Source: Yuukianura sp. NJ FZ-2021 (lineage: Eukaryota). From it: a DNA stretch of 64,000 nt. Location of the stretch: contig CM102287.1 in NCBI GenBank assembly GCA_046563655.1, positions 434,001-498,000 on the forward strand, given 5' to 3'. A program made the position numbers and the translations under genes. Positions within the stretch are counted from its first letter, which is position 1, and every line of letters begins with the position of its first letter. The notes beneath the pieces were generated by a model, which saw only the letters and a program-made list of their open reading frames with translations, did not search any database and was not told where the DNA came from. This document shows, one piece after another, positions 1-64,000 of the stretch.

Positions 1-3000
1 AAAATGGAATTTATGCCTTGTTATCGCTTATAACCATCTTCATAGAACGCATCTAATACCGGTCCACTTTGTCGTAGTGCATCAACGACTATTACACACA
101 ATGAACCACTTGTTGTCAGCCTTCATCTTTGAGCACAAAGGAGAAGTGCCGGTGAAATTACAAGCTCGCCCTCACTACAGATACCAACCAGTACTCATTT
201 TGACACTATGAATCACAATGACTCCGACGGCAATGGAACTTCAGGGGTTCCCATTATTACATTTTCTAAATCAAAATCGAACATTCAGCATTATTTGTTA
301 TTTTGATTAAAATTTTTAGGAAATACTTTTTTATGTCATACTACCACCTTGCACTTCCAATAAAGCACACCTGAATAACTGGTGTTCAACAATAATCTGG
401 AATTGTATTTTAGCCTAACTCCACTATGCAACCAGTGCATAAATCTAACTGTCATTTTGGTATAAACTAATGTGGGAACTATACAACGAAGTTTTAAACA
501 TACTGAAAAATGGAATTTATGCCTTGTTATCGCTTATAACCATCTTCATAGAACGCATCTAATACCGGTCCACTTTGTCGTAGTGCATCAACGACTATTA
601 CACACAATGAACCACTTGTTGTCAGCCTTCATCTTTGAGCACAAAGGAGAAGTGCCGGTGAAATTACAAGCTCGCCCTCACTACAGATACCAACCAGTAC
701 TCATTTTGACACTATGAATCACAATGACTCCGACGGCAATGGAACTTCAGGGGTTCTGATTTATTACATTTTCTAAATCAAAATCGAACATTCAGCATTA
801 TTTGTTATTTTGATTAAAATTTTTAGGAAATACTTTTTTATGTCATACTACCACCTTGCACTTCCAATAAAGCACACCTGAATAACTGGTGTTCAACAAT
901 AATCTGGAATTATATTTTAGCCCAACTCCACTATGCAACAAAAGCATAAATCTAACTGTCATTTTGGTATAAACTAATGTGGGAACTATACAACGAAGTT
1001 TTAAACATACTGAAAAGTGGAATTTATGCCTTGTTATCGCTTATAACCATCTGCAAGGAACGAATCTAATACCGGTCCACTTTATCGTAGTGCATCAACG
1101 ACTATTACACACGGTGAACCACTTGTTGTCAGCCTTCATATTTGAGCACAAAGGAGAAGTGCCGGTGAAATGACAAGCTCGCCCTCACTACAGATACCAA
1201 CCAGTACTCATTTTGACACTATGAATCACAATGACTCCGACGGCAATGGAACTTCAGGGGATCCCATTATTACATTTTCTAAATCAAAATCGAACATTCA
1301 GCATTATTTGTTATTTTGATTAAAATTTTTAGGAAATACTTTTTTATGTCATACTACCACCTTGCACTTCCAATAAAGCACACCTGAATAACTGGTGTTC
1401 AACAATAATCTGGAATTATATTTTAGCCCAACTCCACTATGCAACAAGTGCATAAATCTAACTGTCATTTTGGTATAAACTAATGTGGGAACTATACAAC
1501 GAAGTTTTAAACATACTGAAAAGTGGAATTTATGCCTTGTTATCGCTTATAACCATCTGCAAGGAACGCATCTAATACCGGCCCACTTTGTCGTAGTGCA
1601 TCAACGACTATTACACACGGTGAACCACTTGTTGTCAGCCTTCATCTTTGAGCTCAAAGGAGAAGTGCCGGTGAAATGACAAGCTCGCCCTCACTACAGA
1701 TACCAACCAGTACTCATTTTGACACTATGAATCACAATGACTCCGACGGCAATGGAACTTCAGGGGTTCTGATTTATTACATTTTCTAAATCAAAATCGA
1801 ACATTCAGCATTATTTGTTATTTTGATTAAAATTTTTAGGAAATACTTTTTTATGTCATACTACCACCTTGCACTTCCAATAAAGCACACCTGAATAACT
1901 GGTGTTCAACAATAATCTGGAATTATATTTTAGCCCAACTCCACTATGCAACAAGTGCATAAATCTAACTGTCATTTTGGTATAAACTAATGTGGGAACT
2001 ATACAACGAAGTTTTAAACATACTGAAAAGTGGAATTTATGCCTTGTTATCGCTTATAACCATCTGCAAGGAACGAATCTAATACCGGTCCACTTTATCG
2101 TAGTGCATCAACGACTATTACACACGGTGAACCACTTGTTGTCAGCCTTCATTTTTGAGCACAAAGGAGAAGTGCCGGTGAAATGACAAGCTCGCCCTCA
2201 CTACAGATACCAACCAGTACTTATTTTGACACTATGAATCACAATGACTCCGACGGCAATGGAACTTCAGGGGATCCCATTATTACATTTTCTAAATCAA
2301 AATCGAACATTCAGCATTATTTGTTATTTTGATTAAAATTTTTAGGAAATACTTTTTTATGTCATACTACCACCTTGCACTTCCAATAAAGCACACCTGA
2401 ATAACTGGTGTTCAACAATAATCTGGAATTGTATTTTAGCCCAACTCCACTATGCAACAAGTGCATAAATCTAACTGTCATTTTGGTATAAACTAATGTG
2501 GGAACTATACAACGAAGTTTTAAACATACTGAAAAATGGAATTTATGCCTTGTTATCGCTTATAACCATCTTCATGGAACGCATCTAATACCGGTCCACT
2601 TTGTCGTAGTGCATCAACGACTATTACACACGGTGAACCACTTGTTGTCAGCCTTCATTTTTGAGCACAAAGGAGAAGTGCCGGTGAAATGACAAGCTCG
2701 CCCTCACTACAGATACCAACCAGTACTCATTTTGACACTATGAATCACAATGACTCCGACGGCAATGGAACTTCAGGGGATCCCATTATTACATTTTCTA
2801 AATCAAAATCGAACATTCAGCATTATTTGTTATTTTGATTAAAATTTTTAGGAAATACTTTTTTATGTCATACTACCACCTTGCACTTCCAATAAAGCAC
2901 ACCTGAATAACTGGTGTTCAACAATAATCTGGAATTATATTTTAGCCCAACTCCACTATGCAACAAGTGCATAAATCTAATTGTCATTTTGGTATAAACT

Positions 3001-6000
3001 AATGTGGGAACTATACAACGAAGTTTTAAACATACTGAAAAATGGAATTTATGCCTTGTTATCGCTTATAACCATCTTCATGGAACGCATCTAATACCGG
3101 TCCACTTTGTCGTAGTGCATCAACGACTATTACACACAATGAACCACTTGTTGTCAGCCTTCATCTTTGAGCTCAAAGGAGAAGTGCCGGTGAAATGACA
3201 AGCTCGCCCTCACTACAGATACCAACCAGTACTCATTTTGACACTATGAATCACAATGACTCCGACGGCAATGGAACTTCAGTGGATCCCATTATTACAT
3301 TTTCTAAATCAAAATCGAACATTCAGCATTATTTGTTATTTTGATTAAAATGTTAGGAAAGACTTTTTTATGTCATACTACCACATTGCACTTCCGATAA
3401 AGCACACCTGAATAACTGGTGTTCAACAATAATCTGGAATTATATTTTAGCCCAACTCCACTATGCAACAAGTGCATAAATCTAACTGTCATTTTGGTAT
3501 AAACTAATGTGGGAACTATACAACGAAGTTTTAAACATACTGAAAAATGGAATTTATGCCTTGTTATCGCTTATAACCATCTTCATAGAACGCATCTAAT
3601 ACCGGTCCACTTAGTCGTAGTGCATCAACGACTATTACACACAATGAACCACTTGTTGTCAGCCTTCATCTTTGAGCTCAAAGGAGAAGTGCCGGTGAAA
3701 TGACAAGCTCGCCCTCACTACAGATACCAACCAGTACTCATTTTGACACTATGAATCACAATGACTCCGACGGCAATGGAACTTCAGGGGATCCCATTAT
3801 TACATTTTCTAAATCAAAATCGAACATTCAGCATTATTTGTTATTTTGATTAAAATTGTTAGGAAAGACTTTTTTATGTCATACTACCACTTTGCACTTC
3901 CGATAAAGCACACCTGAATAACTGGTGTTCAACAATAATCTGGAATTATATTTTAGCCCAACTCCACTATGCAACAAGTGCATAAATCTAACTGTCATTT
4001 TGGTATAAACTAATGTGGGAACTATACAACGAAGTTTTAAACATACTGAAAAATGGAATTTATGCCTTGTTATCGCTTATAACCATCTTCATGGAACGCA
4101 TCTAATACCGGTCCACTTTGTCGTAGTGCATCAACGACTATTACACACAATGAACCACTTGTTGTCAGCCTTCATCTTTGAGCTCAAAGGAGAAGTGCCG
4201 GTGAAATGACAAGCTCGCCCTCACTACAGATACCAACCAGTACTCATTTTGACACTATGAATCACAATGACTCCGACGGCAATGGAACTTCAGTGGATCC
4301 CATTATTACATTTTTCTAAATCAAAATCGAACATTCAGCATTATTTGTTATTTTGATTAAAATTTTTAGGAAATACTTTTTTATGTCATACTACCACCTT
4401 GCACTTCCAATAAAGCACACCTGAATAACTGGTGTTCAACAATAATCTGGAATTATATTTTAGCCCAACTCCACTATGCAACAAGTGCATAAATCTAACT
4501 GTCATTTTGGTATAAACTAATGTGGGAACTATACAACGAAGTTTTAAACATACTGAAAAGTGGAATTTATGCCTTGTTATCGCTTATAACCATCTGCAAG
4601 GAACGAATCTAATACCGGTCCACTTTATCGTAGTGCATCAACGACTATTACACACGGTGAACCACTTGTTGTCAGCCTTCATTTTTGAGCACAAAGAAGT
4701 GCCGGTGAAATGACAAGCTCGCCCTCACTACAGATACCAACCAGTACTCATTTTGACACTATGAATCACAATGACTCCGACGGCAATGGAACTTCAGGGG
4801 ATCCCATTATTACATTTTCTAAATCAAAATCGAACATTCAGCATTATTTGTTATTTTGATTAAAATTTTTAGGAAATACTTTTTTATGTCATACTACCAC
4901 CTTGCACTTCCAATAAAGCACACCTGAATAACTGGTGTTCAACAATAATCTGGAATTATATTTTAGCCCAACTCCACTATGCAACAAGTGCATAAATCTA
5001 ACTGTCATTTTGGTATAAACTAATGTGGGAACTATACAACGAAGTTTTAAACATACTGAAAAGTGGAATTTATGCCTTGTTATCGCTTATAACCATCTGC
5101 AAGGAACGCATCTAATACCGGTCCACTTTGTCGTAGTGCATCAACGACTATTACACACGGTGAACCACTTGTTGTCAGCCTTCATTTTTGAGCACAAAGG
5201 AGAAGTGCCGGTGAAATGACAAGCTCGCCCTCACTACAGATACCAACCAGTACTCATTTTGACACTACGAATCACAATGACTCCGACGGCAATGGAACTT
5301 CAGGGGATCCCATTATTACATTTTCTAAATCAAAATCGAACATTCAGCATTATTTGTTATTTTGATTAAAATTTTTAGGAAATACTTTTTTATGTCATAC
5401 TACCACCTTGCACTTCCAATAAAGCACACCTGAATAACTGGTGTTCAACAATAATCTGGAATTATATTTTAGCCCAACTCCACTATGCAACAAGTGCATA
5501 AATCTAACTGTCATTTTGGTATAAACTAATGTGGGAACTATACAACGAAGTTTTAAACATACTGAAAAGTGGAATTTATGCCTTGTTATCGCTTATAACC
5601 ATCTGCAAGGAACGCATCTAATACCGGTCCACTTTGTCGTAGTGCATCAACGACTATTACACACGGTGAACCACTTGTTGTCAGCCTTCATTTTTGAGCA
5701 CAAAGGAGAAGTGCCGGTGAAATGACAAGCTCGCCCTCACTACAGATACCAACCAGTACTCATTTTGACACTATGAATCACAATGACTCCGACGGCAATG
5801 GAACTTCAGTGGATCCCATTATTACATTTTTCTAAATCAAAATCGAACATTCAGCATTATTTGTTATTTTGATTAAAATGTTAGGAAAGACTTTTTTATG
5901 TCATACTACCACATTGCACTACCGATAAAGCACACCTGAATAACTGGTGTTCAACAATAAACTGGAATTATATTTTAGCCCAACTCCACTATGCAACAAG

Positions 6001-9000
6001 TGCATAAATCTAACTGTCATTTTGGTATAAACTAATGTGGGAACTATACAACGAAGTTTTAAACATACTGAAAAATGGAATTTATGCCTTGTTATCGCTT
6101 ATAACCATCTTCATAGAACGCATCTAATACCGGTCCACTTAGTCGTAGTGCATCAACGACTATTACACACAATGAACCACTTGTTGTCAGCCTTCATCTT
6201 TGAGCTCAAAGGAGAAGTGCCGGTGAAATGACAAGCTCGCCCTCACTACAGATACCAACCAGTACTCATTTTGACACTATGAATCACAATGACTCCGACG
6301 GCAATGGAACTTCAGGGGATCCCATTATTACATTTTTCTAAATCAAAATCGAACATTCAGCATTATTTGTTATTTTGATTAAAATTGTTAGGAAAGACTT
6401 TTTTATGTCATACTACCACATTGCACTTCCGATAAAGCACACCTGAATAACTGGTGTTCAACAATAATCTGGAATTATATTTTAGCCCAACTCCACTATG
6501 CAACAAGTGCATAAATCTAACTGTCATTTTGGTATAAACTAATGTGGGAACTATACAACGAAGTTTTAAACATACTGAAAAATGGAATTTATGCCTTGTT
6601 ATCGCTTATAACCATCTTCATGGAACGCATCTAATACCGGTCCACTTTGTCGTAGTGCATCAACGACTATTACACACAATGAACCACTTGTTGTCAGCCT
6701 TCATCTTTGAGCTCAAAGGAGAAGTGCCGGTGAAATGACAAGCTCGCCCTCACTACAGATACCAACCAGTACTCATTTTGACACTATGAATCACAATGAC
6801 TCCGACGGCAATGGAACTTCAGTGGATCCCATTATTACATTTTTCTAAATCAAAATCGAACATTCAGCATTATTTGTTATTTTGATTAAAATTTTTAGGA
6901 AATACTTTTTTATGTCATACTACCACCTTGCACTTCCAATAAAGCACACCTGAATAACTGGTGTTCAACAATAATCTGGAATTATATTTTAGCCCAACTC
7001 CACTATGCAACAAGTGCATAAATCTAACTGTCATTTTGGTATAAACTAATGTGGGAACTATACAACGAAGTTTTAAACATACTGAAAAGTGGAATTTATG
7101 CCTTGTTATCGCTTATAACCATCTGCAAGGAACGAATCTAATACCGGTCCACTTTATCGTAGTGCATCAACGACTATTACACACGGTGAACCACTTGTTG
7201 TCAGCCTTCATTTTTGAGCACAAAGAAGTGCCGGTGAAATGACAAGCTCGCCCTCACTACAGATACCAACCAGTACTCATTTTGACACTATGAATCACAA
7301 TGACTCCGACGGCAATGGAACTTCAGGGGATCCCATTATTACATTTTCTAAATCAAAATCGAACATTCAGCATTATTTGTTATTTTGATTAAAATTTTTA
7401 GGAAATACTTTTTTATGTCATACTACCACCTTGCACTTCCAATAAAGCACACCTGAATAACTGGTGTTCAACAATAATCTGGAATTATATTTTAGCCCAA
7501 CTCCACTATGCAACAAGTGCATAAATCTAACTGTCATTTTGGTATAAACTAATGTGGGAACTATACAACGAAGTTTTAAACATACTGAAAAGTGGAATTT
7601 ATGCCTTGTTATCGCTTATAACCATCTGCAAGGAACGCATCTAATACCGGTCCACTTTGTCGTAGTGCATCAACGACTATTACACACGGTGAACCACTTG
7701 TTGTCAGCCTTCATTTTTGAGCACAAAGGAGAAGTGCCGGTGAAATTACAAGCTCGCCCTCACTACAGATACCAACCAGTACTCATTTTGACACTACGAA
7801 TCACAATGACTCCGACGGCAATGGAACATCAGGGGATCCCATTATTACATTTTCTAAATCAAAATCGAACATTCAGCATTATTTGTTATTTTGATTAAAA
7901 TTTTTAGGAAATACTTTTTTATGTCATACTACCACCTTGCACTTCCAATAAAGCACACCTGAATAACTGGTGTTCAACAATAATCTGGAATTATATTTTA
8001 GCCCAACTCCACTATGCAACAAGTGCATAAATCTAACTGTCATTTTGGTATAAACTAATGTGGGAACTATACAACGAAGTTTTAAACATACTGAAAAGTG
8101 GAATTTATGCCTTGTTATCGCTTATAACCATCTGCAAGGAACGCATCTAATACCGGTCCACTTTGTCGTAGTGCATCAACGACTATTACACACGGTGAAC
8201 CACTTGTTGTCAGCCTTAATTTTTGAGCACAAAGGAGAAGTGCCGGTGAAATGACAAGCTCGCCCTCACTACAGATACCAACCAGTACTCATTTTGACAC
8301 TACGAATCACAATGACTCCGACGGCAATGGAACTTCAGGGGATCCCATTATTACATTTTCTAAATCAAAATCGAACATTCAGCATTATTTGTTATTTTGA
8401 TTAAAATTTTTAGGAAATACTTTTTTATGTCATACTAGCACCTTGCACTTAAAATAAAGCACACCTGAATAACTGGTGTTCAACAATAATCTGGAATTAT
8501 ATTTTAGCCCAACTCCACTATGCAACAAGTGCATAAATCTAACTGTCATTTTGGTATAAACTAATGTGGGAACTATACAACGAAGTTTTAAACATACTGA
8601 AAAATGGAATTTATGCCTTGTTATCGCTTATAACCATCTTCATGGAACGCATCTAATACCGGTCCACTTTGTCGTAGTGCATCAACGACTATTACACACA
8701 ATGAACCACTTGTTGTCAGCCTTCATCTTTGAGCTCAAAGGAGAAGTGCCGGTGAAATGACAAGCTCGCCCTCACTACAGATACCAACCAGTACTCATTT
8801 TGACACTATGAATCACAATGACTCCGACGGCAATGGAACTTCAGTGGATCCCATTATTACATTTTTCTAAATCAAAATCGAACATTCAGCATTATTTGTT
8901 ATTTTGATTAAAATTGTTAGGAAAGACTTTTTTATGTCATACTACCACATTGCACTACCGATAAAGCACACCTGAATAACTGGTGTTCAACAATAAACTG

Positions 9001-9438
9001 GAATTATATTTTAGCCCAACTCCACTATGCAACAAGTGCATAAATCTAACTGTCATTTTGGTATAAACTAATGTGGGAACTATACAACGAAGTTTTAAAC
9101 ATACTGAAAAATGGAATTTATGCCTTGTTATCGCTTATAACCATCTTCATAGAACGCATCTAATACCGGTCCACTTAGTCGTAGTGCATCAACGACTATT
9201 TCACACGGTGAACCACTTGCTGTCATCCTTCATCTTTGAGCACAAAGGAGAAGTGCCGGTGAAATTACAAGCTCGCCCTCACTACAGATACCAACCAGTA
9301 CTCATTTTGACACTATGAATCACAATGACTCCGACGGCAATGGAACTTCAGGGGTTCCCATTATTACATTTTCTAAATCAAAATCGAACATTCAGCATAA
9401 TTTGTTATTTTGATTAAAATTTTTAGGAAATACTTTTT
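1..9438. repeat. ~506-bp tandem satellite, block 1 (~18.5 monomers, 503-507 bp; most heterogeneous part)
   Basis: The same sequence recurs with period 503-507 bp (marker GTGGGAACTATACAACG at 472, 979, 1485, 1992 ...). Monomers differ by a few substitutions or indels. The array continues off the left edge. Confidence 0.99.
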
Positions 9439-10479
9439 AGTCTTCTGGTGACGCACGTCTACGACGTGCTGAAGAAGACTATTGATACGACTTTGTCCGT
9501 CTGTCTGTCACATTTTTTAGGACCCTTTCCACTGAAACATAAGCCCCATCGCAGTCAGGGGCTCATGTATGGCTCAAGTGTTTTCAGTACGTCTACGTTG
9601 CACTCAAAGTGTTATATTAACAACGTAGATGTTAGCGGCTACTTTACGTATCCGCAGTATCGTGGCTCCGCAAAACTGTTTTGGTTTCGATTGCACTCAA
9701 AATATTTATAAACAACGGAGTTTTGATCTGGTCATTTTCTGGCAGTATGTTTAATTGCGTTCTTAACTTAAGACTGATTAGAGGGTAGAAAATCCGGCTT
9801 AAATGTGTCATATGTGAATAGTGCATAACAGGTGTCAAATTCGCATTTACTAGAAATTTTTATAATTTTGATCTTAAACAAAATGATATTCGACTCTGTT
9901 ATTTATGAACATGACTTAACACATGGTGCATGTATTTTGATTTTTAAGAAGCTATAATTGACACCTTCCTCTCAACGTTTAATTTCGTGCACACTTATAA
10001 GTAGATGTACATAAGTGTCAAATTGCGCAGATATTTTGACGCTGGGTAATGAACCTTTGTTATTTCAACATTTGTGCATACTGGAGAATAACTGCACATA
10101 CATCTTTTAGAATGATGATTACATCAGATTAATTGTGCATTTATATGAACAGATTTAATGGAATTCTAATTGTGTTCATACTTGAGAACAATTTGATGCA
10201 AAAATGTTGTGAATCAAAATAATTTTCAGGAGAGTGAAAACTGTTCAGCACTAAAGCTGAACTACATTCTTATGCAAACGGTTTTTTCACATTTTGGTGT
10301 AATTGTGCACAAAAAGGCCCCACATCTGCACTGAAAATTTTGAGCGACGCTTTGGTGCATCAGCTACATGAAAACGGTTTCTCAGTTCTACAGCTTTGAG
10401 GCAGACCGGTTTAAGTCGCATCAATTGCCAACTCCCTCCAGAAGACCTATGCTCAACCCTTGAGCATCGCCCCACCTTG
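9439..10479 (+). mobile_element. Non-autonomous Helentron-associated / DINE-1-like element (HINE)
   Basis: Adds 1043 bp inside the T-run of AAATACTTTTTTATGTC with no clear TSD (ends ambiguous by about 2 T). Subterminal inverted repeats GTCTTCTGG (9440-9448) and CCAGAAGAC (10438-10446). A second nearby IR, AGAAGACTA (9473-9481), closes a 5' hairpin containing GCACGTC-tac-GACGTGC. GTCY microsatellite GTCCGTCTGTCTGTC at 9495-9509. 3' stem-loop ATGCTCAA-ccc-TTGAGCAT at 10449-10467. No credible ORF. Confidence 0.85.
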
Positions 10480-13400
10480 TTTATGTCAAACTACCACCTT
10501 GCACTTCCAATCAAGCACACCTGAATAACTGGTGTTCAACAATAATCTGGAATTATATTTTAGCCCAACTCCACTATGCAACAAGTGCATAAATCTAACT
10601 GTCATTTTGGTATAAACTAATGTGGGAACTATACAACGAAGTTTTAAACATACTGAAAAGTGGAATTTATGCCTTGTTATCGCTTATAACCATCTGCAAG
10701 GAACGAATCTAATACCGGTCCACTTTATCGTAGTGCATCAACGACTATTACACACGGTGAACCACTTGTTGTCAGCCTTCATTTTTGAGCACAAAGAAGT
10801 GCCGGTGAAATGACAAGCTCGCCCTCACTACAGATACCAACCAGTACTCATTTTGACACTATGAATCACAATGACTCCGACGGCAATGGAACTTCAGGGG
10901 ATCCCATTATTACATTTTCTAAATCAAAATCGAACATTCAGCATTATTTGTTATTTTGATTAAAATTTTTAGGAAATACTTTTTTATGTCATACTACCAC
11001 CTTGCACTTCCAATAAAGCACACCTGAATAACTGGTGTTCAACAATAATTTGGAATTGTATTTTAGCCCAACTCCACTATGCAACAAGTGCATAAATCTA
11101 ACTGTCATTTTGGTATAAACTAATGTGGGAACCATACAACGAAGTTTTAAACATACTGAAAAATGGAATTTATGCCTTGTTATCGCTTATAACCATCTTC
11201 ATGGAACGCATCTAATACCGGTCCACTTTGTCGTAGTGCATCAACGACTATTACACACAATGAACCACTTGTTGTCAGCCTTCATCTTTGAGCACAAAGG
11301 AGAAGTGCCGGTGAAATTACAAGCTCGCCCTCACTACAGATACCAACCAGTACTCATTTTGACACTATGAATCACAATGACTCCGACGGCAATGGAACTT
11401 CAGGGGTTCCCATTATTACATTTTCTAAATCAAAATCGAACGTTCAGCATTATTTGTTATTTTGATTAAAATTTTTAGGAAATACTTTTTTATGTCATAC
11501 TACCACCTTGCACTTCCAATAAAGCACACCTGAATAACTGGTGCTCAACAATAATCTGGAATTATATTTTAGCCCAACTCCACTATGCAACAAGTGCATA
11601 AATCTAACTGTCATTTTGGTATAAACTAATGTGGGAACTATACAACGAAGTTTTAAACATACTGAAAAGTGGAATTTATGCCTTGTTATCGCTTATAACC
11701 ATCTGCAAGGAACGAATCTAATACCGGTCCACTTTATCGTAGTGCATCAACGACTATTACACACGGTGAACCACTTGTTGTCAGCCTTCATTTTTGAGCA
11801 CAAAGAAGTGCCGGTGAAATGACAAGCTCGCCCTCACTACAGATACCAACCAGTACTCATTTTGACACTATGAATCACAATGACTCCGACGGCAATGGAA
11901 CTTCAGGGGATCCCATTATTACATTTTCTAAATCAAAATCGAACATTCAGCATTATTTGTTATTTTGATTAAAATTTTTAGGAAATACTTTTTTATGTCA
12001 TACTACCACCTTGCACTTCCAATAAAGCACACCTGAATAACTGGTGTTCAACAATAATCTGGAATTGTATTTTAGCCCAACTCCACTATGCAACAAGTGC
12101 ATAAATCTAACTGTCATTTTGGTATAAACTAATGTGGGAACCATACAACGAAGTTTTAAACATACTGAAAAATGGAATTTATGCCTTGTTATCGCTTATA
12201 ACCATCTTCATGGAACGCATCTAATACCGGTCCACTTTGTCGTAGTGCATCAACGACTATTACACACAATGAACCACTTGTTGTCAGCCTTCATCTTTGA
12301 GCACAAAGGAGAAGTGCCGGTGAAATTACAAGCTCGCCCTCACTACAGATACCAACCAGTACTCATTTTGACACTATGAATCACAATGACTCCGACGGCA
12401 ATGGAACTTCAGGGGTTCCCATTATTACATTTTCTAAATCAAAATCGAACGTTCAGCATTATTTGTTATTTTGATTAAAATTTTTAGGAAATACTTTTTT
12501 ATGTCATACTACCACCTTGCACTTCCAATAAAGCACACCTGAATAACTGGTGCTCAACAATAATCTGGAATTATATTTTAGCCCAACTCCACTATGCAAC
12601 AAGTGCATAAATCTAACTGTCATTTTGGTATAAACTAATGTGGGAACTATACAACGAAGTTTTAAACATACTGAAAAGTGGAATTTATGCCTTGTTATCG
12701 CTTATAACCATCTTCATGGAACGCATCTAATACCGGTCCACTTTGTCGTAGTGCATCAACGACTATTACACACGGTGAACCACTTGTTGTCAGCCTTCAT
12801 CTTTGAGCACAAAGGAGAAGTGCCGGTGAAATTACAAGCTCGCCGTCACTACAGATACCAACCAGTACTCATTTTGACACTATGAATCACAATGACTCCG
12901 TCGGCAATGGAACTTCAGGGGTTCCCATTATTACAATTTCTAAATCAAAATCGAACATTCAGCATTATTTGTTATTTTGATTAAAATTTTTAGGAAATAC
13001 TTTTTTATGTCATACTACCACCTTGCACTTCCAATAAAGCACACCTGAATAACTGGTGTTCAACAATAATCTGGAATTATATTTTAGCCCAACTCCACTA
13101 TGCAACAAGTGCATAAATCTAACTGTCATTTTGGTATAAACTAATGTGGGAACTATACAACGAAGTTTTAAACATACTGAAAAGTGGAATTTATGCCTTG
13201 TTATCGCTTATAACCATCTGCAAGGAACGCATCTAATACCGGTCCACTTTGTCGTAGTGCATCAACGACTATTACACACGGTGAACCACTTGTTGTCAGC
13301 CTTCATTTTTGAGCACAAAGGAGAAGTGCCGGTGAAATGACAAGCTCGCCCTCACTACAGATACCAACCAGTACTCATTTTGACACTACGAATCACAATG

Positions 13401-16400
13401 ACTCCGACGGCAATGGAACTTCAGGGGATCCCATTATTACATTTTCTAAATCAAAATCGAACATTCAGCATTATTTGTTATTTTGATTAAAATTTTTAGG
13501 AAATACTTTTTTATGTCATACTACCACCTTGCACTTAAAATAAAGCACACCTGAATAACTGGTGTTCAACAATAATCTGGAATTATATTTTAGCCCAACT
13601 CCACTATGCAACAAGTGCATAAATCTAACTGTCATTTTGGTATAAACTAATGTGGGAACTATACAACGAAGTTTTAAACATACTGAAAAGTGGAATTTAT
13701 GCCTTGTTATCGCTTATAACCATCTGCAAGGAACGCATCTAATACCGGTCCACTTTGTCGTAGTGCATCAACGACTATTACACACGGTGAACCACTTGTT
13801 GTCAGCCTTCATTTTTGAGCACAAAGGAGAAGTGCCGGTGAAATGACAAGCTCGCCCTCACTACAGATACCAACCAGTACTCATTTTGACACTACGAATC
13901 ACAATGACTCCGACGGCAATGGAACTTCAGGGGATCCCATTATTACATTTTCTAAATCAAAATCGAACATTCAGCATTATTTGTTATTTTGATTAAAATT
14001 TTTAGGAAATACTTTTTTATGTCATACTACCACCTTGCACTTCCAATAAAGCACACCTGAATAACTGGTGTTCAACAATAATCTGGAATTATATTTTAGC
14101 CCAACTCCACTATGCAACAAGTGCATAAATCTAACTGTCATTTTGGTATAAACTAATGTGGGAACTATACAACGAAGTTTTAAACATACTGAAAAATGGA
14201 ATTTATGCCTTGTTATCGCTTATAACCATCTGCAAGGAACGCATCTAATACCGGTCCACTTTGTCGTAGTGCATCAACGACTATTACACACGGTGAACCA
14301 CTTGTTGTCAGCCTTCATTTTTGAGCACAAAGGAGAAGTGCCGGTGAAATGACAAGCTCGCCCTCACTACAGATACCAACCAGTACTCATTTTGACACTA
14401 TGAATCACAATGACTCCGACGGCAATGGAACTTCAGGGGATCCCATTATTACATTTTCTAAATCAAAATCGAACATTCAGCATTATTTGTTATTTTGATT
14501 AAAATTTTTAGGAAATACTTTTTTATGTCATACTAGCACCTTGCACTTAAAATAAAGCACACCTGAATAACTGGTGTTCAACAATAATCTGGAATTATAT
14601 TTTAGCCCAACTCCACTATGCAACAAGTGCATAAATCTAACTGTCATTTTGGTATAAACTAATGTGGGAACTATACAACGAAGTTTTAAACATACTGAAA
14701 AGTGGAATTTATGCCTTGTTATCGCTTATAACCATCTGCAAGGAACGAATCTAATACCGGTCTACTTTATCGTAGTGCATCAACGACTATTACACACGGT
14801 GAACCACTTGTTGTCAGCCTTAATTTTTGAGCACAAAGGAGAAGTGCCGGTGAAATGACAAGCTCGCCCTCACTACAGATACCAACCAGTACTCATTTTG
14901 ACACTACGAATCACAATGACTCCGACGGCAATGGAACTTCAGGGGATCCCATTATTACATTTTCTAAATCAAAATCGAACATTCAGCATTATTTGTTATT
15001 TTGATTAAAATTTTTAGGAAATAGTTTTTTATGTCATACTACCACCTTGCACTTCCAATAAAGCACACCTGAATAACTGGTGTTCAACAATAATCTGGAA
15101 TTATATTTTAGCCCAACTCCACTATGCAACAAGTGCATAAATCTAACTGTCATTTTGGTATAAACTAATGTGGGAACTATACAACGAAGTTTTAAACATA
15201 CTGAAAAGTGGAATTTATGCCTTGTTATCGCTTATAACCATCTTCATGGAACGCATCTAATACCGGTCCACTTAGTCGTAGTGCATCAACGACTATTACA
15301 CACGGTGAACCACTTGTTGTCAGCCTTCATTTTTGAGCACAAAGGAGAAGTGCCGGTGAAATTACAAGCTCGCCCTCACTACAGATACCAACCAGTACTC
15401 ATTTTGACACTATGAATCACAATGACTCCGACGGCAATGGAACTTCAGGGGATCCCATTATTACATTTTCTAAATCAAAATCGAACATTCAGCATTATTT
15501 GTTATTTTGATTAAAATTTTTAGGAAATACTTTTTTATGTCATACTACCACCTTGCACTTCCAATAAAGCACACCTGAATAACTGGTGTTCAACAATAAT
15601 CTGGAATTATATTTTAGCCCAACTCCACTATGCAACAAGTGCATAAATCTAACTGTCATTTTGGTATAAACTAATGTGGGAACTATACAACGAAGTTTTA
15701 AACATACTGAAAAGTGGAATTTATGCCTTGTTATCGCTTATAACCATCTGCAAGGAACGAATCTAATACCGGTCCACTTTATCGTAGTGCATCAACGACT
15801 ATTACACACGGTGAACCACTTGTTGTCAGCCTTAATTTTTGAGCACAAAGGAGAAGTGCAGGTGAAATGACAAGCTCGCCCTCACTACAGATACCAACCA
15901 GTACTCATTTTGACACTACGAATCACAATGACTCCAACGGCAATGGAACTTCAGGGGATCCCATTATTACATTTTCTAAATCAAAATCGAACATTCAGCA
16001 TTATTTGTTATTTTGATTAAAATTTTTAGGAAATACTTTTTTATGTCATACTACCACCTTGCACTTCCAATAAAGCACACCTGAATAACTGGTGTTCAAC
16101 AATAATCTGGAATTATATTTTAGCCCAACTCCACTATGCAACAAGTGCATAAATCTAACTGTCATTTTGGTATAAACTAATGTGGGAACTATACAACGAA
16201 GTTTTAAACATACTGAAAAGTGGAATTTATGCCTTGTTATCGCTTATAACCATCTGCAAGGAACGAATCTAATACCGGTCCACTTTATCGTAGTGCATCA
16301 ACGACTATTACACACGGTGAACCACTTGTTGTCAGCCTTAATTTTTGAGCACAAAGGAGAAGTGCCGGTGAAATGACAAGCTCGCCCTCACTACAGATAC

Positions 16401-19400
16401 CAACCAGTACTCATTTTGACACTACGAATCACAATGACTCCGACGGCAATGGAACTTCAGGGGATCCCATTATTACATTTTCTAAATCAAAATCGAACAT
16501 TCAGCATTATTTGTTATTTTGATTAAAATTTTTAGGAAATACTTTTTTATGTCATACTAGCACCTTGCACTTAAAATAAAGCACACCTGAATAACTGGTG
16601 TTCAACAATAATCTGGAATTATATTTTAGCCCAACTCCACTATGCAACAAGTGCATAAATCTAACTGTCATTTTGGTATAAACTAATGTGGGAACTATAC
16701 AACGAAGTTTTAAACATACTGAAAAGTGGAATTTATGCCTTGTTATCGCTTATAACCATCTGCAAGGAACGAATCTAATACCGGTCCACTTTATCGTAGT
16801 GCATCAACGACTATTACACACGGTGAACCACTTGTTGTCAGCCTTAATTTTTGAGCACAAAGGAGAAGTGCCGGTGAAATGACAAGCTCGCCCTCACTAC
16901 AGATACCAACCAGTACTCATTTTGACACTACGAATCACAATGACTCCGACGGCAATGGAACTTCAGGGGATCCCATTATTACATTTTCTAAATCAAAATC
17001 GAACATTCAGCATTATTTGTTATTTTGATTAAAATTTTTAGGAAATACTTTTTTATGTCATACTACCACCTTGCACTTCTAATAAAGCACACCTGAATAA
17101 CTGGTGTTCAACAATAATCTGGAATTATATTTTAGCCCAACTCCACTATGCAACAAGTGCATAAATCTAACTGTCATTTTGGTATAAACTAATGTGGGAA
17201 CTATACAACGAAGTTTTAAACATACTGAAAAGTGGAATTTATGCCTTGTTATCGCTTATAACCATCTTCATGGAACGCATCTAATACCGGTCCACTTAGT
17301 CGTAGTGCATCAACGACTATTACACACGGTGAACCACTTGTTGTCAGCCTTCATTTTTGAGCACAAAGGAGAAGTGCCGGTGAAATTACAAGCTCGCCCT
17401 CACTACAGATACCAACCAGTACTCATTTTGACACTATGAATCACAATGACTCCGACGGCAATGGAACTTCAGGGGATCCCATTATTACATTTTCTAAATC
17501 AAAATCGAACATTCAGCATTATTTGTTATTTTGATTAAAATTTTTAGGAAATACTTTTTTATGTCATACTACCACCTTGCACTTCCAATAAAGCACACCT
17601 GAATAACTGGTGTTCAACAATAATCTGGAATTATATTTTAGCCCAACTCCACTATGCAACAAGTGCATAAATCTAACTGTCATTTTGGTATAAACTAATG
17701 TGGGAACTATACAACGAAGTTTTAAACATACTGAAAAGTGGAATTTATGCCTTGTTATCGCTTATAACCATCTGCAAGGAACGAATCTAATACCGGTCCA
17801 CTTTATCGTAGTGCATCAACGACTATTACACACGGTGAACCACTTGTTGTCAGCCTTAATTTTTGAGCACAAAGGAGAAGTGCCGGTGAAATGACAAGCT
17901 CGCCCTCACTACAGATACCAACCAGTACTCATTTTGACACTACGAATCACAATGACTCCGACGGCAATGGAACTTCAGGGGATCCCATTATTACATTTTC
18001 TAAATCAAAATCGAACATTCAGCATTATTTGTTATTTTGATTAAAATTTTTAGGAAATACTTTTTTATGTCATACTACCACCTTGCACTTCCAATAAAGC
18101 ACACCTGAATAACTGGTGTTCAACAATAATCTGGAATTATATTTTAGCCCAACTCCACTATGCAACAAGTGCATAAATCTAACTGTCATTTTGGTATAAA
18201 CTAATGTGGGAACTATACAACGAAGTTTTAAACATACTGAAAAGTGGAATTTATGCCTTGTTATCGCTTATAACCATCTGCAAGGAACGAATCTAATACC
18301 GGTCTACTTTATCGTAGTGCATCAACGACTATTACACACGGTGAACCACTTGTTGTCAGCCTTAATTTTTGAGCACAAAGGAGAAGTGCCGGTGAAATGA
18401 CAAGCTCGCCCTCACTACAGATACCAACCAGTACTCATTTTGACACTACGAATCACAATGACTCCGACGGCAATGGAACTTCAGGGGATCCCATTATTAC
18501 ATTTTCTAAATCAAAATCGAACATTCAGCATTATTTGTTATTTTGATTAAAATTTTTAGGAAATACTTTTTTATGTCATACTAGCACCTTGCACTTAAAA
18601 TAAAGCACACCTGAATAACTGGTGTTCAACAATAATCTGGAATTATATTTTAGCCCAACTCCACTATGCAACAAGTGCATAAATCTAACTGTCATTTTGG
18701 TATAAACTAATGTGGGAACTATACAACGAAGTTTTAAACATACTGAAAAGTGGAATTTATGCCTTGTTATCGCTTATAACCATCTGCAAGGAACGAATCT
18801 AATACCGGTCTACTTTATCGTAGTGCATCAACGACTATTACACACGGTGAACCACTTGTTGTCAGCCTTAATTTTTGAGCACAAAGGAGAAGTGCCGGTG
18901 AAATGACAAGCTCGCCCTCACTACAGATACCAACCAGTACTCATTTTGACACTACGAATCACAATGACTCCGACGGCAATGGAACTTCAGGGGATCCCAT
19001 TATTACATTTTCTAAATCAAAATCGAACATTCAGCATTATTTGTTATTTTGATTAAAATTTTTAGGAAATACTTTTTTATGTCATACTAGCACCTTGCAC
19101 TTAAAATAAAGCACACCTGAATAACTGGTGTTCAACAATAATCTGGAATTATATTTTAGCCCAACTCCACTATGCAACAAGTGCATAAATCTAACTGTCA
19201 TTTTGGTATAAACTAATGTGGGAACTATACAACGAAGTTTTAAACATACTGAAAAGTGGAATTTATGCCTTGTTATCGCTTATAACCATCTGCAAGGAAC
19301 GAATCTAATACCGGTCTACTTTATCGTAGTGCATCAACGACTATTACACACGGTGAACCACTTGTTGTCAGCCTTAATTTTTGAGCACAAAGGAGAAGTG

Positions 19401-22400
19401 CCGGTGAAATGACAAGCTCGCCCTCACTACAGATACCAACCAGTACTCATTTTGACACTACGAATCACAATGACTCCGACGGCAATGGAACTTCAGGGGA
19501 TCCCATTATTACATTTTCTAAATCAAAATCGAACATTCAGCATTATTTGTTATTTTGATTAAAATTTTTAGGAAATACTTTTTTATGTCATACTAGCACC
19601 TTGCACTTAAAATAAAGCACACCTGAATAACTGGTGTTCAACAATAATCTGGAATTATATTTTAGCCCAACTCCACTATGCAACAAGTGCATAAATCTAA
19701 CTGTCATTTTGGTATAAACTAATGTGGGAACTATACAACGAAGTTTTAAACATACTGAAAAGTGGAATTTATGCCTTGTTATCGCTTATAACCATCTGCA
19801 AGGAACGAATCTAATACCGGTCTACTTTATCGTAGTGCATCAACGACTATTACACACGGTGAACCACTTGTTGTCAGCCTTAATTTTTGAGCACAAAGGA
19901 GAAGTGCCGGTGAAATGACAAGCTCGCCCTCACTACAGATACCAACCAGTACTCATTTTGACACTACGAATCACAATGACTCCGACGGCAATGGAACTTC
20001 AGGGGATCCCATTATTACATTTTCTAAATCAAAATCGAACATTCAGCATTATTTGTTATTTTGATTAAAATTTTTAGGAAATACTTTTTTATGTCATACT
20101 AGCACCTTGCACTTAAAATAAAGCACACCTGAATAACTGGTGTTCAACAATAATCTGGAATTATATTTTAGCCCAACTCCACTATGCAACAAGTGCATAA
20201 ATCTAACTGTCATTTTGGTATAAACTAATGTGGGAACTATACAACGAAGTTTTAAACATACTGAAAAGTGGAATTTATGCCTTGTTATCGCTTATAACCA
20301 TCTGCAAGGAACGAATCTAATACCGGTCTACTTTATCGTAGTGCATCAACGACTATTACACACGGTGAACCACTTGTTGTCAGCCTTAATTTTTGAGCAC
20401 AAAGGAGAAGTGCCGGTGAAATGACAAGCTCGCCCTCACTACAGATACCAACCAGTACTCATTTTGACACTACGAATCACAATGACTCCGACGGCAATGG
20501 AACTTCAGGGGATCCCATTATTACATTTTCTAAATCAAAATCGAACATTCAGCATTATTTGTTATTTTGATTAAAATTTTTAGGAAATACTTTTTTATGT
20601 CATACTAGCACCTTGCACTTAAAATAAAGCACACCTGAATAACTGGTGTTCAACAATAATCTGGAATTATATTTTAGCCCAACTCCACTATGCAACAAGT
20701 GCATAAATCTAACTGTCATTTTGGTATAAACTAATGTGGGAACTATACAACGAAGTTTTAAACATACTGAAAAGTGGAATTTATGCCTTGTTATCGCTTA
20801 TAACCATCTGCAAGGAACGAATCTAATACCGGTCTACTTTATCGTAGTGCATCAACGACTATTACACACGGTGAACCACTTGTTGTCAGCCTTAATTTTT
20901 GAGCACAAAGGAGAAGTGCCGGTGAAATGACAAGCTCGCCCTCACTACAGATACCAACCAGTACTCATTTTGACACTACGAATCACAATGACTCCGACGG
21001 CAATGGAACTTCAGGGGATCCCATTATTACATTTTCTAAATCAAAATCGAACATTCAGCATTATTTGTTATTTTGATTAAAATTTTTAGGAAATACTTTT
21101 TTATGTCATACTAGCACCTTGCACTTAAAATAAAGCACACCTGAATAACTGGTGTTCAACAATAATCTGGAATTATATTTTAGCCCAACTCCACTATGCA
21201 ACAAGTGCATAAATCTAACTGTCATTTTGGTATAAACTAATGTGGGAACTATACAACGAAGTTTTAAACATACTGAAAAGTGGAATTTATGCCTTGTTAT
21301 CGCTTATAACCATCTGCAAGGAACGAATCTAATACCGGTCTACTTTATCGTAGTGCATCAACGACTATTACACACGGTGAACCACTTGTTGTCAGCCTTA
21401 ATTTTTGAGCACAAAGGAGAAGTGCCGGTGAAATGACAAGCTCGCCCTCACTACAGATACCAACCAGTACTCATTTTGACACTACGAATCACAATGACTC
21501 CGACGGCAATGGAACTTCAGGGGATCCCATTATTACATTTTCTAAATCAAAATCGAACATTCAGCATTATTTGTTATTTTGATTAAAATTTTTAGGAAAT
21601 ACTTTTTTATGTCATACTAGCACCTTGCACTTAAAATAAAGCACACCTGAATAACTGGTGTTCAACAATAATCTGGAATTATATTTTAGCCCAACTCCAC
21701 TATGCAACAAGTGCATAAATCTAACTGTCATTTTGGTATAAACTAATGTGGGAACTATACAACGAAGTTTTAAACATACTGAAAAGTGGAATTTATGCCT
21801 TGTTATCGCTTATAACCATCTGCAAGGAACGAATCTAATACCGGTCTACTTTATCGTAGTGCATCAACGACTATTACACACGGTGAACCACTTGTTGTCA
21901 GCCTTAATTTTTGAGCACAAAGGAGAAGTGCCGGTGAAATGACAAGCTCGCCCTCACTACAGATACCAACCAGTACTCATTTTGACACTACGAATCACAA
22001 TGACTCCGACGGCAATGGAACTTCAGGGGATCCCATTATTACATTTTCTAAATCAAAATCGAACATTCAGCATTATTTGTTATTTTGATTAAAATTTTTA
22101 GGAAATACTTTTTTATGTCATACTAGCACCTTGCACTTAAAATAAAGCACACCTGAATAACTGGTGTTCAACAATAATCTGGAATTATATTTTAGCCCAA
22201 CTCCACTATGCAACAAGTGCATAAATCTAACTGTCATTTTGGTATAAACTAATGTGGGAACTATACAACGAAGTTTTAAACATACTGAAAAGTGGAATTT
22301 ATGCCTTGTTATCGCTTATAACCATCTTCATGGAACGCATCTAATACCGGTCTACTTTGTCGTAGTGCATCAACGACTATTACACACGGTGAACCACTTG

Positions 22401-25400
22401 TTGTCAGCCTTCATTTTTGAGCTCAAAGGAGAAGTGCCGGTGAAATGACAAGCTCGCCCTCACTACAGATACCAACCAGTACTCATTTTGACACTATGAA
22501 TCACAATGACTCCGACGGCAATGGAACTTCAGGGGATCCCATTATTACATTTTCTAAATCAAAATCGAACATTCAGCATTATTTGTTATTTTGATTAAAA
22601 TTTTTAGGAAATACTTTTTTATGTCATACTACCACCTTGCACTTCCAATAAAGCACACCTGAATAACTGGTGTTCAACAATAATCTGGAATTATATTTTA
22701 GCCCAACTCCACTATGCAACAAGTGCATAAATCTAACTGTCATTTTGGTATAAACTAATGTGGGAACTATACAACGAAGTTTTAAACATACTGAAAAGTG
22801 GAATTTATGCCTTGTTATCGCTTATAACCATCTGCAAGGAACGAATCTAATACCGGTCCACTTTATCGTAGTGCATCAACGACTATTACACACGGTGAAC
22901 CACTTGTTGTCAGCCTTAATTTTTGAGCACAAAGGAGAAGTGCCGGTGAAATGACAAGCTCGCCCTCACTACAGATACCAACCAGTACTCATTTTGACAC
23001 TACGAATCACAATGACTCCGACGGCAATGGAACTTCAGGGGATCCCATTATTACATTTTCTAAATCAAAATCGAACATTCAGCATTATTTGTTATTTTGA
23101 TTAAAATTTTTAGGAAATACTTTTTTATGTCATACTACCACCTTGCACTTCCAATAAAGCACACCTGAATAACTGGTGTTCAACAATAATCTGGAATTAT
23201 ATTTTAGCCCAACTCCACTATGCAACAAGTGCATAAATCTAACTGTCATTTTGGTATAAACTAATGTGGGAACTATACAACGAAGTTTTAAACATACTGA
23301 AAAGTGGAATTTATGCCTTGTTATCGCTTATAACCATCTGCAAGGAACGAATCTAATACCGGTCTACTTTATCGTAGTGCATCAACGACTATTACACACG
23401 GTGAACCACTTGTTGTCAGCCTTAATTTTTGAGCACAAAGGAGAAGTGCCGGTGAAATGACAAGCTCGCCCTCACTACAGATACCAACCAGTACTCATTT
23501 TGACACTACGAATCACAATGACTCCGACGGCAATGGAACTTCAGGGGATCCCATTATTACATTTTCTAAATCAAAATCGAACATTCAGCATTATTTGTTA
23601 TTTTGATTAAAATTTTTAGGAAATACTTTTTTATGTCATACTAGCACCTTGCACTTAAAATAAAGCACACCTGAATAACTGGTGTTCAACAATAATCTGG
23701 AATTATATTTTAGCCCAACTCCACTATGCAACAAGTGCATAAATCTAACTGTCATTTTGGTATAAACTAATGTGGGAACTATACAACGAAGTTTTAAACA
23801 TACTGAAAAGTGGAATTTATGCCTTGTTATCGCTTATAACCATCTGCAAGGAACGAATCTAATACCGGTCTACTTTATCGTAGTGCATCAACGACTATTA
23901 CACACGGTGAACCACTTGTTGTCAGCCTTAATTTTTGAGCACAAAGGAGAAGTGCCGGTGAAATGACAAGCTCGCCCTCACTACAGATACCAACCAGTAC
24001 TCATTTTGACACTACGAATCACAATGACTCCGACGGCAATGGAACTTCAGGGGATCCCATTATTACATTTTCTAAATCAAAATCGAACATTCAGCATTAT
24101 TTGTTATTTTGATTAAAATTTTTAGGAAATACTTTTTTATGTCATACTAGCACCTTGCACTTAAAATAAAGCACACCTGAATAACTGGTGTTCAACAATA
24201 ATCTGGAATTATATTTTAGCCCAACTCCACTATGCAACAAGTGCATAAATCTAACTGTCATTTTGGTATAAACTAATGTGGGAACTATACAACGAAGTTT
24301 TAAACATACTGAAAAGTGGAATTTATGCCTTGTTATCGCTTATAACCATCTGCAAGGAACGAATCTAATACCGGTCTACTTTATCGTAGTGCATCAACGA
24401 CTATTACACACGGTGAACCACTTGTTGTCAGCCTTAATTTTTGAGCACAAAGGAGAAGTGCCGGTGAAATGACAAGCTCGCCCTCACTACAGATACCAAC
24501 CAGTACTCATTTTGACACTACGAATCACAATGACTCCGACGGCAATGGAACTTCAGGGGATCCCATTATTACATTTTCTAAATCAAAATCGAACATTCAG
24601 CATTATTTGTTATTTTGATTAAAATTTTTAGGAAATACTTTTTTATGTCATACTACCACCTTGCACTTCCAATAAAGCACACCTGAATAACTGGTGTTCA
24701 ACAATAATCTGGAATTATATTTTAGCCCAACTCCACTATGCAACAAGTGCATAAATCTAACTGTCATTTTGGTATAAACTAATGTGGGAACTATACAACG
24801 AAGTTTTAAACATACTGAAAAGTGGAATTTATGCCTTGTTATCGCTTATAACCATCTGCAAGGAACGCATCTAATACCGGTCCACTTTGTCGTAGTGCAT
24901 CAACGACTATTACACACGGTGAACCACTTGTTGTCAGCCTTCATCTTTGAGCACAAAGGAGAAGTGCCGGTGAAATGACAAGCTCGCCCTCACTACAGAT
25001 ACCAACCAGTACTCATTTTGACACTATGAATCACAATGACTCCGACGGCAATGGAACTTCAGGGGATCCCATTATTACATTTTCTAAATCAAAATCGAAC
25101 ATTCAGCATTATTTGTTATTTTGATTAAAATTTTTAGGAAATACTTTTTTATGTCATACTACCACCTTGCACTTCCAATAAAGCACACCTGAATAACTGG
25201 TGTTCAACAATAATCTGGAATTATATTTTAGCCCAACTCCACTATGCAACAAGTGCATAAATCTAACTGTCATTTTGGTATAAACTAATGTGGGAACTAT
25301 ACAACGAAGTTTTAAACATACTGAAAAGTGGAATTTATGCCTTGTTATCGCTTATAACCATCTGCAAGGAACGAATCTAATACCGGTCTACTTTATCGTA

Positions 25401-28400
25401 GTGCATCAACGACTATTACACACGGTGAACCACTTGTTGTCAGCCTTAATTTTTGAGCACAAAGGAGAAGTGCCGGTGAAATGACAAGCTCGCCCTCACT
25501 ACAGATACCAACCAGTACTCATTTTGACACTACGAATCACAATGACTCCGACGGCAATGGAACTTCAGGGGATCCCATTATTACATTTTCTAAATCAAAA
25601 TCGAACATTCAGCATTATTTGTTATTTTGATTAAAATTTTTAGGAAATACTTTTTTATGTCATACTACCACCTTGCACTTCCAATAAAGCACACCTGAAT
25701 AACTGGTGTTCAACAATAATCTGGAATTATATTTTAGCCCAACTCCACTATGCAACAAGTGCATAAATCTAACTGTCATTTTGGTATAAACTAATGTGGG
25801 AACTATACAACGAAGTTTTAAACATACTGAAAAGTGGAATTTATGCCTTGTTATCGCTTATAACCATCTGCAAGGAACGCATCTAATACCGGTCCACTTT
25901 GTCGTAGTGCATCAACGACTATTACACACGGTGAACCACTTGTTGTCAGCCTTCATCTTTGAGCACAAAGGAGAAGTGCCGGTGAAATGACAAGCTCGCC
26001 CTCACTACAGATACCAACCAGTACTCATTTTGACACTATGAATCACAATGACTCCGACGGCAATGGAACTTCAGGGGTTCCCATTATTACATTTTCTAAA
26101 TCAAAATCGAACATTCAGCATTATTTGTTATTTTGATTAAAATTTTTAGGAAATACTTTTTTATGTCATACTACCACCTTGCACTTCCAATAAAGCACAC
26201 CTGAATAACTGGTGTTCAACAATAATCTGGAATTATATTTTAGCCCAACTCCACTATGCAACAAGTGCATAAATCTAACTGTCATTTTGGTATAAACTAA
26301 TGTGGGAACTATACAACGAAGTTTTAAACATACTGAAAAGTGGAATTTATGCCTTGTTATCGCTTATAACCATCTGCAAGGAACGCATCTAATACCGGTC
26401 CACTTTGTCGTAGTGCATCAACGACTATTACACACGGTGAACCACTTGTTGTCAGCCTTCATCTTTGAGCACAAAGGAGAAGTGCCGGTGAAATGACAAG
26501 CTCGCCCTCACTACAGATACCAACCAGTACTCATTTTGACACTATGAATCACAATGACTCCGACGGCAATGGAACTTCAGGGGATCCCATTATTACATTT
26601 TCTAAATCAAAATCGAACATTCAGCATTATTTGTTATTTTGATTAAAATTTTTAGGAAATACTTTTTTATGTCATACTACCACCTTGCACTTCCAATAAA
26701 GCACACCTGAATAACTGGTGTTCAACAATAATCTGGAATTATATTTTAGCCCAACTCCACTATGCAACAAGTGCATAAATCTAACTGTCATTTTGGTATA
26801 AACTAATGTGGGAACTATACAACGAAGTTTTAAACATACTGAAAAGTGGAATTTATGCCTTGTTATCGCTTATAACCATCTGCAAGGAACGCATCTAATA
26901 CCGGTCCACTTTGTCGTAGTGCATCAACGACTATTACACACGGTGAACCACTTGTTGTCAGCCTTCATCTTTGAGCACAAAGGAGAAGTGCCGGTGAAAT
27001 GACAAGCTCGCCCTCACTACAGATACCAACCAGTACTCATTTTGACACTATGAATCACAATGACTCCGACGGCAATGGAACTTCAGGGGTTCCCATTATT
27101 ACATTTTCTAAATCAAAATCGAACATTCAGCATTATTTGTTATTTTGATTAAAATTTTTAGGAAATACTTTTTTATGTCATACTACCACCTTGCACTTCC
27201 AATAAAGCACACCTGAATAACTGGTGTTCAACAATAATCTGGAATTATATTTTAGCCCAACTCCACTATGCAACAAGTGCATAAATCTAACTGTCATTTT
27301 GGTATAAACTAATGTGGGAACTATACAACGAAGTTTTAAACATACTGAAAAGTGGAATTTATGCCTTGTTATCGCTTATAACCATCTGCAAGGAACGCAT
27401 CTAATACCGGTCCACTTTGTCGTAGTGCATCAACGACTATTACACACGGTGAACCACTTGTTGTCAGCCTTCATTTTTGAGCACAAAGGAGAAGTGCCGG
27501 TGAAATGACAAGCTCGCCCTCACTACAGATACCAACCAGTACTCATTTTGACACTATGAATCACAATGACTCCGACGGCAATGGAACTTCAGGGGATCCC
27601 ATTATTACATTTTCTAAATCAAAATCGAACATTCAGCATTATTTGTTATTTTGATTAAAATTTTTAGGAAATACTTTTTTATGTCATACTACCACCTTGC
27701 ACTTCCAATAAAGCACACCTGAATAACTGGTGTTCAACAATAATCTGGAATTATATTTTAGCCCAACTCCACTATGCAACAAGTGCATAAATCTAACTGT
27801 CATTTTGGTATAAACTAATGTGGGAACTATACAACGAAGTTTTAAACATACTGAAAAGTGGAATTTATGCCTTGTTATCGCTTATAACCATCTGCAAGGA
27901 ACGCATCTAATACCGGTCCACTTTGTCGTAGTGCATCAACGACTATTACACACGGTGAACCACTTGTTGTCAGCCTTCATTTTTGAGCACAAAGGAGAAG
28001 TGCCGGTGAAATGACAAGCTCGCCCTCACTACAGATACCAACCAGTACTCATTTTGACACTATGAATCACAATGACTCCGACGGCAATGGAACTTCAGGG
28101 GATCCCATTATTACATTTTCTAAATCAAAATCGAACATTCAGCATTATTTGTTATTTTGATTAAAATTTTTAGGAAATACTTTTTTATGTCATACTACCA
28201 CCTTGCACTTCCAATAAAGCACACCTGAATAACTGGTGTTCAACAATAATCTGGAATTATATTTTAGCCCAACTCCACTATGCAACAAGTGCATAAATCT
28301 AACTGTCATTTTGGTATAAACTAATGTGGGAACTATACAACGAAGTTTTAAACATACTGAAAAGTGGAATTTATGCCTTGTTATCGCTTATAACCATCTG

Positions 28401-31298
28401 CAAGGAACGCATCTAATACCGGTCCACTTTGTCGTAGTGCATCAACGACTATTACACACGGTGAACCACTTGTTGTCAGCCTTCATTTTTGAGCACAAAG
28501 GAGAAGTGCCGGTGAAATGACAAGCTCGCCCTCACTACAGATACCAACCAGTACTCATTTTGACACTATGAATCACAATGACTCCGACGGCAATGGAACT
28601 TCAGGGGTTCCCATTATTACATTTTCTAAATCAAAATCGAACATTCAGCATTATTTGTTATTTTGATTAAAATTTTTAGGAAATACTTTTTTATGTCATA
28701 CTACCACCTTGCACTTCCAATAAAGCACACCTGAATAACTGGTGTTCAACAATAATCTGGAATTATATTTTAGCCCAACTCCACTATGCAACAAGTGCAT
28801 AAATCTAACTGTCATTTTGGTATAAACTAATGTGGGAACTATACAACGAAGTTTTAAACATACTGAAAAGTGGAATTTATGCCTTGTTATCGCTTATAAC
28901 CATCTGCAAGGAACGCATCTAATACCGGTCCACTTTGTCGTAGTGCATCAACGACTATTACACACGGTGAACCACTTGTTGTCAGCCTTCATTTTTGAGC
29001 ACAAAGGAGAAGTGCCGGTGAAATGACAAGCTCGCCCTCACTACAGATACCAACCAGTACTCATTTTGACACTATGAATCACAATGACTCCGACGGCAAT
29101 GGAACTTCAGGGGATCCCATTATTACATTTTCTAAATCAAAATCGAACATTCAGCATTATTTGTTATTTTGATTAAAATTTTTAGGAAATACTTTTTTAT
29201 GTCATACTACCACCTTGCACTTCCAATAAAGCACACCTGAATAACTGGTGTTCAACAATAATCTGGAATTATATTTTAGCCCAACTCCACTATGCAACAA
29301 GTGCATAAATCTAACTGTCATTTTGGTATAAACTAATGTGGGAACTATACAACGAAGTTTTAAACATACTGAAAAGTGGAATTTATGCCTTGTTATCGCT
29401 TATAACCATCTGCAAGGAACGCATCTAATACCGGTCCACTTTGTCGTAGTGCATCAACGACTATTACACACGGTGAACCACTTGTTGTCAGCCTTCATCT
29501 TTGAGCACAAAGGAGAAGTGCCGGTGAAATGACAAGCTCGCCCTCACTACAGATACCAACCAGTACTCATTTTGACACTATGAATCACAATGACTCCGAC
29601 GGCAATGGAACTTCAGGGGTTCCCATTATTACATTTTCTAAATCAAAATCGAACATTCAGCATTATTTGTTATTTTGATTAAAATTTTTAGGAAATACTT
29701 TTTTATGTCATACTACCACCTTGCACTTCCAATAAAGCACACCTGAATAACTGGTGTTCAACAATAATCTGGAATTATATTTTAGCCCAACTCCACTATG
29801 CAACAAGTGCATAAATCTAACTGTCATTTTGGTATAAACTAATGTGGGAACTATACAACGAAGTTTTAAACATACTGAAAAGTGGAATTTATGCCTTGTT
29901 ATCGCTTATAGCCATCTGCAAGGAACGCATCTAATACCGGTCCACTTTGTCGTATTGCATCAACGACTATTACACACGGTGAACCACTTGTTGTCAGCCT
30001 TCATCTTTGAGCACCAAGGAGAAGTGCCGGTGAAACTACAAGCTCGCCCTCACTACAGATACCAACCAGTACTCATTTTGACACTATGAATCACAATGAC
30101 TCCGACGGCAATGGAACTTCAGGGGTTCCCATTATTACATTTTCTAAATCAAAATCGAACATTCAGCATTATTTGTTATTTTGATTAAAATTTTTAGGAA
30201 ATACTTTTTTATGTCATACTACCACCTTGCACTTCCAATAAAGCACACCTGAATAACTGGTGTTCAACAATAATCTGGAATTATATTTTAGCCCAACTCC
30301 ACTATGCAACAAGTGCATAAATCTAACTGTCATTTTGGTATAAACTAATGTGGGAACTATACAACGAAGTTTTAAACATACTGAAAAGTGGAATTTATGC
30401 CTTGTTATCGCTTATAACCATCTGCAAGGAACGCATCTAATACCGGTCCACTTTGTCGTAGTGCATCAACGACTATTACACACGGTGAACCACTTGTTGT
30501 CAGCCTTCATTTTTGAGCACAAAGGAGAAGTGCCGGTGAAATGACAAGCTCGCCCTCACTACAGATACCAACCAGTACTCATTTTGACACTATGAATCAC
30601 AATGACTCCGACGGCAATGGAACTTCAGGGGATCCCATTATTACATTTTCTAAATCAAAATCGAACATTCAGCATTATTTGTTATTTTGATTAAAATTTT
30701 TAGGAAATACTTTTTTATGTCATACTACCACCTTGCACTTCCAATAAAGCACACCTGAATAACTGGTGTTCAACAATAATCTTGAAATATATTTTAGCCC
30801 AACTCCACTATGCAACAAGTGCATAAATCTAACTGTCATTTTGGTATAAACTAATGTGGGAACTATACAACGAAGTTTTAAACATACTGAAAAGTGGAAT
30901 TTATGCCTTGTTATCGCTTATAACCATCTGCAAGGAACGCATGTAATACCGGTCCACTTTGTCGTAGTGCATCAACGACTATTACACACGGTGAACCACT
31001 TGTTGTCAGCCTTCATTTTTGAGCACAAAGGAGAAGTGCCGGTGAAATGACAAGCTCGCCCTCACTACAGATACCAGCCAGTACTCATTTTGACACTATG
31101 AATCACAATGACTCCGACGGCAATGGAACTTCAGGGGATCCCATTATTACATTTTCTAAATCAAAATCGAACATTCAGCATTATTTGTTATTTTGATTAA
31201 AATTTTTAGGAAATACTTTTTTATGTCATACTACCACCTTGCACTTCCAATAAAGCACACCTGAATAACTGGTGTTCAACAATAATCTGGAATTATAT
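10480..31298. repeat. ~506-bp tandem satellite, block 2 (~41 monomers)
   Basis: Period 506 bp (503 for monomers with a 3-bp deletion). Resumes in register after the HINE. Confidence 0.99.
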
Positions 31299-31401
31299 AT
31301 TATAAAAAAAAAAAAAAAAAAAAACAACAACAGAAAGTCACGAAAAATTCGCTCCACATTTTTCAGTTTTTTTAGGCTTTATTTAGTGAACTATCCTCCT
31401 T

Positions 31402-34400
31402 TTGCTCATATCATCTGGCAGAGCTAGTTGTGCTGGTCAACTTGTGATAAGTTTCACAAAATTACGTGACCAATCCGGCCTTAGCGGACCTGTTTCGTCA
31501 CTTGGACACCCAGTCACATTCGCTCCTTCAACAGTTACAAAGTTTTCAACAACTACATTCAACCTTCACTTCATCTCCATAGCAACAATTACGATGCAGC
31601 GAAAATTAAGAAATCGAAGTAAAATGAAATCAATTTCCATGGCAACTTCTACAACATCAAATCACTTCGATTCCGGTGCTTCTGCTTCAACAAACAACAA
31701 AGACGCTTCCCACTTTTCATCAGTTCGTGCTACCAACGAAGCTGCTTCCAACTTTTCATCAGTTCGTGCTACAAATGAAGACGCTTCCAACTTTTCATCA
31801 GATACTGCTGCCAACGAAGACTCTTCCAACTTTTCATCAGCTCGTGCTACCAATGAAGCTGCTCCCAACTTTTCATCAGTTCGTGCTACCAATGATGACG
31901 CTTCCAACTTTTCACCAGTTCGTGCTACCAATGAAGCAGATTCCAGCTTCTCATCCGAGTGTTTAACAAAATCACAAATTTCTAAACTAACTGACGACTG
32001 GATCAAGAACAACATTCAGGAGGCTTCTGGAGCTTTGATCAAGAAACAAGATCTGAAAGATAAATACCATTCTTTTTGCTCTGATGTGAAGATCAAACCT
32101 TTAGCCGACGCGACAATTGGATTGAAACTATTAAAAGCTTTTCCAAACATTACCAAAACACGAGCCGGCGGACGCAAACATTCTCAACAATCTTACTTCG
32201 ACATAACTTGGTCCGCTCCTTCCAATGAAGATATCTCTACAATTTCTCTTGGGCTAAAGCTTGCTGACTTAAGAAAATCTACGTCCACACTCAAACACAT
32301 TCCAAAAGGAGCAAGAAGAACGACCGCCTCTGCCCTGTCCACCATCATCGACCAAGCAATCGAGCACAACTCTACAGATTCTTGGGCAAAGTTATTCTAC
32401 TTCCCCTACCAAGTTTTTCCCATTCCGTCAAAAGACGATGCTGTCACAAATCTAACCAAATGGGTGAAGACAAACGCTAGCCGTATCACTTCTGAGGCGC
32501 CTGCAAACATCTCCCATCATCAATTCAAGCAATTCTCTCGTGGCCATCATCCGTCCTCACATCACTGTAACTCCTCAAAGGTCATTCAATCTAAACTAGC
32601 CGACGGGGATATACGCGGTGCAGTTCGAATCCTGGTCTCCGAAGATTGCATAGCCTCCAAAGACTGTGATACTTTGAACATTCTCCACCAATTGCATCCC
32701 GATCATCCACTACCAACCTCGTTTCCTGTCGCACCTCCGAGATCTGAGGTTATCTTTGAAAACTGTCACGTCATCAAAGCCATCTCGTCATTCCCAAATG
32801 GATCCGCCGGAGGCCTGGACTCTTTTCGTCCACAGATTCTAAAGGAACTAACTTCAAAGTCCTCAGGCGATGAAGGAGAAGCTCTTCTAGCATCAGTTTC
32901 TGGATTGTGTAACTTCATTACAAATGGTTCTCTTCCCGATGAAGTGAGACGAATTTTTTTTGGCGCAACTCTATTAGCAATCCAAAAGAAGAAAGGAGGC
33001 ATTCGTCCTATCGCAATCGGCCTTACTTGGAGACGCCTCGTGTCTAAACTTATCCTATCTCACTCGTTGAATGTCATTACTTCAACCTTAAGCCCGATCC
33101 AAGTTGGCGTTGGAATCAAGAATGGTGCTGAAGCCGTCGCCCACGCTGCCAGAATCTTCTGTAATGCCAACCATGGTTCTGCCAAGGTTCTACTCAAGAT
33201 GGACTTTCGCAATGCCTTCAACTTAATTAGAAGAGACCGTATGCTGGACATTGTGAAGACCATACTTCCAGACTTCTACAAATTCGTCTCTGAAGCTTAT
33301 TCGCACGATTCAGATCTCTACTACGACTCTGCTTGCATCAAATCGAAACTAGGAGTGCAACAGGGGGATCCCCTTGGTCCTGCTCTTTTCGCTTTAACCA
33401 TCCACCAATTGGCCTCTTCATTATCCACTGATGTCAACATCTGGTATTTAGATGACGCAACGATTGCCGATACTCCGGATGTCGTTCTCGAAAATCTCAA
33501 ATACATCCAAAGAGAAGCCTCTTCGTTTGGACTAGAACTTAACCTAAGAAAATGTGAAGTCTTCATTCTAAGTGCAGAAGCAATTGAGTCCCGCTCAATC
33601 GTCCAATCATTCCAATCTGTTTCTCCAGACATCATCTTCCCTGATTATGATCAAGCTGAACTTCTAGGAGCGCCTCTTTTCAAAGAATCGTCTCGTCGGA
33701 TTCTCAAATGCAAAACAGAGAACTTCAAGTCACTCTCATCTAAGTTGTCGGACATACCTGCCCACATTGCGTTCTACCTGCTTCGAGCTTCAATTTCCAC
33801 CCCAAGACTTCTATATTTCCTCCGATGTGCTCCTTCATTTTTGGAAACCGATCTTCTCGATGAATACGACTGTGCACTACATGCAGTGATGGAATCGATT
33901 CTCAATTCTACTTTGTCTTCACACGCTTGGTCTCAGTTAAGTCTACCGGTGAACTTGGGCGGATTAGGAGTTCGCCACGCTAAGGACTGCGCTACATTTT
34001 CGTTTTTGGCATCAGTCCATAGTTGTGCGGAGCTAATTTCTTCATTTCTGCCGTCTTCCCTGTCACCCTTCGACAATTCAATGGATTTGGCTTTGTTCAA
34101 CTGGTCTCAATTGGGCTTCGTTATTCCACAGGACAAAAAATCTCAAAACCTCTGGGAAATTCAAGTCTTTAAGCAAATTTCTTCTTCCCTAGTTCAGAAC
34201 TCTTCAACCCTTATCGACAAAGCAAGTCTACTGGCTGCCGCTGCACCACATTCTGGAGATTGGTTACACGCAATTCCCTCCGGACAACTTGGAACTCTAC
34301 TTTCGGACGAATCTTTTAGGATTTCTTGTGCTCTTCGCCTAGGAACTGATATATGCCAACCTCATATCTGCTCGTGCGGTGCTCCGGTGTCAAGTAACGG

Positions 34401-34944
34401 TCTCCACGGTTTAAGCTGTAAGCGTAGCGCCGGAAGACACTCGCGTCACAACTCAGTCAACGACATAATCTTCAGAGCATTACAAACCTCTGGATTTCCT
34501 TCAATTAAAGAACCTGTCGGCTGCAGCAGATCCGATGGCAAACGGCCAGATGGTGTTACTCTCATTCCTTGGAGCTCAGGACGCTGCCTCTGCTGGGACT
34601 TTACCTGCCGTGACACTTATGCAAATTCCTACCTTTCGACATCGTCTTCCCGCTATGGTCATGCAGCCGAATTAGCAGAGACACACAAACATCATCTCTA
34701 TCGTGACCTAGAATCTCGCTTCATCGTATCCATCATTGCCGTCGAAACTACAGGTGTATTCGGATCCGAAGGCCTTCGTCTACTGAAACAAATTGGACAT
34801 CGGCTGTCAGAAGCATCTGGAGATAAACGAGCTACGACCTTTTTGCTACAACGAATAAGTCTTGCTGTTCAACGCGGTAACTCCTGCTCAATCTTGGGAA
34901 GCTTACCCTCAGGGAAAGATCTCTACGAGTTATTCATACTATAA
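31402..34944 (+). CDS. Retrotransposon protein: 13-aa repeats + RFX-like winged helix + reverse transcriptase + CCHC-type knuckle + restriction-like endonuclease (first in-frame ATG at 31594; 31402 is a TTG)
   Basis: RT motifs SAGGLD, GGIRPIAIG, QVGVG, KMDFRNAFN, GVQQGDPLGPALF, WYLDD, GLELNLRKC and later GGLGVR. Knuckle CSC-x9-H-x3-C followed by RHN. RLE core RPDG...WDFT. No stops or frameshifts. Confidence 0.93.
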   Translation: MLISSGRASCAGQLVISFTKLRDQSGLSGPVSSLGHPVTFAPSTVTKFSTTTFNLHFISIATITMQRKLRNRSKMKSISMATSTTSNHFDSGASASTNNKDASHFSSVRATNEAASNFSSVRATNEDASNFSSDTAANEDSSNFSSARATNEAAPNFSSVRATNDDASNFSPVRATNEADSSFSSECLTKSQISKLTDDWIKNNIQEASGALIKKQDLKDKYHSFCSDVKIKPLADATIGLKLLKAFPNITKTRAGGRKHSQQSYFDITWSAPSNEDISTISLGLKLADLRKSTSTLKHIPKGARRTTASALSTIIDQAIEHNSTDSWAKLFYFPYQVFPIPSKDDAVTNLTKWVKTNASRITSEAPANISHHQFKQFSRGHHPSSHHCNSSKVIQSKLADGDIRGAVRILVSEDCIASKDCDTLNILHQLHPDHPLPTSFPVAPPRSEVIFENCHVIKAISSFPNGSAGGLDSFRPQILKELTSKSSGDEGEALLASVSGLCNFITNGSLPDEVRRIFFGATLLAIQKKKGGIRPIAIGLTWRRLVSKLILSHSLNVITSTLSPIQVGVGIKNGAEAVAHAARIFCNANHGSAKVLLKMDFRNAFNLIRRDRMLDIVKTILPDFYKFVSEAYSHDSDLYYDSACIKSKLGVQQGDPLGPALFALTIHQLASSLSTDVNIWYLDDATIADTPDVVLENLKYIQREASSFGLELNLRKCEVFILSAEAIESRSIVQSFQSVSPDIIFPDYDQAELLGAPLFKESSRRILKCKTENFKSLSSKLSDIPAHIAFYLLRASISTPRLLYFLRCAPSFLETDLLDEYDCALHAVMESILNSTLSSHAWSQLSLPVNLGGLGVRHAKDCATFSFLASVHSCAELISSFLPSSLSPFDNSMDLALFNWSQLGFVIPQDKKSQNLWEIQVFKQISSSLVQNSSTLIDKASLLAAAAPHSGDWLHAIPSGQLGTLLSDESFRISCALRLGTDICQPHICSCGAPVSSNGLHGLSCKRSAGRHSRHNSVNDIIFRALQTSGFPSIKEPVGCSRSDGKRPDGVTLIPWSSGRCLCWDFTCRDTYANSYLSTSSSRYGHAAELAETHKHHLYRDLESRFIVSIIAVETTGVFGSEGLRLLKQIGHRLSEASGDKRATTFLLQRISLAVQRGNSCSILGSLPSGKDLYELFIL
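31573..31586 (+). promoter_or_regulatory. Putative RFX-binding X-box 1 (ATCTCCATAGCAAC)
   Basis: 14/14 match to the X-box consensus RTHNYYWTRRNRAC. Ends 7 bp upstream of the first in-frame ATG. Confidence 0.5.
31633..31646 (+). promoter_or_regulatory. Putative RFX-binding X-box 2 (ATTTCCATGGCAAC)
   Basis: 14/14 match to RTHNYYWTRRNRAC, exactly 60 bp downstream of X-box 1. Confidence 0.5.
31702..31956 (+). repeat. 39-bp coding minisatellite (~6.5 copies; peptide unit like DASNFSSVRATNE)
   Basis: Directly visible in both DNA and translation. Confidence 0.95.
31981..32211 (+). other. RFX-like winged-helix DNA-binding domain (aa ~194-270 of the ORF)
   Basis: WIKNNIQEASGALIKKQDLKDKYHSFCSDVKIKPLADATIGLKLLKAFPNITKTRAGGRKHSQQSYFDI matches by eye the RFX DBD pattern WL..NYE...G..LPR..LY..Y..FC......P.N.ASFGKLIR..FP.LKTRRLG.RG.SKYHY.GI. 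Confidence 0.75.
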
Positions 34945-35003
34945 CCTAACATAAATTCTAGTCAGTATTTTGAAAGATAACAATGATAAAAACTCTTGGT
35001 TCA

Positions 35004-38000
35004 AATCTGGAATTATATTTTAGCCCAACTCCACTATGCAACAAGTGCATAAATCTAACTGTCATTTTGGTATAAACTAATGTGGGAACTATACAACGAA
35101 GTTTTAAACATACTGAAAAGTGGAATTTATGCCTTGTTATCGCTTATAACCATCTGCAAGGAACGCATGTAATACCGGTCCACTTTGTCGTAGTGCATCA
35201 ACGACTATTACACACGGTGAACCACTTGTTGTCAGCCTTCATTTTTGAGCACAAAGGAGAAGTGCCGGTGAAATGACAAGCTCGCCCTCACTACAGATAC
35301 CAGCCAGTACTCATTTTGACACTATGAATCACAATGACTCCGACGGCAATGGAACTTCAGGGGATCCCATTATTACATTTTCTAAATCAAAATCGAACAT
35401 TCAGCATTATTTGTTATTTTGATTAAAATTTTTAGGAAATACTTTTTTATGTCATACTAGCACCTTGCACTTAAAATAAAGCACACCTGAATAACTGGTG
35501 TTCAACAATAATCTGGAATTATATTTTAGCCCAACTCCACTATGCAACAAGTGCATAAATCTAACTGTCATTTTGGTATAAACTAATGTGGGAACTATAC
35601 AACGAAGTTTTAAACATACTGAAAAGTGGAATTTATGCCTTGTTATCGCTTATAACCATCTGCAAGGAACGCATCTAATACCGGTCCACTTTGTCGTAGT
35701 GCATCAACGACTATTACACACGGTGAACCACTTGTTGTCAGCCTTCATTTTTGAGCACAAAGGAGAAGTGCCGGTGAAATGACAAGCTCGCCCTCACTAC
35801 AGATACCAACCAGTACTCATTTTGACACTATGAATCACAATGACTCCGACGGCAATGGAACTTCAGGGGATCCCATTATTACATTTTCTAAATCAAAATC
35901 GAACATTCAGCATTATTTGTTATTTTGATTAAAATTTTTAGGAAATACTTTTTTATGTCATACTACCACCTTGCACTTCCAATAAAGCACACCTGAATAA
36001 CTGGTGTTCAACAATAATCTGGAATTATATTTTAGCCCAACTCCACTATGCAACAAGTGCATAAATCTAACTGTCATTTTGGTATAAACTAATGTGGGAA
36101 CTATACAACGAAGTTTTAAACATACTGAAAAGTGGAATTTATGCCTTGTTATCGCTTATAACCATCTGCAAGGAACGCATGTAATACCGGTCCACTTTGT
36201 CGTAGTGCATCAACGACTATTACACACGGTGAACCACTTGTTGTCAGCCTTCATTTTTGAGCACAAAGGAGAAGTGCCGGTGAAATGACAAGCTCGCCCT
36301 CACTACAGATACCAGCCAGTACTCATTTTGACACTATGAATCACAATGACTCCGACGGCAATGGAACTTCATGGGATCCCATTATTACATTTTCTAAATC
36401 AAAATCATACATTCAGCATTATTTGTTATTTTGATTAAAATTTTTAGGAAATACTTTTTTATGTCATACTACCACCTTGCACTTCCAATAAAGCACACCT
36501 GAATAACTGGTGTTCAACAATAATCTGGAATTATATTTTAGCCCAACTCCACTATGCAACAAGTGCATAAATCTAACTGTCATTTTGGTATAAACTAATG
36601 TGGGAACTATACAACGAAGTTTTAAACATACTGAAAAGTGGAATTTATGCCTTGTTATCGCTTATAACCATCTGCAAGGAACGCATCTAATACCGGTCCA
36701 CTTTGTCGTAGTGCATCAACGACTATTACACACGGTGAACCACTTGTTGTCAGCCTTCATTTTTGAGCACAAAGGAGAAGTGCCGGTGAAATGACAAGCT
36801 CGCCCTCACTACAGATACCAACCAGTACTCATTTTGACACTATGAATCACAATGACTCCGACGGCAATGGAACTTCAGGGGATCCCATTATTACATTTTC
36901 TAAATCAAAATCGAACATTCAGCATTATTTGTTATTTTGATTAAAATTTTTAGGAAATACTTTTTTATGTCATACTACCACCTTGCACTTCCAATAAAGC
37001 ACACCTGAATAACTGGTGTTCAACAATAATCTGGAATTATATTTTAGCCCAACTCCACTATGCAACAAGTGCATAAATCTAACTGTCATTTTGGTATAAA
37101 CTAATGTGGGAACTATACAACGAAGTTTTAAACATACTGAAAAGTGGAATTTATGCCTTGTTATCGCTTATAACCATCTGCAAGGAACGCATCTAATACC
37201 GGTCCACTTTGTCGTAGTGCATCAACGACTATTACACACGGTGAACCACTTGTTGTCAGCCTTCATTTTTGAGCACAAAGGAGAAGTGCCGGTGAAATGA
37301 CAAGCTCGCCCTCACTACAGATACCAACCAGTACTCATTTTGACACTATGAATCACAATGACTCCGACGGCAATGGAACTTCAGGGGATCCCTTTATTAC
37401 ATTTTCTAAATCAAAATCGAACATTCAGCATTATTTGTTATTTTGATTAAAATTTTTAGGAAATATTTTTTATGTCATATTACCACCTTGCACTTCTAAT
37501 AAAGCACACCTGAATAACTGGTGTTCAACAATAATCTGGAATTATATTTTAGCCCAACTCCACTATGCAACAAGTGCATAAATCTAACTGTCATTTTGGT
37601 ATAAACTAATGTGGGAACTATACAACGAAGTTTTAAACATACTGAAAAGTGGAATTTATGCCTTGTTATCGCTTATAACCATCTGCAAGGAACGCATGTA
37701 ATACCGGTCCACTTTGTCGTAGTGCATCAACGACTATTACACACGGTGAACCACTTGTTGTCAGCCTTCATTTTTGAGCACAAAGGAGAAGTGCCGGTGA
37801 AATGACAAGCTCGCCCTCACTACAGATACCAGCCAGTACTCATTTTGACACTATGAATCACAATGACTCCGACGGCAATGGAACTTCAGGGGATCCCATT
37901 ATTACATTTTCTAAATCAAAATCGAACATTCAGCATTATTTGTTATTTTGATTAAAATTTTTAGGAAATACTTTTTTATGTCATACTACCACCTTGCACT

Positions 38001-41000
38001 TCCAATAAAGCACACCTGAATAACTGGTGTTCAACAATAATCTGGAATTATATTTTAGCCCAACTCCACTATGCAACAAGTGCATAAATCTAACTGTCAT
38101 TTTGGTATAAACTAATGTGGGAACTATACAACGAAGTTTTAAACATACTGAAAAGTGGAATTTATGCCTTGTTATCGCTTATAACCATCTGCAAGGAACG
38201 CATGTAATACCGGTCCACTTTGTCGTAGTGCATCAACGACTATTACACACGGTGAACCACTTGTTGTCAGCCTTCATTTTTGAGCACAAAGGAGAAGTGC
38301 CGGTGAAATGACAAGCTCGCCCTCACTACAGATACCAACCAGTACTCATTTTGACACTATGAATCACAATGACTCCGACGGCAATGGAACTTCAGGGGAT
38401 CCCATTATTACATTTTCTAAATCAAAATCGAACATTCAGCATTATTTGTTATTTTGATTAAAATTTTTAGGAAATACTTTTTTATGTCATACTACCACCT
38501 TGCACTTCCAATAAAGCACACCTGAATAACTGGTGTTCAACAATAATCTGGAATTATATTTTAGCCCAACTCCACTATGCAACAAGTGCATAAATCTAAC
38601 TGTCATTTTGGTATAAACTAATGTGGGAACTATACAACGAAGTTTTAAACATACTGAAAAGTGGAATTTATGCCTTGTTATCGCTTATAACCATCTGCAA
38701 GGAACGCATCTAATACCGGTCCACTTTGTCGTAGTGCATCAACGACTATTACACACGGTGAACCACTTGTTGTCAGCCTTCATCTTTGAGCACAAAGGAG
38801 AAGTGCCGGTGAAATGACAAGCTCGCCCTCACTACAGATACCAACCAGTACTCATTTTGACACTATGAATCACAATGACTCCGACGGCAATGGAACTTCA
38901 GGGGATCCCATTATTACATTTTCTAAATCAAAATCGAACATTCAGCATTATTTGTTATTTTGATTAAAATTTTTAGGAAATACTTTTTATGTCATACTAC
39001 CACCTTGCACTTCCAATAAAGCACACCTGAATAACTGGTGTTCAACAATAATCTGGAATTATATTTTAGCCCAACTCCACTATGCAACAAGTGCATAAAT
39101 CTAACTGTCATTTTGGTATAAACTAATGTGGGAACTATACAACGAAGTTTTAAACATACTGAAAAGTGGAATTTATGCCTTGTTATCGCTTATAACCATC
39201 TGCAAGGAACGCATCTAATACCGGTCCACTTTGTCGTAGTGCATCAACGACTATTACACACGGTGAACCACTTGTTGTCAGCCTTCATTTTTGAGCACAA
39301 AGGAGAAGTGCCGGTGAAATGACAAGCTCGCCCTCACTACAGATACCAACCAGTACTCATTTTGACACTATGAATCACAATGACTCCGACGGCAATGGAA
39401 CTTCAGGGGATCCCATTATTACATTTTCTAAATCAAAATCGAACATTCAGCATTATTTGTTATTTTGATTAAAATTTTTAGGAAATAATTTTTTATGTCA
39501 TATTACCACCTTGCACTTCTAATAAAGCACACCTGAATAACTGGTGTTCAACAATAATCTGGAATTATATTTTAGCCCAACTCCACTATGCAACAAGTGC
39601 ATAAATCTAACTGTCATTTTGGTATAAACTAATGTGGGAACTATACAACGAAGTTTTAAACATACTGAAAAGTGGAATTTATGCCTTGTTATCGCTTATA
39701 ACCATCTGCAAGGAACGCATCTAATACCGGTCCACTTTGTCGTAGTGCATCAACGACTATTACACACGGTGAACCACTTGTTGTCAGCCTTCATTTTTGA
39801 GCACAAAGGAGAAGTGCCGGTGAAATGACAAGCTCGCCCTCACTACAGATACCAACCAGTACTCATTTTGACACTATGAATCACAATGACTCCGACGGCA
39901 ATGGAACTTCAGGGGATCCCATTATTACATTTTCTAAATCAAAATCGAACATTCAGCATTATTTGTTATTTTGATTAAAATTTTTAGGAAATACTTTTTT
40001 ATGTCATACTACCACCTTGCACTTCCAATAAAGCACACCTGAATAACTGGTGTTCAACAATAATCTGGAATTATATTTTAGCCCAACTCCACTATGCAAC
40101 AAGTGCATAAATCTAACTGTCATTTTGGTATAAACTAATGTGGGAACTATACAACGAAGTTTTAAACATACTGAAAAGTGGAATTTATGCCTTGTTATCG
40201 CTTATAACCATCTGCAAGGAACGCATCTAATACCGGTCCACTTTGTCGTAGTGCATCAACGACTATTACACACGGTGAACCACTTGTTGTCAGCCTTCAT
40301 TTTTGAGCACAAAGGAGAAGTGCCGGTGAAATGACAAGCTCGCCCTCACTACAGATACCAACCAGTACTCATTTTGACACTATGAATCACAATGACTCCG
40401 ACGGCAATGGAACTTCAGGGGATCCCATTATTACATTTTCTAAATCAAAATCGAACATTCAGCATTATTTGTTATTTTGATTAAAATTTTTAGGAAATAC
40501 TTTTTTATGTCATACTACCACCTTGCACTTCCAATAAAGCACACCTGAATAACTGGTGTTCAACAATAATCTGGAATTATATTTTAGCCCAACTCCACTA
40601 TGCAACAAGTGCATAAATCTAACTGTCATTTTGGTATAAACTAATGTGGGAACTATACAACGAAGTTTTAAACATACTGAAAAGTGGAATTTATGCCTTG
40701 TTATCGCTTATAACCATCTGCAAGGAACGCATCTAATACCGGTCCACTTTGTCGTAGTGCATCAACGACTATTACACACGGTGAACCACTTGTTGTCAGC
40801 CTTCATCTTTGAGCACAAAGGAGAAGTGCCGGTGAAATGACAAGCTCGCCCTCACTACAGATACCAACCAGTACTCATTTTGACACTATGAATCACAATG
40901 ACTCCGACGGCAATGGAACTTCAGGGGATCCCATTATTACATTTTCTAAATCAAAATCGAACATTCAGCATTATTTGTTATTTTGATTAAAATTTTTAGG

Positions 41001-44000
41001 AAATACTTTTTATGTCATACTACCACCTTGCACTTCCAATAAAGCACACCTGAATAACTGGTGTTCAACAATAATCTGGAATTATATTTTAGCCCAACTC
41101 CACTATGCAACAAGTGCATAAATCTAACTGTCATTTTGGTATAAACTAATGTGGGAACTATACAACGAAGTTTTAAACATACTGAAAAGTGGAATTTATG
41201 CCTTGTTATCGCTTATAACCATCTGCAAGGAACGCATCTAATACCGGTCCACTTTGTCGTAGTGCATCAACGACTATTACACACGGTGAACCACTTGTTG
41301 TCAGCCTTCATTTTTGAGCACAAAGGAGAAGTGCCGGTGAAATGACAAGCTCGCCCTCACTACAGATACCAACCAGTACTCATTTTGACACTATGAATCA
41401 CAATGACTCCGACGGCAATGGAACTTCAGGGGATCCCATTATTACATTTTCTAAATCAAAATCGAACATTCAGCATTATTTGTTATTTTGATTAAAATTT
41501 TTAGGAAATACTTTTTTATGTCATACTACCACCTTGCACTTAAAATAAAGCACACCTGAATAACTGGTGTTCAACAATAATCTGGAATTATATTTTAGCC
41601 CAACTCCACTATGCAACAAGTGCATAAATCTAACTGTCATTTTGGTATAAACTAATGTGGGAACTATACAACGAAGTTTTAAACATACTGAAAAGTGGAA
41701 TTTATGCCTTGTTATCGCTTATAACCATCTGCAAGGAACGCATCTAATACCGGTCCACTTTGTCGTAGTGCATCAACGACTATTACACACGGTGAACCAC
41801 TTGTTGTCAGCCTTCATTTTTGAGCACAAAGGAGAAGTGCCGGTGAAATGACAAGCTCGCCCTCACTACAGATACCAACCAGTACTCATTTTGACACTAT
41901 GAATCACAATGACTCCGACGGCAATGGAACTTCAGGGGATCCCATTATTACATTTTCTAAATCAAAATCGAACATTCAGCATTATTTGTTATTTTGATTA
42001 AAATTTTTAGGAAATACTTTTTTATGTCATACTACCACCTTGCACTTCCAATAAAGCACACCTGAATAACTGGTGTTCAACAATAATCTGGAATTATATT
42101 TTAGCCCAACTCCACTATGCAACAAGTGCATAAATCTAACTGTCATTTTGGTATAAACTAATGTGGGAACTATACAACGAAGTTTTAAACATACTGAAAA
42201 GTGGAATTTATGCCTTGTTATCGCTTATAACCATCTTCATGGAACGCATCTAATACCGGTCCACTTTGTCGTAGTGCATCAACGACTATTACACACGGTG
42301 AACCACTTGTTGTCAGCCTTCATCTTTGAGCACAAAGGAGAAGTGCCGGTGAAATGACAAGCTCGCCCTCACTACAGATACCAACCAGTACTCATTTTGA
42401 CACTATGAATCACAATGACTCCGACGGCAATGGAACTTCAGGGGTTCCCATTATTACATTTTCTAAATCAAAATCGAACATTCAGCATTATTTGTTATTT
42501 TGATTAAAATTTTTAGGAAATACTTTTTATGTCATACTACCACCTTGCACTTCCAATAAAGCACACCTGAATAACTGGTGTTCAACAATAATCTGGAATT
42601 ATATTTTAGCCCAACTCCACTATGCAACAAGTGCATAAATCTAACTGTCATTTTGGTATAAACTAATGTGGGAACTATACAACGAAGTTTTAAACATACT
42701 GAAAAGTGGAATTTATGCCTTGTTATCGCTTATAACCATCTGCAAGGAACGCATCTAATACCGGTCCACTTTGTCGTAGTGCATCAACGACTATTACACA
42801 CGGTGAACCACTTGTTGTCAGCCTTCATTTTTGAGCACAAAGGAGAAGTGCCGGTGAAATGACAAGCTCGCCCTCACTACAGATACCAACCAGTACTCAT
42901 TTTGACACTACGAATCACAATGACTCCGACGGCAATGGAACTTCAGGGGATCCCATTATTACATTTTCTAAATCAAAATCGAACATTCAGCATTATTTGT
43001 TATTTTGATTAAAATTTTTAGGAAATACTTTTTTATGTCATACTACCACCTTGCACTTCCAATAAAGCACACCTGAATAACTGGTGTTCAACAATAATCT
43101 GGAATTATATTTTAGCCCAACTCCACTATGCAACAAGTGCATAAATCTAACTGTCATTTTGGTATAAACTAATGTGGGAACTATACAACGAAGTTTTAAA
43201 CATACTGAAAAGTGGAATTTATGCCTTGTTATCGCTTATAACCATCTGCAAGGAACGCATCTAATACCGGTCCACTTTGTCGTAGTGCATCAACGACTAT
43301 TACACACGGTGAACCACTTGTTGTCAGCCTTCATTTTTGAGCACCAAGGAGAAGTGCCGGTGAAATTACAAGCTCGCCCTCACTACAGATACCAACCAGT
43401 ACTCATTTTGACACTATGAATCACAATGACTCCGACGGCAATGGAACTTCAGGGGTTCCCATTATTACATTTTCTAAATCAAAATCGAACATTCAGCATT
43501 ATTTGTTATTTTGATTAAAATTTTTAGGAAATACTTTTTTATGTCATACTACCACCTTGCACTTCCAATAAAGCACACCTGAATAACTGGTGTTCAACAA
43601 TAATCTGGAATTATATTTTAGCCCAACTCCACTATGCAACAAGTGCATAAATCTAACTGTCATTTTGGTATAAACTAATGTGGGAACTATACAACGAAGT
43701 TTTAAACATACTGAAAAGTGGAATTTATGCCTTGTTATCGCTTATAACCATCTGCAAGGAACGAATCTAATACCGGTCCACTTTGTCGTAGTGCATCAAC
43801 GACTATTACACACGGTGAACCACTTGTTGTCAGCCTTCATTTTTGAGCACAAAGGAGAAGTGCCGGTGAAATGACAAGCTCGCCCTCACTACAGATACCA
43901 ACCAGTACTCATTTTGACACTACGAATCACAATGACTCCGACGGCAATGGAACTTCAGGGGATCCCATTATTACATTTTCTAAATCAAAATCGAACATTC

Positions 44001-47000
44001 AGCATTATTTGTTATTTTGATTAAAATTTTTAGGAAATACTTTTTTATGTCATACTACCACCTTGCACTTCCAATAAAGCACACCTGAATAACTGGTGTT
44101 CAACAATAATCTGGAATTATATTTTAGCCCAACTCCACTATGCAACAAGTGCATAAATCTAACTGTCATTTTGGTATAAACTAATGTGGGAACTATACAA
44201 CGAAGTTTTAAACATACTGAAAAGTGGAATTTATGCCTTGTTATCGCTTATAACCATCTGCAAGGAACGCATCTAATACCGGTCCACTTTGTCGTAGTGC
44301 ATCAACGACTATTACACACGGTGAACCACTTGTTGTCAGCCTTCATCTTTGAGCACCAAGGAGAAGTGCCGGTGAAATGACAAGCTCGCCCTCACTACAG
44401 ATACCAACCAGTACTCATTTTGACACTATGAATCACAATGACTCCGACGGCAATGGAACTTCAGGGGTTCCCATTATTACATTTTCTAAATCAAAATCGA
44501 ACATTCAGCATTATTTGTTATTTTGATTAAAATTTTTAGGAAATACTTTTTTATGTCATACTACCACCTTGCACTTCCAATAAAGCACACCTGAATAACT
44601 GGTGTTCAACAATAATCTGGAATTATATTTTAGCCCAACTCCACTATGCAACAAGTGCATAAATCTAACTGTCATTTTGGTATAAACTAATGTGGGAACT
44701 ATACAACGAAGTTTTAAACATACTGAAAAGTGGAATTTATGCCTTGTTATCGCTTATAACCATCTGCAAGGAACGCATCTAATACCGGTCCACTTTGTCG
44801 TAGTGCATCAACGACTATTACACACGGTGAACCACTTGTTGTCAGCCTTCATTTTTGAGCACAAAGGAGAAGTGCCGGTGAAATGACAAGCTCGCCCTCA
44901 CTACAGATACCAACCAGTACTCATTTTGACACTATGAATCACAATGACTCCGACGGCAATGGAACTTCAGGGGATCCCATTATTACATTTTCTAAATCAA
45001 AATCGAACATTCAGCATTATTTGTTATTTTGATTAAAATTTTTAGGAAATACTTTTTTATGTCATACTACCACCTTGCACTTCCAATAAAGCACACCTGA
45101 ATAACTGGTGTTCAACAATAATCTGGAATTATATTTTAGCCCAACTCCACTATGCAACAAGTGCATAAATCTAACTGTCATTTTGGTATAAACTAATGTG
45201 GGAACTATACAACGAAGTTTTAAACATACTGAAAAGTGGAATTTATGCCTTGTTATCGCTTATAACCATCTTCATGGAACGCATCTAATACCGGTCCACT
45301 TTGTCGTAGTGCATCAACGACTATTACACACGGTGAACCACTTGTTGTCAGCCTTCATCTTTGAGCACAAAGGAGAAGTGCCGGTGAAATTACAAGCTCG
45401 CCCTCACTACAGATACCAACCAGTACTCATTTTGACACTATGAATCACAATGACTCCGACGGCAATGGAACTTCAGGGGTTCCCATTATTACATTTTCTA
45501 AATCAAAATCGAACATTCAGCATTATTTGTTATTTTGATTAAAATTTTTAGGAAATACTTTTTTATGTCATACTACCACCTTGCACTTCCAATAAAGCAC
45601 ACCTGAATAACTGGTGTTCAACAATAATCTGGAATTATATTTTAGCCCAACTCCACTATGCAACAAGTGCATAAATCTAACTGTCATTTTGGTATAAACT
45701 AATGTGGGAACTATACAACGAAGTTTTAAACATACTGAAAAGTGGAATTTATGCCTTGTTATCGCTTATAACCATCTGCAAGGAACGCATCTAATACCGG
45801 TCCACTTTGTCGTAGTGCATCAACGACTATTACACACGGTGAACCACTTGTTGTCAGCCTTCATTTTTGAGCACAAAGGAGAAGTGCCGGTGAAATGACA
45901 AGCTCGCCCTCACTACAGATACCAACCAGTACTCATTTTGACACTATGAATCACAATGACTCCGACGGCAATGGAACTTCAGGGGATCCCATTATTACAT
46001 TTTCTAAATCAAAATCGAACATTCAGCATTATTTGTTATTTTGATTAAAATTTTTAGGAAATACTTTTTTATGTCATACTACCACCTTGCACTTCCAATA
46101 AAGCACACCTGAATAACTGGTGTTCAACAATAATCTGGAATTATATTTTAGCCCAACTCCACTATGCAACAAGTGCATAAATCTAACTGTCATTTTGGTA
46201 TAAACTAATGTGGGAACTATACAACGAAGTTTTAAACATACTGAAAAATGGAATTTATGCCTTGTTATCGCTTATAACCATCTTCATGGAACGCATCTAA
46301 TACCGGTCCACTTTGTCGTAGTGCATCAACGACTATTACACACGGTGAACCACTTGTTGTCAGCCTTCATTTTTGAGCACAAAGGAGAAGTGCCGGTGAA
46401 ATGACAAGCTCGCCCTCACTACAGATACCAACCAGTACTCATTTTGACACTACGAATCACAATGACTCCGACGGCAATGGAACTTCAGGGGATCCCATTA
46501 TTACATTTTCTAAATCAAAATCGAACATTCAGCATTATTTGTTATTTTGATTAAAATTTTTAGGAAATACTTTTTTATGTCATACTACCACCTTGCACTT
46601 CCAATAAAGCACACCTGAATAACTGGTGTTCAACAATAATCTGGAATTATATTTTAGCCCAACTCCACTATGCAACAAGTGCATAAATCTAACTGTCATT
46701 TTGGTATAAACTAATGTGGGAACTATACAACGAAGTTTTAAACATACTGAAAAGTGGAATTTATGCCTTGTTATCGCTTATAACCATCTGCAAGGAACGC
46801 ATCTAATACCGGTCCACTTTGTCGTAGTGCATCAACGACTATTACACACGGTGAACCACTTGTTGTCAGCCTTCATTTTTGAGCACAAAGGAGAAGTGCC
46901 GGTGAAATGACAAGCTCGCCCTCACTACAGATACCAACCAGTACTCATTTTGACACTATGAATCACAATGACTCCGACGGCAATGGAACTTCAGGGGATC

Positions 47001-50000
47001 CCATTATTACATTTTCTAAATCAAAATCGAACATTCAGCATTATTTGTTATTTTGATTAAAATTTTTAGGAAATACTTTTTTATGTCATACTAGCACCTT
47101 GCACTTAAAATAAAGCACACCTGAATAACTGGTGTTCAACAATAATCTGGAATTATATTTTAGCCCAACTCCACTATGCAACAAGTGCATAAATCTAACT
47201 GTCATTTTGGTATAAACTAATGTGGGAACTATACAACGAAGTTTTAAACATACTGAAAAGTGGAATTTATGCCTTGTTATCGCTTATAACCATCTGCAAG
47301 GAACGCATCTAATACCGGTCCACTTTGTCGTAGTGCATCAACGACTATTACACACGGTGAACCACTTGTTGTCAGCCTTCATTTTTGAGCACAAAGGAGA
47401 AGTGCCGGTGAAATGACAAGCTCGCCCTCACTACAGATACCAACCAGTACTCATTTTGACACTACGAATCACAATGACTCCGACGGCAATGGAACTTCAG
47501 GGGATCCCATTATTACATTTTCTAAATCAAAATCGAACATTCAGCATTATTTGTTATTTTGATTAAAATTTTTAGGAAATACTTTTTTATGTCATACTAG
47601 CACCTTGCACTTAAAATAAAGCACACCTGAATAACTGGTGTTCAACAATAATCTGGAATGATATTTTAGCCCAACTCCACTATGCAACAAGTGCATAAAT
47701 CTAACTGTCATTTTGGTATAAACTAATGTGGGAACTATACAACGAAGTTTTAAACATACTGAAAAGTGGAATTTATGCCTTGTTATCGCTTATAACCATC
47801 TGCAAGGAACGCATCTAATACCGGTCCACTTTGTCGTAGTGCATCAACGACTATTACACACGGTGAACCACTTGTTGTCAGCCTTCATCTTTGAGCACCA
47901 AGGAGAAGTGCCGGTGAAATTACAAGCTCGCCCTCACTACAGATACCAACCAGTACTCATTTTGACACTATGAATCACAATGACTCCGACGGCAATGGAA
48001 CTTCAGGGGTTCCCATTATTACATTTTCTAAATCAAAATCGAACATTCAGCATTATTTGTTATTTTGATTAAAATTTTTAGGAAATACTTTTTTATGTCA
48101 TACTACCACCTTGCACTTCCAATAAAGCACACCTGAATAACTGGTGTTCAACAATAATCTGGAATTATATTTTAGCCCAACTCCACTATGCAACAAGTGC
48201 ATAAATCTAACTGTCATTTTGGTATAAACTAATGTGGGAACTATACAACGAAGTTTTAAACATACTGAAAAGTGGAATTTATGCCTTGTTATCGCTTATA
48301 ACCATCTGCAAGGAACGCATCTAATACCGGTCCACTTTGTCGTAGTGCATCAACGACTATTACACACGGTGAACCACTTGTTGTCAGCCTTCATTTTTGA
48401 GCACAAAGGAGAAGTGCCGGTGAAATGACAAGCTCGCCCTCACTACAGATACCAACCAGTACTCATTTTGACACTATGAATCACAATGACTCCGACGGCA
48501 ATGGAACTTCAGGGGATCCCATTATTACATTTTCTAAATCAAAATCGAACATTCAGCATTATTTGTTATTTTGATTAAAATTTTTAGGAAATACTTTTTT
48601 ATGTCATAGAACCACCTTGCACTTAAAATAAAGCACACCTGAATAACTGGTGTTCAACAATAATCTGGAATTATATTTTAGCCCAACTCCACTATGCAAC
48701 AAGTGCATAAATCTAACTGTCATTTTGGTATAAACTAATGTGGGAACTATACAACGAAGTTTTAAACATACTGAAAAGTGGAATTTATGCCTTGTTATCG
48801 CTTATAACCATCTGCAAGGAACGCATCTAATACCGGTCCACTTTGTCGTAGTGCATCAACGACTATTACACACGGTGAACCACTTGTTGTCAGCCTTCAT
48901 TTTTGAGCACAAAGGAGAAGTGCCGGTGAAATGACAAGCTCGCCCTCACTACAGATACCAACCAGTACTCATTTTGACACTATGAATCACAATGACTCCG
49001 ACGGCAATGGAACTTCAGGGGATCCCATTATTACATTTTCTAAATCAAAATCGAACATTCAGCATTATTTGTTATTTTGATTAAAATTTTTAGGAAATAC
49101 TTTTTTATGTCATACTAGCACCTTGCACTTAAAATAAAGCACACCTGAATAACTGGTGTTCAACAATAATCTGGAATTATATTTTAGCCCAACTCCACTA
49201 TGCAACAAGTGCATAAATCTAACTGTCATTTTGGTATAAACTAATGTGGGAACTATACAACGAAGTTTTAAACATACTGAAAAGTGGAATTTATGCCTTG
49301 TTATCGCTTATAACCATCTGCAAGGAACGCATCTAATACCGGTCCACTTTGTCGTAGTGCATCAACGACTATTACACACGGTGAACCACTTGTTGTCAGC
49401 CTTCAACTTTGAGCACCAAAGGAGAAGTGCCGGTGAAATGACAAGCTCGCCCTCACTACAGATACCAACCAGTACTCATTTTGACACTACGAATCACAAT
49501 GACTCCGACGGCAATGGAACTTCAGGGGATCCCATTATTACATTTTCTAAATCAAAATCGAACATTCAGCATTATTTGTTATTTTGATTAAAATTTTTAG
49601 GAAATACTTTTTTATGTCATACTAGCACCTTGCACTTAAAATAAAGCACACCTGAATAACTGGTGTTCAACAATAATCTGGAATGATATTTTAGCCCAAC
49701 TCCACTATGCAACAAGTGCATAAATCTAACTGTCATTTTGGTATAAACTAATGTGGGAACTATACAACGAAGTTTTAAACATACTGAAAAGTGGAATTTA
49801 TGCCTTGTTATCGCTTATAGCCATCTGCAAGGAACGCATCTAATACCGGTCCACTTTGTCGTAGTGCATCAACGACTATTACACACGGTGAACCACTTGT
49901 TGTCAGCCTTCATCTTTGAGCACCAAGGAGAAGTGCCGGTGAAATGACAAGCTCGCCCTCACTACAGATACCAACCAGTACTCATTTTGACACTATGAAT

Positions 50001-53000
50001 CACAATGACTCCGACGGCAATGGAACTTCAGGGGTTCCCATTATTACATTTTCTAAATCAAAATCGAACATTCAGCATTATTTGTTATTTTGATTAAAAT
50101 TTTTAGGAAATACTTTTTTATGTCATACTACCACCTTGCACTTCCAATAAAGCACACCTGAATAACTGGTGTTCAACAATAATCTGGAATTATATTTTAG
50201 CCCAACTCCACTATGCAACAAGTGCATAAATCTAACTGTCATTTTGGTATAAACTAATGTGGGAACTATACAACGAAGTTTTAAACATACTGAAAAATGG
50301 AATTTATGCCTTGTTATCGCTTATAACCATCTTCATGGAACGCATCTAATACCGGTCCACTTTGTCGTAGTGCATCAACGACTATTACACACGGTGAACC
50401 ACTTGTTGTCAGCCTTCATTTTTGAGCACAAAGGAGAAGTGCCGGTGAAATGACAAGCTCGCCCTCACTACAGATACCAACCAGTACTCATTTTGACACT
50501 ACGAATCACAATGACTCCGACGGCAATGGAACTTCAGGGGATCCCATTATTACATTTTCTAAATCAAAATCGAACATTCAGCATTATTTGTTATTTTGAT
50601 TAAAATTTTTAGGAAATACTTTTTTATGTCATACTACCACCTTGCACTTCCAATAAAGCACACCTGAATAACTGGTGTTCAACAATAATCTGGAATTATA
50701 TTTTAGCCCAACTCCACTATGCAACAAGTGCATAAATCTAACTGTCATTTTGGTATAAACTAATGTGGGAACTATACAACGAAGTTTTAAACATACTGAA
50801 AAGTGGAATTTATGCCTTGTTATCGCTTATAACCATCTGCAAGGAACGCATCTAATACCGGCCCACTTTGTCGTAGTGAATCAACGACTATTACACACGG
50901 TGAACCACTTGTTGTCAGCCTTCATTTTTGAGCACAAAGAAGTGCCGGTGAAATGACAAGCTCGCCCTCACTACAGATACCAACCAGTACTCATTTTGAC
51001 ACTATGAATCACAATGACTCCGACGGCAATGGAACTTCAGGGGATCCCATTATTACATTTTCTAAATCAAAATCGAACATTCAGCATTATTTGTTATTTT
51101 GATTAAAATTTTTAGGAAATACTTTTTTATGTCATACTAGCACCTTGCACTTAAAATAAAGCACACCTGAATAACTGGTGTTCAACAATAATCTGGAATT
51201 ATATTTTAGCCCAACTCCACTATGCAACAAGTGCATAAATCTAACTGTCATTTTGGTATAAACTAATGTGGGAACTATACAACGAAGTTTTAAACATACT
51301 GAAAAGTGGAATTTATGCCTTGTTATCGCTTATAACCATCTGCAAGGAACGCATCTAATACCGGTCCACTTTGTCGTAGTGCATCAACGACTATTACACA
51401 CGGTGAACCACTTGTTGTCAGCCTTCATTTTTGAGCACAAAGGAGAAGTGCCGGTGAAATGACAAGCTCGCCCTCACTACAGATACCAACCAGTACTCAT
51501 TTTGACACTACGAATCACAATGACTCCGACGGCAATGGAACTTCAGGGGATCCCATTATTACATTTTCTAAATCAAAATCGAACATTCAGCATTATTTGT
51601 TATTTTGATTAAAATTTTTAGGAAATACTTTTTTATGTCATACTAGCACCTTGCACTTAAAATAAAGCACACCTGAATAACTGGTGTTCAACAATAATCT
51701 GGAATGATATTTTAGCCCAACTCCACTATGCAACAAGTGCATAAATCTAACTGTCATTTTGGTATAAACTAATGTGGGAACTATACAACGAAGTTTTAAA
51801 CATACTGAAAAGTGGAATTTATGCCTTGTTATCGCTTATAGCCATCTGCAAGGAACGCATCTAATACCGGTCCACTTTGTCGTAGTGCATCAACGACTAT
51901 TACACACGGTGAACCACTTGTTGTCAGCCTTCATCTTTGAGCACCAAGGAGAAGTGCCGGTGAAATGACAAGCTCGCCCTCACTACAGATACCAACCAGT
52001 ACTCATTTTGACACTACGAATCACAATGACTCCGACGGCAATGGAACTTCAGGGGATCCCATTATTACATTTTCTAAATCAAAATCGAACATTCAGCATT
52101 ATTTGTTATTTTGATTAAAATTTTTAGGAAATACTTTTTTATGTCATACTAGCACCTTGCACTTAAAATAAAGCACACCTGAATAACTGGTGTTCAACAA
52201 TAATCTGGAATGATATTTTAGCCCAACTCCACTATGCAACAAGTGCATAAATCTAACTGTCATTTTGGTATAAACTAATGTGGGAACTATACAACGAAGT
52301 TTTAAACATACTGAAAAGTGGAATTTATGCCTTGTTATCGCTTATAGCCATCTGCAAGGAACGCATCTAATACCGGTCCACTTTGTCGTAGTGCATCAAC
52401 GACTATTACACACGGTGAACCACTTGTTGTCAGCCTTCATCTTTGAGCACCAAGGAGAAGTGCCGGTGAAATTACAAGCTCGCCCTCACTACAGATACCA
52501 ACCAGTACTCATTTTGACACTATGAATCACAATGACTCCGACGGCAATGGAACTTCAGGGGTTCCCATTATTACATTTTCTAAATCAAAATCGAACATTC
52601 AGCATTATTTGTTATTTTGATTAAAATTTTTAGGAAATACTTTTTTATGTCATACTAGCACCTTGCACTTAAAATAAAGCACACCTGAATAACTGGTGTT
52701 CAACAATAATCTGGAATGATATTTTAGCCCAACTCCACTATGCAACAAGTGCATAAATCTAACTGTCATTTTGGTATAAACTAATGTGGGAACTATACAA
52801 CGAAGTTTTAAACATACTGAAAAGTGGAATTTATGCCTTGTTATCGCTTATAGCCATCTGCAAGGAACGCATCTAATACCGGTCCACTTTGTCGTAGTGC
52901 ATCAACGACTATTACACACGGTGAACCACTTGTTGTCAGCCTTCATCTTTGAGCACCAAGGAGAAGTGCCGGTGAAATTACAAGCTCGCCCTCACTACAG

Positions 53001-53499
53001 ATACCAACCAGTACTCATTTTGACACTATGAATCACAATGACTCCGACGGCAATGGAACTTCAGGGGTTCCCATTATTACATTTTCTAAATCAAAATCGA
53101 ACATTCAGCATTATTTGTTATTTTGATTAAAATTTTTAGGAAATACTTTTTTATGTCATACTAGCACCTTGCACTTAAAATAAAGCACACCTGAATAACT
53201 GGTGTTCAACAATAATCTGGAATGATATTTTAGCCCAACTCCACTATGCAACAAGTGCATAAATCTAACTGTCATTTTGGTATAAACTAATGTGGGAACT
53301 ATACAACGAAGTTTTAAACATACTGAAAAGTGGAATTTATGCCTTGTTATCGCTTATAGCCATCTGCAAGGAACGCATCTAATACCGGTCCACTTTGTCG
53401 TAGTGCATCAACGACTATTACACACGGTGAACCACTTGTTGTCAGCCTTCATCTTTGAGCACCAAGGAGAAGTGCCGGTGAAATTACAAGCTCGCCCTC
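35004..53499. repeat. ~506-bp tandem satellite, block 3 (~36.5 monomers)
   Basis: Period 503-507 bp, in register after the TSD. Confidence 0.99.
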
Positions 53500-55450
53500 T
53501 GTAATTTCGATAACTCCAGAAAAAATAAGAGCCTATTCGAATCCAAGAAAACTGACTTTCCGAATCGACACAACCGCAAATTTCAGAGGATGAGGACAGA
53601 CTATGGTATTCTATATATCTATTGGGTCGTAAATCCAACTAGATATTACCAATAAACGTTATCCCAATTGCTAAACAAGACTCTAAATTCAATACTCAAT
53701 TCTCACGGAGGAGCAAAGAAGAATACGTCTGATCTGATCAATGTCTGGATGAACTCTCTTTTATTTTTACTTAAACTGAACCTTACTTAGACAGAAAAGA
53801 CTTATACTAGAAGTACTAACAGATGAGTGAACTGACTGATAAGGGAACGGACTGGTAAGGAAACTGACTGAAGGATCTGACTGAGGGGTGTAATCTGTCG
53901 GACTGGTTCTGTGGTGTAGTTAGGTTGAGAAAGTGACGGAGTTCTGTTGACGGAGTACTGACGGAGAAGGTCTGTAGAGGGTGCCCTGGGAAATACTTAA
54001 GTTGAGTAACTGTCAGAGGTCTGCTGAGGATTGTGACGGACGAAGTCTGTCGGGGGAGCTCCGTGAAATACTTGACTTAAGTGTTTGCCGGAGGTCTGCT
54101 GAGTTGCGACGGAGAAAGTCTGTCGGAAGAGCTCCGTCGAATAGTTGAGTTAAGTATCTGAATAAGTCGGCCAGACTTGTGACGGACCAAGTCTGTCGGA
54201 GCAAGTCTGGCAAATAGTTGAGTTGGATATCTGGAATAGTCGGCCGACAGACTTGTGACAGACCAAGTCTGTCGGAGCAAGTCTGCCAAATAGTTGAGTT
54301 GAGTATCTGGACGAGTGAGTCTACAGACTTGCGACAGACCAAGTCTGTCGGAGCAAGTCTGCCGAGTAGCTGAGTTGACAATCTGGAGGAGGTCGGTCTA
54401 CAGACTTGCGAACGACCAAGTCTGTAGGAGCAAGTCTGCCAAATAGCTGAGTTGAGAATCTGGACGAGGTCGGGCTACAGACTTGCGAAAGACCAAGTCT
54501 GTAGGAGCAAGTCTGCCAAATAGCTGAGTTGAGAATCTGGACGAGGTCGGGCTACAGACTTGCGAAAGACCAAGTCTGTAGGAGCAAGTCTGCCGGGTAG
54601 CTGAGTTGACAATTTGGACGAGGTCGGTCTACAGACTTGCGAGCGACCAAGTCTGTAGGAGCAAGTCTGTCGAGTAGCTAAGTTGACAATTTGGACGAGG
54701 TCGGTCTACAGACTTGCGAAAGACCAAGTCTGTAGGAGCAAGTCTGCCGAGTAGCTGAGTTGAGAATTTGGACGAGGTCGGTCTACAGACTTGCGAAAGA
54801 CCAAGTCTGTAGGAGCAAGTCTGCCGAGTACTTAAGTTGACAAATTGGACGACGTCGGTCTACAGACTTGCGGAAGACCAAGTCTGTAGGAGCAAGTCTG
54901 TCAAATACTGAAGTTGAGAATCTGGCCGACAGACTTCTGGACGACCAAGTCTGTAGGAGCAAGTCTGTCAAATACTGAAGTTGAGAATCTGGCCGACAGA
55001 CTTCTGGACGACCAAGTCTGTAGGAGCAAGTCTGTCAAATACTGAAGTTGAGAATCTGGCCGACAGACTTCTGGACGACCAAGTCTGTAGGAGCAAGTCT
55101 GTCAAATACTGAAGTTGAGAATCTGGCCGACAGACTTCTGGACGACCAACTCTGTCGGAGGACTTGAGACACCTAAGTTGATAAAGTGGCCGAGGTCCGC
55201 TGAGAAAGCTCTAAGTCGGTGACAGACTTCTGGGAATAGGTTAGGTTACGCTGGAGGTGAAACTTATAACTATGGGAGGGAATCTGAAATCTCACTGATG
55301 AAAGGGACAAAATGTGTATGCATAACCTATACTATATCTATAAGAAAAAACTAGTATATACTCTAACTACGGGCACGTCCATAAGGGGAGGGTTGACGAT
55401 CACTCTAAATTAAATTACTAGGAAAAAATAAAAAGGACATCGTCATTACA
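53500..55450 (-). repeat. 3' LTR (1951 bp)
   Basis: Direct repeat of 59261-61344 with TG...CA ends. AATAAA on the minus strand near 53760-53765. Confidence 0.96.
53970..55160. repeat. Tandem hairpin minisatellite in the 3' LTR (degenerate ~72-76-bp units, then 7 x 77 bp, then ~4 x 67 bp)
   Basis: 77-bp units start at 54361, 54438, 54515, 54592, 54669, 54746 and 54823. 67-bp units start at 54900, 54967, 55034 and 55101. Core is ACAGACTT-N10-AAGTCTGT. The left boundary is approximate. Confidence 0.93.
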
Positions 55451-55459
55451 CTCCTCCCC
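55451..55459 (-). promoter_or_regulatory. Polypurine tract (GGGGAGGAG) abutting the 3' LTR
   Basis: The minus strand reads GGGGAGGAG|TGTAATG. Confidence 0.9.
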
Positions 55460-55502
55460 GTATGAACGTGCACGTTCATACTAAAAACTAAGCGATGTCT
55501 TC

Positions 55503-55852
55503 TTACTGATTTACTTTGAGGACGCACAGTTTGGTAGCTGCTTTGGAGAACTGGAGGGAGTAACACCTTGGAATCCTGAACGAAGAAATCTTCTGTAGAT
55601 CTTCAATCCAATCTTTCCACTTGATCCAAAGCGACTGTGGCAGGATGTCGTCCCATCCAATTCCGGCTCGCCATGCCAGTTGCAGAAGGATCTTCGCTTT
55701 TACGGTCAGAACTGCTGCAAATCCCAGTGGGTCGAAGACTGACATGACGACTGACAGGGCTTCTCTCTTTGTTGGGGACTCCTCCCCGTTGAGGATCTCC
55801 TTCCTGACCTTGAAAAACTGGTTGAAAATGTGAAGAAGTCCTCGCCGGGGTT
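55503..55852 (-). pseudogene. pol: Disrupted pol remainder: post-RT Pao region fused to the apparent extreme C-terminus of integrase
   Basis: PTKREALSVVMSVFDPLG...IGWDD...IPRCY is the conserved BEL/Pao segment just before RNase H. It runs directly into ATKLCVLKV*, which resembles the BEL pol C-terminus. It is separated from the main ORF by a TGA and a frameshift. Confidence 0.8.
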
Positions 55853-58800
55853 TCACTCTAGTCCAAGAATCCGTTCACTGGCAATGGTATCCTTGGTACC
55901 AAATGACTTCTGAGATTTGGAGCGGAGGTCCTCTGGGATCTGCTGAATGAAGTGTGGGTTGTTGGAGGCCCAGTTACATAGTTGGAATCCTCCGTGTTTC
56001 TGGATCTTGAAAACTTCTTGGAAGTAAATGAAGGCCTTTGCTGTAGTGTCACATGAGTCTAGCAAATCATCCACGTAGTGACGAGACACAATAGCGTCTA
56101 CTGCTCTCGGAAATCTTGTGGCGAACTGCAAAGCATTTTCCCTTTTGACGAGTTGAGCACAGTAGGGTGAACACGTAGCTCCAAACGTCATAACCTTCAT
56201 CTTGTACTGATCTGGTGGCTGGTCTCGATCCATTCCCCTCCAGAGGATCCGCTGGCTGAGTTGGTCATCTTCCTTCATCTGAACTTGGTGGAACATTTCT
56301 TTGATGTCCGCTGTGATGGCAACTCTTCTCTCTCGGAATTTGCAAAGAACTGATGGCATGGGCTTCAGAATGTCTGGTCCGCTGTAAAGCACTGAGTTGA
56401 GACTAACCCCGTGGCTAGTAGCTGCTGCGTCGAAGACCAATCTGAGTTTCTCTGGCTTACTAGCCTTGCTGACACCGAAGTGGGGAAGGAACCAGGTCCT
56501 TGGAGTTATCTTCTCAGCTTCTTCTGGGGACATCTTCTGCAGGTAACCTGAGTCAACATAATGCTGGATGTTGTCACAGTACTTCTTGGCATAGACTGGG
56601 TCTTTGTCGAGCTTCCGTTCGATTGAAGAGAGGCGTTGGAGAGCCATGGCCTTGCTTTCGGGTAGAGTGGCAGTCTCATCCTTCCAGAGTAAGCCAATCT
56701 CGTACCTATGTCCGACTCGTCTCAAGGTTCTCATGGCGATTTCCTCAGCTCTCTGTTCGTCTGCAGTGTATGGAGAAGAGTTAGTTGGCCTGACGCCAAA
56801 TTCTTCCGTACTGAAATAGCTCTTCACCAACTGATGTAAAGGATCTGGGTCTGTAACAGTGTAGATTCCATTCACGTAGGTTACGCTCTTGCACTCTTCT
56901 GGTAGGGCCATCTTTCCGTAGACCATCCAACCCAATGGTGTCTTTCCCGCTGCTGGACTGTTCTGACGACCTCGCCGGACTTCTGTAGGGGTAATTAACT
57001 CATGGTGCGGGAGGCCAATCAGGATCTTCGGGTGAACATCTGAGTACAAGGGAAGGGGAAGTCCATCTAAATGCTTCCACTGCTTCAGTTGTGACGGTGA
57101 GACAGTTCCACCACGAAGAGTTAGCGAAGGAAATGTACGAACATCGGTCATCTTGAATGTATCTCCGGAAGACGGATTCACAATGGTGAGCGACACGGAG
57201 CGTGAATGAATCTCAGCTCCCTGACTATTACTGATAGTAGAAAAACCCAGAGGTTGTTTCTTACCGGGAAGTTGAAGCTGACTGGCAAGTTCCTCGTCCA
57301 ACAAGGTGTACGCGGATCCTGGGTCCAACAAGGCGTAGGTTGAGATTTCACCTTTCGGACCACGAAGTGTGACTGGAAGAACTTGATAGGTGATCTGACT
57401 GGACACATGGAGTTGGAGTGGCACAACATGGTTGGTAGCGGCGGCTGCAGTTGCTGTTGCAGATGCGGCTGGGCGATGTAACAAAGAGTGGTGGAAGTAA
57501 CTACAGTCTCCTACTGTGCACTTCTTTTTGCTTCTGCAGTCCTTTGTTCCATGGCCAAAGTTGAGACACCCATAGCAGAGTTTTCTATCCTTGACTGTTT
57601 TGAGACGGGCTTCAAGGCTGCATTTCTTGAATTGGTCACAAGCTTGAATTCGATGTCCATCTGTCTGGCAATGCTGACATCGAACGGTTTTAGGAGTAGA
57701 AGACTGCTGCTGTTGCGCTGAAGTTTCTGTAGATGTCTTGGCGGCGGGTTGAGCGGGACTGGAGGTTTCTGTAGTGAAGACCGATCTGGTAGTCTGCTTC
57801 TCTGCTCTGGTTTTCTCTTGCTTCACGTTGGGAGCTACCAGTCTCTCCGCAATGTCCACCTTCTTTCGGATCCATTCTTCAAACACAATAAGGGATGTAG
57901 TGTCATCGTCGTGGGTCTTCATCCATTTCTCCTTCATGGAGACCGGCAACTTAGCGATGAGGCCGTCAAGTAACTGTGGGTTCTCTAGGTAGATTTGCGA
58001 CTTGAATCCTTTCAGCGTCTCGACTAAGTTCCGGACGTATCTTCCGAAGTTCATGACGGAGACCAAATCGTTTTCTTTCATGTTGGGAACAGTCTGAAGT
58101 TTGGACAAATGATAGTTGATGATTTGTTTCTTGCGGCCGAACCTGTTCTCTAAGACCGTCAAGATTCTGGATACGTTTTCTGGATCGTCTAGAAGACATT
58201 CAACTTCCTTGTAGGCTTCTCCCTTCAAACATCGACGGAGACGATGGAGATTCTCGTAATCTGAAAACTCGCATTTCTGTGATGACTGGGTATACGCTGT
58301 GTGGAAAATCATCCACTCTTCTGGTCTTCCGTTGAACTGAGGGAGATCTGTTCCGTAGGCTTTTCTTGCCAACACCTTTTCAGATGTGGAGGGAGTAACT
58401 ACCGGCTTCATCTGTTCCAAAGCCTTTCCGAGGGCAGCGGCAATCACTTCTCCCAACTGGACAATTTCGGACTTCTGCTCTGACACACGAATGGATGTTG
58501 GAGGTGAAGATGCTTTGTTCGAGTGATTTGACGGGATGCGTGAAGGTACTGGTGACGGTGGATCTGCTGGAACGGCATTGACCCAATCCTGGGTGCTCCT
58601 CTGGTGGATCACTGGACGGCTGATCAATGGTTTGGTGGGCTCTAGGAGCCCCATCTCCTCCAACAAATCTTCCTCTTCATCGGCCAGATCTTCTAGCTCC
58701 TTCTGTAACTTCAGCTCGATGATCATCTTATCTTCTTCTGCTGCTTTTCTCACTCGTTCTGCTTCCATCTCGGCAAGCTTCTTCTCTTGTTCGATGAACT

Positions 58801-59056
58801 TCGTCTGACGATCGGCTTCTGCCTGGGCAGCCTTTCTCTCTTCTTCCAGGATCTTGATGCGTGCTGATAATCTGAGTTCACGTTCCTTGCGTCTGATAAC
58901 TGATTTCACCGACGTGTGACTGACGTGCGAAGAAACGCTGCGGGCATCTTCGTCTCTCTCTCCGGCGACAAAGGGCAAAGTCCCTGAAGACCGGCTGACA
59001 TCTGCCTCCACTTCCTGATCCGTGGTCTCATCTGGTATTTTCTGGCGTTCGGCCAT
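55853..59056 (-). CDS. gag-pol: BEL/Pao gag-protease-RT polyprotein, prematurely terminated
   Basis: N-terminal coiled coil. DUF1759-like DLPQFNGRPEEW..F. Three Zn knuckles (CQHC..H..C, CYGC..H..C, CTVGDC..HH..LH). Protease ALLDPGS. RT motifs LPHFGV, LRLVFDAA, ADIKEMFHQV, FGATCSP and YVDD. Ends ILGLE* where BEL proteins have LGL.W. Confidence 0.93.
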   Translation of the reverse strand: MAERQKIPDETTDQEVEADVSRSSGTLPFVAGERDEDARSVSSHVSHTSVKSVIRRKERELRLSARIKILEEERKAAQAEADRQTKFIEQEKKLAEMEAERVRKAAEEDKMIIELKLQKELEDLADEEEDLLEEMGLLEPTKPLISRPVIHQRSTQDWVNAVPADPPSPVPSRIPSNHSNKASSPPTSIRVSEQKSEIVQLGEVIAAALGKALEQMKPVVTPSTSEKVLARKAYGTDLPQFNGRPEEWMIFHTAYTQSSQKCEFSDYENLHRLRRCLKGEAYKEVECLLDDPENVSRILTVLENRFGRKKQIINYHLSKLQTVPNMKENDLVSVMNFGRYVRNLVETLKGFKSQIYLENPQLLDGLIAKLPVSMKEKWMKTHDDDTTSLIVFEEWIRKKVDIAERLVAPNVKQEKTRAEKQTTRSVFTTETSSPAQPAAKTSTETSAQQQQSSTPKTVRCQHCQTDGHRIQACDQFKKCSLEARLKTVKDRKLCYGCLNFGHGTKDCRSKKKCTVGDCSYFHHSLLHRPAASATATAAAATNHVVPLQLHVSSQITYQVLPVTLRGPKGEISTYALLDPGSAYTLLDEELASQLQLPGKKQPLGFSTISNSQGAEIHSRSVSLTIVNPSSGDTFKMTDVRTFPSLTLRGGTVSPSQLKQWKHLDGLPLPLYSDVHPKILIGLPHHELITPTEVRRGRQNSPAAGKTPLGWMVYGKMALPEECKSVTYVNGIYTVTDPDPLHQLVKSYFSTEEFGVRPTNSSPYTADEQRAEEIAMRTLRRVGHRYEIGLLWKDETATLPESKAMALQRLSSIERKLDKDPVYAKKYCDNIQHYVDSGYLQKMSPEEAEKITPRTWFLPHFGVSKASKPEKLRLVFDAAATSHGVSLNSVLYSGPDILKPMPSVLCKFRERRVAITADIKEMFHQVQMKEDDQLSQRILWRGMDRDQPPDQYKMKVMTFGATCSPYCAQLVKRENALQFATRFPRAVDAIVSRHYVDDLLDSCDTTAKAFIYFQEVFKIQKHGGFQLCNWASNNPHFIQQIPEDLRSKSQKSFGTKDTIASERILGLE

Positions 59057-59242
59057 AGCTGAAAACAGTGGCTGGAATTAGATTTGTCACGAAAAGTAGT
59101 GTTTGGGACGATATCACCTTTTCCAGAGCCCTGTAGGTTTTTTGGAGCTGGCTCGGTGCTCACATAGACTTTGTAAAAAAGTGATGTCTTGACTTCAATG
59201 GGATGTCTTCCTCGGCTGGCTGCTCGTCGGAGGGCTGGCTCG

Positions 59243-59260
59243 ATCCGGTTCGAAGGACCA
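59243..59260 (-). promoter_or_regulatory. Primer binding site, tRNA-Tyr-like (TGGTCCTTCGAACCGGAT)
   Basis: Immediately follows the 5' LTR. Complementary to the eukaryotic tRNA-Tyr 3' end as I recall it (...CCGGCTCGAAGGACCA) apart from one position. Confidence 0.85.
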
Positions 59261-61344
59261 TGTAATTTCGATAACTCCAGAAAAAATAAGAGCCTATTCG
59301 AATCCAAGAAAACTGACTTTCCGAATCGACACAACCGCAAATTTCAGAGGATGAGGACAGACTATGGTATTCTATATATCTATTGGGTCGTAAATCCAAC
59401 TAGATATTACCAATAAACGTTATCCCAATTGCTAAACAAGACTCTAAATTCAATACTCAATTCTCACGGAGGAGCAAAGAAGAATACGTCTGATCTGATC
59501 AATGTCTGGATGAACTCTCTTTTATTTTTACTTAAACTGAACCTTACTTAGACAGAAAAGACTTATACTAGAAGTACTAACAGATGAGTGAACTGACTGA
59601 TAAGGGAACGGACTGGTAAGGAAACTGACTGAAGGATCTGACTGAGGGGTGTAATCTGTCGGACTGGTTCTGTGGTGTAGTTAGGTTGAGAAAGTGACGG
59701 AGTTCTGTTGACGGAGTACTGACGGAGAAGGTCTGTAGAGGGTGCCCTGGGAAATACTTAAGTTGAGTAACTGTCAGAGGTCTGCTGAGGATTGTGACGG
59801 ACGAAGTCTGTCGGGGGAGCTCCGTGAAATACTTGACTTAAGTGTTTGCCGGAGGTCTGCTGAGTTGCGACGGAGAAAGTCTGTCGGAAGAGCTCCGTCG
59901 AATAGTTGAGTTAAGTATCTGAATAAGTCGGCCAGACTTGTGACGGACCAAGTCTGTCGGAGCAAGTCTGGCAAATAGTTGAGTTGGATATCTGGAATAG
60001 TCGGCCGACAGACTTGTGACAGACCAAGTCTGTCGGAGCAAGTCTGCCAAATAGTTGAGTTGAGTATCTGGACGAGTGAGTCTACAGACTTGCGACAGAC
60101 CAAGTCTGTCGGAGCAAGTCTGCCGAGTAGCTGAGTTGACAATCTGGAGGAGGTCGGTCTACAGACTTGCGAACGACCAAGTCTGTAGGAGCAAGTCTGC
60201 CAAATAGCTGAGTTGAGAATCTGGACGAGGTCGGGCTACAGACTTGCGAAAGACCAAGTCTGTAGGAGCAAGTCTGCCAAATAGCTGAGTTGAGAATCTG
60301 GACGAGGTCGGGCTACAGACTTGCGAAAGACCAAGTCTGTAGGAGCAAGTCTGCCGGGTAGCTGAGTTGACAATTTGGACGAGGTCGGTCTACAGACTTG
60401 CGAGCGACCAAGTCTGTAGGAGCAAGTCTGTCGAGTAGCTAAGTTGACAATTTGGACGAGGTCGGTCTACAGACTTGCGAAAGACCAAGTCTGTAGGAGC
60501 AAGTCGCCGAGTAGCTGAGTTGAGAATTTGGACGAGGTCGGTCTACAGACTTGCGAAAGACCAAGTCTGTAGGAGCAAGTCTGCCGAGTACTTAAGTTGA
60601 CAAATTGGACGACGTCGGTCTACAGACTTGCGGAAGACCAAGTCTGTAGGAGCAAGTCTGTCAAATACAGAAGTTGAGAATCTGGCCGACAGACTTCTGG
60701 ACGACCAAGTCTGTAGGAGCAAGTCTGTCAAATACTGAAGTTGAGAATCTGGCCGACAGACTTCTGGACGACCAAGTCTGTAGGAGCAAGTCTGTCAAAT
60801 ACTGAAGTTGAGAATCTGGCCGACAGACTTCTGGACGACCAAGTCTGTAGGAGCAAGTCTGTCAAATACTGAAGTTGAGAATCTGGCCGACAGACTTCTG
60901 GACGACCAAGTCTGTAGGAGCAAGTCTGTCAAATACTGAAGTTGAGAATCTGGCCGACAGACTTCTGGACGACCAAGTCTGTAGGAGCAAGTCTGTCAAA
61001 TACTGAAGTTGAGAATCTGGCCGACAGACTTCTGGACGACCAACTCTGTCGGAGGACTTGAGACACCTAAGTTGATAAAGTGGCCGAGGTCCGCTGAGAG
61101 AGCTCTAAGTCGGTGACAGACTTCTGGGAATAGGTTAGGTTACGCTGGAGGTGAAACTTATAACTATGGGAGGGAATCTGAAATCTCACTGATGAAAGGG
61201 ACAAAATGTGTATGCATAACCTATACTATATCTATAAGAAAAAACTAGTATATACTCTAACTACGGGCACGTCCATAAGGGGAGGGTTGACGATCACTCT
61301 AAATTAAATTACTAGGAAAAAATAAAAAGGACATCGTCATTACA
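59261..61344 (-). repeat. 5' LTR (2084 bp)
   Basis: Copy of 53500-55450 with two extra 67-bp units, one 1-bp deletion (~60506) and two substitutions seen by eye (~60669, ~61100). Confidence 0.96.
59730..61054. repeat. Tandem hairpin minisatellite in the 5' LTR (7 x ~77 bp, then ~6 x 67 bp)
   Basis: 67-bp units start at 60660, 60727, 60794, 60861, 60928 and 60995. The left boundary is approximate. Confidence 0.93.
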
Positions 61345-64000
61345 CCCTCACTACAGATACCAACCAGTACTCATTTTGACACTATGAATCACAATGACTC
61401 CGACGGCAATGGAACTTCAGGGGTTCCCATTATTACATTTTCTAAATCAAAATCGAACATTCAGCATTATTTGTTATTTTGATTAAAATTTTTAGGAAAT
61501 ACTTTTTTATGTCATACTAGCACCTTGCACTTAAAATAAAGCACACCTGAATAACTGGTGTTCAACAATAATCTGGAATTATATTTTAGCCCAACTCCAC
61601 TATGCAACAAGTGCATAAATCTAACTGTCATTTTGGTATAAACTAATGTGGGAACTATACAACGAAGTTTTAAACATACTGAAAAGTGGAATTTATGCCT
61701 TGTTATCGCTTATAACCATCTGCAAGGAACGCATGTAATACCGGTCCACTTTGTCGTAGTGCATCAACGACTATTACACACGGTGAACCACTTGTTGTCA
61801 GCCTTCATTTTTGAGCACAAAGGAGAAGTGCCGGTGAAATGACAAGCTCGCCCTCACTACAGATACCAGCCAGTACTCATTTTGACACTATGAATCACAA
61901 TGACTCCGACGGCAATGGAACTTCAGGGGATCCCATTATTACATTTTCTAAATCAAAATCGAACATTCAGCATTATTTGTTATTTTGATTAAAATTTTTA
62001 GGAAATACTTTTTTATGTCATACTACCACCTTGCACTTCCAATAAAGCACACCTGAATAACTGGTGTTCAACAATAATCTGGAATGATATTTTAGCCCAA
62101 CTCCACTATGCAACAAGTGCATAAATCTAACTGTCATTTTGGTATAAACTAATGTGGGAACTATACAACGAAGTTTTAAACATACTGAAAAGTGGAATTT
62201 ATGCCTTGTTATCGCTTATAACCATCTGCAAGGAACGCATCTAATACCGGTCCACTTTGTCGTAGTGCATCAACGACTATTACACACGGTGAACCACTTG
62301 TTGTCAGCCTTCATCTTTGAGCACCAAGGAGAAGTGCCGGTGAAATTACAAGCTCGCCCTCACTACAGATACCAACCAGTACTCATTTTGACACTATGAA
62401 TCACAATGACTCCGACGGCAATGGAACTTCAGGGGTTCCCATTATTACATTTTCTAAATCAAAATCGAACATTCAGCATTATTTGTTATTTTGATTAAAA
62501 TTTTTAGGAAATACTTTTTTATGTCATACTACCACCTTGCACTTCCAATAAAGCACACCTGAATAACTGGTGTTCAACAATAATCTGGAATTATATTTTA
62601 GCCCAACTCCACTATGCAACAAGTGCATAAATCTAACTGTCATTTTGGTATGAACTAATGTGGGAACTATACAACGAAGTTTTAAACATACTGAAAAGTG
62701 GAATTTATGCCTTGTTATCGCTTATAACCATCTGCAAGGAACGCATGTAATACCGGTCCACTTTGTCGTAGTGCATCAACGACTATTACACACGGTGAAC
62801 CACTTGTTGTCAGCCTTCATTTTTGAGCACAAAGGAGAAGTGCCGGTGAAATGACAAGCTCGCCCTCACTACAGATACCAGCCAGTACTCATTTTGACAC
62901 TATGAATCACAATGACTCCGACGGCAATGGAACTTCAGGGGATCCCATTATTACATTTTCTAAATCAAAATCGAACATTCAGCATTATTTGTTATTTTGA
63001 TTAAAATTTTTAGGAAATACTTTTTTATGTCATACTACCACCTTGCACTTCCAATAAAGCACACCTGAATAACTGGTGTTCAACAATAATCTGGAATGAT
63101 ATTTTAGCCCAACTCCACTATGCAACAAGTGCATAAATCTAACTGTCATTTTGGTATAAACTAATGTGGGAACTATACAACGAAGTTTTAAACATACTGA
63201 AAAGTGGAATTTATGCCTTGTTATCGCTTATAACCATCTGCAAGGAACGCATGTAATACCGGTCCACTTTGTCGTAGTGCATCAACGACTATTACACACG
63301 GTGAACCACTTGTTGTCAGCCTTCATTTTTGAGCACAAAGGAGAAGTGCCGGTGAAATGACAAGCTCGCCCTCACTACAGATACCAGCCAGTACTCATTT
63401 TGACACTATGAATCACAATGACTCCGACGGCAATGGAACTTCAGGGGATCCCATTATTACATTTTCTAAATCAAAATCGAACATTCAGCATTATTTGTTA
63501 TTTTGATTAAAATTTTTAGGAAATACTTTTTTATGTCATACTACCACCTTGCACTTCCAATAAAGCACACCTGAATAACTGGTGTTCAACAATAATCTGG
63601 AATTATATTTTAGCCCAACTCCACTATGCAACAAGTGCATAAATCTAACTGTCATTTTGGTATAAACTAATGTGGGAACTATACAACGAAGTTTTAAACA
63701 TACTGAAAAGTGGAATTTATGCCTTGTTATCGCTTATAACCATCTGCAAGGAACGCATCTAATACCGGTCCACTTTGTCGTAGTGCATCAACGACTATTA
63801 CACACGGTGAACCACTTGTTGTCAGCCTTCATCTTTGAGCACAAAGGAGAAGTGCCGGTGAAATGACAAGCTCGCCCTCACTACAGATACCAACCAGTAC
63901 TCATTTTGACACTATGAATCACAATGACTCCGACGGCAATGGAACTTCAGGGGTTCCCATTATTACATTTTCTAAATCAAAATCGAACATTCAGCATTAT
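61345..64000. repeat. ~506-bp tandem satellite, block 4 (~5 monomers, continues off the right edge)
   Basis: Resumes in register after the CCCTC TSD. Confidence 0.99.

Follow-up and report, generated by a model that had tools for sequence, protein, structure and literature searches.

R2 and the other LINEs that encode a restriction-like endonuclease (RLE) are the main model of site-specific retrotransposition and are under engineering for gene insertion. Their choice of target is ascribed to N-terminal zinc-finger and Myb modules, and the RFX domain is taken to mark out transcription factors of the cell. The window, i.e., the whole stretch of 64,000 nucleotides analysed here, holds an RLE-type element in which a first-pass annotation placed an RFX-type winged helix where zinc fingers or Myb normally sit. 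This raises the questions of whether the domain is genuine, whether it recurs in other elements, and what it may do for a retrotransposon.

The element and its setting

The 506-bp satellite unit matches the whole window except for positions 9439–10475, 31303–35003, and 53500–61344. The second of these stretches is the element (Table 1), with junctions at phases 103 and 85 of the satellite unit and a GC content of 0.41–0.45 vs. 0.37 in the satellite. A stop-free frame spans positions 31390–34944 of the forward strand and gives a protein of 1,116 amino acids when read from its first ATG. As the first-pass annotation held, the RFX segment is in frame with an intact reverse transcriptase (RT) and RLE. 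It lies inside a discrete insertion flanked by target site duplications (TSDs). The element is an intact, single-ORF, RLE-type non-LTR retrotransposon that has probably been active recently. Besides the RFX element, the same satellite array houses two unrelated ones, namely a third insert and an LTR element of Bel/Pao-like type.

Table 1. Features of the element, in positions of the window.
Feature	Position	Strand	Remarks
Whole non-LTR retrotransposon insertion	31303..35003	+	3,701 bp; interrupts the 506-bp satellite array
Left TSD copy, 19 bp, AATCTGGAATTATATATTA	31284..31302	.	18/19 bases identical to right copy
Right TSD copy, 19 bp, AATCTGGAATTATATTTTA	35004..35022	.	Inferred bottom-strand nick and priming site at left edge
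5' UTR	31303..31593	+	Begins with T, then 21 A (31304–31324)
Single ORF, 1,116 codons and TAA stop	31594..34944	+	First ATG at 31594
39-nt (13-aa) tandem repeat, 6.4 copies	31705..31955	+	Codes for disordered N-terminal region
RFX-type winged-helix domain, residues 133–205	31990..32208	+	Pfam, phmmer, AF2, Foldseek
Reverse transcriptase domain, residues 463–665	32980..33588	+	Pfam RVT_1 E 2.9e-18; catalytic YLDD at residues 618–621
CCHC motif and PD-(D/E)XK restriction-like endonuclease, residues 921–1054	34354..34755	+	Invariant residues, R2Tg alignment
3' UTR, short, without poly(A) or (TAA)n tail	34945..35003	+	Read from the sequence after the stop

RNA folding was no better than in shuffles for either the 5' UTR (z −0.36) or the 3' UTR (z +2.08). 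An Rfam search of positions 31150–31750 at E ≤ 10 gave no ribozyme family, HDV-like or other, and its best match of any kind had an E of 1.8; diverged ribozymes may be missed by Rfam models. Across the window nothing, rRNA included, reached the Rfam gathering score, and the satellite unit had zero Rfam matches at E ≤ 1.

Among the holders of the element listed from public sequencing runs six are DNA runs and none is an RNA run. Their contigs include many diverged copies: contigs on the element that are at least 99%, 95–99%, and 90–95% alike number 635, 508, and 264 in run X1, 43, 41, and 32 in run X2, 96, 79, and 45 in run X3, and 1, 4, and 5 in run X6. Other copies in these runs have alternative sequence upstream of position 31959; alternative 3' junctions were looked for as well and none usable was present in the contig tables listed.

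Besides the RFX domain the protein is, judged from its motifs and its modelled structure, an RT joined to a CCHC and PD-D-K RLE with a predicted fold nearest to that of R2 proteins. In the full protein Pfam finds RFX_DNA_binding and RVT_1 at E ≤ 1 and no third family, and no APE family was found. The catalytic residues D620 and D621 of the YLDD motif are invariant in 64 relatives, as are C926, H938, C942, H952, D986, D1002, K1032, and Y1036 of the RLE region, which aligns with the RH, KPD, and D motifs of R2Tg (the definitions of the RLE motifs, i.e., RH, PD, D, and K..Y, are those of PMC4838377). The AlphaFold2 (AF2) model of the full-length protein has a pLDDT of 86.3, falling below 50 in residues 1–122, a Cys-free and disordered repeat region. 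R2 proteins make up the best seven Foldseek matches listed for this model (E 1.6e-21 to 1.9e-18, 873–978 aligned columns), and LINE-1 ORF2p ranks after them.

The RFX-type domain and its distribution

The segment from 31981 to 32211 (residues 130–206), which had been called RFX-type from its residue pattern, is a genuine RFX-type winged helix. Residues 133–205 match PF02257 (RFX_DNA_binding) with an E of 6.3e-10 and a score of 40 bits, where the cut-off is 27, over profile positions 4–76 of 79. In a phmmer comparison of the isolated domain with PDB sequences, RFX5 (8zjr_M) was matched with an E of 7.1e-8 and the RFX1 DNA-binding domain (1dp7_P) with an E of 0.003. The AF2 model of residues 118–225 (pLDDT 84.9) has H-S-H-H-S-S topology, and the pLDDT of the domain is mostly above 90 both alone and within the full-length model. 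The structural comparison with RFX1 that the first-pass annotation had proposed gave a TM of 0.88 at 1.6 Å for 1dp7_P, next to a TM of 0.87 at 1.6 Å for 8zjr_M; these are the sole Foldseek matches below an E of 1e-3 (the third has an E of 0.12), and they carry the caveat that the fold of 1dp7 may be one that AF2 has learnt. When the domain served as query, an exhaustive HMMER search yielded 82 matches, with PF02257 in 37 of the first 39 scanned and RFX5_N in 12 of these 39 nearest ones, and a word-based homologue search with the RFX region alone gave zero matches. Matches in the ESM Atlas were solely RT clusters without a name, scoring less than 0.9.

The second identity considered for the segment, a winged helix of the Pox_D5/primase type, was rejected because the Pfam list at E ≤ 1 holds RFX alone for it. 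The statement that neither a C2H2 finger nor Myb lies upstream of the RT holds at the sensitivity of Pfam, residues 205–459 being without an hmmscan match at E ≤ 10; a very diverged Myb-like domain, of the kind that HHpred alone has shown in R4/Dong elements, may escape such a scan.

The first-pass annotation had proposed a search for further homologues with RFX, RT, and RLE, and such homologues exist. PF02257 is found in the precomputed annotation of 9 of the 120 best protein matches, and a rescan of 31 matches placed it at E ≤ 0.1 in 11, of which nine are over the cut-off, with scores of up to 79.6 bits. A family HMM added P0007, which brings RFX to 13 of the 121 closest proteins, springtail proteins included; one springtail homologue had already been labelled an RFX-type winged-helix protein by automatic annotation. 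All 13 bearers fall in a single clade of 25 rows with a support of 99. Twelve rows of this clade lack RFX: seven are N-terminally truncated, and the other five are full-length and have C2H2-like Cys/His motifs at the position of RFX, which bears out the view that RFX occupies the zinc-finger slot. Among 80 metagenome loci of relatives RFX was found in L001 alone, a locus without its 3' end, and these 80 loci had no flank or satellite sequence in common with the window.

A literature search, conducted outside Repbase, found no published description of the combination of RFX, RT, and RLE, in agreement with the first-pass annotation, which knew of no such family. The architecture is not, however, confined to the element in the window. 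The RFX domains of the retroelements are 23–38% identical to the query domain, with W, Y, and FP invariant. In the RFX-domain tree they cluster (2 changes) among RFX proteins, including multi-RFX proteins, and may have one origin; the 79 columns of this tree do not suffice to name the cellular donor.

What the domain may do

We consider it reasonably probable that the element is R2-like and that its RFX winged helix, acquired by an ancestor of the clade, tethers the protein and aids the choice of site. [quoted passage not shown] The RFX module, usually acquired along with a PHD finger by the ancestor of this small clade, would replace both the zinc-finger/Myb array of R2 and the C2H2-like fingers of sister lineages. 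We infer that it anchors the protein on chromatin or on the DNA of the target and thereby helps to pick the site of insertion.

It is tempting to take this further and to suppose that an RLE LINE lineage was re-equipped with RFX as its target-selection module, that the element in the window is site-specific for one position of the 506-bp satellite, and that relatives with a canonical wing home to X-box-like motifs. This is possible, and we put it forward tentatively. The satellite unit is without an X-box in the consensus that we assume for it: the best match has three mismatches, and two or fewer are attained by 212 of 300 shuffles. The exact half-site RGYAAC is also absent from the unit. The seven conserved RFX positions that are changed in the window copy and the wing deletion of its relative P0002, detailed below, also speak against the targeting reading. 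The specificity of RFX in the sub-lineage of the window has probably drifted off the X-box. One insertion site can be read, i.e., the satellite copy in the window, and with two unrelated elements in the same array the location may reflect tolerance of insertions by the satellite rather than targeting. As to the slot itself, most of the target-DNA-binding surface of the R2 protein lies within its N-terminal zinc-finger/Myb region (PMC12247875), and N-terminal Myb is regarded as steering site-specific insertion (PMC7998251). The latter source also cites work in which N-terminal DNA-binding domains of non-LTR elements are adaptable modules implicated in changed site specificity.

Alternatively, RFX, with PHD or SAP in relatives, could be a tether to chromatin or to a host factor, or have a nuclear or regulatory function, without reading sequence, and the nuclease alone would set the nick. 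We regard this as unlikely, although the domain partners lend it some weight: among 11 scanned relatives that bear RFX, PHD stands ahead of it in six and SAP in one, and such partners would fit chromatin tethering as well as sequence reading. PHD is, however, missing from the copy in the window. A target without an X-box, in an array shared with the Bel/Pao-like element and the third insert, would suit a tether too. The inferred nick falls inside the sole AATAAT hexamer of the satellite unit. Together with the (TAA)n association of a neighbouring clade, this hints at a site preference of the nuclease itself; the argument comes from one insertion, and about 3% of positions would satisfy it by chance. 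Against a tether, the family consensus retains the wing signature R.G.RG.S.Y.Y.GI and the FGK of helix 3, as expected if DNA contacts matter.

It is quite improbable that RFX in the sub-lineage of the window is a decaying passenger that does not bind DNA, any targeting being left to conserved residues ~226–330 and the nuclease. Nine residues of the RFX domain contact DNA (PMC2533330). Of the 19 positions with at least 80% conservation across 78 cellular RFX domains, the copy in the window keeps 12, and the seven that have changed, among them the Lys of the helix-3 FGK and four positions of the wing, would be in line with decay. So would its score of 40 bits, far under the 70–80 bits of relatives, and the closest relative, P0002, in which a deletion has removed part of the wing and PF02257 scores 18.9 bits. 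The relatives P0004, P0018, and P0020 retain the FGK Lys and the wing positions that are changed in the window. For R4/Dong, PMC7998251 reports a diverged SANT/Myb-like domain near the N-terminus that is seen by HHpred only, which would likewise suit targeting by another part of the protein. Against decay stand the high pLDDT of the domain in both models, the intact reading frame, and the retention of the domain despite its divergence from those of relatives. Between copies 36 differences are listed for the ORF. Nineteen of them are synonymous, and the RFX domain holds two differences, both of the synonymous kind.

Finally, an artefact, i.e., an assembly chimera or chance read-through of a host RFX exon, is highly improbable given an uninterrupted ORF within a TSD-flanked insertion, independent public-run contigs that span the RFX-RT stretch without a break (e.g., 31959–32716 and 31968–32312), and the same architecture in 12 other proteins of several sources and in locus L001.

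The presence of RFX, with or without PHD or SAP, in some members and of C2H2-like fingers in close relatives would amount to natural domain swapping at the N-terminal slot, and it suggests that RLE elements can exchange the module with which they choose a landing site. This slot is the very position that engineers aim to reprogram. If the targeting reading is true, an R2-like machine has been naturally re-targeted by means of a wholly different DNA-binding fold, and a domain of ~75 amino acids with a defined 506-bp target would be a compact pair for asking whether a winged helix steers target-primed reverse transcription. That mobile elements also carry RFX bears on the annotation of "RFX genes" in arthropod genomes.

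Comparison with known systems

With the CRE clade (CRE1/2, SLACS, and CZAR) the element shares the layout of a single-ORF, RLE-type element. The label CRE-like in the first-pass annotation was nevertheless not supported: the target holds no spliced-leader or other RNA gene, and the neighbouring clade is (TAA)n-tailed in the manner of Dong and R4. An Rfam search of the loci of 60 relatives gave no spliced-leader or other relevant RNA either. A distant relative, P0045, bears the automatic name "SLACS".

The RT and RLE layout is also that of R4/Dong, where a classical N-terminal motif is unrecognisable in most members. Among relatives at ~36–40% identity, 28 of the 57 loci at which the ORF end can be read terminate with a hairpin, a run of A, and (TAA)n, in keeping with the description of Dong from insects, molluscs, and cnidarians (PMC7998251). 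The nick in AATAAT resembles this habit. The RFX-bearing clade is, however, separate from the (TAA)n-tailed neighbouring clade: in the larger clade that contains the RFX bearers, none of the six loci whose 3' flank can be read has a (TAA)n tail, and the element in the window has no (TAA)≥3 in the 350 nt past its stop. Unlike R4/Dong, it has no detected 5' HDV-like ribozyme, and its target is a satellite rather than (TAA)n or rDNA.

Compared with the cellular RFX factors (RFX1–8), the element protein is without the RFX dimerisation, BCD, and RFX5_N domains, has its RFX domain fused to RT and RLE, and has altered seven of the 19 conserved positions. The domain family and fold are nevertheless theirs, with the RFX5/7 group closest and RFX5 the best solved match.

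From R2 (R2Bm and R2Tg) the element differs in that sequence similarity is marginal (phmmer E 0.004–0.007), in its insertion into a 506-bp satellite rather than 28S rDNA, with a TSD of 19 bp, and in having an RFX winged helix in the slot of the zinc fingers and Myb, neither of which Pfam detects. On the other hand, R2 proteins are its best whole-protein fold matches, the RH, PD, D, and K..Y motifs of the endonuclease align, and both are built as a single ORF in which an N-terminal DNA-binding module is followed by RT, CCHC, and a PD-(D/E)XK RLE.

An RFX domain in a non-LTR retrotransposon protein

In a Pfam scan at E<=1 two families were found in the 1,116-residue protein of the element, RVT_1 (residues 463–665, E 2.9e-18) and RFX_DNA_binding (PF02257; residues 133–205, E 6.3e-10, 40 bits where the cut-off is 27), the latter with a nearly complete profile. 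When the RFX segment was searched in isolation against PDB sequences it matched RFX5 (E 7.1e-8) and the RFX1 DNA-binding domain (E 0.003). The AF2 model of residues 118–225, with 11 relatives in the alignment, has a pLDDT of 84.9 and the topology helix, strand, helix, helix, strand, strand. In a Foldseek comparison of this model with the PDB, only RFX5 (8zjr_M, TM 0.87, 1.6 A) and RFX1 (1dp7_P, TM 0.88, 1.6 A) were matched below E 1e-3, the next match being at E 0.12, and the fold recurs in the full-length model with pLDDT mostly above 90. As AF2 may have learnt the fold from 1dp7, agreement in fold and agreement in sequence are not fully independent.

An exhaustive HMMER search with the RFX domain in 1.84 billion representatives gave 82 matches at E<=1e-3. 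PF02257 was present in 37 of the first 39 scanned, among which twelve carriers also had RFX5_N and seven proteins had four to five tandem RFX domains; of all 82, only the related protein P0003 and the fragment P0152 also had the retroelement core. Proteins P0122–P0128 and P0130 (about 870–1,090 residues) have an unusual architecture, four to five RFX domains in tandem with no further clear Pfam domain; they rank among the best matches, where the whole-protein score sums several domains. The RFX match is not explained by chance. The first-pass annotation was right in both the coordinates and the motif reading of its RFX-type winged helix; the Pox_D5/primase winged helix that it offered as an alternative is not supported, that family being absent from the Pfam matches of the query at E<=1.

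The element and the surrounding satellite

Coordinates of the features in the window
Feature	Position	Strand	Remarks
Tandem satellite	1-64000 (nearly whole)		unit ~506 bp; example unit 12984-13489
Non-satellite insert	9439-10475		1,037 bp
19-bp TSD	31284-31302 and 35004-35022		AATCTGGAATTATAT[A/T]TTA
RFX-bearing element	31303-35003	+	3,701 bp between TSD copies
A run	31304-31324	sense	21 A, 5' junction
Open frame	31390-34944	+	1,116 residues from first ATG at 31594
Internal 39-nt repeat	31705-31955		6.4 copies of 13-aa unit, residues ~38-121
RFX domain	31981-32211	+	first-pass coordinates
LTR retrotransposon	53500-61344		7.8 kb; 1,074-codon ORF on minus strand

About 100 satellite copies, mostly 95–100% alike, lie in the window in a single orientation. 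Rfam found no family at gathering score over the window and none at E<=1 over two satellite units, so no rRNA, snRNA, tRNA or spliced-leader array can be recognised in the satellite. Compared with the 506-bp unit three stretches are non-satellite, and these are unrelated insertions within 64 kb of array. The LTR retrotransposon has TG...CA ends, a 5-bp TSD (CCCTC) and LTRs of ~2.1 kb that are packed with 77- and 67-nt tandem repeats and identical to each other over their first 300 nt; its ORF, in which no integrase was detected, carries RVT_1 and DUF1759, the latter suggesting a putative Bel/Pao element. At the 1,037-bp insert the satellite phase overlaps by ~6 bp across the two junctions, and no terminal inverted repeat of at least 14 nt was found in it.

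At the RFX-bearing element the satellite breaks off at unit position 103 on the left and restarts at position 85 on the right, so that a 19-bp direct duplication flanks it. The element has a GC content of 0.41–0.45 versus 0.37 in the satellite, begins with T, then 21 A, then CAACAACAG, and ends in ...AAAACTCTTGGTTCA without a poly(A) or microsatellite tail. The A run stands in an unexpected place for a poly(A) tail and may belong to the 5' UTR, have been added without a template, or be left over from an earlier event. No second long ORF was found on either strand of the element except short frames overlapping the internal repeat, and residues 1–122 are predicted to be disordered (pLDDT <50 in the full-length model).

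Words of the element were present in six public DNA runs from three studies and in no RNA run among those listed. Run contigs aligned to it include many copies at identities of at least 99%, 95–99% and 90–95%, and contig depth, which is not copy number, is much lower across the 5' UTR. In some copies (runs X2 and X3) unrelated sequence lies upstream of 31959, up to the RFX start, so copies differ in the disordered N-terminus but have RFX in common; the stretch before RFX turns over quickly, with the 13-aa repeat here and other sequence elsewhere. Nineteen of the 36 listed between-copy ORF differences (152 more lie beyond these) are synonymous, as are both of the listed ones within the RFX domain, a pattern that fits selection on a working protein. 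The contig alignments listed revealed no other insertion sites.

Relatives and clade placement

Of the 874 relatives found by a word-seeded search, the best 120 are considered here. The closest of these, from metagenome contigs, are 51–52% identical to the element protein, and proteins of the springtail Folsomia candida 43–48%. One of the latter bears the automatic UniRef name "RFX-type winged-helix domain-containing protein", and the combination of RFX, RT and RLE is already visible in automatic annotation. Precomputed annotation places PF02257 in 9 of the 120; a rescan of 31 relatives found it in 11 at E<=0.1 (nine above the cut-off, up to 79.6 bits), and a family HMM added P0007, giving 13 of 121 with the query included. 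A PHD finger precedes RFX in six of the 11, with SAP as well in one. Named relatives without RFX include proteins of Lepidoptera and a sea spider. Four non-RFX proteins (P0043, P0052, P0077 and P0085) combine ubiquitin-protease domains (UCH, OTU, otubain) with RT in the precomputed Pfam annotation.

In a midpoint-rooted FastTree tree of the RT–RLE core alone (64 rows), one 25-row clade (support 99) contains all 13 RFX rows, the query grouping with P0002 and P0003 (support 100) and then with P0004 (support 97). Seven of the 12 non-RFX rows in this clade start within the core, being N-terminally truncated, and the other five have C2H2-type Cys/His motifs ahead of it. Within one clade the slot ahead of the conserved core holds RFX, with or without PHD, or zinc fingers. 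One RFX gain followed by losses or replacements would fit this midpoint-rooted tree.

RLE elements comprise CRE, R2, R4, NeSL and HERO, the last largely non-specific (PMC4640811). Of 80 loci of relatives from metagenome contigs 57 had a readable ORF end, and in 28 of these at least three TAA repeats lay within 350 nt past the stop, typically preceded by a GC hairpin and an A run. In insects, molluscs and cnidarians this is the signature described for Dong, the branch of R4/Dong with (TAA)n specificity (PMC7998251). A tree of 111 rows unites all of the 24 tailed loci that it includes in one 38-row clade (support 96) and places the RFX rows in another, of 64 rows (support 96), where none of the six loci with a readable 3' flank had a (TAA)n tail. 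In the sister clade (L009, L012, L022, L027–L030, L033, L034, L036, L040, L041, L050, L051 and others) the 3' hairpin is conserved (CCCTCGGG...CCGAGGG), followed by the A run and (TAA)n, and it is present in many of the 28 tailed loci; most RLE elements there have no Pfam-recognisable N-terminal domain. Rfam RNA genes were absent from the 60 relatives' loci scanned. R4 and Dong are reported to carry an HDV-like ribozyme at their 5' ends (PMC3774820), and none was found in the 5' UTR of the element, which also lacks the (TAA)n tail of Dong. These indirect results offer a lead for placing the element close to R4/Dong and not with CRE, to which the first-pass annotation had likened it, in a branch that would have left the (TAA)n niche; it may instead be a HERO element.

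Target choice and likeness to R2

By analogy with R2 a bottom-strand nick would fall between ...CAAT and AATCTGG, on the left boundary of the 19-bp duplication; the nicked end would prime cDNA synthesis from the RNA 3' end, and the top strand would be cut 19 bp downstream. A nick so placed falls in the only AATAAT of the 506-bp unit, where (TAA)2-type hexamers span 16 of the 506 junction positions; as a single case (n=1) it faintly recalls a Dong-like preference of the nuclease.

Most target-DNA contacts of R2 come from its N-terminal ZnF/Myb region (PMC12247875). The RFX domain would take this role, and it is natural to regard it, on this analogy, as the putative target-DNA-binding module of the element. 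Scanned with the consensus of the X-box, the site of cellular RFX proteins, the satellite unit contained no X-box (three mismatches in the best match, a result bettered by 212 of 300 shuffles) and no exact half-site. The query RFX keeps 12 of the 19 positions that are at least 80% conserved in 78 cellular RFX domains, a figure for conservation and not for contacts, and the changed positions include the helix-3 Lys and wing residues. RFX domains bind DNA through nine contact residues, the major groove being occupied by the wing and the minor groove by helix 3 (PMC2533330). The absent X-box and the changed conserved positions weigh against a simple X-box reader. P0004, P0018 and P0020 keep FGK and the RR(L/I)G...S.Y wing, so the ancestral module looked canonical and the sub-lineage of the query has drifted.

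A search of papers by title and abstract found no RFX domain inside a retroelement protein; among the papers listed on non-LTR retrotransposons and restriction-like endonucleases, the only one with RFX concerned L1 exonisation. A 2026 review (PMC13580325) mentions an inventory of RLE elements by Fell et al., most of them arthropod elements.

The catalytic RT motif is YLDD, and 3' of the RT follow a C-x-C...H...C motif and the nuclease, whose residues H952 (RH motif), D986 (PD), D1002, K1032 and Y1036 do not vary among 64 relatives. Motifs of this RH/PD/D/K..Y type denote the PD-(D/E)XK restriction-like endonuclease defined by R2Bm mutagenesis (PMC4838377), and R2Tg aligns with these residues through its RH, KPD and D motifs. 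Sequence similarity to R2 is marginal (E 0.004–0.007). For the full-length model (pLDDT 86.3, pTM 0.80) the closest folds are those of R2 proteins in target-primed reverse transcription, which make up the top seven Foldseek matches listed (E 1.6e-21 to 1.9e-18, 873–978 columns), with LINE-1 ORF2p next. The machine is that of a familiar RLE LINE, and the fold of its putative DNA-binding module is unreported for such elements in the literature searched.

What the first reader, a model, noticed from the sequence alone, without database searches (positions are those of the whole stretch)
31573..31646. Two perfect X-box (RFX site) motifs at the start of the element that encodes an RFX-like domain
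Seen: ATCTCCATAGCAAC (31573-31586) and ATTTCCATGGCAAC (31633-31646) lie exactly 60 bp apart and flank the first ATG (31594). Established: both fit the DAF-19/RFX consensus RTHNYYWTRRNRAC. Host RFX factors drive cilia and spermatogenesis genes, and many LINEs use internal promoters. Inference: either the element protein binds its own 5' DNA (autoregulation, 5'-end joining, self-targeting), or host RFX drives germline expression. A DBD beside its cognate-looking sites suggests a self-contained regulatory circuit. Caveat: the two motifs may come from one old duplication (ISIAT/ISMAT), so they are not independent.
Basis: partly seen in the sequence, partly recalled or inferred. Interest (0 to 1): 0.8.

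Follow-up and report, generated by a model that had tools for sequence, protein, structure and literature searches.

The report
X-box-like pair in RFX-domain LINE
Two RFX-site look-alikes sit at the start of a jumping gene (a LINE retrotransposon) that itself encodes an RFX-type DNA-binding domain, but comparison with relatives suggests the domain is the element's DNA-targeting module and the two sites are probably not a conserved self-regulating circuit.

Summary
ATCTCCATAGCAAC (31573-31586) and ATTTCCATGGCAAC (31633-31646) both fit RTHNYYWTRRNRAC, lie 60 bp apart and in frame, and bracket the first ATG (31594).

They lie in the 5' leader and first codons of a 3.7-kb non-LTR retrotransposon (31299-35003, + strand). 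It is inserted, with a 15-bp target duplication, into a 506-bp satellite that fills most of the window. Its single 1116-aa ORF has an N-terminal RFX winged-helix domain (Pfam above cut-off; fold matches RFX5 and RFX1), a reverse transcriptase, and a C-terminal R2-like restriction-like endonuclease (RLE).

A pair this close is unlikely by chance (P about 0.001-0.02 in shuffles). The comparative tests do not support a circuit:
- The four RFX-bearing relatives with upstream DNA have no strict site near their ORF starts.
- A relative without the domain has a better X-box over its start codon.
- X-box-like words are not enriched in the 5' regions of the 45 relatives.
- This element keeps only 3 of 9 (plus 1 conservative) RFX DNA-contact residues.
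- A sister-subfamily contig appears to lack both boxes.

Best reading: the RFX domain is one of several interchangeable N-terminal DNA-binding (targeting) modules, and the boxes are lineage-specific. Use by host RFX or by the element's own protein is not excluded.

The parts
31573..31586 (+). X-box-like box 1 (ATCTCCATAGCAAC). It lies in the 5' leader, 7 nt before the first ATG, and reads ISIAT in the upstream-open frame.
31633..31646 (+). X-box-like box 2 (ATTTCCATGGCAAC). It is coding (ISMAT) and contains the third in-frame ATG at 31639.
31299..35003 (+). Full-length non-LTR retrotransposon (LINE) of the restriction-like-endonuclease type, present once in the window. The ends are good to about 15 bp, because the 3' junction may hold a degenerate longer target copy.
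31284..31298 (.). Left copy of the 15-bp target-site duplication AATCTGGAATTATAT.
35004..35018 (.). Right copy of the 15-bp target-site duplication.
31304..31324 (+). Run of 21 A at the 5' junction. Its origin is unexplained. It could be non-templated addition or the tail of an earlier, almost fully truncated copy.
31594..34944 (+). Single ORF of 1116 aa. The frame is open upstream to about 31390 without an ATG.
31705..31955 (+). Coding tandem repeat, 39 bp x 6.4 (a 13-aa unit), between the N-terminus and the RFX domain.
31990..32208 (+). RFX-type winged-helix DNA-binding domain (aa 133-205).
32980..33588 (+). Reverse transcriptase domain (aa 463-665).
34120..34941 (+). C-terminal region with a cysteine/histidine knuckle and a PD-(D/E)XK restriction-like endonuclease. 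The model has pLDDT 93, and its top 7 PDB matches are all R2 proteins.
35019..35524 (.). One intact 506-bp satellite monomer, the target. It has no RGYAAC or GTTRCY word. Its only GCAAC (35038) lies 20 nt after the duplication.

Best explanation
What it is. The two 14-mers are genuine X-box-like words, each with a perfect RGYAAC right half and a degenerate left half. They lie in the 5' leader and first codons of a 3.7-kb LINE of the restriction-like-endonuclease (R2-like) type, which has inserted by target-primed reverse transcription into a 506-bp satellite.

Shown here:
- the element's anatomy: an N-terminal RFX winged helix, a reverse transcriptase, and a C-terminal zinc knuckle with an RLE nuclease;
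- a 15-bp target duplication;
- a multicopy family with 5' truncation;
- membership of a wider lineage whose N-terminal module varies (SAP-PHD-RFX, PHD-RFX, RFX alone, PHD alone, C2H2 fingers).

Inferred:
- The RFX domain is the element's DNA-binding (target-positioning) module. It occupies the place of the zinc-finger/Myb domain of R2.
- In this sub-lineage its specificity has drifted away from the canonical X-box.
- The two boxes are most likely a lineage-specific, non-conserved feature. They arose in a CAAC-rich leader and around a Met-Ala-Thr codon triplet, and are not part of a conserved circuit between protein and site.
- If they act at all, the likelier user is a host RFX factor, either as an internal-promoter element or as an exon-1 repressor site.
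For: Anatomy:
- Pfam finds RVT_1 (E = 2.9e-18) and RFX_DNA_binding (E = 6.3e-10, above its cut-off).
- The RFX model's two clear PDB matches are RFX5 and RFX1; the next match has E > 0.2.
- The C-terminal model has pLDDT 93, and its top 7 PDB matches are all R2 proteins, E = 4.8e-6 to 4.2e-4.
- The element interrupts a 506-bp array once, with a duplicated AATCTGGAATTATAT.
- Depth in the runs falls towards the 5' end. In X1 it is 47, 176 and 837 in the first three bins, against thousands in the ORF body.

Modularity: Pfam on 13 relatives shows SAP+PHD+RFX, PHD+RFX, RFX alone, PHD alone or C2H2 at the N-terminus of the same RT/RLE backbone.

Against conservation of the boxes:
- 5 of the 45 related loci reach the RFX domain. 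The strict consensus is absent near the ORF start of the four with upstream DNA (L001, L002, L008, L016; L010 has only 14 nt). The only hit there is a weak word, L008:2453.
- Their available flanks hold nothing at 10/14 or better, apart from two 10/14 words far upstream in L008.
- Words at 10/14 or better are no denser in the 1 kb upstream of the conserved linker (9 in 27,070 bp) than elsewhere (42 in 111,877 bp), a ratio of 0.89.
- L029 has a C2H2-type N-terminus and no RFX domain, yet carries GTTACTATGGCAAC over its first ATG.
- In run X2, contigs match only from 31603 and only up to 31644, where depth is about 780 against about 26 just downstream. They continue with other letters, so box 2 loses its final AC. 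The 30 letters shown upstream hold no box 1.

Domain drift:
- The nine RFX1 contact positions are R19, K45, R48, R57, R58, G60, R62, K66 and Y67 (PMC12311785, section 23, read).
- This element has K, L, L, T, R, G, R, Q, Q at those positions. P0003 keeps 7 identical and 2 conservative. P0001 lacks the wing.
Against: - The pair is locally improbable by chance: P = 0.001 for a pair within 60 bp in shuffles of the element, and P = 0.002 for two or more hits in the 5' 400 bp.
- Similarity between the two boxes is confined to the 14-mer. The flanks are unlike. That pattern is what selection on a motif would give.
- The closest relative, L001, has a partial echo. GGCAAC lies 7 nt before its first ATG, the same spacing as box 1. 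An 11/14 word sits over a second in-frame ATG 42 nt later.
- The satellite target has no X-box (best 9/14) and no RGYAAC word. The targeting role of the RFX domain therefore rests on analogy with R2 and on position in the protein, not on a recognisable site.
- Only one insertion of the family lies in the window, so site specificity is not shown.
- Only 4 RFX-bearing relatives had usable upstream DNA.
Confidence: 0.55

Rival explanations
1. Host RFX factors use the two boxes. The boxes are cis-elements of the element's internal promoter or first exon, read by the host's own RFX transcription factors. They either drive expression in RFX-expressing cells (ciliated or germline) or repress it. The element's own RFX domain plays no part.
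For: - The pair is locally improbable by chance, and similarity is confined to the motif.
- X-box-like words over start codons occur in relatives both with the domain (L001, 11/14) and without it (L029, 12/14 and a strict match).
- There is a precedent for two X-boxes in a first exon. Human RFX1 and RFX3 repress MAP1A that way, as stated in PMC3245922 (passages read).
- An element sitting in a satellite needs a promoter of its own. No ribozyme or other Rfam family was found at its 5' end.
Against: - X-box-like words are not enriched in the 5' regions of the 45 relatives.
- Degenerate X-box matches are as frequent upstream of non-target genes as of targets in Drosophila, and their presence is not predictive (PMC2375033, passages read).
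- Both boxes miss the restricted consensus by one position.
- Sister-subfamily contigs appear to lack them.
- No expression data were obtainable.
Confidence: 0.2
2. Self-contained circuit. The element's own ORF protein binds the two boxes through its RFX domain. It would do so on the DNA copy, for autoregulation, for holding the 5' end during second-strand synthesis, or for self-targeting.
For: - A real RFX fold lies next to two X-box-like sites.
- The wing residues R58, G60 and R62 are retained.
- The pair is improbable by chance.
- L001 has a partial echo of the arrangement.
Against: - 5 of the 9 DNA-contact positions are changed here (K45, R48, R57, K66, Y67).
- The relatives with the most canonical domains for which DNA was available show no X-box near their starts or in the available flanks: L008 (Pfam E = 3.3e-17) and L002.
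- P0001, the closest protein, has lost the wing.
- L029 has the motif without the domain.
- There is no sign of insertion of the element into its own copies in the window.
Confidence: 0.12
3. Protein-level or duplication remnant. The two boxes are what is left of an old short duplication of the N-terminal coding sequence (ISIAT and ISMAT). They are kept, if at all, for the peptide or the start-codon context, with no role as DNA sites.
For: - Both boxes are in frame and exactly 20 codons apart.
- They are the best 14-mer direct repeat of the leader.
- The leader holds other short CAACAnnTAC repeats at 31529, 31547 and 31583.
- Contigs in X2 share only 31603-31644, which encodes the basic peptide and Met-Ala.
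Against: - The flanks at the 60-bp offset are not similar.
- Box 1 lies upstream of every ATG.
- The N-terminal peptide is not conserved in P0001-P0004.
- Fixing an ATG in the motif raises the chance of a match only a few-fold (my own estimate, not a tool result).
Confidence: 0.13

Closest known systems
R2 and the other restriction-like-endonuclease LINEs (CRE, R2, R4, NeSL and HERO clades, as listed in PMC4640811)
   Same: - One ORF with an N-terminal DNA-binding module, a reverse transcriptase, and a C-terminal zinc knuckle plus PD-(D/E)XK nuclease.
- The C-terminal model's top 7 PDB matches are R2 proteins.
- Insertion into a tandemly repeated target, with a short target duplication.
   Different: - The N-terminal module is an RFX winged helix, not zinc fingers plus Myb.
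- The target is a 506-bp satellite with no Rfam family, not 28S rDNA.
- Sequence similarity to R2 is marginal: RT only, E = 0.004-0.007.
- The clade among the five was not resolved here.
RFX transcription-factor DNA-binding domain (RFX5, PDB 8ZJR; RFX1, PDB 1DP7)
   Same: - Passes the Pfam RFX_DNA_binding cut-off.
- Same fold, with TM-score normalised to the target 0.84 and 0.87 and rmsd 1.8 A.
- The wing residues R58, G60 and R62 are kept.
   Different: - It sits in a retrotransposon ORF.
- K45, R48, R57, K66 and Y67 are replaced.
- No dimerisation or other RFX-factor domains were found.
X-box promoter motifs of RFX/DAF-19 target genes, including genes with two X-boxes (C. elegans F25B4.2; human MAP1A exon 1; PMC3245922)
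   Same: - A 14-bp word with a perfect RGYAAC half.
- Two copies close to the start codon.
   Different: - Each misses the restricted consensus RTNRCC-N(1-3)-RGYAAC by one position.
- Not conserved in relatives.
- One copy is coding.
- No binding data.
Internal promoters of LINE 5' UTRs that carry host transcription-factor sites (recalled from general knowledge of human L1; not checked in a call)
   Same: Candidate factor sites lie downstream of the element's 5' end.
   Different: There is no evidence here of a transcription start or of factor binding.

Membership tests
X-box (RFX binding site) | Match to the degenerate 14-bp consensus RTHNYYWTRRNRAC | tested here: met
Both boxes match with 0 mismatches. 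I did not find it in the paper library.
X-box (RFX binding site) | Match to the restricted consensus RTNRCC N1-3 RGYAAC (PMC2375033) | tested here: not met
   Each box has one mismatch, a T where R is required in the left half. The right half-site is perfect in both.
X-box (RFX binding site) | Conservation of the site in related sequences, the criterion that separated real targets from controls in PMC2375033 | tested here: not met
   There is no strict site near the ORF start in the four RFX-bearing loci with upstream DNA. There is no 5' enrichment over the 45 loci. L001 has only a partial echo. Sister-subfamily contigs diverge inside box 2.
X-box (RFX binding site) | Bound by an RFX protein | not testable with these tools
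   This needs EMSA, SELEX or ChIP.
RFX DNA-binding domain (PF02257) | Profile score above the curated cut-off | tested here: met
   40 bits against 27, aa 133-205. RFX5 matches at E = 8.8e-8 and RFX1 at E = 0.0025.
RFX DNA-binding domain (PF02257) | Winged-helix fold of RFX type | tested here: met
   The model has pLDDT 82.5. Its top two PDB matches are 8zjr_M and 1dp7_P, with probability 1.00 and rmsd 1.8 A. The next match has E > 0.2.
RFX DNA-binding domain (PF02257) | The nine DNA-contact residues of RFX1 (R19, K45, R48, R57, R58, G60, R62, K66, Y67) | tested here: not met
   3 are identical, 1 is conservative and 5 are changed. The residue list comes from PMC12311785, section 23.
Restriction-like-endonuclease LINE (R2-like) | Reverse transcriptase in a single ORF | tested here: met
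   RVT_1 at E = 2.9e-18, in one 1116-aa ORF.
Restriction-like-endonuclease LINE (R2-like) | C-terminal zinc knuckle plus PD-(D/E)XK nuclease | tested here: met
   The model has pLDDT 93. Its top 7 PDB matches are R2 proteins, followed by PD-(D/E)XK nucleases. The C and H columns and the D/G columns are invariant in the 21-sequence alignment.
Restriction-like-endonuclease LINE (R2-like) | Recurrent insertion at one target sequence | tested here: inconclusive
   There is one insertion in the window, at one point of a highly uniform satellite: 84 of 89 upstream contexts and 86 of 89 downstream contexts are identical. Other copies' junctions could not be read. No whole genome is held.
R2 clade proper | 28S rDNA target and an N-terminal zinc-finger/Myb module | tested here: not met
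   The target has no Rfam match. The N-terminal module is RFX. RT similarity to R2 is only E about 0.004.

The most novel reading that the evidence does not exclude
A LINE lineage has captured a host RFX DNA-binding domain. In this member it has also acquired two RFX-type sites around its own start codon, so the ORF protein recognises the DNA of its own 5' end. That would be a retrotransposon-encoded factor with cognate sites in cis. It could be used to autoregulate transcription, or to hold the 5' end of the new copy during second-strand synthesis.
Probability: 0.12. Interest if true: 0.75.

Novelty: new variant of a known kind. Interest (0 to 1): 0.4.

Why it matters
RLE-type LINEs such as R2 are being developed as site-specific gene-insertion tools, and their N-terminal DNA-binding modules set where they land.

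A natural lineage that swaps SAP, PHD, C2H2 and RFX winged-helix modules on one RT/RLE backbone shows how these elements retarget. It offers a new, well-understood DNA-binding fold to study in that role. I found no paper describing an RFX domain in a retrotransposon.

The X-box pair would matter only if binding is shown. It would then be a rare case of a mobile element carrying both a captured transcription-factor domain and sites of that factor's type.

Tried and rejected
- Whole-genome search for other copies: no genome is held for this window.
- RNA runs: no RNA holder was listed, so nothing can be said on expression or a transcription start.
- RNA-structure explanation: 31500-31700 folds no better than shuffles (z = 0.28; 117 of 200 shuffles fold as well).
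- Ribozyme or small-RNA gene in the element or target: 0 Rfam matches at E up to 1 in 29500-37000, and 0 at gathering score in 20 of the 45 related loci.
- Idea that box 1 mimics the target just downstream of the insertion (CTCCAcTAtGCAACAA against CTCCATAGCAACAA): the local alignment score of 21 is reached by 129 of 1000 shuffles. The monomer's single GCAAC, 20 nt after the duplication, is what a 506-bp unit would hold by chance.
- Nucleotide homology between this leader and L001's: MAFFT gave no convincing register for the boxes.
- Start-codon context as a full explanation of box 2: by my own estimate it raises the chance only a few-fold, so I rejected it as sufficient on its own.
- Clade assignment among CRE, R2, R4, NeSL and HERO: no named reference sequences were available, and a literature search was unproductive.
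- Literature check of the consensus string: 0 papers.
They were corrected, or dropped.
Full report
**1. The observation**

Both match RTHNYYWTRRNRAC without mismatch. Their starts are 60 bp apart. Both are in the reading frame of the long ORF and read ISIAT and ISMAT. Box 1 ends 7 nt before the first ATG (31594). Box 2 contains the third in-frame ATG (31639); another lies at 31624. The frame is open, without an ATG, back to about 31390.

**2. Is it more than chance?**

- Over the whole window the consensus is not enriched: 3 matches against 5.55 expected. That control is misleading, because the window is about 115 copies of one 506-bp unit.
- In 2000 dinucleotide shuffles of the element alone, the mean is 0.18 hits, P(2 or more) is 0.021 and P(a pair within 60 bp) is 0.001.
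- For the 5' 400 bp, P(2 or more) is 0.002. In 300 shuffles of the window, a pair within 60 bp arose with P = 0.013.
- The two boxes are the best 14-mer direct repeat of the leader (12/14). The flanks at the same offset are unlike, so a longer duplication is not visible.
- Both have a perfect RGYAAC right half and a degenerate left half. Each misses the restricted consensus RTNRCC-NN-RGYAAC by one position. That consensus is from PMC2375033 (passages read).
- The same paper states that matches to degenerate X-box consensuses are as frequent upstream of non-target genes, and that conservation, not presence, predicts function.

**3. What surrounds them**

- Self-comparison shows that 31303-35003 is unique in the window. 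It interrupts a tandem array of a 506-bp unit whose copies are 96-99.7% alike.
- The junctions show a duplicated AATCTGGAATTATAT at 31284-31298 and 35004-35018.
- The satellite around this point is nearly invariant: 84 of 89 upstream contexts and 86 of 89 downstream contexts are identical.
- The satellite and the element have no Rfam match, even at E up to 1.
- The insert carries one ORF of 1116 aa, with RVT_1 at aa 463-665 and RFX_DNA_binding at aa 133-205. The RFX match scores 40 bits against a cut-off of 27.
- A model of the last 274 residues has pLDDT 93. Its seven best PDB matches are all R2 retrotransposon proteins, followed by PD-(D/E)XK nucleases.
- A model of the RFX region has pLDDT 82.5. 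It matches only RFX5 (8ZJR) and RFX1 (1DP7) clearly, with rmsd 1.8 A.

The thing is therefore a full-length LINE of the restriction-like-endonuclease type with an RFX winged helix at its N-terminus. By sequence it is far from R2 proper (RT only, E about 0.004). I could not place it among the five RLE clades named in PMC4640811 (passages read).

**4. The family**

- A protein search gave 43 relatives. The four closest are 41-52% identical. Three of them carry the RFX domain above the Pfam cut-off. In P0001 it is degenerate, at 18.9 bits.
- On the same RT/RLE backbone the N-terminus is SAP+PHD+RFX (P0004), PHD+RFX (P0003, and L002 by reading), RFX alone (this element, P0002, L008), PHD alone (P0006, P0014, L021) or C2H2 fingers (P0005).
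- Public runs of two coded organisms hold the element nearly unchanged and in many copies. Depth falls towards the 5' end, as expected for 5'-truncated LINE copies.

**5. Tests of the circuit idea**

(a) Conservation.
- A scan of metagenome contigs gave 45 related loci (138,947 bp). In five of them the match reaches the RFX domain: L001, L002, L008, L010 and L016.
- The strict consensus occurs at 10 sites (12 hits) in all 45 loci. None lies near the ORF start of the four RFX-bearing loci with upstream DNA, except a weak word lacking the GCAAC core in L008.
- Their available flanks hold nothing at 10/14 or better to the palindromic consensus, apart from two 10/14 words far upstream in L008.
- Over all loci, words at 10/14 or better are no denser in the 1 kb upstream of the conserved linker (9 in 27,070 bp) than elsewhere (42 in 111,877 bp).

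(b) A relative without the domain. L029 has a C2H2-type N-terminus, yet carries a strict and nearly palindromic X-box (12/14) over its first ATG.

(c) In favour. The closest locus, L001, has GGCAAC 7 nt before its first ATG. It also has an 11/14 word over a second in-frame ATG 42 nt later. MAFFT does not align these with the boxes.

(d) Sister subfamily. In run X2, contigs match the element only from 31603 and only up to 31644. Depth there is about 780, against about 26 just downstream. Their continuation replaces the last two letters of box 2, and the 30 letters shown upstream contain no box 1. This rests on short loose-end consensuses of assembled contigs and is weaker than an alignment.

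(e) The domain itself.
- PMC12311785 (section 23, read) lists the RFX1 residues that bond to DNA: K45, R48, R19, Y67, K66, R58, and R57, G60, R62.
- Using the alignments, this element has K, L, L, T, R, G, R, Q, Q at R19, K45, R48, R57, R58, G60, R62, K66, Y67. That is three identical, one conservative and five changed.
- P0003 keeps seven identical and two conservative. P0001 has lost the wing.
- The sub-lineage to which this element belongs is thus drifting away from canonical X-box recognition.

(f) The target. The satellite has no X-box (best 9/14) and no RGYAAC or GTTRCY word. Its single GCAAC lies 20 nt after the duplication. Its resemblance to box 1 is reached by 129 of 1000 shuffles.

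(g) RNA structure. The region has no unusual RNA structure.

**6. Reading**

The anatomy is shown; the roles are inferred. In R2 the N-terminal DNA-binding module positions the protein on the target. That role is recalled from general knowledge of R2; the R2 papers in the listing were seen as listing and abstracts only. The RFX domain sits in the same place, and it is one of several alternative modules in the lineage.

I take it to be the element's DNA-binding and targeting module, with a specificity that can no longer be assumed to be the X-box.

The two boxes are real and locally improbable. They are not conserved, and they occur beside a drifted domain. I rate a lineage-specific, non-circuit origin at about 0.55, use by host RFX at about 0.2, binding by the element's own protein at about 0.12, and a pure coding or duplication remnant at about 0.13. 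PMC3245922 gives precedents for host use of two X-boxes: two X-boxes in one gene, and repression of MAP1A through two exon-1 X-boxes (passages read).

**7. Novelty**

Four searches of the paper library found no description of an RFX domain in a retrotransposon. Repbase reports and subscription journals are not covered by that library. The element is a new variant of a known kind (RLE LINE). The X-box pair is a lead that only binding and reporter experiments, or a full-genome comparison of subfamily leaders, can settle.

Noticed in passing
window 1-9438, 10476-31298, 35004-53499, 61345-64000: Most of the window is a tandem array of a 506-bp satellite, about 115 units that are 96-99.7% alike. 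It has no Rfam match and no long ORF. Three different mobile elements have landed in it.
   Followed up: partly
window 9439-10475: A 1037-bp insertion at a different point of the satellite unit, with about 6 bp of the unit repeated at both sides. It starts with AGTCTTCTGG, and a complementary CCAGAAGAC lies near its end. It has no long ORF. It may be a small non-autonomous DNA transposon.
   Followed up: partly
window 53500-61344, - strand: An LTR retrotransposon with two long terminal repeats of about 2.1 kb. Their first 300 nt are 100% identical (53500 and 59261), and they contain 77-bp and 67-bp internal tandem repeats. A 1074-aa stop-free reading frame carries gag-like zinc knuckles, protease-like and RT-like sequence. 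The internal part is only about 3.7 kb, so it is probably a deleted copy. I described it only.
   Followed up: partly
window 31304-31324: A run of 21 A lies exactly at the 5' junction of the LINE, while its 3' end has no poly(A). This is unexplained. It could be non-templated addition at the end of reverse transcription, or the tail of an earlier, almost fully truncated copy.
   Followed up: no
window 31705-31955: A 39-bp coding tandem repeat (6.4 copies of a 13-aa unit rich in S, N, A, F) lies between the basic N-terminal peptide and the RFX domain. Contigs in the runs show joints that go back by 146 and 234 bases here, which suggests the copy number varies.
   Followed up: partly
window 31412-31563: One contig of run X1 joins 31412 directly to 31563. 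A metagenome run (X6) has other sequence between the same two points. The 5' leader therefore seems modular among subfamilies, and the block that starts at 31563 begins 10 nt before box 1.
   Followed up: partly
L029 878-891: A relative with a C2H2-type N-terminus and no RFX domain has a near-palindromic X-box (GTTACTATGGCAAC) exactly over its first ATG. On my rough estimate about 0.13 such both-halves-perfect words are expected in all 139 kb of loci, so its position is curious.
   Followed up: partly
L002 1110-1330: Upstream of the RFX-coding part of this relative lies a PHD-finger coding stretch in another frame or behind a stop. The copy is therefore a PHD-RFX element with a broken 5' part.
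   Followed up: no
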